Positions 1 to 37,805 of a stretch of DNA of 37,805 nucleotides are shown in pieces. Source of the stretch: an uncultured Candidatus Saccharibacteria bacterium (GTDB lineage Bacteria > Patescibacteriota > Minisyncoccia > Phycocordibacterales > UBA9973); contig CAYHYF010000001.1 in the NCBI GenBank assembly GCA_964360745.1, positions 1-37,805 on the forward strand. Reading direction: 5' to 3'. Below the pieces are notes generated by a model that had not been told where the DNA came from, did not search any database, and was given only the letters and a program-made list of their open reading frames with translations. The position numbers and the translations under genes were made by a program. The stretch's first letter is position 1; the number at the start of each line of letters is the position of its first letter.

Positions 1-278
1 AAACCTAATTTTTCAACTATTTCATCAAAAATTAAATCTTTATCACCTTCTGTTACTCTTACAAATTCAAAAAATTTTCTTAAATTGGAACTTTCTATTT
101 GATTTTTTCTTTCTTTCAAATTAGCATTGGAGCTTGCGGATACAAGCGATGCTACAGCAAGCCTTAACCCCCTGTTTTTACAAAACATAACAACATCTTC
201 CGCCTCCGAAAAATCCTTCTTCGTCTCCGAATCAAAAAGAACCCTCCCCCAATCAAAAATTATTGCTTTAATTTGCAT
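1..278 (-). CDS. HAD-superfamily hydrolase/phosphatase, N-terminal part (gene runs off the window start)
   Basis: The minus-strand ATG at 278-276 translates to MQIKAIIFDWGRVLFDSETKKDF... IIFDxGxVL is the HAD motif-I region. There is no stop before position 1, so the ORF is absent from the track. The plus-strand ORF 127..315 is its antisense shadow. Confidence 0.5.
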   Translation of the reverse strand, partial: MQIKAIIFDWGRVLFDSETKKDFSEAEDVVMFCKNRGLRLAVASLVSASSNANLKERKNQIESSNLRKFFEFVRVTEGDKDLIFDEIVEKLG

Positions 279-333
279 AAAATTATTATACCAAAAATAC
301 ACATTATTCCACTAGGAAATTTAACAGTATATT

Positions 334-342
334 TGCTATAAT
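334..342 (+). promoter_or_regulatory. Extended -10 promoter (TGCTATAAT) 6 nt upstream of the ATG at 349; leaderless-type spacing
   Basis: TGCTATAAT read directly at 334-342, then ttcaat, then ATG. No Shine-Dalgarno sequence is possible in 6 nt. Confidence 0.5.
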
Positions 343-348
343 TTCAAT

Positions 349-705
349 ATGAAAAAAGAGCTAAACTTGGTAAAAAAATTTCATAAAAAATTCAACGTTC
401 CAGTATTAAAGAAACCTTCTCTTATACCAAAAGATAGGTCAGATCTGAGGTATAAATTGATGAATGAAGAAGTAAAGGAATATATAAGAGGTACAAAAAA
501 TAAAGATTTGGAAAATATTGCCAAAGAATTGGCTGATGTATTGTATGGGGTCTACGGAAGTATACTTGAGCATGGATTACAAAACAAAATGGAGAAAATA
601 TTCAAGGAAGTGCACCTCTCGCATATGAGCAAAGATTACCATCAATACAAAATGATAAAAGGAAAAAAATATTTTAAACCGAATTTAAAGAAGATTCTAG
701 ATTAA
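349..705 (+). CDS. MazG-like all-alpha nucleoside triphosphate pyrophosphohydrolase
   Basis: 118 aa. NEEVKEY and KELADVLY match the ExxE...ExxD metal-binding pattern of the MazG/HisE-like fold, and the size is typical of single-domain members. Confidence 0.6.
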   Translation: MKKELNLVKKFHKKFNVPVLKKPSLIPKDRSDLRYKLMNEEVKEYIRGTKNKDLENIAKELADVLYGVYGSILEHGLQNKMEKIFKEVHLSHMSKDYHQYKMIKGKKYFKPNLKKILD

Positions 706-710
706 TAAGT

Positions 711-733
711 GTAGCAAGAACAGTCCTTGCTAC
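711..733. terminator. Hairpin between convergent genes (GTAGCAAG-7nt-CTTGCTAC)
   Basis: Perfect 8-bp inverted repeat read directly. It lies between the stop at 705 and the stop at 748. Confidence 0.45.
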
Positions 734-747
734 TTTCCAACATTTTA

Positions 748-1503
748 TTAATAAAGTAGGGTTGAAATAAAACCAATATCATCGATTTCATCTCCTTGTT
801 TATATGTACCATTAAGAAAATTTAAAGATTCTTTGATTTCTTTTTGAGCTATTAATTTTTCTGCATCACTTAAATTTTGAGATAATGGTTGTTGTATAAT
901 TTCTCTAATATATTTTTCAGCTTCATTTATTTTAAATGGCATATGTCGAACTAACCATTTCACATTATGCAATAATGCAACATCACCTTTATTTATATAT
1001 AAATCAGTATCTACTAAATAAATTTTAGGTTCCACATCACCTTTCTTTTTCCCATAAACATATTGTGAGGTCGCATTTATATCAGCAAGATGGGCTTCTT
1101 TTGTATTAAATTTATCAAAATAATATTTAGATATGGAAGTATATAAATCTTCGATTTTCTTTATTAATTCTGGCGTTCGTTCTATCTTGTCTAAACTTTC
1201 TCCTTCAATTTTATCAGTAATGCAATAAACAACATCTTCTTCTTTTTCATTTTTGCCAACAACAAATTCCACTGGGGTTGGAATATTATAATTTGTTTCT
1301 ATTTCATTAAATAATTTTTTCGCTAATTCTACAACAAATTTAGGGTCAGTATTATTACCATATGTTTCTTTTATATTATTAAAACTTTGAATTCTTATAA
1401 TTTTACTTGGATCATTTTTTAACTCATAAAACCCATTAATATTACTTGCAATTAATTTTGAAGGGTTTACATTATTATCTTGTTTAGACAATTTTTCAGT
1501 CAT
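748..1503 (-). CDS. Hypothetical protein, possibly protein-kinase-like / phosphotransferase fold
   Basis: 251 aa. ITDKIEGESL (hinge-like), HLADINATSQ (catalytic-loop-like D..N) and IYLVDTDLY (DFG-position Asp) are arranged as in APH/Kdo/RIO-like kinases. The match is weak and made by eye only. Confidence 0.35.
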   Translation of the reverse strand: MTEKLSKQDNNVNPSKLIASNINGFYELKNDPSKIIRIQSFNNIKETYGNNTDPKFVVELAKKLFNEIETNYNIPTPVEFVVGKNEKEEDVVYCITDKIEGESLDKIERTPELIKKIEDLYTSISKYYFDKFNTKEAHLADINATSQYVYGKKKGDVEPKIYLVDTDLYINKGDVALLHNVKWLVRHMPFKINEAEKYIREIIQQPLSQNLSDAEKLIAQKEIKESLNFLNGTYKQGDEIDDIGFISTLLY

Positions 1504-1520
1504 ATACTCATTATACCAAA

Positions 1521-2117
1521 TTAATCATACCTTGGTTTTTGTTCGGTGATGTTGGCGAGGTGGTTTGAGGCGCGGGCGAAGGCGTAGAGGACGGAGGAAA
1601 GGCGGTTTAGGTAGGCAAGGGTGAAAGGAGCGACAGGGGTGGATTGTCCCCCTCCTTGGGAAGGAGGGGGTAGGGGGTGGTGATTCTCTTCACTCACTCC
1701 TACAACCCTTCTCTCGGCACGACGAGCGATGGTACGAGCAATGTCGCAAAGGGATGCAAGCTCGCATCCACCAGAGACGAAAAAGGTTTTGATTGGGGGT
1801 AGAATTTTCTCTATATCGTTTATTATATTTTCTAGCCATTTTACTTTTTCCGATGTGATTTTTTTATCTGCTCCGGCTGTTTCGGCTTGTATGATAAATA
1901 AATCTTGCTGAATACGATCAATAGTATCGGAAAGTACAATATCCCCCATTTCAAGTTTGAAAATAATATCTTTGGATTTTACTTTTACCAATCCAAGAAA
2001 AGAATTAATTTCATCAAGGGAACCCAAAGCCTCGGCAATAGCGGAAGACTTTGAGATACGCTGATCGCAACCAAATGTCTTCGTGGTGCCATTGTCCCCT
2101 TTTCCAGTGTATAACAT
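1521..2117 (-). CDS. pduO: ATP:cob(I)alamin adenosyltransferase, PduO type
   Basis: N-terminus MLYTGKGDNGTT and C-terminal ARRAERR...YLNRLS are hallmark PduO/MMAB motifs. An extra Pro/Gly-rich segment (HHPLPPPSQGGGQSTP) lies between the last two helices. Confidence 0.85.
   Translation of the reverse strand: MLYTGKGDNGTTKTFGCDQRISKSSAIAEALGSLDEINSFLGLVKVKSKDIIFKLEMGDIVLSDTIDRIQQDLFIIQAETAGADKKITSEKVKWLENIINDIEKILPPIKTFFVSGGCELASLCDIARTIARRAERRVVGVSEENHHPLPPPSQGGGQSTPVAPFTLAYLNRLSSVLYAFARASNHLANITEQKPRYD
1636..1680. repeat. GC-rich palindrome CCCCCTCCTT-GGG-AAGGAGGGGG flanked by direct repeats GGGGTGG, in frame inside pduO
   Basis: Read directly: GGGGTGG at 1636-1642 and 1674-1680; 10-bp perfect inverted repeat at 1648-1657 / 1661-1670. 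Confidence 0.7.
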
Positions 2118-2194
2118 CCCGATACTAAAATTTTAATTAATAATTTTTATTATTATGCCACGTAACCAAAATTTAGTACGGGACAGGTATATTT

Positions 2195-4462
2195 TTAGAT
2201 TTCACAAACTCCTGAAACACAAGCAAATTCTTTTGCTCCAACTGTATTGTCCACATCTTCATAGCGTGTAAGCATTGCAAAATCAACCTTTTTTAGAAAT
2301 GACATTCGTCTTTCGTATTCTTGCTTTGTGATTTCTTCGTATGGAGCGAGCTGATACACGTGATTTGATCGAGGTAAAAATGATAGTCCGCCCACTACAT
2401 CCCAATTTTCATAAATAAAGTTTCCGACATTGAGCCATTCATCTTCTCCCACATATATAGTGGCCGATGGATTGTGCTCCACAAAATGCTCTTTGAGTCT
2501 TTTCCATTCATGTAAAAGATCGAGTGCTGATACATCATCTTTAAATACAGAACCGTCTGGTGCTTTGATTGGAAATTCAAATACATATGTAGTGGCATCA
2601 TCTTTTGATTGACCGACTTCTGGAAAACATGGCACACCTTGATCACGCATCATTTGAAGTAATGGATCAGTGTGAGAAATTCTTACTCGGCGAATAAAGT
2701 ATGGAGAATACCATGGATGCATTCCTGAGCCCACACCGAGCAATTGTCCAGAATTTCCATGAGGCTTCACGCAAGTGATAGCGGTGGATTCATTTACACC
2801 AAAACGTTTTGCATATTTTTTATTTGTAGCTATTGCCGTCTTGCGAAGATCGTCGAGGACTTTGTCATTGCGGATGACAGTATTGTCGTAATACCCAGTG
2901 ATAGACACGCCAAGCAATCTTTCTTCTTCGCAATTTTTCTTCCATCCTTTTGAAAGATATTTAAAATTTGTAAGAGTGGATTGATAAGTACCGAGTATCG
3001 TGGCAAGCTCCACTTTTCTATTTAATGATTCTTCTGTATCTTCAGGGCGGACGACGATACTCGTGAGATTACAAAATTGTTTTGACCGTAGATAAATTTC
3101 TCCACAAGGGTTTAGACCAATTTGACTTTCATTTTTAATAGCTTCCCATCTTCTTTTTGGTAATTGTTTTTCCAATCCTCCACGATTGAAAATCCCTCTT
3201 TCTCCAGAATTTGATTTTATGAGAGCAAGCCATTCACGAAGAAAGTCTTCAGCACTTGGCTTTTCATGATAGACGGTGGAATTGTTTGCCATTGAGCGCT
3301 GACCTTCAGTGAGATAAAACTGGCCCGATTTTGCATTGCGCATATCCGTATCGTCAAGATCTGAAAGCGAAATAAGAGCACTGCGTCGCACACCACCTGC
3401 CACCACTATCAATCCAATCTGACAAATGATGTCGTGTAGATCGATATTTGTAAGACGCTTGCCTTGTCTTGAAAGCATTTTTCTTTTTGAGAAATTCACA
3501 AGATCCACAAGTGGCTGTGGACCTGAAGCTCTTCCCCCCGCAGTCTTTAGTCTTGCACCTGCCGGACGAAGCATTGAATAATCAAGCTCAATGTCTTTAC
3601 CTTCACTCCATGTATTCATCGCAAGCACAAATGCATCCGCCCAACCTTCTTTACTATCCACCACGACATGCACAGGAAGCTTTACGCCAGTCTGACGTTT
3701 TATCTGAGGAAATTGCTGGACGTTTTCAGATTCTGCAGCAAAACCGAGGCCTGAGCCACACATAAGTATGTACATAATCTCTCCTAGATCTTGAAAGCAA
3801 GTAGGTGCGATATATGAGCAATTGTATGCCCATACATTAGACTCACGAGCAGCTTTACCTGAAGACCAAAGCAATCTCATAGATGGGCATACATCTTGCC
3901 TCAGTATTCCTTCGCGAAGCATAGCGTACTCTTTTTCTGTCACCTTATCCTGAAGATTTTCACGCATAAAGTCCATAAATCGATCGATAGCCTCAATCCA
4001 TGTCTCACGACGGCCCAATTCTGGAATCCATCTTGAGTACATCTGGTAGAAAATATATTCTGCATATGATGTCTTGAAATAAGTGCTACTTTCATCTACC
4101 AACTTTCTCACATATTCTGAAATCGGTTTTTGATAGGCACGAGCTTCAGCACGGTTTTTACGATAGAGGATATATGCTTTTGCTGTCTGAGGAAAAGATT
4201 GACTCATAAGCTCTCTCTCCACCAAATCTTGTATCAATTCTACACTTGGTAAATATTTTTTATCACGACTAGCTTTGGCAAGAGCAATGAGCTCTTTGGA
4301 TACACTCATCGCTACCTTTTTTGCATCTTTTGTAGTACCCTCTTTTGTGCTCTCAAAAGCTTTTGCAATTGCATTTTCCACTCTTGCAAGATCAAATGGT
4401 GAGATAGTCCCGTCACGCTTTCGAATTTCTTTTATTTTTATTTGTGTATTTTTTGTAGTCAT
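2195..4462 (-). CDS. nrdJ: Ribonucleoside-triphosphate/diphosphate reductase, class II (adenosylcobalamin-dependent), with N-terminal ATP-cone
   Basis: 755 aa. The ATP-cone start is IRKRDGTISPFDLARVENAI. The active-site loop is LNPCGEI. The C-terminal redox pair is CVSGVCEI. Overall length and motif order fit NrdJ. Confidence 0.9.
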   Translation of the reverse strand: MTTKNTQIKIKEIRKRDGTISPFDLARVENAIAKAFESTKEGTTKDAKKVAMSVSKELIALAKASRDKKYLPSVELIQDLVERELMSQSFPQTAKAYILYRKNRAEARAYQKPISEYVRKLVDESSTYFKTSYAEYIFYQMYSRWIPELGRRETWIEAIDRFMDFMRENLQDKVTEKEYAMLREGILRQDVCPSMRLLWSSGKAARESNVWAYNCSYIAPTCFQDLGEIMYILMCGSGLGFAAESENVQQFPQIKRQTGVKLPVHVVVDSKEGWADAFVLAMNTWSEGKDIELDYSMLRPAGARLKTAGGRASGPQPLVDLVNFSKRKMLSRQGKRLTNIDLHDIICQIGLIVVAGGVRRSALISLSDLDDTDMRNAKSGQFYLTEGQRSMANNSTVYHEKPSAEDFLREWLALIKSNSGERGIFNRGGLEKQLPKRRWEAIKNESQIGLNPCGEIYLRSKQFCNLTSIVVRPEDTEESLNRKVELATILGTYQSTLTNFKYLSKGWKKNCEEERLLGVSITGYYDNTVIRNDKVLDDLRKTAIATNKKYAKRFGVNESTAITCVKPHGNSGQLLGVGSGMHPWYSPYFIRRVRISHTDPLLQMMRDQGVPCFPEVGQSKDDATTYVFEFPIKAPDGSVFKDDVSALDLLHEWKRLKEHFVEHNPSATIYVGEDEWLNVGNFIYENWDVVGGLSFLPRSNHVYQLAPYEEITKQEYERRMSFLKKVDFAMLTRYEDVDNTVGAKEFACVSGVCEI

Positions 4463-4998
4463 GAGATGTATTTAGGATTTAGTTTAGTAATGGTGTGTAT
4501 CTTTTTTTTCTTATTCAAAGCATAATCAATGAGTGGTGAGAGAAGTAAGGCAAATGCTATATTGCCGGCCAGATGAAGTAATGTAAAAGGTATCTGCCCC
4601 ATCAAAGCTTGGATGATTGGTTGGTTGAAAAAAACCGGACCGACAGTCAATCCAGTGACTATGTCGTATAAAATAGTTCCCATTACTGCAAATTTCACAT
4701 AATTTAAAGAAGTGTTTTTTCTATTTTTAAAATAAATACTTGCCCAAAGCCCCAAAAATCCATAAGCAAAAGCCGTCACAAATGTCCATTCACCGACTTT
4801 CATAGTGATGATATCAAAAAGTACAATACTTAAGAATCCAAAGAAAAACCCAACGACTTTTCCATAATTTTTAGCAAAAGGCATTTGGGTTGCAAGGATT
4901 GGCTCAATATTTGGAGCACGAAACGGAATAAGACGAACGAGCAGACATGCTGTAAAACCGATAATATATTTTAGCCAATTGTTGTTTTGAATTTTCAT
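4459..4998 (-). CDS. Small polytopic membrane protein, ECF-S-component/DUF6580-like; candidate vitamin (cobalamin?) uptake protein
   Basis: 179 aa with about 5-6 hydrophobic helices. The N-terminal RLIPFRAPNIEP resembles the RLxPHxPNFTP signature I recall for DUF6580-type putative transporters. Its stop overlaps the nrdJ start (ATGA at 4459-4462). Confidence 0.45.
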   Translation of the reverse strand: MKIQNNNWLKYIIGFTACLLVRLIPFRAPNIEPILATQMPFAKNYGKVVGFFFGFLSIVLFDIITMKVGEWTFVTAFAYGFLGLWASIYFKNRKNTSLNYVKFAVMGTILYDIVTGLTVGPVFFNQPIIQALMGQIPFTLLHLAGNIAFALLLSPLIDYALNKKKKIHTITKLNPKYIS

Positions 4999-5149
4999 AA
5001 TTTTGGGGTCATTTAAACCGCTTGATGATAATGCAAGCGGTAAATGTCAATCCTACAAATTGCATAATCTCGCAACTGTCAGACTATTATATTCTTATTT
5101 TTCTCTAATGTAAAATTGGGGATAACTTACCAAAAATAAGGCTAAAATT

Positions 5150-5188
5150 GGCATTAAAAAAACAGGATGAGCCTGTTTTTTTAATGCC
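5150..5188 (-). terminator. Intrinsic terminator hairpin after ORF 5207..5683
   Basis: GGCATTAAAAAAACAGG-atgag-CCTGTTTTTTTAATGCC: a 17-bp perfect stem, 19 nt downstream of the stop. Confidence 0.7.
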
Positions 5189-5206
5189 AACAAATACAAC
5201 TTTATA

Positions 5207-5683
5207 TTACTCGTATTTTTTACTTAAAATACAAAAAATTGATCCAGTCCAAATTGAAATAAGACCCAAAAATACCATAAATCCAGAAAATACGTATGTG
5301 ACGATACCAAGATTTAATGCTGTTGTGAGCGTGGTGGCTGTGACCCACATATTGCGAGCATCATTTGGCACCATGACTTCTTTTCCTTCAGCATCTAAGA
5401 TGGGTTTACCAGCAGAATCAAGTTTGACAATTTGGCGTGGCATTTCTGCATAAGTTTTGCCACCAGTCGTATTTAATGTATGAAATCTTATTATATCACC
5501 TTGAGATTTCAGGGTCATTGGGCCACGTACGGCTTTATTTGGAATACTAGCATCCTCTGGTGTGATGATATTTTCTCGTGCCACATTTTTATAAGTAAAA
5601 CAAATCCCCCACAATCCTCCCACAACAAATACAATACCCGCTACAATCGCCAAAACAGATGAAACCTTGAGCATTTTTTTCAT
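5207..5683 (-). CDS. Hypothetical membrane protein (N- and C-terminal TM segments, extracytoplasmic middle)
   Basis: TM segment SSVLAIVAGIVFVVGGLWGI at the N-terminus and IVTYVFSGFMVFLGLISIWTGSIF at the C-terminus. No family recognised. Confidence 0.6.
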   Translation of the reverse strand: MKKMLKVSSVLAIVAGIVFVVGGLWGICFTYKNVARENIITPEDASIPNKAVRGPMTLKSQGDIIRFHTLNTTGGKTYAEMPRQIVKLDSAGKPILDAEGKEVMVPNDARNMWVTATTLTTALNLGIVTYVFSGFMVFLGLISIWTGSIFCILSKKYE

Positions 5684-5761
5684 ATATTTAAAAAATTATT
5701 TTATTAATAAGCTTTACTAATAGGTATATTATACTCCCGCTAAAAAATAAAAGCAAAAAAT

Positions 5762-7438
5762 TTATTTTATGTCTATGATTCTTAATCGTAGCTCGGTCTT
5801 GCCGAGATATGTGTTTAATTCAAAGACAGCGGTGAGATTTATCTTCTCGCCTGCTGTGAGTGAGCGACTAAAACTACCACGTGTTTTGAAAAAAGCTATA
5901 GCTTTAATTTTTTTTACATTACTATTTAAAAATATAATTTCTAAATGATTTTTGTCTTTCCCAAATTCTTTTATTTCACTTATCGGTAAATCTTCAAATA
6001 AAAATATGGGTTTTGGATTTCCCACACCAAATGGTGCAAGCTTCTCGATGACTTTATAATTTTCCATATTCATATCGTCAATACTTATACTTATTTCGGC
6101 CACACTATCTATATGAGTATCATCCGAAAAAGAAAAGTTTTCATAAACAGAAATAATTCTTTCTTCTAAAAAATGAATCTCTTCATTGTGTACAGAAAAT
6201 CCTCCAGCTAAAACATGCCCACCAAAATCAATTAGACTATTTTCCGGCAATGAAGTCATAATCTCTACTAAATTTATACTACCAAAACTTCGACAAGATC
6301 CTTTTATCACCTCACCTTCGCCTCGGCCCCACACAAATGCTGGCTTTTTATATTCATCCACTATTTTTGAAGCCACGATTCCAAGCACTCCGGGCCTCCA
6401 ATCGGGATTGCCGATCACAATTACTTTTTTATCATCTTTTTTTGATAAAATTTTATTTACATTTTTCATTATACCTGCGACCAAATACTTTCTCTCATCG
6501 TTTAATTTTATAAGGTGATCTGCTAAAGAACCAGCTTTTGCAATGTCGCTCTCGGCAAGCAATTCAAAAGCCTGCATTGGCGAACCCATACGCGATGCTG
6601 CATTTATCTTTGGAGCCAAAGTAAAAGCAATATCGTCTTCAGTAATTTTGGTCGCATCTACTTTTAGGTTTTTAAAAAACTGTGCAAGACCTACCCTTTT
6701 ATTTTTCCTTAAAACTTTCAAACCATAATAAGCAAAAATTCTGTTTTCATCGAGAAGTGGCACTTGATCGGAAAGTGTGGCAATACCGGCCATGTCGAGC
6801 AACCATTTTTCCCAACCTTCATTTATTTTAAAATATTCTCCATATTTTTTTACCATTCCTTGCACGAGCTTGAAAGCAAGCCCCGCTCCGCACAACATCT
6901 TGTCTGTATAATTACATCCTGCTTGTTTTGGATTAATTATCGCATACGCCTTTGGTAAATTTTGAGTGAGCTTGCCCTGAGCTTGTCGAAGGGGTAAGTG
7001 ATGATCAGTAATAATCACATCGAGGCCATTTGCAGTAGCATAAGCCACTTCATCGACAGCTGTGATCCCTAAATCAAAAGTAATGAGAAGTTTAAAATCA
7101 TTTTCCACAAATTCTTTTATGGCATCCATATGCAAACCATAACCTTCATCGTGGCGATCGGGAATATATACTAAATAATTTTCATAATTTATTTTCTTAA
7201 GAAAGTCGGTCATTATCACTGCCGACGGAATTCCATCGCAATCATAATCGCTGTAAATCACAATTTTTTCTTTAGCCTCTATCGCCTCAAATATCCGCAC
7301 GCAAGCACGCTCCATATCTTTGAGCAAATACGGGTCGTAGCAATCTTCATATTTAGGATTTAAAAATTTATCCCAATCCTTCTCGTCTATTCCCCTATTC
7401 TTCAACAACAATTCCAACAATTCCGTATGATTTGGCAT
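5762..7438 (-). CDS. recJ: Single-stranded-DNA-specific exonuclease RecJ (DHH/DHHA1 family)
   Basis: Motifs YSDYDCDGI, ITDHH and GGHVLAGG (DHHA1 GGGH-like) occur in the canonical order. 558 aa. Confidence 0.9.
   Translation of the reverse strand: MPNHTELLELLLKNRGIDEKDWDKFLNPKYEDCYDPYLLKDMERACVRIFEAIEAKEKIVIYSDYDCDGIPSAVIMTDFLKKINYENYLVYIPDRHDEGYGLHMDAIKEFVENDFKLLITFDLGITAVDEVAYATANGLDVIITDHHLPLRQAQGKLTQNLPKAYAIINPKQAGCNYTDKMLCGAGLAFKLVQGMVKKYGEYFKINEGWEKWLLDMAGIATLSDQVPLLDENRIFAYYGLKVLRKNKRVGLAQFFKNLKVDATKITEDDIAFTLAPKINAASRMGSPMQAFELLAESDIAKAGSLADHLIKLNDERKYLVAGIMKNVNKILSKKDDKKVIVIGNPDWRPGVLGIVASKIVDEYKKPAFVWGRGEGEVIKGSCRSFGSINLVEIMTSLPENSLIDFGGHVLAGGFSVHNEEIHFLEERIISVYENFSFSDDTHIDSVAEISISIDDMNMENYKVIEKLAPFGVGNPKPIFLFEDLPISEIKEFGKDKNHLEIIFLNSNVKKIKAIAFFKTRGSFSRSLTAGEKINLTAVFELNTYLGKTELRLRIIDIK
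6968..6991. repeat. GC-rich patch with tandem GAGCTTG, in frame inside recJ (encodes LRQAQGKL)
   Basis: gagcttgccctgagcttgtcgaag read directly. It lies between the DHH motif and the conserved LPKAYAIINP segment, where RecJ homologues have a short variable loop. Confidence 0.5.
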
Positions 7439-7444
7439 AAAAAG

Positions 7445-7453
7445 ATTGTAGCA
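7445..7453 (-). promoter_or_regulatory. Extended -10 promoter (TGCTACAAT on minus strand) 6 nt upstream of the recJ ATG
   Basis: Plus-strand attgtagca at 7445-7453. The spacer is 7439-7444 and the ATG is at 7438. Confidence 0.5.
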
Positions 7454-7626
7454 TAAAACTATCTATTGACATCTATTACACTAAACTAAAAAATTATAGT
7501 AGTATCTTTTGTAATTACTTTTTCTCTTTGTTTCATGTAGGAATTTTACTTCGGAGCTTTGATGCTAGTAGGCATATTTGTGTTAGGTAAAACCTAACGC
7601 ACAAAATAAAATCATTATTAAATAAT

Positions 7627-7663
7627 AAAAAAAGCTCATGCATTAGCAAAAGAGCTTTTTTTT
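7627..7663 (-). terminator. Intrinsic terminator after ORF 7681..8451
   Basis: AAAAAAAGCTC ... GAGCTTTTTTT inverted repeat with A/T runs on both sides. Confidence 0.6.
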
Positions 7664-7680
7664 ATTATTCTTGATTAGTC

Positions 7681-8451
7681 TTACAAAATAGACTTAAACA
7701 GTCTATTGGGAAAATCCAAAATCATTATGGTACCATACCCATAATCAATTGGCAGGGTTAAGCCGATAGTTTGTTCTTTTAGCACTTGTGTAATGGCTGG
7801 ATTTGGATGGTCACTCCAATCAGGATATCCTCCTATCATATAATGTGATAAAAATGGGTCATCCGTAAGAAAAATTGTAGATGAAAACTTAATCAATTCA
7901 TCTCTCTGAAGCAAATCAATAAAACTAGAATTAGTATTAGGAAGTGAACCATAATCATCAAAACGACTACTATTACAACCCAAATTAAATCCATCATGGT
8001 AGATTTTGTAACTTTCATAGAACACATTACTAATTGAGTTTTTCAAATCATATTGGCTATTTACCACTAGATATTGATTCAACTCCTTTTTATCCTTAGC
8101 AATTATTGCAACCTTTTCTAAAAATGAAAGGATGTTATTCTCTTCCTCAGGAAGAGTTGCGAGAATGTATGACCTGCTTAATATAAAATCTCTCTGACGT
8201 AAGATCGTCTTAGCATCATTTATCCTCATTGCGTCAGAAAATTCTCCCAATCCTGCAGAGTGAAGAAAACTCTTAGCTTTATCCAGTTCTTTTTCGGTTA
8301 TTTCTCTGCTAAAAATTTGAGTGAGATACTCCTCATACAGCTTTTGATACCTCGCTGATTTTGAGCGGTGTCTTGAATACAATTTTTTCATAGCCTGAAG
8401 CAATGAAACAAGAGTTTGATTACCATTGGTAATTGATTCTGTGATTTTCAT
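7681..8451 (-). CDS. Hypothetical protein; C-terminus resembles the YwqG/DUF1963 GGxPxW motif
   Basis: HYMIGGYPDWSDHPNP near the C-terminus. The track start at 8460 is TTG; the ATG at 8451 (MKITES...) is preferred. Confidence 0.35.
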   Translation of the reverse strand: MKITESITNGNQTLVSLLQAMKKLYSRHRSKSARYQKLYEEYLTQIFSREITEKELDKAKSFLHSAGLGEFSDAMRINDAKTILRQRDFILSRSYILATLPEEENNILSFLEKVAIIAKDKKELNQYLVVNSQYDLKNSISNVFYESYKIYHDGFNLGCNSSRFDDYGSLPNTNSSFIDLLQRDELIKFSSTIFLTDDPFLSHYMIGGYPDWSDHPNPAITQVLKEQTIGLTLPIDYGYGTIMILDFPNRLFKSIL

Positions 8452-8545
8452 ATCGTTCAATTTTTAAAAGTTTTTTCTTCACTCTACTCCTAATATTACT
8501 ACCTGTCAATCATATGTACGAAAGTACGAAGAGGATTAATAGTGT

Positions 8546-8584
8546 CAGGTACCTTTATATCCAATACAAAGAAAAGGGTACCTG
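8546..8584. promoter_or_regulatory. Pair of CAGGTACC / GGTACCTG sites (inverted orientation, GGTACC cores 29 bp apart)
   Basis: Read directly at 8546-8553 and 8577-8584. A TACCTG half-site lies at about 8500-8505, and another CAGGTACC at 37754-37761. Confidence 0.35.
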
Positions 8585-8602
8585 AAACCCTTAATCCCAT
8601 TC

Positions 8603-8631
8603 TTGCTCAAATGTTTTAATAACGTTAAAAT
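8603..8631 (+). promoter_or_regulatory. Sigma70-like promoter TTGCTC-17-TAAAAT, 6 nt upstream of the ATG at 8638
   Basis: Hexamers and spacing read directly. Confidence 0.45.
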
Positions 8632-8637
8632 ATAAAT

Positions 8638-9402
8638 ATGGCACAAGATGAAACAAATTTAAATACTGATATAAAAAAGGAGGAAACAACAGAAAATGAT
8701 CCCGTGCAAACAAACGATTCACAAAGTGAATCTACTTCTAACGGGACTAAAAATGAGGAGTTGAAGGTTGAAAGTATTCAAACAGAAACTTTACCACAGG
8801 AAACAACAGAAATAATTGTTGAATCTGAAACACAAGCAACAGTGGAACCTGTTATAGAGATACAAGAGCCAAAAGTTGAGGAAACTAAACCTAAAGAAAC
8901 TACCGAACCGGAAACAAAGATTACAGAAGAAATACCTCAAGAAATTTCCACCCCGGATGAAGCCACACCTGCCGAGGGGAATAAAATTTCAAAAATAGAA
9001 GAAGTTAAACCAAAAGAAACTTCCACCCCGACTTCGTCTGCCCCTACAGGGCCTGTACACCTTTCACATTTGAATACAAATGCTCAAGGTCTTGCGGTCG
9101 GGTCCCTACCCCAACCTCACCCTCAAGAGGGGAATAAAATAGATGAAAAAAGTATAATAGAAAAGTTTTTATCCAAAATGCTAAATAAAGCCAATTTAGC
9201 AATTCAGAGTAGAAATAAAAAGAGATTGGAAACCCTAACAGCATTTTTTGATAATAATCCACGTGTGACAAACAATATGGTGGAAAAATTATTGAAAGTA
9301 TCCGACTCCACAGCCACCGACTACCTCCAAAAGCTCGTCAAGCGAGGCTTGATAATCCAGCACGGAAAACACGGAGGTGGAGTATTTTACACAAAAGTTT
9401 AA
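8638..9402 (+). CDS. Acidic Glu/Thr/Pro-rich protein with C-terminal winged-helix DNA-binding-like domain
   Basis: The N-terminal ~170 aa are low complexity (KPKETTEPE / KPKETSTP repeats). The C-terminus VTNNMVEKLLKVSDSTATDYLQKLVKRGLIIQHGKHGGGVFY looks like a wHTH. Confidence 0.45.
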   Translation: MAQDETNLNTDIKKEETTENDPVQTNDSQSESTSNGTKNEELKVESIQTETLPQETTEIIVESETQATVEPVIEIQEPKVEETKPKETTEPETKITEEIPQEISTPDEATPAEGNKISKIEEVKPKETSTPTSSAPTGPVHLSHLNTNAQGLAVGSLPQPHPQEGNKIDEKSIIEKFLSKMLNKANLAIQSRNKKRLETLTAFFDNNPRVTNNMVEKLLKVSDSTATDYLQKLVKRGLIIQHGKHGGGVFYTKV

Positions 9403-9470
9403 AACTATTTAAAAAAAATCAATTATACAAACTCATTTTGTGGCGGATGGTGTATTAGTTATGGGTACAA

Positions 9471-10118
9471 CTAAAAAGCCATTTGTTTATATGGATTTAC
9501 AGGCATTGGTGGATTATTTTTTAATACTGGAAAAGCAATGTTTATAGTATTCCCAGGAAAAAAGCGCAAATTGTCATTTGGGTCTGTAGTATAAACAGAG
9601 CAAGGTATTCCATTTTTTGTATCATTGTATGTGAAAGCAGAAATATCAATTGTAAAACTCTGTGGTGCATTTACTAAATCAGCAACAATTTTAATTGTAA
9701 CTTTTTCATCTTGCTTCAAAATTAAATCATTTTGAAAATAAATTGTTTTTTGAATTACAGTTCCACAATCTGCTACAGGTGCACAAGGATTCCTATAAAA
9801 TGGTGGTTCAAAACCAGGTATAACAGCGAGTAAATTTGTTCCGGAATAAACTCGGATATTTCGCAAATTCGCAAGAGCAGATGAATTTGGTTTTACAGCT
9901 GTACCGTACAAATCAATCGAAGATATTTTAATTTCACCATTAAAAGTAGTATCTTTATCTTTTGAATTTGCAGACAATTCCCATTCACCTATATCCACAT
10001 TTTTTTCATTAGGACTTGCCACCGAAGTATTTCCTTTAAATGTTGTAATTTCCAAATCGGGTGCAGACAATGATGAAAGTCCCAATGATTGCGCTGGCAA
10101 TGTTGTAGCAACAGCCAT
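9471..10118 (-). CDS. Hypothetical beta-rich protein without its own signal peptide; in frame with the upstream BNR gene across one TAA
   Basis: 215 aa with a Cys pair (CAPVADC). The same reading frame as 10155..11513 continues through 12 sense codons after the TAA at 10155-10157. Confidence 0.5.
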   Translation of the reverse strand: MAVATTLPAQSLGLSSLSAPDLEITTFKGNTSVASPNEKNVDIGEWELSANSKDKDTTFNGEIKISSIDLYGTAVKPNSSALANLRNIRVYSGTNLLAVIPGFEPPFYRNPCAPVADCGTVIQKTIYFQNDLILKQDEKVTIKIVADLVNAPQSFTIDISAFTYNDTKNGIPCSVYTTDPNDNLRFFPGNTINIAFPVLKNNPPMPVNPYKQMAF

Positions 10119-10154
10119 TGATCTGTCTGCAGGGCTTGGATATGTTATACCTTT

Positions 10155-11513
10155 TTAGATAGCTTCTTTCCAAGATTTTGCATTATCCGATACCCAAATT
10201 TTTCCTGTTGTATTTATTTTACCATCAGATGGTCTCCATCTTTCCCCACTATCCCATCCACCAATTGCTCCACCTATAGAATAAAGTCTATTATTAAAAG
10301 GAATAATTATTTCAGCTAATTCTTCAGAATGAGTTTTTTCCAAGGCGATTGGCTCCATAGGAGTTTTATAAAATTTAGAATATAACATAATTTCATACCA
10401 ATTTGTTTGATCAGGATTTATTTTATCAACAAGTGGCATATACCAAAAACGATATTCAACACTTGTTTCGTTTTCAAGTGCTTGACCTTGATGATTGGAA
10501 TCATGCCTTGGAAAAGATAGTATCATATCATTAAAAATCAATGGTTTATGTACAACTATCCAACCTGGTGGAGTACCATTCTTATATGGATTATATTGAA
10601 CCCAATCCTTACCATCATTTGATGTATAAGTATAAGGTGTCCATGGAGCTCCATCAATCGATGAGAAAAACAAAATTTGATTTTTTAAAGCAATAGCCGA
10701 GTATGTGTATATATAATTTGGATCATCTTTCCACGGTGCTTCTTTTACTTCTTGTGTCCAATTTGCCCCATCTGTTGAAGTCCAGATTCCCTCAATACCG
10801 GAACCATTTAAAAGCCAAAATTTCTTTTGATAATATACAACAATATTACGCCGTGCTTCACCTTTGTAATTCGATGGCAAATCTCCGACACGTTCAAATT
10901 TTTTCATATCTCTCGTTTTATATATACTTGTATCAAATTCATTTTTTGAGTTGTACACACCACCAAATATGTATACAGTATTGTCAGGAGTTTTTACTAA
11001 AGCTGGCATGAATTTAGCCCCCATAATAGTAGACTCAGCCTCTTTCTTCCAATTCTCTCCATCAATTGTGGACCAAATATCAGAAAGAGATTTTTTTGTA
11101 TGTGGAAATTTTGGTTCAATAGATTCACCGAGCAATACAAAAAGTTTTTCACCTTCAATTGGAGTCTTTACGCATTGAGTTGGCTTTTTGGGATCTATTA
11201 TTTCTGGTAAAATTTTTTCACCAAAATTATAATCATCAACAATTTTAGGAACATCTATTTTATTAAAATTTGGAGTCTGTATTTCTGGAATTTGTTCTGA
11301 CTGCCTCGGCATTTCAAAAGCCTCTGGAAGTATACCTGTATTTTCAGGAACTACTACCGCGTCATATGGCATGTCGGGTGGACTAGAAATTAAACCCTCA
11401 TTGTCGGCTTTGGCATATTGTGAAAATAGATACCATAAAAAGAATATGGCAAGTACGGTCAAAATTATGTGTAATTTGAGCTCCCTTCTACCCTTTTGTA
11501 CCCCGGGTTTCAT
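10155..11513 (-). CDS. Membrane-anchored BNR/Asp-box repeat beta-propeller protein (sialidase-like fold)
   Basis: N-terminal TM segment ILTVLAIFFLWYLF. Four SxDxGxxW-type boxes: STIDGENW, TSTDGANW, TSNDGKDW, VSDNAKSW. Confidence 0.6.
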   Translation of the reverse strand: MKPGVQKGRRELKLHIILTVLAIFFLWYLFSQYAKADNEGLISSPPDMPYDAVVVPENTGILPEAFEMPRQSEQIPEIQTPNFNKIDVPKIVDDYNFGEKILPEIIDPKKPTQCVKTPIEGEKLFVLLGESIEPKFPHTKKSLSDIWSTIDGENWKKEAESTIMGAKFMPALVKTPDNTVYIFGGVYNSKNEFDTSIYKTRDMKKFERVGDLPSNYKGEARRNIVVYYQKKFWLLNGSGIEGIWTSTDGANWTQEVKEAPWKDDPNYIYTYSAIALKNQILFFSSIDGAPWTPYTYTSNDGKDWVQYNPYKNGTPPGWIVVHKPLIFNDMILSFPRHDSNHQGQALENETSVEYRFWYMPLVDKINPDQTNWYEIMLYSKFYKTPMEPIALEKTHSEELAEIIIPFNNRLYSIGGAIGGWDSGERWRPSDGKINTTGKIWVSDNAKSWKEAI

Positions 11514-11520
11514 ACAATAA

Positions 11521-11548
11521 ATTATACAACTTCGTAAATCTATTGCAA
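11521..11548 (-). promoter_or_regulatory. Promoter TTGCAA-16-TATAAT, 7 nt upstream of the ATG at 11513
   Basis: On the minus strand, TATAAT is at 11526-11521 and TTGCAA at 11548-11543. Confidence 0.45.
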
Positions 11549-11579
11549 CAATCTAGGTTTTGTTTTAGGTAAATAGGAG

Positions 11580-11585
11580 TATAAT
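11580..11585 (+). promoter_or_regulatory. -10 box TATAAT, 6 nt upstream of the ATG at 11592
   Basis: ggagTATAATtaagatATG read directly. Confidence 0.4.
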
Positions 11586-11591
11586 TAAGAT

Positions 11592-12149
11592 ATGGAACAA
11601 ATACAAACAAAAAAACAAAACAAATTTGTGCAGGTGGCATTGGTTGTCGGTTTAGTTGTTGTTATAAACTTATTCTTAAATTACACACTAAGCTTTATTT
11701 ACAAAGAACCAATTTACGAAAATTACTTTCCTCAAGCCCAAGTTGTTAAAAGTTATGATAATCAAGCTGATTGCATAGCTGTTGGTGGGCAATGGAATGA
11801 AAACCTGAATCAATATCCGACAGAAGTAAATAGTAAAACATTAAAACCTATAGATGGATATTGCAATGTAAACTACACAACGCAATTAAATTACGACGCA
11901 AAAGTGACAAACTATGAATTAAATGTTTTCATCACACTCATAGTCTTGGGTATTTTGATGATGATTTTTGGTATTAAATACAAACACCTCATACTATCCC
12001 CAGCACTGACTTGGGCAGGAGTATTGTCGTACATTATTGCCTCAATGCGTTATTGGTCTGTAGCCACAAGCGGTGTCAGAGTCATAATTTTAGGCCTAGC
12101 TCTCATAGCACTCATTTGGGTTGCGATAAAAAAGTTTAATGATAGATAG
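11592..12149 (+). CDS. Hypothetical membrane protein (1 N-terminal + about 3 C-terminal TM segments)
   Basis: Hydrophobic segments VQVALVVGLVVVINLFL, VFITLIVLGILMMIFGI and VIILGLALIALIWVAI. Confidence 0.6.
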   Translation: MEQIQTKKQNKFVQVALVVGLVVVINLFLNYTLSFIYKEPIYENYFPQAQVVKSYDNQADCIAVGGQWNENLNQYPTEVNSKTLKPIDGYCNVNYTTQLNYDAKVTNYELNVFITLIVLGILMMIFGIKYKHLILSPALTWAGVLSYIIASMRYWSVATSGVRVIILGLALIALIWVAIKKFNDR

Positions 12150-12170
12150 TGTGTTAAAATATAATACGCG

Positions 12171-12293
12171 ATGAAAATTTCAATATTAATTATTGCATAT
12201 AATGAAGAAAAAAATAATATGGAAGTTTTAGCTCGAGGAAGAAAAGAAATTCTTGCTGAAAAAATATTAAAAGAATATTTTAAAAAAGCCTGA
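12171..12293 (+). pseudogene. 40-codon remnant of a family-2 glycosyltransferase N-terminus
   Basis: My own translation is MKISILIIAYNEEKNNMEVLARGRKEILAEKILKEYFKKA*. The first 15 residues match the GT2 start (xxISIIIPAYNEEKNI) and the sequence then diverges to a stop. The ORF is too short for the track. Confidence 0.35.
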
Positions 12294-12310
12294 CATTTTG
12301 TCAGGCTTTT
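12284..12310. terminator. Bidirectional terminator AAAAGCCTGAC-5nt-GTCAGGCTTTT
   Basis: 11-bp perfect stem with A and T runs, between the stops at 12293 (+) and 12319 (-). Confidence 0.7.
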
Positions 12311-12318
12311 AATACAAT

Positions 12319-13068
12319 CTAAACGACAGTTCCAACCTTCAATCCAAGACATTGGCTAGCAGATTTCTCTTGAATCATTACTTCAAGAAAACGCTTACTT
12401 CTGTACCCGGAACTTCCTCTTACAAAAGCGGGTATTCTGTTTTTGGGCACATCAGCTAATCTTTCAAAAAAATCCATATCAAGAAGGGTATATTTATCTA
12501 AATTAACCCATTTTCCTATTGAAGTTGTTTTACAATTACCAAAACAGTCAACTCCCCAGATAAAATTTTCTTTGCCAAAATCTGCAATCTCAATTTCAAT
12601 GGATGGAATATTTTTACCTTCTGAAATCCATTTAGCAAGGTATGGTAAATATTCATAACTTCTAAACTGCGATTCGGAAACACGTTTTGCTTCTCTTTTA
12701 GATAAAAATTTACTACAAACTTCTGAAACATCTGTTTGAAAAGTGGTTGAAAACATCTTCAACTTTTTTGCCAATGAAAAACAATTTGGCGTACCAATGA
12801 TTGTTATTTTTCCAAATTGATGAAAACAAAATGGAATGCCATTGGGATATTTCTTCTTATTGCCCCGAGGAGCAATATTGACGATAATAATGGCAGGTTG
12901 ACCTTTACGAGAATCAATAGCATCAATGAGTTCTCCTTGGGCTTGCAAGTCGGTATTGGCACCAATAAATAGTGATTGTACCGAATTGCCTAATAAGGCT
13001 TGATAGCGACTTTGTTGTCTTGTACGAGCATTGTCGTCTTGGCAATCAGAAATAATTGTGATTTGCAT
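12319..13068 (-). CDS. Hypothetical protein; tentative, divergent resemblance to SAM hydroxide adenosyltransferase (DUF62) fold
   Basis: ITIISDCQDDNA aligns with ITLLTDFGxxDxY, IIIVNIAPRG with VVVDPGVG, and ITIIGTPNC with fvgPDNG. The similarity is weak and by eye only. Confidence 0.25.
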   Translation of the reverse strand: MQITIISDCQDDNARTRQQSRYQALLGNSVQSLFIGANTDLQAQGELIDAIDSRKGQPAIIIVNIAPRGNKKKYPNGIPFCFHQFGKITIIGTPNCFSLAKKLKMFSTTFQTDVSEVCSKFLSKREAKRVSESQFRSYEYLPYLAKWISEGKNIPSIEIEIADFGKENFIWGVDCFGNCKTTSIGKWVNLDKYTLLDMDFFERLADVPKNRIPAFVRGSSGYRSKRFLEVMIQEKSASQCLGLKVGTVV

Positions 13069-13104
13069 AGTTTTAAGATTTAAGTTTATGAAATTGTCTA
13101 AAGA

Positions 13105-13136
13105 ACAAAAAAACAGCCCATCGGGGCTGCTTTTTA
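13105..13136. terminator. Terminator CAGCCC-atcg-GGGCTG with flanking A/T runs
   Basis: Read directly, about 150 nt downstream of the toxin gene stop. Confidence 0.55.
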
Positions 13137-13284
13137 TATTTCATTTATTTTTGAGTAAAAATTATGCAACACAATAAGCAACCTCGATATTTGGGCTTTT
13201 CATCATAACTGCCATCATCGCTTGGTTACTTATATTCATATAATAAAGCATACCATAAATATATCAATTTATGCAATTTAATTT

Positions 13285-13542
13285 TTATTCGTAGATATCT
13301 TTACGATGGCCGAGAGCAAACAAGACAACATCACCACCACTGGTGCGGAATATCCCCCTATAATTTCTGGTTATACGGAAAGAAAAAACTTTATCTGGAG
13401 CAAAACCTTGCAATTTTTTCGTATGAAGCTTTGAGTGGAAAATGTCTTCCGATAACAAAATCTCTTGCTTTGAAAGTAGTATTTTATCTTTTTTGGATAA
13501 AAGTTGTACTTGCTTTTTATAATTTTTAGTCTTCAAAAGCAT
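13285..13542 (-). CDS. Type II toxin, RelE/ParE/YafQ superfamily
   Basis: 85 aa. The C-terminal ...FRITRNYRGIFRTSGGDVVLFALGHRKDIYE is the typical RelE/StbE ending. It lies 3 nt after the antitoxin stop. Confidence 0.8.
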   Translation of the reverse strand: MLLKTKNYKKQVQLLSKKDKILLSKQEILLSEDIFHSKLHTKKLQGFAPDKVFSFRITRNYRGIFRTSGGDVVLFALGHRKDIYE

Positions 13543-13545
13543 AAA

Positions 13546-13773
13546 TTAAAATTCTTTTAGGGAATCCTTGTATGCTTTTAGAATTTCATTTTTATTTAAG
13601 TATGCATCTAGGCTTTCGGTCGGCGTCTTGGATATTTGTATCCCTTGATTTACGACAAATTGTCGCATAGAAGCATTGATAATATCCGAAAGTGAAAACC
13701 CTAAATCCTTTGCTAGATTTTGCGCTTTTATTTTCAAGTCTTTTTTTGTCCGAATCAATATTGTTGTATCCAT
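13546..13773 (-). CDS. Type II antitoxin, RelB/DinJ (ribbon-helix-helix) family
   Basis: MDTTILIRTKKDLKIKAQNLAKDLGFSLSDIINASMRQFV is DinJ-like. The track start at 13791 is TTG and falls inside the promoter, so the ATG at 13773 is preferred. Confidence 0.7.
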   Translation of the reverse strand: MDTTILIRTKKDLKIKAQNLAKDLGFSLSDIINASMRQFVVNQGIQISKTPTESLDAYLNKNEILKAYKDSLKEF

Positions 13774-13780
13774 ATACAAA

Positions 13781-13808
13781 AGTATATACAAACGTATAAA
13801 TAAGTCAA
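13781..13808 (-). promoter_or_regulatory. TA promoter TTGACT-16-TATACT, 7 nt upstream of the ATG, overlapped by TTGTATAT repeats / TATACgtttGTATA palindrome
   Basis: The minus strand reads TTGACTtatttatacgtttgtaTATACTtttgtatATG. Confidence 0.5.
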
Positions 13809-13869
13809 GTGCCTAATTGTGGAAAACCAACTTATCATACAACCTCCTTTAATAACAGATAATATACTT

Positions 13870-14979
13870 TTATTTCAAAGCCTTAATTCCGGGTAGGGTG
13901 CCTTTAGAGAGGAATTCGAGGGTGGCGCCGCCACCGGTGGAAACAAAGATATTTTTATTTAATTTCTTTTTAGCTAAAAATAATGCCGTATCTCCCCCAC
14001 CAATTATAATTTTTGCTTTTGATGAGATCAGAAGGTCTATCAATTTATCTGTCGTCTCCGTATACCCGTATTCATACCAACCAAGCGGACCATTCCAAAT
14101 GATGAGTTTGGCTTTTTTTATAAGAGGAGATAATTTTTCCAAATTTGTCTTGCCAATGTCTAAAATCTGATCGGTCTTTTTTATTTGATCAAGTTTTACC
14201 TCTTTTTTATTTTGATTTTTTAAAACTACAGTTTCCGGCAAAATTAATTTTTTATTGTTTAAAATACTTTTTGCTATTAGCACGCTATCATCCACCATCG
14301 ACTGCCCCACTTCAAAACCCATAGCTCTAAAGAAATTGTTTGCCAAAGCTCCACCTACAAATACATTGTCGGCATCTTTAAGATATATTTTTACCAACGG
14401 AATCTTTGTCTCTGGTTTTGCTCCACCCAAAATGGCAAGAAATGGATGCTCAGGCTTCAATGCATTTGAAAGTTCTTTAATTTCAAGCTCCATTTGCAAG
14501 CCCATATAAGAAGGCAAAAATTTAGGAATACCTACAATTGAGGCAGTCGAGCGATGTGAAAAAGGAAAAGCATCGTTTACATATATATCGCCATGCTTTG
14601 AAAGCCCACGCGCAAAAGATGGATCATTTTTATCTTCTCCGGCCATACTACGTAAATTTTCAAGCATTATCACATCACCATTTTTCATACTCTCTATTGC
14701 GTCATCGACTTTTGATCCTAGTACTGCCGGCACAAAAGTTATGGGTATAGAACGCTTCAGCACTTTTGCCACAGGCAAAAGTGTGTTTTTTGGATCGCGA
14801 CCAGTATGAGTCATTATGATAATTTTTGCACCCAATTTACGAAGAAGATTGATTGTGGGCAAAGATTTTTTAATTCTTAAATCATCTTGAACTATCTGTC
14901 CATTTAATGGCACATTGTAATCTGTGCGAAGTATTACTTTTGTCCCTTTTATATTTGAAAGTTCTTTTATACTTTTCAT
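13870..14979 (-). CDS. pgk: Phosphoglycerate kinase
   Basis: RTDYNVPL N-terminal motif, GGGDT and GGGATLEFL C-terminal motifs. 369 aa. Confidence 0.95.
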   Translation of the reverse strand: MKSIKELSNIKGTKVILRTDYNVPLNGQIVQDDLRIKKSLPTINLLRKLGAKIIIMTHTGRDPKNTLLPVAKVLKRSIPITFVPAVLGSKVDDAIESMKNGDVIMLENLRSMAGEDKNDPSFARGLSKHGDIYVNDAFPFSHRSTASIVGIPKFLPSYMGLQMELEIKELSNALKPEHPFLAILGGAKPETKIPLVKIYLKDADNVFVGGALANNFFRAMGFEVGQSMVDDSVLIAKSILNNKKLILPETVVLKNQNKKEVKLDQIKKTDQILDIGKTNLEKLSPLIKKAKLIIWNGPLGWYEYGYTETTDKLIDLLISSKAKIIIGGGDTALFLAKKKLNKNIFVSTGGGATLEFLSKGTLPGIKALK

Positions 14980-15001
14980 AAATTTATTTATTTTAGATCA
15001 T

Positions 15002-15766
15002 CTACTTTTTATCTACTATTTGTATTATCTTTATAAAATCTCGTACAGACAAGCTTGCTCGTCCGACGAGAAATCCATCCACTCCACCATATTCTATAAA
15101 ATCAGAGACGTTATTCTTTGTGACGGATCCTCCGTAAATTACTTTTATGTCGTGCGCAATACTACTTGAAGAAATATCTGAAATACATTTGCGAATAAAT
15201 ATCGTCATTTCATTTACCTCAACCGGAGTTGCTTCACGAGTAGCATCTTTACCTATTGCCCACACTGGCTCATAAGCGATGACAATATTTTTCAAAAGAT
15301 TTTTTTGCACATTTTTTAAGTCTTCAACTATTTGTCTTTTTACAAAATCAAAATAGGTGTGTTTACCATCTCTTTCTCTCTCACCCACACAAAGAATCGG
15401 TGAGATTTTATTCTTCAACAGAAGTTTGATTTTTTGATTTATATCAACATCAGTCTCACCCATAGCTCTTCTCTCAGAATGCCCGACAATACAAAAATTT
15501 GCTCCCGAATCTGCAATCATAAGTGGCGAGACTTCACCAGTATATGCACCATCGACATCTTTAAAGACATTTTGAGCGCCAAGTAAAAATCTTAGTATAG
15601 TTTTCAATTTTTTTAATGGGTATAAATATGGAAACGGTACACATAAAATAGTGTGAATATTTTTTGATTTTATCGTCACTTTTTTAAATTCTTTAAATAA
15701 ATATTCTGCTTCACGCAAAGATACAGGATTCATCTTCCAGTTTGCGATAATTAGTCTTTTTGACAT
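15002..15766 (-). CDS. tpiA: Triosephosphate isomerase
   Basis: IANWKMN start, catalytic VGHSERR, AYEPVWAIG and YGGSV motifs. Confidence 0.95.
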   Translation of the reverse strand: MSKRLIIANWKMNPVSLREAEYLFKEFKKVTIKSKNIHTILCVPFPYLYPLKKLKTILRFLLGAQNVFKDVDGAYTGEVSPLMIADSGANFCIVGHSERRAMGETDVDINQKIKLLLKNKISPILCVGERERDGKHTYFDFVKRQIVEDLKNVQKNLLKNIVIAYEPVWAIGKDATREATPVEVNEMTIFIRKCISDISSSSIAHDIKVIYGGSVTKNNVSDFIEYGGVDGFLVGRASLSVRDFIKIIQIVDKK

Positions 15767-15784
15767 ATTTTCATTATATCACAG

Positions 15785-17530
15785 CTACTCAATCTCTTTC
15801 CAGCTCTCAATACTCCAAGAACCAGAAGGTCCAGAGCTGAAGCTCGCATTTGCAAGCCCTGATTCATAAGTAATCGTAGCACTATTTTTTAGATTTATAG
15901 TCTTAGCTGTCACTTGTTTTGCACCAGCCGTATTTTCCATCGATACTCCACCATAAGGAGCGATAATAATGACCGAACCTGCTGAATTTTTAAGCGCTAC
16001 AGACTCACTAAGTGTATTTGTAGAAATGACCATAATATAACTACCAGATGTTCCAGATCCCTGAAAGACAGCACTATTGTTTGTAGAAACTGTCCCATCG
16101 ACAATGATAACCCCTCCATCAACACTGTACGAAGGAGCCAATTTAAAAATACTTGAATTATCGATACTTACATTACCTGTTATCCACAAGACTCCCGTGA
16201 CAGTCAAAACAGAACTATTCGCAAGACTTATATTTCCATTAATTTTTGTAGGTCCTATTGATTGAGTTTGAGATCCAGTAAGAGATATTCCGCCTGATGT
16301 ACCACCAGCAAGTGCCGTATCTTTCCAATCTGTAATATTTTGATCAGATACCGGAAAATTTTGTGACACCGGATCAGCTTGAGATGTATCGCATGATTTA
16401 TTATTGCCACTACCGGTTTGGCAGTATATTGTACCTGTCACATTAGCACTTGTGACTGTATGAGCAGATGCATCTCCTGTGCCACCCGTACCCACATCAA
16501 TACCATTTATAGAACCAAAAGACCCATAGGTAGAAACAGAAAAAAATAAATCGGTACTTGATCCTAATTGACTCCATGTACTAGTGCTGACTCTCCCAAT
16601 TTTTGCAGTACCGCTAGTGTATGTTGTATTACCTCCTATTACATAATAATTTGAAGATGAATTTGACGCATCGATTGTGAGCCAATAAGTGGTTCCGGCT
16701 GTAAGCTGTGGATTTGAAGTAAAAGTAATATTTACCCAACCATAATTTGTAGAGACAAGGCTACTTGAAAGTGTGCCTGTCGCTTTAATAGTAGACGATG
16801 GTTTACTACTACTATTGGTCCTAATTGTCACAGTAGCATTTGAGGGAGATCCAACTTTTTTAATATAAACCTGAGCACTGTCTAAATAATAGGTATTGGC
16901 AAGTTGAAAACTTTGTGCCACATCTTCCGTGGATGTCGCATTACCAAAATTGTTATTACTTGCTGGTGTACCAGATCCATTTGACTGATCTACCGCTGTC
17001 GATTGACCATTGGCCGATACGGCTCCACCGGTCACATAATTTTGACTGCTACCGTTTATCGGACCATTTGAATAGATATTGCCGATTATTCCAGCTGTAT
17101 TTTCCATACCCACCCCACCAGTACCTGCCTGCATTCCATAGAAAAATGAAACACCTTCGCTAGTATTTAAAACCATACTGACTTTTCTCTCTCTATTGTC
17201 TGCATCACCTGATGATGAAATTTGTTTTTGATTACTACCCAAATCAGCAATTTCAGTAATCACAGAATAATTTCCTAGCGTTATAGTCTCACTACTGTCT
17301 ATATCCATATTATTTTTTATCCTATACGCGGCATCTTCTACCCCAGATTCTGCCAAGAAATACGACTGTTTGGATTTGACATTATTCTCAGCTACAGCAA
17401 ATTCTTTTAAAATCGGTGCGACTATACCTATGATGATAGTGAGACTTATGAAAAACACAAAAATCACGAGCGTCATCATCGCAGCACCACCTTGCCTTTT
17501 ATTATTTTTTATTTTAAAATCTTTTTTCAT
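15785..17530 (-). CDS. Large PilX-like pilus-associated protein (N-terminal TM anchor, Ser/Thr/Gly/Asn-rich beta-rich body); candidate tip/adhesin component
   Basis: KRQGGAAMMTLVIFVFFISL followed by AENNVKSKQSYFLAESGVEDAAYRI is PilX_N-like. It occupies the last position of a FimT-PilV-PilW-PilX-type gene order. G(V)xMENTAG occurs twice, bracketing about 370 aa. Confidence 0.55.
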   Translation of the reverse strand: MKKDFKIKNNKRQGGAAMMTLVIFVFFISLTIIIGIVAPILKEFAVAENNVKSKQSYFLAESGVEDAAYRIKNNMDIDSSETITLGNYSVITEIADLGSNQKQISSSGDADNRERKVSMVLNTSEGVSFFYGMQAGTGGVGMENTAGIIGNIYSNGPINGSSQNYVTGGAVSANGQSTAVDQSNGSGTPASNNNFGNATSTEDVAQSFQLANTYYLDSAQVYIKKVGSPSNATVTIRTNSSSKPSSTIKATGTLSSSLVSTNYGWVNITFTSNPQLTAGTTYWLTIDASNSSSNYYVIGGNTTYTSGTAKIGRVSTSTWSQLGSSTDLFFSVSTYGSFGSINGIDVGTGGTGDASAHTVTSANVTGTIYCQTGSGNNKSCDTSQADPVSQNFPVSDQNITDWKDTALAGGTSGGISLTGSQTQSIGPTKINGNISLANSSVLTVTGVLWITGNVSIDNSSIFKLAPSYSVDGGVIIVDGTVSTNNSAVFQGSGTSGSYIMVISTNTLSESVALKNSAGSVIIIAPYGGVSMENTAGAKQVTAKTINLKNSATITYESGLANASFSSGPSGSWSIESWKEIE

Positions 17531-17547
17531 TTTTACTTCAATTCAAA

Positions 17548-18057
17548 CTAATATACACCCCTTAATCCCACAGTATTATAAAAATTGGAAGTGTATCCCA
17601 AGCTATCCGTCACAGTCATTTCTATCTTTATTGCTTTACCTCCTGCCGTAGTAATCTTTCTAAAGATGAGTGTACTTACTACAGCCTGACTTCCAGATAC
17701 AGATCCATACAATGTCCCACCTTCATACATATTTACCACACCTGAATCAATCTTAAACTTGATCACCCGTGTCCCACCAGTTGGTGGGACACTACTTATT
17801 TCAAGAATTCCGGAACCAGTATCAAATACACTATTTGCATCTATTATAGTATCAGCTAGTCGTATTTCTCTCGTCATTCTTTCCATTGCAGAATTTCCAG
17901 TCTCAAGCAAATTGCGTTTTGCAAAAGCTGTCTTTGATGCTGACACAGAATGTATAAAAGAATTTACAACCACGACAGATATCAATGCGAAAATTCCAAT
18001 ATATATTATTATTTCTATCAAAGAATAACCTCGGTTTTTAGAATTGAATTTAGCCAT
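17548..18057 (-). CDS. Prepilin-type minor pilin (PilW/GspJ-like)
   Basis: Class III signal NRG|YSLIEIIIYIGIFALISVVV with Glu at +5. The track start at 18063 is TTG; the ATG is at 18057. Confidence 0.7.
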   Translation of the reverse strand: MAKFNSKNRGYSLIEIIIYIGIFALISVVVVNSFIHSVSASKTAFAKRNLLETGNSAMERMTREIRLADTIIDANSVFDTGSGILEISSVPPTGGTRVIKFKIDSGVVNMYEGGTLYGSVSGSQAVVSTLIFRKITTAGGKAIKIEMTVTDSLGYTSNFYNTVGLRGVY

Positions 18058-18059
18058 AA

Positions 18060-18560
18060 TCAATTAAATAAATCTGTCACATAAAATGATAAATTTTTAT
18101 TTACCACACCCGAAGATGTAGACCATGATACATTTACGGCGACTTCTCTCACGCCAGTATCAGTCGTCCCCGAGATTGCGAGATCATCATTACCATCACG
18201 GTATGCAGAATTTAAAACTATTGTCCTTGTAAATATATTATCTATGCTATTTGTCGTCGTAGAAAGTGACCACAAATCAGTATTTGTATCATAATAAAGA
18301 TAGTAATTTGTACCTATGACCAAGCCACTTATGTCGCTCCAATCATTATCGCGAATAGTTTTTACGGCTTCAGCACCTTCTTCAAGTAAATATCCAGCTT
18401 GTGCTTGCTTGAGTGCGCGGTCAGAAAGCTGTAATGATTTTTGTGTGACGGATACAAGAGCAAGGGCTAAAATTGAAATGAGTGCTGTAGCAATCACGAC
18501 TTCGACTAAGACAAAGCCTTTTTTATTTAAATTATTTTTAAAAGATAATTTTATTTTCAT
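18060..18560 (-). CDS. Prepilin-type minor pilin (PilV/GspI-like)
   Basis: Class III signal KKG|FVLVEVVIATALISILALAL with Glu at +5. Confidence 0.7.
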   Translation of the reverse strand: MKIKLSFKNNLNKKGFVLVEVVIATALISILALALVSVTQKSLQLSDRALKQAQAGYLLEEGAEAVKTIRDNDWSDISGLVIGTNYYLYYDTNTDLWSLSTTTNSIDNIFTRTIVLNSAYRDGNDDLAISGTTDTGVREVAVNVSWSTSSGVVNKNLSFYVTDLFN

Positions 18561-18563
18561 AAA

Positions 18564-19049
18564 TTAATTTGAACTTATCAAACCAGTCCTTACAATCGTA
18601 ATGACTTTATTTTTTGTTGCGTCACTTGCAAGCTCTAGTGTGATTGTACCATAGTCATTTGTGTCACCAGAAAGTTTATCAAAAGTAATAGTCTCACTAC
18701 CAGAAATTAAATCTATATTATCTGCTGGCAAGATAACGCTAGCATCAAAAATGACTTCTTTATTACCTACTTCACCTTCAGTATATGTGCCACCTTTATA
18801 TAAGGTAGCCTTATCTTCTTCAAAAAACACATTGTAATAATCACTGTCCACTCCTGCCAAAGTTTTTGCACGAGCTTCATTTAATAAAGCTACGATATTA
18901 TTCCCAGTGTCTCTCAATGTTTGTGATTTTTTAAAGTCAGAAAGTATCGGCAACGCCACAACTAAGATAATCGCAAGAATACCAATCGAAATCAATACCT
19001 CTATCATTGTTAGACCTTTTATTGTTTTTATTTTTTTCATTTTTTTCAT
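18564..19049 (-). CDS. Prepilin-type minor pilin (FimT/GspH-like)
   Basis: Class III signal IKG|LTMIEVLISIGILAIILVV, then ...NNIVALLNEARAKTL as in GspH/FimT. Confidence 0.7.
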   Translation of the reverse strand: MKKMKKIKTIKGLTMIEVLISIGILAIILVVALPILSDFKKSQTLRDTGNNIVALLNEARAKTLAGVDSDYYNVFFEEDKATLYKGGTYTEGEVGNKEVIFDASVILPADNIDLISGSETITFDKLSGDTNDYGTITLELASDATKNKVITIVRTGLISSN

Positions 19050-19053
19050 TTTA

Positions 19054-20268
19054 TTAGCCTATATGTTCGAGTAATGAATACATCGGAGTGAGCATCGACA
19101 CAGCAAAAAATCCCACGGCTACTCCGATAAAGATCATAAGTACAGGCTCGACTATTGTAGATAAATCTTTTGTTTTAGTCTCTACCTCTTCTTCGTAAAA
19201 GATAGCCACATCGAGCAACATATCAGAAAGCTTACCTGTCTCTTCACCCACCTCTACCATCTCACTCATCATTATAGGATAGAGGTTTGTGTACTCTTTA
19301 AAAACCCCAGAGAGCGTTTCCCCTTTTTCTACAGATTTTATAGATTTTGCAATAACTATTTTATAATACTCATTGGTCAAAACATCTTCTGTAATAGAAA
19401 GAGCTTTCGACATTGGAACCCCAGCTTTAAGTAATGACGATATTGTCCTTGATGTTCTAGCTGTATTTATTTCTTTTATGATCGTGCCGATGATAGGAAG
19501 ATGTAATGCTATGAGACTTAAGTATTTTTGTGTCTTTTTATTTTTCAATAATACCATAAACAACCCTACGAGGATTATCAAGCTCCAAAAAAATGCCATT
19601 GTATGATTTTTTAAAGTATCTGAAATAAAAATCACAAATTTTGTAGACGGTGGAAGCTCGGCTCCGATTGATTTGAAAGTACTTGTAAGTGTAGGCACCA
19701 CATATATGAGCATCAATACCCCCACCATAAAAATCGCGCACATTATGATGATCGGATATGTCATAGCACTTTTTACTTTTTTTCTAAGAGCATAGCTTTT
19801 TTTCATATTTTCTCCAATTTCTGCAAGTGTGCTTGAAAGATTCCCAGATTCTTCTCCAGCACGAGTCATCGATACGGCAAGAGTGGAAAAAGTCGAAGGA
19901 GATTTCTCCATACCGGTAGACAACGTACCTCCTTTACTTATCGTATCTATAAGCATCTCAATGACAAATTTAAATTTTGTATTTTTAGTTTGTTTTGAAA
20001 TTACAGAAAGTGCCCTATTGAGTGCCAATCCTGCCTGAAGCATCCCACTCAGATTTTTTGTAAAATTTATTTTTTCTCGAAGTGGGACTGTACTAAAATT
20101 TAATTTTTTAATAAAATCTAAAACACTACCTTTACTTGCGTCGACGATAGCTATAGGCACCTCGCCCATATCACGAAGCATCTTTGCTGCAGCAAATTTA
20201 TCTGATGCCTCGACGACACCTTTTGTGATCTCACCACTTTTTGATTTTACTTTATAATTAAATTTCAT
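19054..20268 (-). CDS. pilC: Type IV pilus / T2SS platform protein (GspF/PilC family)
   Basis: 404 aa with two GspF-type repeats and three TM segments. C-terminal ...EPVLMIFIGVAVGFFAVSMLTPMY is typical. Confidence 0.9.
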   Translation of the reverse strand: MKFNYKVKSKSGEITKGVVEASDKFAAAKMLRDMGEVPIAIVDASKGSVLDFIKKLNFSTVPLREKINFTKNLSGMLQAGLALNRALSVISKQTKNTKFKFVIEMLIDTISKGGTLSTGMEKSPSTFSTLAVSMTRAGEESGNLSSTLAEIGENMKKSYALRKKVKSAMTYPIIIMCAIFMVGVLMLIYVVPTLTSTFKSIGAELPPSTKFVIFISDTLKNHTMAFFWSLIILVGLFMVLLKNKKTQKYLSLIALHLPIIGTIIKEINTARTSRTISSLLKAGVPMSKALSITEDVLTNEYYKIVIAKSIKSVEKGETLSGVFKEYTNLYPIMMSEMVEVGEETGKLSDMLLDVAIFYEEEVETKTKDLSTIVEPVLMIFIGVAVGFFAVSMLTPMYSLLEHIG

Positions 20269-20279
20269 CTCTTTATTTC

Positions 20280-20312
20280 GTGCTATGTGCTATGTGCTAT
20301 GTGCTATGTGCT
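20280..20312. repeat. Heptanucleotide tandem repeat (GTGCTAT) x4.7 filling the pilB-pilC intergenic spacer
   Basis: gtgctatgtgctatgtgctatgtgctatgtgct read directly. Confidence 0.9.
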
Positions 20313-20313
20313 T

Positions 20314-22065
20314 CTACTCCGAAACCACGCGCAATACTTCTTCTGTTGTCGTGATACCTTGTGCTGCTAAAAAAACTCCATCTTCAAGCATCGTCATCAT
20401 ATTTTCAGCACGAGCTTGTTTTTCAATATCATCCGAAGAAGATCCTTTTAAAATTAATTCTTTAATACTTGCAGTCACACGCATCACTTCGTGAATTCCG
20501 ATTCGTCCCTTATACCCATCAGGAGATTCGTCATTTTTTATAGCTTTGTAAAAAGGTATTACGCTCCAAGTAGCATCATCTTTTACTACTTTTTCTTCTT
20601 TTAAAAACTTAAGAACTTTATCCATATCCACAATTTTCTCCAATGCATTCATCTCATTGTCACTTAAAAAATATTGTTCTTTTTCTTCAGCAAGTTTTCT
20701 TACCAATCTTTGTGCAATCACTGTCTTCACTGTGGAAATAATTAGAAATGGCTCAACACCCATATCAATCATGCGAGGTATTGCACCTGATGCAGAATTG
20801 GTGTGTATTGTAGAAAGCACCAAATGTCCAGTAAGAGCTGCGTTGATGGCCAATGATGCAGTCTCGCCATCACGAATTTCCCCCACCATTATAATGTCGG
20901 GATCTTGACGAAGAAGTGTACGTAAACCATTTGCAAAAGTAAGACCAATCTCAGATTTTGTTTGAGTCTGATTTATTCTATTCATTTGATATTCAATAGG
21001 GTCTTCGATCGTAGAAATATTTACTTCTGGTGTATTTAAAATATCGAGCATTGTATATAAAGTGGTCGTCTTACCAGAACCCGTAGGACCTGAAGCTAGC
21101 ACCATACCCGAACGTTGCTTCATCCCTTCGTGAATTCTTTCTAGTGCTTCTCCATGAAAACCCAATCCTTCTAAATTGAAACCATGAGAATTTTCTCGCA
21201 AAATACGAATTACGATTTTTTCTCCATAATATGTAGGTAAAGTTGAAACACGAAAAGACACATTACCCTCACTCCCTGAAATTTTAAATCTACCGTCTTG
21301 AGGGAGACGCTTTTCATCAAGTTTTAAATTTGAAAGCACTTTGATACGAGCAGAAATTCCAGACGCTGTATCTTTGGGCAGTGTCATTGCATCGTGTAAA
21401 ATACCATCTATTCTATACCTCACAATTACCGAACCCTCTGATGGCTCAATGTGAATATCGGACCCGCCTTGCAAAATTGCATGGGAGATGAGTGTGTCCA
21501 CAATTTTTACAATTGGCAAATCTTCCGCAAGTGCCTTGAGCTCTTTTTCTGTTTTTTCTTCACCATTATCATCATTTATGGCTTTGATTGATTTTGATTC
21601 TTTTTTTATAATATCTTCAAAATCCGCCTCAAGACTTTTTTTGTATTGAGCCAAAGCATCTTTTATAGAATCAGAGCTTGTGAGTCGTGGTAAAATTTTC
21701 CCTCCGACTTTTTTCTTTACAAATTCAATAACTGGCAAATCATCTACATCTAACATCGCCACCTCAAGACCATTGTCTGTCTTTTTGTATGCAATGATAT
21801 TGTTGTTTCTAGCGATTGGCTCTGGTATGAGTGACAATACTTTTGGATCTATTTTCTCCCCCTTGAGACTAATGAACGGAATACCAAAAACCACCGCTTG
21901 CATACTCCGCAAATCTTTTTCTGTAAGCTTGCCATCAGAAAGCAAAACATCTCCGATTGATTGCTTACTTGAAATTGCTTTTCTTTCTGCCATTGCAAGA
22001 TCGGTCTTGTTTACCAATCCAGATTCTGCTATAAGCTCAACTAATTTTTTATCATTTATTTTCAT
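20314..22065 (-). CDS. pilB: Type IV pilus assembly ATPase (GspE/PilB family) with N-terminal T2SSE_N domain
   Basis: Walker A GPTGSGKTTT, Walker B DPDIIMVGEIRD, His box TGHLVLSTIHT. The track start at 22131 is TTG; the ATG at 22065 (MKINDKK...) is preferred. Confidence 0.9.
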   Translation of the reverse strand: MKINDKKLVELIAESGLVNKTDLAMAERKAISSKQSIGDVLLSDGKLTEKDLRSMQAVVFGIPFISLKGEKIDPKVLSLIPEPIARNNNIIAYKKTDNGLEVAMLDVDDLPVIEFVKKKVGGKILPRLTSSDSIKDALAQYKKSLEADFEDIIKKESKSIKAINDDNGEEKTEKELKALAEDLPIVKIVDTLISHAILQGGSDIHIEPSEGSVIVRYRIDGILHDAMTLPKDTASGISARIKVLSNLKLDEKRLPQDGRFKISGSEGNVSFRVSTLPTYYGEKIVIRILRENSHGFNLEGLGFHGEALERIHEGMKQRSGMVLASGPTGSGKTTTLYTMLDILNTPEVNISTIEDPIEYQMNRINQTQTKSEIGLTFANGLRTLLRQDPDIIMVGEIRDGETASLAINAALTGHLVLSTIHTNSASGAIPRMIDMGVEPFLIISTVKTVIAQRLVRKLAEEKEQYFLSDNEMNALEKIVDMDKVLKFLKEEKVVKDDATWSVIPFYKAIKNDESPDGYKGRIGIHEVMRVTASIKELILKGSSSDDIEKQARAENMMTMLEDGVFLAAQGITTTEEVLRVVSE

Positions 22066-22162
22066 AAATGAATGGCACCTCTGTCTCGGGAGATGCATAA
22101 GTAATTGCTCCAAATATAGACACTGCCACAATTATTAATATAATGATTAGAAATTTTTTCAT
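22052..22162 (-). CDS. Candidate 36-codon micro-ORF (signal-peptide/TM-like) overlapping the pilB start
   Basis: My own translation is MKKFLIIILIIVAVSIFGAITYASPETEVPFIYENK*. It overlaps the pilB ATG by 14 nt in another frame and lies 13 nt downstream of an extended -10 box. Confidence 0.35.
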   Translation of the reverse strand: MKKFLIIILIIVAVSIFGAITYASPETEVPFIYENK

Positions 22163-22175
22163 ATTTAATCTTTAA

Positions 22176-22184
22176 ATTATAACA
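22176..22184 (-). promoter_or_regulatory. Extended -10 promoter (TGTTATAAT on minus strand) for the pilus operon
   Basis: Plus-strand attataaca at 22176-22184. Confidence 0.45.
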
Positions 22185-22260
22185 TATTTCAAAATTAAAT
22201 ATTAATTTATTTGTGGATTATCTAGTATTTTTTGTCCTGTGGATAACTTTCTCTTAGATA

Positions 22261-22290
22261 TTGACTTTTAGCTTAAATATGATATATAAT
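22261..22290 (+). promoter_or_regulatory. Promoter TTGACT-18-TATAAT for ORF 22403..23116
   Basis: Hexamers read directly. The ~105-nt leader contains an 11-bp inverted repeat (GGGTGAATAGA / TCTATTCACCC, 22349-22388). Confidence 0.5.
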
Positions 22291-22402
22291 ATAAGAAAGT
22301 ATCTTCTTTGATATGTCAATATCGTTATATTTCATTTCGTTGTTTTTGGGGTGAATAGAGCGGGTAAAAATGCCAATTCTATTCACCCTTAAAACCACAG
22401 TT

Positions 22403-23116
22403 ATGAAAAAAACAATACTATTAATGATTTTTCTGGCAATAGTTGCTGGAAATGTTTTTGCAGAAGAAGAGGTTCGTGTTGAAACAAAGACCGTTATTGT
22501 AAATAATGATGGTTCAGAAACGCTCTTAGTGCTTGATGCCTTAATGAGTTGTTCAGGTACAAATTGGATTCTAACTTCCGTTTTACTTGAAGCAGAAGAA
22601 GAGTCTATTGTAAAAATCACCGATTTAAGACATATCGTTCTTAGTTTTAATGATGAAATGTATGATTTTTGGGATAATCCTGAATTTTATTTTGAAACAT
22701 TTTGGATTTCCACATGGATGGAATTTTCAAAACACGGAAAAAAAATGAAAATTCATGCAAATTGTCAGAAAAACGGAGAATTGATAATGAAAGTTAGGTT
22801 AACCTTTAAAAAAAATCTGGAATCAACCTATCAAACAATCAATCTAGTAGATCAAAAAGTTTTCATCAACGAAGAACCTTTGGTTGGAGTTCAAAATATT
22901 TCAAACGAAATTTTACTTTGCCAAGATTACTCGGCAAGAAAAATCGTCCTAAAAAATATTCCAATCAACAAAGAAATCTATGTTCACAATTTAAGTGGGC
23001 AAATAGTATTGAAAAAAGAAATTCTGACCGACGAAGTCGTGCTGGATTTCTATAATCTACCAAAAGGTTTGTACATAATATCAGTACAAAACAAAAACTT
23101 TAAGGTAGTGTTGTAA
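22403..23116 (+). CDS. Secreted protein with C-terminal domain resembling a T9SS type-A (Por) sorting domain
   Basis: Signal peptide MKKTILLMIFLAIVAGNVFA. The C-terminus IYVHNLSGQIVLKKEILTDEVVLDFYNLPKGLYIISVQNKNFKVVL has the xIYNxxGQxV...LDxSxLxxGxYxxxx...K pattern. Confidence 0.45.
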   Translation: MKKTILLMIFLAIVAGNVFAEEEVRVETKTVIVNNDGSETLLVLDALMSCSGTNWILTSVLLEAEEESIVKITDLRHIVLSFNDEMYDFWDNPEFYFETFWISTWMEFSKHGKKMKIHANCQKNGELIMKVRLTFKKNLESTYQTINLVDQKVFINEEPLVGVQNISNEILLCQDYSARKIVLKNIPINKEIYVHNLSGQIVLKKEILTDEVVLDFYNLPKGLYIISVQNKNFKVVL

Positions 23117-23140
23117 TAACGATACTAAACTTTCTAAAGA

Positions 23141-23172
23141 AAAAGCCCGACATATTTTATATGCCGGGCTTA
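23141..23172. terminator. Bidirectional terminator between convergent genes (AGCCCG...CGGGCT)
   Basis: aaaagcccgacatattttatatgccgggctt read directly. Confidence 0.6.
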
Positions 23173-23198
23173 TTCATTTATACATAAATATATAAATT

Positions 23199-24485
23199 TT
23201 AATAAGAAATTCTCACAAAAGCAGGGCCTCCATTTCCACTTTTCACATCTTGAAAACAAGTCCATTTGACTTGAAAATCACATTTTAATCCTTGAACAGA
23301 TGGAACAGGAATGTTGGTCATTTCTCCGCCGTGAGAAACTTTTATTGTATAAGTTTCATTTGGACTTGCCGTCACTTTTGCTTTTATGTATCCACCTCCA
23401 CCTCCACCTGCATATCCTTTTTGAGAATCTAGACAATTATCATCAAAACATCCACCATTTAATGTATAAGATGATGATCCACCATGCCCACTCGCTCCAG
23501 ATCCTCCAGATCCACGCACGCCATCATACCCATTTTTTCCTTTAAATGGTATTCCATTTTTAGGAGCCGGATCAAAATCACAAGTAGGAACAAATCCGGG
23601 ATTTCCGCCTATTTGTCCAGGGATATATGCTTTTCCACTTCCTCCACTTCCTCCTTCTCCTCCTTTGCCACCAAATCCACCAGACAATAAATATTTTGAA
23701 GTATTTGATCCTGCACAAAGAACACTGGCAGTTTGGCTTTGTTGTCCCGAACTGCCATTTCCTCCATTGTCTCCATTTGCATAAGTTGTAAAATTGACTT
23801 TAGAGTTTGTTGGTGTGTCCACTGTGCCACCAGACCCACCTGTGTTTGTAGAGGTCGGCGCTTTGCCACCAAAAGCTTTTGCTATCACAGTACTACCTTT
23901 TAAAATAGATGCCGATCCTCCATCGGAACAATAAAAATCGTTACCCGAAACACAAGTGGAGCTACTATCAGGTGATCTATTTGTAGAACTACTACTTCCC
24001 TCAAAGTATCCCATACCTCCAGCACCCCAAAGTTCCACTGTAAATTCTGTGACGTTTGCAGGAACTATAAATGTATAAGTGGTAAATGGATTATTTCCTG
24101 TATGATAAAATTCAATCCAACCACAGTCTGATATATCTCCATCTTGATTTGCGCATACTTGCCTTCCTTCATCTTTTAAAGATGATAGTCGTATTGCACC
24201 TCTTACGTCTAATGCGACTTGTGGATTTATTTCCGTATTTGTGCCTGTGGCTTTTACTCCAAGACCAAGCCACCCAGAAGACAATACTCTTGCCAATTTA
24301 CTTCCATTCATATCTCCAGCAATCAAGCTATTGATAGCCAGTCCTCCTGCTTTAGTCTGACTTGTGGCAAGCTGTGTAATTGGTAATTCAAAAGATGAAA
24401 CAATATTTGAAGTAAAACCAAATATTAAAAATAAAGTTGCCAGAAGTATTGTAGTATTAAATTTTTTCTTCATTGTATTTTTCAT
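23199..24485 (-). CDS. Secreted glycine-rich-domain protein (LWGAGG head), paralogue of 24864..26312
   Basis: A signal peptide, then the handle ALDVRGAIRLSSL...QVCANQDGDISDCG, then YTFIVPANVTEFTVELWGAGGMGY, Gly runs, and GYAGGGGGGYIKAKV...GGPAFVRISY. Confidence 0.6.
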   Translation of the reverse strand: MKNTMKKKFNTTILLATLFLIFGFTSNIVSSFELPITQLATSQTKAGGLAINSLIAGDMNGSKLARVLSSGWLGLGVKATGTNTEINPQVALDVRGAIRLSSLKDEGRQVCANQDGDISDCGWIEFYHTGNNPFTTYTFIVPANVTEFTVELWGAGGMGYFEGSSSSTNRSPDSSSTCVSGNDFYCSDGGSASILKGSTVIAKAFGGKAPTSTNTGGSGGTVDTPTNSKVNFTTYANGDNGGNGSSGQQSQTASVLCAGSNTSKYLLSGGFGGKGGEGGSGGSGKAYIPGQIGGNPGFVPTCDFDPAPKNGIPFKGKNGYDGVRGSGGSGASGHGGSSSYTLNGGCFDDNCLDSQKGYAGGGGGGYIKAKVTASPNETYTIKVSHGGEMTNIPVPSVQGLKCDFQVKWTCFQDVKSGNGGPAFVRISY

Positions 24486-24486
24486 A

Positions 24487-24858
24487 TTAATTGCATCTTA
24501 CTAATACACCACCCGCACCTGCACAAATCTTAGAATTGTTTGACGGTGTGCCAGACAAAGAGCTTGATTTAATATCTCCATCCACCACCATTCGTACCGA
24601 TGATACAGGACCAAGATTACTACCTACACTCACATTACCATAAGAATTGACTTGAAAAGAATTTGCAGTGACACCAGCAGAGAAAGCTTTCACACTCAAA
24701 GTGGCATTTTTTATTTGATTTTCATTACCTTCGTGTATTGGATTTTTTGAATCACTACTAGACGATGGAGCATTTGTATTATCTGTAAATGCAATAATCG
24801 CAGAAAAAGAAGCGAGTAGTGAAAACGATATTAAAATTGTATAAAAAGTTTTTTTCAT
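24487..24858 (-). CDS. Small secreted protein consisting only of the shared Cys-clasp handle module
   Basis: Signal peptide MKKTFYTILISFSLLASFSAIIA. It ends ...GNVSVGSNLGPVSSVRMVVDGDIKSSSLSGTPSNNSKICAGAGGVLVRCN. Confidence 0.55.
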   Translation of the reverse strand: MKKTFYTILISFSLLASFSAIIAFTDNTNAPSSSSDSKNPIHEGNENQIKNATLSVKAFSAGVTANSFQVNSYGNVSVGSNLGPVSSVRMVVDGDIKSSSLSGTPSNNSKICAGAGGVLVRCN

Positions 24859-24863
24859 ATTAA

Positions 24864-26312
24864 TTAATTTCCATAAATAAATTCAACTTTCACTTTTCCA
24901 GGCCCTCCTTTACCAGAAACTGCTCCACCACCAAGTTCATTTTTCTCACAACCAGTACCTGTACAACTTTTGATTTGTGGCACACCGCCTCTGCCTGCTT
25001 TTATGTAAAATACTTGAGATGAAGATACAGGCACAGTAGCATAAATATATGACCCAGCACCGCCACCAGAAGATGATATTTGTCCCTTACACAATTCAGA
25101 AGATGGATAAACATTATTGCAAGTAGAAGTATCCGTTGATGCCGATACTCCACCCTTACCACCAAATCCACTGCCACCAGCACTGAGGGTCGCTCCGTTC
25201 ACGCCATTTCCTCCAGGACGATTATTTTTCATATCAGCAGGGACATGATTATCACTAGTAGTATCTTTTTTATTGCAATCAAGATAAGTCTGAGAATCTG
25301 GATCACCAGTCAAAAAATTCCAATAAGATCCTCCTCCATATTCCACACTAGAAATTGGTCCACCCTTTCCACCAGTACCACCATTTACTTTACTACCTTG
25401 GTATGGCGCTCCGCCTTTTCCGCCAATATTTCCAGTGCCCCCACGCAATACGTAGTACGTTGTTCCTCCACAACTGCCAGTCTTGACTGATGTCGGATTT
25501 CCATTGAAAGAACTTGGTGGAATTTCCCCGTCTCCACCATTCGCTTTTGTATATATTGTAGCCCCACCACTAGTGATATAGGTAATAGCTTCACCTCCTT
25601 TACCTGCCACATTTGATATAATTGATCCAGCACCTCCATTTGCTGTAAGAGAAACATTTGCTCCTTCAAAGAAAGAGCTGTCGCCGTCATCACCAAATGT
25701 CTCCACATTTGCACTTCCATACCCTGCACCTCCTGCACCCCAAAGATATACATTGAGAGCTGTCACACCTTCCGGTATTATCAACGAATAAATTCCTGAT
25801 TCTGAATCACTACTTGAAGGTGCTATCGGATCAAATTCAATACTTTGACCACAGCGTTCTATCACCCCTATCAGGCTTGCGCACAATGGAATCTTGCCAG
25901 CAGTATTTCTTTTAAAATCAAGGGCTCTGATTGTGCCTTTAATTACAATGTTGTTGTTGCCGTCTTTTTTTTCTAAAATATCAAGCACGATACCACTTCC
26001 AGCATTTGGTCTTCCCACAGACATTGAGCCTACTTCATTTATTCTTGCAAAATCAACCGGTGTATCATCGGCTGGAGTACCACCTGGAATTGTCCCCACC
26101 AGAAGTGATTTAAGCCAAAGCCTACCAAAATTACTATCGAGTGGTTCACCTTTTGTCTGATTACCCGATCCGGCATCTACGAGCTTAGTGACAGATGTAG
26201 AAATCGAAGCTGATCTTAAAAAAGCAGATGCATAAGAAGCAGTCAAGGCTATTGCAATCCCTAAAAATATTGCTGAGGCCGGTTTTAAAATTATCTTTAA
26301 TATTTTTTTCAT
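24864..26312 (-). CDS. Secreted glycine-rich-domain protein (LWGAGG head)
   Basis: A signal/TM segment, then the handle ...IKGTIRALDF...KIPLCASLIGVIERCG, then YSLIIPEGVTALNVYLWGAGGAGYG, Gly runs, and SSSGGGAGSYIYATV...GGPGKVKVEFIY. Confidence 0.6.
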   Translation of the reverse strand: MKKILKIILKPASAIFLGIAIALTASYASAFLRSASISTSVTKLVDAGSGNQTKGEPLDSNFGRLWLKSLLVGTIPGGTPADDTPVDFARINEVGSMSVGRPNAGSGIVLDILEKKDGNNNIVIKGTIRALDFKRNTAGKIPLCASLIGVIERCGQSIEFDPIAPSSSDSESGIYSLIIPEGVTALNVYLWGAGGAGYGSANVETFGDDGDSSFFEGANVSLTANGGAGSIISNVAGKGGEAITYITSGGATIYTKANGGDGEIPPSSFNGNPTSVKTGSCGGTTYYVLRGGTGNIGGKGGAPYQGSKVNGGTGGKGGPISSVEYGGGSYWNFLTGDPDSQTYLDCNKKDTTSDNHVPADMKNNRPGGNGVNGATLSAGGSGFGGKGGVSASTDTSTCNNVYPSSELCKGQISSSGGGAGSYIYATVPVSSSQVFYIKAGRGGVPQIKSCTGTGCEKNELGGGAVSGKGGPGKVKVEFIYGN

Positions 26313-26331
26313 ATACTAATTATATTATACA

Positions 26332-27954
26332 CTAAAATGGTTTGTATATTGGTTTTATAGATGCACCAGCTTGAGCTGGACAGAAATTTAAAGTGAAATT
26401 GTAATTAGATTCATTAAATGGAACAACATTGATATTGACAACCACTGGATCTTTTTTATTATTTGTCTTTGCAATATAATCTGCCTCACTCACTGTATAT
26501 TTAGCTTCAATCGTATTATAAAGTCCCGTAATTGAATCAAGTTTAAAGCTATTATTTGACAACGTAAAACCTGTACCAGAGAAAGAAAGATCTATTGGTG
26601 AGGTATTGTATCCAAAATAAGGAGTTGCTTTCAATATCACTTTTGCAACATAATTTGTACCATCTTTAACAAAAACTCCTCCATATTTTTCATTTGTTTT
26701 TGTGGTTCCACACCTTGTGTCACCAGTAATCTTATAAAATGGCTGACAAATTTTAGCGGTGACATTTTGTGATTTATGATTTGCTTTATTTGATGTACCA
26801 TTTGTACATTGCATATTATATATTGTATCGTGTCCACCAAAACCACTATCGGTAAAAGTATTTCCTGATGTAGTTCCCAATAAACTATTATCACCATATA
26901 TATCACAAGAGGGAGAAATTCCTTTCATATTTAGAATATCGAGTGTAGGTTTATTAGTTTTAAGAATACAACTAAATGGTACATAAAGTTCTGGTTCAAA
27001 TGTATTCACGACCACAGTCCACACTGCAGATTTTGTAATAAATCCATCGGTACACTCTATCTTGAAAGTGGTAGATGTATTTGTTGTCTGTCCATCATTA
27101 TTATTGTTATTATGTGATATATCAATACCAGTAATGGTTCCCGATGTACCAGAAACTGTCTTTGAATTCCACCAAGAGTCCCAAACCGAGCTACCATTTC
27201 CAAAAGTACTAGTGCTTGTATTTGTACAACTCGTGGGTGTAAAATTTTTTGCAGACCAAGTAAGACTAATTTCATTTCCAGCGACAGTGTAAGCATCTCC
27301 ATTTAAGGTCATACTTTCTCCGTTGTTTAAGTCAGCCACAAAGACTCCACCCTCATTTACATCATACGGTGAATTTTTTGGATTTAAATCAATCCATCCT
27401 ACGACTTCATCACCCCACCAAAAACCATTTGATTTACCATCTATTTTATAGACATCTACACTATATGTAGGATTCATCGTCACTTTATTTATTGTATCAA
27501 TATTTGCATTGTATGAGCCACCACCCAAAGATATCCATCCGTCCCAACCACCACTATTGTATTGTCCTTTTTCAGGAACGACAAAAGCTTGTGCCCAACC
27601 ACCTTTTGCCCATTTATTTTGAAAATTTGAACAAGGACTTGAAATATTTGGTGGACAACCACCCCATTTTTGTGGATTAAAATTTATGATTCCAATACTT
27701 TTACTATATGCTGTGCCACTGACTATGTTTGTGGCAATATCTAACGTCAGACCGTGAGAAGGCACCGTACTGTCACAAGTCTGTGAATCACTAGGATCTG
27801 CACAATTATTAAAACTAATCCAACCAATATTATCACTCCAAGCATTACCAAATACATTTTCTCCTCCACCGGCAAAAACTGGAGTAAAATTTAAAAAAAA
27901 TATAAAAAATAATATTGGGGAAACATATAAAAAAGTTTTATAAAAAAGTTTCAT
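26332..27954 (-). CDS. Secreted Cys-containing protein with four N-terminal GWIS(F/L)N-type repeats
   Basis: Signal peptide ending FAGGG. Repeats GNAWSDNIGWISFNN, GTAYSKSIGIINFNP, GGWDGWISLGG and GFWWGDEVVGWIDLNP. 12 Cys residues. Confidence 0.55.
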   Translation of the reverse strand: MKLFYKTFLYVSPILFFIFFLNFTPVFAGGGENVFGNAWSDNIGWISFNNCADPSDSQTCDSTVPSHGLTLDIATNIVSGTAYSKSIGIINFNPQKWGGCPPNISSPCSNFQNKWAKGGWAQAFVVPEKGQYNSGGWDGWISLGGGSYNANIDTINKVTMNPTYSVDVYKIDGKSNGFWWGDEVVGWIDLNPKNSPYDVNEGGVFVADLNNGESMTLNGDAYTVAGNEISLTWSAKNFTPTSCTNTSTSTFGNGSSVWDSWWNSKTVSGTSGTITGIDISHNNNNNDGQTTNTSTTFKIECTDGFITKSAVWTVVVNTFEPELYVPFSCILKTNKPTLDILNMKGISPSCDIYGDNSLLGTTSGNTFTDSGFGGHDTIYNMQCTNGTSNKANHKSQNVTAKICQPFYKITGDTRCGTTKTNEKYGGVFVKDGTNYVAKVILKATPYFGYNTSPIDLSFSGTGFTLSNNSFKLDSITGLYNTIEAKYTVSEADYIAKTNNKKDPVVVNINVVPFNESNYNFTLNFCPAQAGASIKPIYKPF

Positions 27955-27957
27955 ATT

Positions 27958-28314
27958 TTAATTTGGAGCATTTAATATTGAATTAATTTCTTCTTCTGTT
28001 TTCGTAGTTTTATTTTGTAAAGAAGTATCTTTATTAGACAAACTGTTTATATACTGAAGTTTTTCTTCCTCTGTAAGTACTGTTGAACTTTGTTTATCAA
28101 AAGGAGCGCCAAGTTTTTCTAAAACATTCATTCTTTCTTCGTTTGTAATGACCTGATCCTCTTCATTTTTATTTACTTGTTTTTTGTAAATTAGAAAATA
28201 TCCCAACAATATGACTGCTACTAGGACAACGACGATTAAAACAACTTTTTTAATTTTAATTTCTTTATTTTCTTTAATATTTGTAGTATTTATATTTTTT
28301 TCATCAGTATCCAT
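27958..28314 (-). CDS. Small bitopic membrane protein, first gene of the glycine-rich operon
   Basis: K/E-rich N-terminus and a single TM segment VVLIVVVLVAVILLGYFLIY. The track start at 28347 is TTG; the ATG at 28314 is preferred, and TGgTAAAAT lies 10 nt upstream of it. Confidence 0.55.
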   Translation of the reverse strand: MDTDEKNINTTNIKENKEIKIKKVVLIVVVLVAVILLGYFLIYKKQVNKNEEDQVITNEERMNVLEKLGAPFDKQSSTVLTEEEKLQYINSLSNKDTSLQNKTTKTEEEINSILNAPN

Positions 28315-28379
28315 ATGTCTATCTATTTTACCACACCTATCTTGCAAAAAAAAGTAAAATAATGTATTATGTGTGGATT

Positions 28380-28407
28380 AATCCGTCTCGAACCGGATTT
28401 TTATTTT
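28380..28407 (+). terminator. Weak terminator-like hairpin + T-run in the nusA upstream region (possible attenuator)
   Basis: AATCCG-tctcgaac-CGGATTTTTATTTT read directly. There is no plus-strand gene upstream of it. Confidence 0.3.
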
Positions 28408-28547
28408 AGACAAATAAGGAGTATAGCGACTATATTTTTCTTAACCCTATTAAATAAATTTTGTTTTTTGACAAAATTTAAAATCTAAAAGATTTTATTT
28501 AACAGGGTGGAGATTTTTATACTCGTAAGACTCATTAAAAATCATCC

Positions 28548-29747
28548 ATGTTAGACCTAAAAACAATGAAATCTGCTCTTGAGCAACTTGAGCAAGAGAG
28601 AAAAATCCCAAAAGAAAAAATAATCGAGGCTATCGAGCAAGCACTTGCCGCTGCTTATAAAAAAGATTACGGAAAGAAAGGCCAAATTATACGTGCTCAT
28701 TTCAATGAAGAGACTGGTGTGACAGAATTTTACCAAGTAAAAATCGTCGTAGATGATTCTCTTGTGCGGCCTATCGAAGTTGAAGGTAAAGAGGAAGAAG
28801 AAATCGCCGAAGATGACGAGAGGGTGCGATTCAATGAAGAGCATCACATAATGCTCGAAGATGCAAAAATTATAAAAAGTGAAGCACAAATAGAAGAAGA
28901 GATCATATTCCCCCTAGAAGCGATGGAGGATTTTGGACGTATCGCAGCTCAAACTGCAAAGCAAGTGATCATTCAAAAAATCCGTGAAGCGGAGCGTGGC
29001 TCGATCATAGATGAATATGGAGAAAAAGAAGGTGAAGTCATAAATGGATTTATTCAAAAAGTAGAACGTGGTATGGTGTATATTGATTTTTCTCGTGCTA
29101 CTGGTATTATGCCAAGAGAAGAGCAAATTCCAGGAGAATTCTACCGTCAGGGTGACCGTGTTCGTGCTTACTTATACTCAGTAGAAGAGACTCCACGCGG
29201 AGTAAACTTGAAGCTTTCTCGTAGTCATCCAAAATTCTTGGAAGAACTTTTTGCTATCGAGGCTCCAGAGATTGCATCTGGTGTGGTAGAGATAAAATCT
29301 GTGGCTCGTGAACCGGGAGCTCGATCAAAGATTGCAGTATATTCAAATGATGAACACATTGATCCTGTGGGTTCTTGTGTGGGGCAAAGAGGCTCACGTG
29401 TGACGACTGTGATGGGAGAACTCAATGGTGAAAAAATAGATATCATTCCTTGGTCAGAAGATTCAAGAACTTTTATCGGCAATTCCCTATCACCTGCCAA
29501 AGCACTCGATATTCAAATAGATGAAGAAAACCACAAAGCCACTGTCGAAGTCGCCGATGATCAGCTTTCATTAGCCATCGGCAAAGGTGGGCAAAATGTA
29601 CGCCTTGCAGCAAAGCTCACAGGCTGGAGAATAGATATAAAAGGAATTTCTGGAGAAGTAATCTCAAGTGAAGAAGAAGTTTCAGACACTCAAAATGATG
29701 AAGTAGTTGCAGAAAATCAAGAAGAAAGTGATATAATAAAAGAATAA
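28548..29747 (+). CDS. nusA: Transcription termination/antitermination factor NusA
   Basis: The NusA N-terminal domain (LEQERKIPKEKIIEAIEQALAAAYKK), the S1 domain (GEVINGFIQKVERGMVYIDF) and two KH domains (GSRVTTVMGEL, GKGGQNVRLAAKLTGWRIDI) are present. Confidence 0.9.
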   Translation: MLDLKTMKSALEQLEQERKIPKEKIIEAIEQALAAAYKKDYGKKGQIIRAHFNEETGVTEFYQVKIVVDDSLVRPIEVEGKEEEEIAEDDERVRFNEEHHIMLEDAKIIKSEAQIEEEIIFPLEAMEDFGRIAAQTAKQVIIQKIREAERGSIIDEYGEKEGEVINGFIQKVERGMVYIDFSRATGIMPREEQIPGEFYRQGDRVRAYLYSVEETPRGVNLKLSRSHPKFLEELFAIEAPEIASGVVEIKSVAREPGARSKIAVYSNDEHIDPVGSCVGQRGSRVTTVMGELNGEKIDIIPWSEDSRTFIGNSLSPAKALDIQIDEENHKATVEVADDQLSLAIGKGGQNVRLAAKLTGWRIDIKGISGEVISSEEEVSDTQNDEVVAENQEESDIIKE

Positions 29748-29775
29748 TTATAAATTTAATTTTCTAATAAAATAT

Positions 29776-30321
29776 ATGAATTTATGGCACGATGTTTCAA
29801 TTGGTAAAAATGTACCCGACGAGTTTAATTGTATTGTTGAAATTCCAAAAAATTCACACAATAAATACGAAATAGATAAAGAAACAGGATTGATAGCACT
29901 CGATCGTGCAAATTATAATGCAGCTCCATACCCTTTCGATTATGCTTTTATTCCTCAAACATTATGGGAAGATGGTGACGCCCTCGATGTTATTATTCTT
30001 TCCACTTATCCTTTAGCTGTCGGAGTACTTGTTGCAGTACGACCAGTAGCAATTATGGACATGATTGATAGTGGTGAATCTGATGCAAAAATCATAGCTG
30101 TACCAGTCAATGATCGTCGTTTTGATGATATCAATGACATTACAGATTTAAACAAACATACATTAAAAGAATACACTCATTTTTTTGAGACTTACAAAAT
30201 TCTAAAATCAGAGAATAAAGAAAAACATTTAGTCACTATTTCTGGATGCAGAGACAAAAATTCTGCAATAGAAGCTATCATCAAATCTCAAGAACTCTAT
30301 AAAGAAAAATTTAGTAAGTAA
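29776..30321 (+). CDS. ppa: Inorganic pyrophosphatase, family I
   Basis: NCIVEIPKNSHNKYEIDKETG and DGDALDVIIL match the soluble PPase signature. Confidence 0.9.
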   Translation: MNLWHDVSIGKNVPDEFNCIVEIPKNSHNKYEIDKETGLIALDRANYNAAPYPFDYAFIPQTLWEDGDALDVIILSTYPLAVGVLVAVRPVAIMDMIDSGESDAKIIAVPVNDRRFDDINDITDLNKHTLKEYTHFFETYKILKSENKEKHLVTISGCRDKNSAIEAIIKSQELYKEKFSK

Positions 30322-30335
30322 CTTTATTTATCCAC

Positions 30336-30366
30336 AAAATCCCAATACTTAAAGTATTGGGATTTT
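30336..30366 (+). terminator. Intrinsic terminator after ppa
   Basis: AAAATCCCAATACTT / AAGTATTGGGATTTT: a 15-nt inverted repeat. Confidence 0.7.
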
Positions 30367-30378
30367 GTTTATAAAATT

Positions 30379-30387
30379 TGCTATACT
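30379..30387 (+). promoter_or_regulatory. Extended -10 promoter TGCTATACT
   Basis: Read directly, about 64 nt upstream of the ATG at 30451. Confidence 0.45.
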
Positions 30388-30450
30388 GTATATAGTACTA
30401 AGATTCGTAATCTTGTGCTAAATTTTAACAATTTAAATCAAATTAAAAAT

Positions 30451-31248
30451 ATGAAAAAATTAAATTATCTAAATGTTTTGTTTATATTTGCTTTAGTTTT
30501 TGGAGGACTAATGGCAAATGCAGAAGAAGGCAGTGGTGATTATGATAAGGTATATAAAGAAAGGCAGAAAATAGAAAGAAATATTTTGAAAGATAGGGTT
30601 GAGAGAGAAAAACCTCTAAGAGTAGAAGATGAGGACGGCAAACCACTACGCCCAATCAAAGAAGAAGATCGAGTAAAAATAGAAAATAGAATCGGAGATA
30701 GAAAAGAAAAAATAGACGATAAAATAGAAAAGTTAAAAGAAAAAAGAGAGAGCTTGTCTGATAAGTGGAAAATAAAAGCAGAGGGTAGATTGCAAGCCGG
30801 AATCGAAAGACTGACAAAAATAATTGTCCGCTTAGAAGCTAGAATTGCAAAGATAGATAGTCAAAGTGGTAATACAACTCGTGCAAAAGAAAATATTGCT
30901 AAAGCAAAAGCAAATCTTGAACAAGCCCGCGCAAAGATTGCGGAAATAAAAATAATTCAAAATACTGTTGTAGATAATGCTGATGATAGTGTAGATATAG
31001 AAGAATCCGATGATATAGATGATAATGAGGACGATGTAAATGATGATTCAAAAAAAGATCTTGGACAAGATGAAATGGTTAAAAAAATAATGCCGAAAGC
31101 TCAAGAAGTGCAAAAACTTTTGAAATCTGCTCACAAAAATCTGGTTGATGCTGTGAAAGCTTTGAAAGAAGACAATAGAAATCCAAAAGCTGAAGTAAAG
31201 ACTGACAATAATGGAGATGATTCGACAAGTAGCGATGAAAACAATTAG
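30451..31248 (+). CDS. Secreted K/E/D-rich coiled-coil protein
   Basis: The signal peptide MKKLNYLNVLFIFALVFGGLMANA starts at the ATG at 30451 (the track start at 30415 is GTG). Long heptad-like charged stretches follow. Confidence 0.55.
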   Translation: MKKLNYLNVLFIFALVFGGLMANAEEGSGDYDKVYKERQKIERNILKDRVEREKPLRVEDEDGKPLRPIKEEDRVKIENRIGDRKEKIDDKIEKLKEKRESLSDKWKIKAEGRLQAGIERLTKIIVRLEARIAKIDSQSGNTTRAKENIAKAKANLEQARAKIAEIKIIQNTVVDNADDSVDIEESDDIDDNEDDVNDDSKKDLGQDEMVKKIMPKAQEVQKLLKSAHKNLVDAVKALKEDNRNPKAEVKTDNNGDDSTSSDENN

Positions 31249-31283
31249 GTCGTAGATTATTAAATTAATAAAAAAATAATTTT

Positions 31284-31577
31284 ATGGATGAAAATAATAA
31301 TACAATGGGTCAAATGGGTACAGATCAAAAAAAAGGAAGCGGTGCGCTTGTAGGATCTGTGATAATCGTAATCATCATAATCATTGCTGGTATTTATGTA
31401 TTTAAAAATGCAAAAACACAACAAACAGAAGACGTAGATACTATAAACGATTCTGTGGTTAACGATCTAGATACTCAAGGTGATGGAGACGAACTTGTAG
31501 ATATCGAAAGTGATCTTAATGCGACAAATTTAGATGAAGTAGTTCCAGGGGTTGAAACTGAGGTATCTTCTAAATAA
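31284..31577 (+). CDS. Small single-TM protein with acidic C-terminal tail
   Basis: TM segment LVGSVIIVIIIIIAGIYVF followed by a D/E-rich tail. Confidence 0.5.
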   Translation: MDENNNTMGQMGTDQKKGSGALVGSVIIVIIIIIAGIYVFKNAKTQQTEDVDTINDSVVNDLDTQGDGDELVDIESDLNATNLDEVVPGVETEVSSK

Positions 31578-31596
31578 TATAAAATAATATTTAGAT

Positions 31597-31625
31597 AAAA
31601 AGCCGTTCTCTATCACGGCTTTTTA
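31597..31625 (+). terminator. Intrinsic terminator (AGCCGT...ACGGCT + T-run)
   Basis: aaaaagccgttctctatcacggcttttt read directly. Confidence 0.6.
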
Positions 31626-31666
31626 CTTTTGACAAAATGCCAATATAAATATAAGATAAAGAAATT

Positions 31667-32722
31667 ATGAAAACAACAATAAAGAAATTAGAAAAAAGCC
31701 AAATAGAAATTGAGAGCTCTATTGAGGCCGTAGATTTTGCAAATTATGAAAAAAAAGCTGTGGAAAGACTTATAAAAGATATCGAGCTTCCAGGGTTTAG
31801 AAAAGGTCACGTGCCACTCGATATGGCACGTAAAAATATCAATGAAATGATGCTTTTAGAAGAGATGGCGGGTCTTGCCATAAATGAAGCTTATCCGAAA
31901 ATATTAGAAAGTGAGAAAATTGATGCTATTGGTCGCCCTGAAATATCTATCACGAAGATTGCAAAAGGCAATGACTTAGAATTTAAGATAGTCACTGCTG
32001 TATTGCCGGAAGTTGTACTTGCTGATTATAATAAAATCGCAACAGAAGAAAATAAGAAAGACGATTATAGAAAAGAAATCACAATCACTGACGAAGAGAC
32101 TGAGAAAACTATAAATGAAATTCGTAAATCTCATGCTCACAAAAAAATGCATGAAGAATCTGGTGATAAAGACAATCATGACCATGGCGAAATCACCGAA
32201 GATAAATGGCCAGAATTAAATGATGAATTTGTAAAATCAATCGGTAAATTTGAAAATGTGGAGGATTTTAAAAACAAAGTTCGTGAAAATATGAAGATGG
32301 AAAAAGAAATGATGCAAAAAGACAAACGTCGCCTTTCAATCGTAGAGAAAATAATCAGCGAGACGAGCGTTGAAATTCCAGAAATACTCATAGATGGTGA
32401 GACGCAAAAACTCCTCTATCGTATGGAAGCCGACATCACAAATATGGGACTCAAATTTGAAGATTATCTAAAACAAGTCGGCAAAAGTATCGAGGATTTG
32501 AAAAAAGATTGGCGAGGTGAAGCTGAAAAACGTGCAAAGCTTGAGATGATTATTTTCAAAATCTCAGAAGTTGAAAAATTAAAACCCGCAAAAGAAGAGA
32601 TTGAAAAAGAAGTAGAAAATATCACCAAGATATATAAAGATGCCGATCCCCTACGCGCCCAAGTGTATATCGAACAAATGCTCACAAATGAAAAAGTATT
32701 TTCTTTCCTCGAAACAAGATAA
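31667..32722 (+). CDS. tig: Trigger factor lacking the central PPIase (FKBP) domain
   Basis: The ribosome-binding signature GFRKGHVP is present in the N-domain. The segment ITDEETEKTINEIRKSHA joins the C-domain (PELNDEFVKSIG...VRENMKMEKE) through only a ~20-aa His/Asp linker. 351 aa, versus 432 aa in E. coli. Confidence 0.85.
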   Translation: MKTTIKKLEKSQIEIESSIEAVDFANYEKKAVERLIKDIELPGFRKGHVPLDMARKNINEMMLLEEMAGLAINEAYPKILESEKIDAIGRPEISITKIAKGNDLEFKIVTAVLPEVVLADYNKIATEENKKDDYRKEITITDEETEKTINEIRKSHAHKKMHEESGDKDNHDHGEITEDKWPELNDEFVKSIGKFENVEDFKNKVRENMKMEKEMMQKDKRRLSIVEKIISETSVEIPEILIDGETQKLLYRMEADITNMGLKFEDYLKQVGKSIEDLKKDWRGEAEKRAKLEMIIFKISEVEKLKPAKEEIEKEVENITKIYKDADPLRAQVYIEQMLTNEKVFSFLETR

Positions 32723-32770
32723 TCTGCTATAATAACAATGTCGATTCCTTATACCCATCCTTATACTAAT

Positions 32771-32792
32771 TCCCTGCCTACCGGCAGGCAGG
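32771..32792. repeat. 22-bp GC-rich palindromic patch (CCTGCC-tacc-GGCAGG) flanked by 11-bp direct repeats CTTATACTAAT
   Basis: Direct repeats at 32760-32770 and 32793-32803, read directly. The patch lies immediately upstream of the canonical clpP start. Confidence 0.7.
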
Positions 32793-32806
32793 CTTATACT
32801 AATTTT

Positions 32807-33388
32807 ATGTTAATCCCAACCGTTATAGAAAAATCACAATTTGGCGAAAGAGCCTACGATATATACTCTCGATTACTCAAAGAGCGTATTATATTTCTAG
32901 GTGGTCCGATAGACGACTATACAGCAAATATCGTCATTGCTCAGCTTCTTCACCTTGAATACGAAGATCCAAAAAAAGATATCCATCTATACATAAATTC
33001 TCCAGGTGGCTCTGTCACCGCTGGTCTTGCAATTGCTGACACTATGAATTTAATCAAGCCCGATGTGTCCACAATCTGTGTAGGAATAGCCGCTTCGATG
33101 GGTGCATTGCTCCTATCTTGTGGTGTAAAAGGCAAAAGATTTGTATTACCAAATTCTGAGGTGATGATCCATCAAGTGATGGGTGGAGCTGAAGGCCAAG
33201 CTAGCGATATCGAGATCAATGCAAAACACATCCTTCGCACAAAAGAAAATTTAAATAAAATTTTAGCCAAAAATACTGGTAAATCTTTTGCTCAAATAGA
33301 AAAAGATGCCGACCGCGACTATTGGATGACAGCCGAAGAAGCCAAAAAGTACGGTATCGTGGACGACATAATAAATAAGAGAAAATAA
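32807..33388 (+). CDS. clpP: ATP-dependent Clp protease proteolytic subunit
   Basis: [31 protein letters not shown] aligns from residue 1 with Bacillus-type ClpP. The catalytic Ser (GIAASMGA), His (MIHQ) and Asp (DRDYWM) are present. The ATG at 32738 would add a 23-aa extension. Confidence 0.9.
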
Positions 33389-33402
33389 AATTATCTACAA
33401 AT

Positions 33403-33434
33403 AAAAACAACACCTTCTGTGTTGTTTTTATTTT
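33403..33434. terminator. Terminator shared by convergent clpP and 33453..34166
   Basis: AACAACAC-cttct-GTGTTGTT with flanking A/T runs. Confidence 0.65.
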
Positions 33435-33452
33435 ATTCTCTAAAAGAAACTT

Positions 33453-34166
33453 CTAATTTTTTACAGAACCAATAGCACTTGCCTGTTGAGCAAGCTTTGA
33501 TAAAGTATTTGTAATACTTGCAATTTCTTTCTTAAGCATATCTATTTTACTTGTAGTCTCTTTTAATGAAAGTACATCCGTTGGTATTTGTTGTTCAGGA
33601 TTATTTCTATTTTCACTACCCAAGTTCAAGATCTTGTACGTCATTGAAGCACGAGTTTCCACATCAAATATCCCTGTTTTAGGAAGATTGTTTTGTGCTT
33701 GGTACGTCATTAATTGTTTTCTTGTTTTTGAACCAAAATTTCCATCAACTTTAATATTGATACCATCGTTGAGCATTGCAACCTGCATCATACGCACATC
33801 ATTACTATTTCTATCACCATATGCTGGACCAACTTCAGTAAAAGGTATTGGATTACCTTGATCATCTACACTCATATTTACAGTAATTTCCTTTGTTGGA
33901 GCTGTGCCATTTGAAATACAATCTATTTTGCCATTACTATAAGTAGTTGAACCTGCTTCGTATGTGAAAAATGTATATGTTTTAATGGTTCCATCAGCCG
34001 CTGTATAGGTATCAGTATAATAAGTAGTAATAAGACACTTTCCACCTCCTTTGTATGTTTTTAGACTACCTGTCTCCATTGGAATAGCCAGAGCTGTTCC
34101 TGCAAACATACCAAATCCAATTAAAAAAACAAAGCTTGCCATTATAATTTTTAAATATTTTTTCAT
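33453..34166 (-). CDS. Secreted protein with peptidoglycan-binding (PG_binding_1-like) domain and C-terminal coiled coil
   Basis: A signal peptide is present. DVRMMQVAMLNDGINIKVDGNFGSKTRKQLMTYQAQNNLPKTGIFDVET matches the PGBD pattern. Confidence 0.65.
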   Translation of the reverse strand: MKKYLKIIMASFVFLIGFGMFAGTALAIPMETGSLKTYKGGGKCLITTYYTDTYTAADGTIKTYTFFTYEAGSTTYSNGKIDCISNGTAPTKEITVNMSVDDQGNPIPFTEVGPAYGDRNSNDVRMMQVAMLNDGINIKVDGNFGSKTRKQLMTYQAQNNLPKTGIFDVETRASMTYKILNLGSENRNNPEQQIPTDVLSLKETTSKIDMLKKEIASITNTLSKLAQQASAIGSVKN

Positions 34167-34234
34167 AGTTTTATTAAAAAGTATTAGTAAGTTATAATAA
34201 AAATTTTTACTTATACTATTTACATAGTATACCG

Positions 34235-34250
34235 ATATATATATATATAT
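34235..34250. repeat. (AT)8 dinucleotide repeat in a promoter region
   Basis: atatatatatatatat read directly, about 70-85 nt upstream of the ATG at 34166. Confidence 0.9.
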
Positions 34251-34352
34251 GCAAATTAGTTATTAACAGAAAAAATACACTTATAATTTAAGCCTATTTT
34301 ATATAAAAAGAAAACTCGTTAAAAACGAGCTTTCGTTTTAACGAGTTTAAGA

Positions 34353-34844
34353 TTATTTGCCATTTTCAACCATAAAGACATTCGTCCCTGGTTTACTTGG
34401 AAATCCACCTATTTCTTCTAAAAAAAGAACTTGCTCCTTTGTTAAAAGAACGGTATAGACCCAATTTTGCTTTCCGGGTATAACCGCCAAAACCCGGCCT
34501 TTCAAAGAAATCTGGGCATTTTTTTGTTCATTTCTATCATATTGCCATGAAATTTTAACACCACAGGTGTCATAGAAATGAAATTGAAGCATCTCCGTCT
34601 CAATTGAGGAGAACCATCTAATTTTTAAATTTTCCCAACCTTGTGCCTCTTTTGGAGGTATATCACGTGGTGTGATTTCGACCACCAATATCTCAGGATA
34701 CATTGTATCTCTTCTTACTGTGATCTGATCATCCATACAATGGTTGAATCTGTATTCAGATGATTTTTGTGCTTCGGCAGTAGTTGTACCCACTGTCATA
34801 ATTAACACGACAGTGCTAATTACAGAAATAAAGGTTTTTTTCAT
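34353..34844 (-). CDS. Secreted hypothetical protein
   Basis: Signal peptide MKKTFISVISTVVLIMTVGTTTAEA. No family recognised. Confidence 0.5.
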   Translation of the reverse strand: MKKTFISVISTVVLIMTVGTTTAEAQKSSEYRFNHCMDDQITVRRDTMYPEILVVEITPRDIPPKEAQGWENLKIRWFSSIETEMLQFHFYDTCGVKISWQYDRNEQKNAQISLKGRVLAVIPGKQNWVYTVLLTKEQVLFLEEIGGFPSKPGTNVFMVENGK

Positions 34845-35223
34845 TATTTAAAAATTAATTTTTTGCCTACTCTTATGTTTTCGGCTACCCATTTTTTTAA
34901 ATTATAGCATAGAAAGACTATAAAAGTCAATAGCTTATAAAAATATCACTCGAGGGCAACATTTTAATTTAATTTATTCTATCTATCAACTTAAGTTAAT
35001 CCTTTACAAAAAGAGTGGAATCGGGTATGATAAGAATATTGATATTTATTAATTAGTTATTATTTGGCACTAGGTAGGACACTCTGGAAAAAGGCCCAAA
35101 AAATTTTGATCTAAAGATTTATGTATAAAAGGCAATGGTTTTCAAACGTATATAAAAAAGATATAAGATTTAAAAATATTTCTGTAAACTAGAGAGTATA
35201 TTTGGTGGCGATAAAGTCACTTT

Positions 35224-36750
35224 ATGAATTTAACGACAATAATCATAGGATCAGTCGCTGTCATCGTGGGAATCGGTGTCGGCTATTATTTGCGTCTTAT
35301 CATTTCGCTTGGTAAAAAGGGTTCTATGGAGCTTGAAATCAAGCAGATGACATTGGGCGCAAAAGAAGATGCACAAAAGATATTGGATGAAGCAAAGAAA
35401 AAAGCAGAGGAAAAGACAAAAGAACTTCACGAAGAAGAAAAGGAAAAAGAGCATGAATGGAAGCGCACAGAAGATCGTCTTATCAAAAAAGAAGAGATGC
35501 TAGACGGTAGGCAAGGTGATATCGACAAAGAAGTGGAGAATATAAAAGTAAAAGTTGAAGAAATAAAAAAAATAAAAGAAAAGATTGAAGGTGTGGAAGG
35601 TGAAAAAGAAAAAGAGCTTGAAAAAATATCTTCCCTTTCAAAAGAAGACGCCAAAGAATTACTTTTCAAACAAATTGAAAATCGTTATTCTGAGGACTTG
35701 CTCATACGAATGCAAAAGATGGAGACATCAAATGCTGAAAAACTCGATCGCCGTGCAAAAGATATTATGGCATCAAGTATCAATCGCCTAGCAGCAAGTA
35801 CTGCCAGTGAGATGATGACTTCTTCTGTAAATATTCCATCGGATGATATAAAAGGGAAAATTATCGGAAAAGAAGGCCGAAATATCCGTGCATTTGAACG
35901 CTCAGCCGGAGTGGAACTCATTGTAGATGAGACGCCAGGTGCAATCGTGATCTCTTCTTTTGATCCAGTACGTCGTCAGATTGCTCGCTTGGCACTTGAG
36001 AATTTAATCCTTGATGGCAGAATCCAACCAGCCAAAATTGAAGAGATGGTGGAAAAAGCCAAAGAGGATATAAATAAAATTATAAAAGAAAAGGGTGAAC
36101 AAGCTGTGTATGAATGTGGCATATTCAATCTGGATCCACGCATTGTGGCTATCGTCGGCCGACTATACTTCCGTACAAGTTATGGCCAAAATGTACTCCA
36201 GCACTCGATAGAGATGGCACATATTGCCGGTATGCTTGCGGAAGAACTCGGTGCCGATATTGCCATTGCCAAAGCAGGAGCATTGGTGCACGACATTGGA
36301 AAAGCACTTGATCATGAAGTGCAAGGCACACATATCGATATTGGTATCCGAATTTTACAAAAATTTGGTGCTGATCCACGCATCATCACATCGATGAAAT
36401 CTCATCACGATGATTGCCCTCACGAAAGTATAGAGGCTATCATCGTGCAATCTGCCGACCATATCTCTGGTGGCAGACCTGGAGCACGCCGAGACAGTGT
36501 AGAAAATTATATAAAGAGACTTCAAGACCTCGAAGCTCTCACAAATAGTTTTGAAGGAGTAGAAAAATCTTACGCCCTCGCTGCTGGCCGTGAAATCCGA
36601 GTCTTTGTCACACCCGATAAAGTCACAGATATTCAAGCAAAAGAAATGGCTTATAATATTGCCAAAAAAATCGAGCAAGAGCTCACCTACCCTGGTGAAA
36701 TCCGCGTCATCCTCATCCGCGAAAACCGCATCATCGAATACGCCCGGTAA
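35224..36750 (+). CDS. rny: Ribonuclease Y
   Basis: An N-terminal TM segment, a K/E coiled coil, a KH domain (GKIIGKEGRNIRAFE) and an HD domain (HSIEMAHIAGMLA...VHDIGK). 508 aa. Confidence 0.9.
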   Translation: MNLTTIIIGSVAVIVGIGVGYYLRLIISLGKKGSMELEIKQMTLGAKEDAQKILDEAKKKAEEKTKELHEEEKEKEHEWKRTEDRLIKKEEMLDGRQGDIDKEVENIKVKVEEIKKIKEKIEGVEGEKEKELEKISSLSKEDAKELLFKQIENRYSEDLLIRMQKMETSNAEKLDRRAKDIMASSINRLAASTASEMMTSSVNIPSDDIKGKIIGKEGRNIRAFERSAGVELIVDETPGAIVISSFDPVRRQIARLALENLILDGRIQPAKIEEMVEKAKEDINKIIKEKGEQAVYECGIFNLDPRIVAIVGRLYFRTSYGQNVLQHSIEMAHIAGMLAEELGADIAIAKAGALVHDIGKALDHEVQGTHIDIGIRILQKFGADPRIITSMKSHHDDCPHESIEAIIVQSADHISGGRPGARRDSVENYIKRLQDLEALTNSFEGVEKSYALAAGREIRVFVTPDKVTDIQAKEMAYNIAKKIEQELTYPGEIRVILIRENRIIEYAR

Positions 36751-36757
36751 ACAAAAC

Positions 36758-36788
36758 AAAAAAATCCCCCTTACGAGGGGATTTTTTT
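36758..36788. terminator. Bidirectional terminator AAAAAAATCCCC-loop-GGGGATTTTTTT
   Basis: Read directly between the rny stop and the stop of 36796..37074. Confidence 0.75.
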
Positions 36789-36795
36789 GTTGACA

Positions 36796-37074
36796 CTAAT
36801 TTAAAACTTGTGCGGAATTACTTTCATCTTTTTCGTCTTCTCCATGAACATCTTTTTCCAAATCTACATTTCCTTTTTCCATATCGTCTTCAATAACTTT
36901 AGCAATTTCAGGATCTAAATCTTCCTCTTGTGAAGAAGCCATACCTTGAACTGCATCATGCTCTACATCAGTTGAATAAACACCTTCAGGTATAATTGGA
37001 TTTCCCTTTCTATCCATATCTTCCATTCCCATATATTTTACATTCTTAATTATTATAAATCTGACCTTTCCCAT
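36796..37074 (-). CDS. Small acidic hypothetical protein
   Basis: 92 aa, D/E-rich. A GAGG lies 11 nt upstream of the ATG. Confidence 0.45.
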   Translation of the reverse strand: MGKVRFIIIKNVKYMGMEDMDRKGNPIIPEGVYSTDVEHDAVQGMASSQEEDLDPEIAKVIEDDMEKGNVDLEKDVHGEDEKDESNSAQVLN

Positions 37075-37085
37075 TATACCACAAT

Positions 37086-37219
37086 CCTCACATTTGCATC
37101 AAAGGTGTACAAGAAAAAAATGAAAGCACCGGAGAGAGATTTGTATTCAAAATATAGATATTAAAATACAAGTGCCCCCAGTCCTTTGTCGCACATTATT
37201 CTTTGATGCAAGTGTGAAG
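37086..37219 (-). promoter_or_regulatory. Candidate structured 5' leader: 19-bp long-range helix enclosing ~96 nt and sequestering the GAGG upstream of ORF 36796..37074
   Basis: Arms cctcacatttgcatcaaag (37086-37104) and ctttgatgcaagtgtgaag (37201-37219) are complementary, with one mismatch and one G-U pair in the minus-strand RNA. Confidence 0.4.
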
Positions 37220-37222
37220 ATA

Positions 37223-37260
37223 TCCCCCACCACTTTTTAATAATAAAAAGTGGTGGGGGA
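37223..37260. repeat. 16-17-bp perfect GC-capped hairpin (TCCCCCACCACTTTTT-attatt-AAAAAGTGGTGGGGGA) without a flanking T-run
   Basis: Read directly. Confidence 0.7.
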
Positions 37261-37351
37261 CCCTATCAACCCACAAATAAATTTATGAGCTGAATAAGAA
37301 AGGGGCCATAGACCCCTTCTGTATTTTAGAAACTCGACGGTAACCAAGCGT

Positions 37352-37690
37352 CTAGTTTTTTTTATATGGGAAAAAGACTATCTTTTTCCCATCTTTCCGT
37401 TCCAACGGAATTATGTATTCCGCTGGACGAAGGTATGCTTTAATACCAGCCTTTTCAGATTGGTATAAAATTTCTTCTCCTTCTCCACTTTTAGAGTGAT
37501 TGATACTCTTAAAGTATCTTTCAATTTCTCTTTCCGCCTCCTCCAGAGTAAATGTGTTTACATTCACGCTGCCTTTTTCAGGCATTCTTGTGTAGCAGGA
37601 AAGGTTAAGCTCCTCTCCGCTAAGTTCTACGCTATACCCTGAACCATATGATGGCACTAGGATAATTCGATATCTTTTCATTTTCTTCAT
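37352..37690 (-). CDS. Hypothetical protein
   Basis: The ATG at 37690 (MKKMKRYRIIL...) is preceded by GAGGGG 4 nt upstream. The track start at 37702 is TTG. Confidence 0.5.
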   Translation of the reverse strand: MKKMKRYRIILVPSYGSGYSVELSGEELNLSCYTRMPEKGSVNVNTFTLEEAEREIERYFKSINHSKSGEGEEILYQSEKAGIKAYLRPAEYIIPLERKDGKKIVFFPYKKN

Positions 37691-37805
37691 AACACCCCTC
37701 AATTTTTACGGGGTATTTTACACACAAATATTTATGTACAAAATACCCCACTGACAGGTACCCCAAAATTAAGACACTAATTCAACCAAGATTAGCGGTA
37801 TAATA

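Follow-up and report, generated by a model that had tools for sequence, protein, structure and literature searches.

A conserved operon of a Paceibacteria-type CPR bacterium that may encode a Sec-exported surface adhesion module

In a CPR bacterium of the Paceibacteria type, genes g1–g5 form a real, conserved chromosomal operon. We tentatively propose, at somewhat less than an even chance, that their products make up a Sec-exported adhesion module of the cell surface, which may be attached to a pilus and the mechanism of which we infer from its parts. The window (the whole stretch of DNA analyzed, 37.8 kb) carries the following features, in which N-module denotes the N-terminal module that g3, g4 and g5 have in common.

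27958..28314, minus strand: g1, 118-aa bitopic membrane protein (ORF)
26332..27954, minus strand: g2, 540-aa secreted protein (ORF)
24864..26312, minus strand: g3, 482-aa secreted protein (ORF, Pfam, AF2, Foldseek)
24487..24858, minus strand: g4, 123-aa secreted protein, N-module alone (blastp, HMM)
23199..24485, minus strand: g5, 428-aa secreted protein, g3 paralog (blastp)
23143..23171, minus strand: intrinsic-terminator-like hairpin, 13-bp stem with 6 G-C pairs, then a T-run
22370..23116, plus strand: g6, convergent 248-aa secreted beta-rich protein (TIGR04183)
15785..22131, minus strand: adjacent type IV pilus (T4P) operon (Pfam T2SSE, T2SSF, N_methyl; NF041539)
20314-22131, minus strand: PilB
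19054-20268, minus strand: PilC
18564-19049, 18060-18560 and 17548-18063, minus strand: three minor-type pilins
15785-17530, minus strand: 581-aa protein with PilX-like N-terminus and choice-of-anchor R domain

The ORF list reproduces the compact minus-strand array given in a preliminary description of this DNA, with intergenic gaps of 3, 19, 5 and 1 nt as claimed, and chance ORFs are not at issue since each gene has orthologs at 37–52% identity in syntenic contigs. The hairpin is a strong terminator-like element 28 nt past the g5 stop, in the gap separating convergent g5 and g6, and no terminator comparable to it (23171-23143) occurs between g1 and g5. Co-transcription of g1–g5 is, judged from sequence features, likely, and is graded no higher because the count of promoter-like sites (32 vs 26.7 expected) shows no enrichment. 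For g1 the ATG at 28314 is the favored start on the grounds that its orthologs measure 118–120 aa, a longer version from TTG at 28347 being the alternative. The flanks consist of housekeeping genes and the T4P operon, and the GC content of the g1–g5 block resembles that of its surroundings.

The cluster proved to be conserved in relatives, with synteny in loci L001–L004 and L007, reduced versions in L005, L006, L008 and L026, and recurrence of the gene set in about ten related contigs; in many genomes the block holds a constant position between NusA and PilB/TIM. Orthologs of g5 are found in L001–L004 and L007, while g1 opens the block in L001, L003, L004 and L007 and g1-like genes also occur in L005, L012, L015, L016, L018 and L028. 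The idea of a fixed five-gene unit has to be given up, as g2 is absent from L003 and, in L004 and L007, adjoins PilB outside the block. Locus L028, from an unrelated genome, holds an independent, rearranged copy with a g1-like gene, a protein with the g2 N-domain (g2-N), a head-less N-module protein and three headed ones; here the head-less protein again sits between headed ones (lengths 411, 111 and 319), the same arrangement as in g3-g4-g5.

Glycine-rich domain (GRD) proteins combine a TNF-like part with a polyglycine-II lattice and are represented in Pfam by PF21722 (Gly_rich_2) and PF12810 (ALK_LTK_GRD). The C-terminal halves of g3 and g5 belong to this superfamily of ALK/LTK ectodomains and phage fiber tips, and the kinship suggested earlier is borne out by one borderline Pfam score, clear matches of distant relatives and Foldseek. 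In g3 a signal peptide and the N-module (to about residue 154) precede a TNF-like plus glycine-rich domain at about residues 165–480, and g5 is laid out in the same order. As stated before, the 482-aa and 428-aa proteins are related (blastp 3e-30, full-length alignment). The head motifs then quoted are present, with the trivial correction that two C-terminal endings had been assigned to the wrong proteins, and the glycine-richness ascribed to products 2–5 holds for g3 and g5 but not for g2 (9.8% Gly) or g4 (8.1% Gly). Against PF21722 g3 scores 23.6 bits, just under the cutoff of 24.3, and g5 has no direct Pfam match to GRD families; among distant relatives, 43/121 match PF21722 and 5/121 match PF12810, and N-module proteins of L012 and L028 exceed the PF21722 cutoff. 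The best 12 Foldseek matches of the g3 AF2 model in the PDB are all GRD proteins, with the ALK GRD, Pam3 gp24 and the Bxb1 tail-tip protein leading, at weak scores (best E 1.7e-3, TM 0.1–0.2), and a search of BFVD returned viral GRD proteins (best E 3.9e-10; 57 matches at E<=1e-3).

As the best structural matches of g3 and g5, the GRD tips of phages (Pam3 gp24, Salmonella phage S16 gp38) and ALK/LTK invite a closer comparison. Like these proteins, g3 and g5 end in about 310 residues whose beta-sandwich start and end (…VTALNVYLWGAGGAGYG … VKVEFIY) enclose about 8–10 conserved glycine-rich motifs, seen as invariant Gly blocks in the joint alignment, and the segments between the motifs are variable, as in phage receptor-binding tips. 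Pam3 gp24 recognizes its host receptor with its TNF-like and GRD domains, in which the glycine stems are conserved and the tips variable (PMC9608196). Unlike phage GRD tips, g3 and g5 are cellular, chromosomal and, by prediction, Sec-exported, and they carry a CPR-specific N-module where phage proteins have a shaft or baseplate-docking helix and ALK is a receptor kinase. Their sequence relationship to GRD proteins is remote, and a tandem of two paralogs and a head-less copy sets them apart from GRD systems.

The N-module itself spans about 120–150 aa, has no relative in Pfam, NCBIfam or the PDB, is modeled very poorly by AF2 (pLDDT 25–40) and ends in a conserved CX9C (C144-X9-C154 in g3, C112-X9-C122 in g4, C111-X9-C121 in g5). 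Since g4 comprises a signal peptide and this module alone, it is a head-less paralog of g3 and g5 (blastp against their N-termini, E 3e-3 and 2e-4; N-module HMM, 3e-26), and in block-bearing contigs it always lies between two headed paralogs. The N-module is a widespread CPR secretion-linked module bearing many different heads, which across genomes are of GRD, Gp10_C and InlB-repeat plus FN3 type. Modular phage receptor-binding cassettes likewise combine a common shaft with tips that can be exchanged, and some also include a small assembly chaperone. One conserved module with heads exchanged across genomes and a small accessory gene between two headed genes recall such cassettes; g1–g5, however, lack a virion context, and g4 is a truncated paralog whereas the small phage gene is a Tfa or gp38-type assembly chaperone.

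It could be argued from this likeness that the genes encode phage receptor-binding proteins of a prophage remnant or domesticated tail-fiber cassette rather than cellular surface proteins, a reading to which we assign next to no probability. Apart from heads of phage receptor-binding type, it can draw on 2/23 N-module proteins that touch PHROG tail-fiber or tail families (a weak likeness to phage shafts) and on a weak match of g1 to an Rz-like spanin PHROG (E 0.006). Such a remnant or cassette is largely refuted by context, constant position and viral-database negatives: the 37.8 kb hold housekeeping and pilus genes and no capsid, tail, lysis or integrase gene, in agreement with the preliminary description; the same chromosomal slot, NusA to PilB/TIM, is occupied in many genomes; and no relatives were found in IMG/VR or by tblastn in 50,697 phage genomes, nor did g2–g6 match any PHROG. 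The GC content, like that of the surroundings, and the predicted Sec signal peptides speak against a phage origin as well, phage fibers normally being without such peptides.

The Sec-type signal peptides reported for products 2–5 were recovered, on the orthologs too, with signal peptides and cleavage judged by heuristics only; they contain 2–4 K/R and a hydrophobic core of mean KD 2.3–3.5, and the predicted cleavage sites of g2–g5 have small residues (e.g., ...SYVSA/). Cysteines number 12, 8, 2 and 10 in g2, g3, g4 and g5, an even count in each. Product 1 is indeed bitopic, hydropathy giving one TM segment at about residues 23–41, with N-in topology and an ectodomain of 2–3 short helical repeats ([LM][TS]x[EQ][EQ][KR]xx[IL][LI]xx[LF], ortholog alignment); it matches no Pfam family and, weakly, a PDB profile of protein A helical repeats (E 2e-4). 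All products, g2–g6 included, lack a lipobox, an LPXTG motif, a C-terminal TM segment and a class III pilin signal, and searches of Pfam, PHROG and NCBIfam-type profiles gave no enzymatic or toxin domain.

These features would also suit secreted proteins that are not adhesins, namely structural components of the envelope or S-layer, or soluble binding or effector proteins (lectin- or bacteriocin-like) aimed at other cells, which we consider improbable. What is established extends to export signals and binding-type folds only, enzymatic domains were not found, and as g2–g6 have no anchoring signal they could be released into the medium. Against this, GRD, Gp10_C, FN3 and InlB-repeat heads on one module agree better with interchangeable recognition than with an envelope structure, the variable inter-motif loops suit ligand recognition, constant co-occurrence with membrane-anchored g1 argues for surface retention, and the missing toxin domain weakens the bacteriocin version.

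The remaining large protein, g2, belongs to a CPR family of its own, marked by a Trp-repeat N-domain and a conserved C-terminal tail. Its N-domain of about 170 aa holds four Trp-rich repeats of the G-x-A-W-S-x-N-x-G-W-I-x-F-N type, its middle comprises about three Ig-like beta-sandwich domains (Foldseek Ig-like matches), and its extreme C-terminus reads ...FC...KPxYKPF-COOH, with P535, Y537, P539 and F540 invariant in the alignment. This tail motif occurs in 72% of 75 family members vs 9% of background ORFs, and the AF2 model has pLDDT 73, falling to <50 for the last residues. The T4P operon, with the class III signals G/LTMIEV, G/FVLVEV and G/YSLIEI, lies outside the five-gene transcript and is a possible partner of g2. 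Noted earlier as lying one gene away, this operon may have a closer tie to g2, as g2 relatives lie inside T4P operons of other CPR lineages: g2-N proteins are encoded between PilD and the minor pilins in canonical T4P operons (L022, L023, L025) and directly upstream of PilB in L004–L007 and L029. T4P genes lie within 8 kb at 16/26 loci of the g2 family and none that near at 10/26, counts that are not independent because many loci come from related genomes sharing the NusA...TIM synteny.

That proximity might be no more than a consequence of gene order being conserved in small CPR genomes, in which case the N-module proteins would assemble, perhaps as trimers like phage fibers, into a pilus-independent surface fiber or adhesin layer that g1 and g2 keep at the membrane or wall; we regard this as rather unlikely. 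In its favor, the NusA...TIM/PGK frame keeps its synteny in many genomes, the whole module of L028 stands with T4P genes no closer than 8 kb, the block of L001 and L003 is not flanked by a T4P operon, and L009, L010, L012, L013, L016 and L020 combine g2-N and N-module genes with no PilB/PilC nearby; pilus genes are also lacking within 8 kb of a g2-N protein in L030. From their pattern, the Trp/Gly hairpin-like repeats of g2 could bind wall or glycan, a role for which Pfam gives no support. Synteny of the NusA slot cannot, however, account for Falkowbacteria-type genomes, where g2-N stands inside T4P operons of different architecture and N-module genes are absent, and 16/26 is far above the frequency expected for a gene picked at random from a genome of about 1 Mb.

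For a pilus-attached adhesion module the nearest models are the type IVa pilus-tip adhesins PilC/PilY1, in which a short conserved C-terminal plug docks into the minor pilin PilK (bioRxiv 10.64898/2026.09.18.752573). Like these, g2 is a large non-pilin with an SPI-type signal, a variable middle and a short conserved C-terminal tail of low confidence in the monomer model, and its family is often encoded with minor pilins. It differs in having no sequence similarity to PilC/PilY1 and no beta-propeller by Pfam, in a tail of different sequence, in a conserved domain that is N-terminal and Trp-rich rather than C-terminal, and in the ten loci without nearby pilus genes. T4P drive host binding in cultivated Patescibacteria, and in the Saccharibacterium TM7x PilX2/PilX1, which lack a PilD signal, are candidate T4P adhesins (PMC12206443). 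The TM7x proteins resemble g2–g5 as Patescibacteria proteins of pilus loci whose signal peptides are not of pilin type and whose large C-terminal domains are of binding type, with host binding proposed for them (PMC12206443); they are pilin-like lollipops with beta-jelly-roll or beta-propeller heads, whereas g2–g5 have no pilin helix and other folds.

In the adhesion module that we tentatively prefer, export and signal-peptide cleavage would be followed by association of the three N-module proteins, via their common module, into a stalk or fiber, which g1 and/or g2 would hold at the cell surface. Through beta-strand addition, as in PilC/PilY1, the short g2 tail might attach to another component, for which the minor-pilin complex is the most plausible candidate. 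In the g3 and g5 heads, the variable loops that separate the conserved glycine motifs might recognize a ligand displayed by a host or partner cell. A host- or partner-contact apparatus, as proposed at the outset, is what we infer here too, and the block still matches no described system, no published description having been found. As their heads resemble the receptor-binding tips of phage fibers and their genes often stand beside a pilus locus, the block proteins are good candidates for partner-cell recognition by ultrasmall CPR/Paceibacteria-type bacteria.

The convergent gene g6 accompanies the block, its orthologs adjoining it in L001–L004 and L007. Its C-terminal domain is of the Por_Secre_tail type (TIGR04183, 32.7 bits, cutoff 23; Pfam PF18962, 23.6 bits, under the cutoff of 27), and in L005 a 582-aa FN3 plus Por_Secre_tail protein takes its place.

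ORF calling places the five minus-strand genes where the preliminary description had them, separated by gaps of 3, 19, 5 and 1 nt. The features discussed below are:

27958-28314, minus strand: g1, bitopic membrane protein
26332-27954, minus strand: g2, with a Trp-repeat N-domain (g2-N)
24864-26312, minus strand: g3, shared N-terminal module (N-module) with glycine-rich head
24487-24858, minus strand: g4, N-module without head
23199-24485, minus strand: g5, N-module with glycine-rich head
22370-23116, plus strand: g6, convergent on the operon and syntenic with the block in loci L001-L004 and L007 of other genomes
15785-22131, minus strand: type IV pilus (T4P) operon encoding PilB, PilC, three minor-type pilins and a PilX-like protein
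15785-17530, minus strand: the 581-aa PilX-like protein, last gene of the pilus operon, with N-terminus ...QSYFLAESGVEDAAYRI and a choice-of-anchor R domain (NF041539, 36.8 bits)

A terminator-like hairpin (13-bp stem followed by a T-run, minus strand 23171-23143) lies directly past the g5 stop, and no terminator comparable to it occurs between g1 and g5. Spacing and 3′ terminator agree with the earlier proposal of a single g1-g5 transcript; promoter-like matches, which include a consensus match ahead of g3 at 26348-26319, are not enriched in the locus, so that one transcript is likely rather than demonstrated. The Sec-type signal peptides ascribed to g2-g5 were recovered in a heuristic check: g2-g5, as well as g6, have a basic n-region, a hydrophobic core and small-residue cleavage sites (for instance '...ASYVSA|' in the g3 family), all of which are kept in orthologs. 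Cysteines are even in number, with 12, 8, 2 and 10 in g2, g3, g4 and g5, respectively. In a motif check, lipobox, LPXTG sortase signal and C-terminal TM anchor were absent from g2-g6, and a class III pilin signal (G|[FM]xxxE) was absent from all products. The possibility that g3-g5 are cryptic type IV pilins was therefore rejected, their N-termini being ordinary n-h-c signal peptides with AXA-type sites. The locus holds no DGR and no invertible or shufflon-like repeats, just short AT-rich chance repeats.

Protein g1 is 118 aa long from the ATG at 28314, the start site favored by ortholog lengths, and its single TM segment bears out its description as a bitopic membrane protein. The TM helix is followed by a helical repeat (e.g. 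'LTDQQKLDLLNSL') in 2-3 copies. No family match was found for g1; a PDB profile search returned a weak protein A repeat match only, and hhalign gave a probability of 51% to a relation with the bitopic proteins upstream of PilB in Falkowbacteria-type operons. Assignment as a Spy/CpxP/ZraP LTXXQ chaperone was rejected, with 0 of 12 orthologs matching an LTXXQ-type Pfam family at E ≤ 1. Elsewhere in the window, a 97-aa bitopic protein (31284-31577, plus strand) shows weak likeness to g1 (HMM E 3.7e-6); L001, L005, L006, L012, L015 and L016 have it as well, downstream of NusA-PPase, and its C-terminal half is acidic and lacks g1-type repeats.

Proteins g3 and g5 can be aligned over their whole length (blastp, 3e-30), while g4 aligns with just the N-terminal ~120 residues of both and has the same terminal CX9C pair, from which it follows that one N-module is present in three genes, with a head added in two. 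The heads had been likened to the glycine-rich domain (GRD) of ALK/LTK. The direct Pfam evidence for this falls just short, as PF21722 (Gly_rich_2) scores 23.6 bits on g3 against a gathering score of 24.3 and does not match g5, and is matched by just 2 of 11 family members; fold and motif pattern, on the other hand, uphold it. The AF2 model of g3 is confident in the head, with pLDDT at 70-93 across most of 170-310 and 420-480, whereas confidence in the N-module is poor. With this model as Foldseek query, the best 12 PDB matches are all GRD proteins (Bxb1 tail-tip, ALK, Pam3 gp24), though weak ones (E 1.7e-3 to 0.7), and BFVD, which holds predicted viral structures, yields 57 matches at E ≤ 1e-3, most of them named glycine-rich domain proteins (best 3.9e-10, TM 0.64 on a 236-aa target). 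The heads are predicted to have the GRD fold, a TNF-like β-sandwich carrying a lattice of extended glycine-rich segments. Searched against 1.84 billion representatives, a family profile retrieves no more than 160 proteins, of which about 30 are full-length; of the more distant profile matches, 43 of 121 match PF21722 (best 2.3e-14) and 5 match PF12810 (ALK_LTK_GRD), and two N-module proteins exceed the PF21722 cutoff (L012, 24.4 bits; L028, 36.1 bits). Model and profiles together point to the g3/g5 heads as remote members of the GRD superfamily. Glycine words dominated a word-indexed homolog search with the g3 + g5 profile, which gained one sequence, a GTDB genome scan with a g3-only alignment gave low-complexity matches alone and no confirmed locus, and a PDB sequence search with the GRD profile found nothing except artificial Gly-Ser linkers.

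Within the heads, the glycine blocks G192-G197, G226-227, G239-240, G291-301, G379-388, G416-420, G442-443 and G467-469 are invariant in g3 and g5 orthologs, and column entropy is 0.3-0.9 inside the glycine motifs as compared to 1.4-2.0 between them. For the receptor-binding tip of Pam3 gp24, the same pattern of nearly invariant glycine motifs and variable segments has been described (PMC9608196).

Many matches of the family profile cover positions 4-140 alone, which is the N-module part. Proteins bearing it either stand alone at 123-160 aa, like g4, or are larger and have other C-terminal domains; in alignment, the features common to them are the signal peptide, the stretch 'P..N...P[IL]N....Q.K.G.L' and, at the terminus, the hairpin 'CAD..G.L..C'. 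Among the heads are GRD in L012 and L028, phage baseplate Gp10_C in L028, and InlB B-repeats with FN3 in L014. We found no N-module relatives in Pfam, NCBIfam or PDB. Homology to a phage shaft was considered and rejected, since only 2 of 23 members touch tail or tail-fiber PHROG families and no PDB relative exists; a weak resemblance stays. The N-module is a previously undescribed module borne by many predicted CPR surface proteins.

The window is one complete public contig of 37,805 bp, and homologs stem from assemblies of Nomurabacteria, Paceibacteria and Patescibacteria. Outside the block, the window encodes class II RNR, RecJ, PGK, TIM, NusA, pyrophosphatase, trigger factor, ClpP, RNase Y and the type IV pilus operon, housekeeping and T4P genes throughout, and no phage structural, lysis or integration genes, as had been noted before. 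tRNA and Rfam searches gave no matches. The block also holds the same chromosomal position in many genomes. IMG/VR contained no confirmed relative, tblastn against 50,697 phage records gave no match, and g2-g6 had no PHROG matches. On these grounds a prophage or tailocin origin was rejected.

In all 12 full-length g2 orthologs the N-domain consists of four Trp-rich repeats, the cysteines number 12, and the C-terminus ...FC...KPxYKPF is invariant. According to the AF2 model of g2 (pLDDT 73), the N-domain is β-rich and the C-terminal two thirds form about three Ig-like sandwiches; Foldseek returned generic Ig-like matches only. g2-N itself is also present in many CPR proteins whose middle domains differ, for example PKD. 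No Pfam family matches g2 at E ≤ 1, and there is no Neisseria_PilC (IPR008707) β-propeller. Like PilC/PilY1, g2 is a non-pilin with an SPI signal peptide and no class III motif, often encoded with minor pilins, but the C-terminal β-propeller of PilC/PilY1 is missing. For this reason g2 is not a PilY1 member and at most works like PilY1. An aromatic-x-[E/P] C-terminal tail ends 72% of 75 g2-family members versus 9% of background ORFs, and the same tail with a preceding Pro 64% versus 1.4%. The last residues of g2 have pLDDT <50 in the monomer model. The 12-residue plug of PilC/PilY1, which binds the minor pilin PilK, is likewise disordered in monomer models (bioRxiv 10.64898/2026.09.18.752573). 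From the invariant tail, the family-wide tail motif and the low pLDDT we infer that the g2 tail may dock into a minor pilin, which would occur by β-strand addition as for the PilC/PilY1 plug.

In the window, the pilus operon encodes minor-type pilins only, and major pilin, PilD, PilM/N/O and PilT occur nowhere in the 37.8-kb contig. Operons of minor pilins and a PilX-like protein are the kind that encodes pilY1 in Proteobacteria, and the 581-aa PilX-like protein could be a large minor pilin or a tip protein. T4P genes lie within 8 kb of 16 of 26 g2-family loci, and N-module genes adjoin in 14 of 22; in L022, L023 and L025 the g2-family gene is flanked by PilD and the minor pilins, and in L004-L007 and L029 it adjoins PilB. 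The family is tied to pilus genes, to N-module genes or, as in the window, to both, and is therefore the common denominator. Its pilus linkage is strong and incomplete. Conservation in relatives was confirmed for the block as such, which recurs in L001-L004 and L007 and is reduced or rearranged elsewhere.

Gene order in loci holding relatives of the operon genes
L001: NusA, g1, g2, g3, g4, g5, g6(-), TIM; T4P operon absent at that position
L002: g2, g3, g4, g5, g6(-), PilB...
L003: g1, g3, g4, g5, g6(-); without g2 and without T4P
L004, L007: NusA, g1, g3, g4, g5, g6(-), g2, PilB, PilC, pilins, TIM, PGK
L005, L006, L008, L026: reduced, with g1-like, g4-like and one GRD protein; g2 adjoins PilB
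L022, L023, L025 (Falkowbacteria-type): PilB, PilC, 3x PilA, PilD, g2-N protein, minor pilins; without N-module genes
L028, minus strand: three N-module proteins of 411 aa, 111 aa (head-less) and 319 aa (GRD head)
L028, plus strand: g1-like, N-module + Gp10_C, g2-N protein

These arrangements bear on the main rival explanation, in which the same proteins work independently of the pilus. The 489-kb contig L028, which is unrelated and has a GC of 0.48, has the complete module at 4140-8945, arranged as two divergent operons with no pilus genes within 8 kb, and together with L001 and L003 it speaks for pilus independence. Its N-modules show a GNVGIGTTxPxxKLEV motif, and the heads include Gly_rich_2 and Gp10_C; a precomputed GP38 match of the 411-aa protein was not reproduced by hmmscan, and this identity was dropped. 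Against the rival stand the Falkowbacteria-type T4P operons, which are compact and complete, with two bitopic proteins ahead and four minor pilins (L022 3351-13534; L023 and L025 likewise). The records of L023 and L025 are labeled 'Gammaproteobacteria', yet their operon is almost identical to that of L022, which suggests mislabeled MAGs.

Literature searches found no description of the gene set, the N-module or the g2 family, in keeping with the earlier statement that the set matches no described system. The operon encodes conserved, modular proteins that are exported, of which two have heads of a receptor-binding fold, and we rate them as putative Sec-dependent surface adhesins or pilus accessory proteins composed of two undescribed modules and a known head. 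Whatever we say of function, host recognition included, we infer. The common N-module would be an assembly or attachment stalk, held at the surface by g1 and/or g2, and the g3/g5 heads would bind a partner-cell ligand. In cultivated Saccharibacteria, host binding requires T4P (PMC12206443). A bolder reading, which we consider improbable, is that CPR bacteria recognize hosts by means of a modular system resembling a phage host-range cassette in construction and displayed on their own type IV pili. The g2 family would then be a PilY1-analogous adaptor, its conserved C-terminal tail plugged into the minor-pilin tip complex, and would carry fibers of N-module proteins, directly or through g1; exchangeable phage-type heads (GRD, Gp10_C, others) would set partner specificity, with head-less g4 as spacer or capping subunit.

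To our knowledge, every cultivated member of the Patescibacteria lives in attachment to other microbes, and we know of no host-recognizing molecules for most of their lineages, including Paceibacteria. The locus offers candidates for uncultured CPR: two predicted exported proteins with phage-receptor-binding-type heads, the undescribed N-module, and the undescribed g2 family with its conserved tail, repeatedly encoded with pilus genes. Should the proposed contacts be true, the locus would connect exchangeable recognition heads with pilus tips and would provide sequence markers to predict the host range of uncultured CPR genomes; should they be false, three unannotated protein families that are frequent in surface-protein islands of CPR are nevertheless defined by it.

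Finally, g6 scores 32.7 bits with TIGR04183 (Por_Secre_tail; cutoff 23) and 23.6 bits, under the cutoff of 27, with Pfam PF18962, and is predicted to carry a T9SS-type C-terminal sorting domain; in L005 its position is occupied by a 582-aa FN3 + Por_Secre_tail protein. We know of no T9SS in CPR bacteria, nor would we expect one. Two adjoining small ORFs of 85 aa and about 75-81 aa (13285-13791, minus strand) are set in 800 bp with few other ORFs, flanked by the PGK gene and a 249-aa ORF; they resemble a toxin-antitoxin pair by size and arrangement only, PDB sequence searches with them were empty, and this assignment was rejected. A 452-aa protein (10155-11513, minus strand) with an N-terminal signal anchor, a W/Y-rich repeat region and no Pfam match may be another CPR surface protein.
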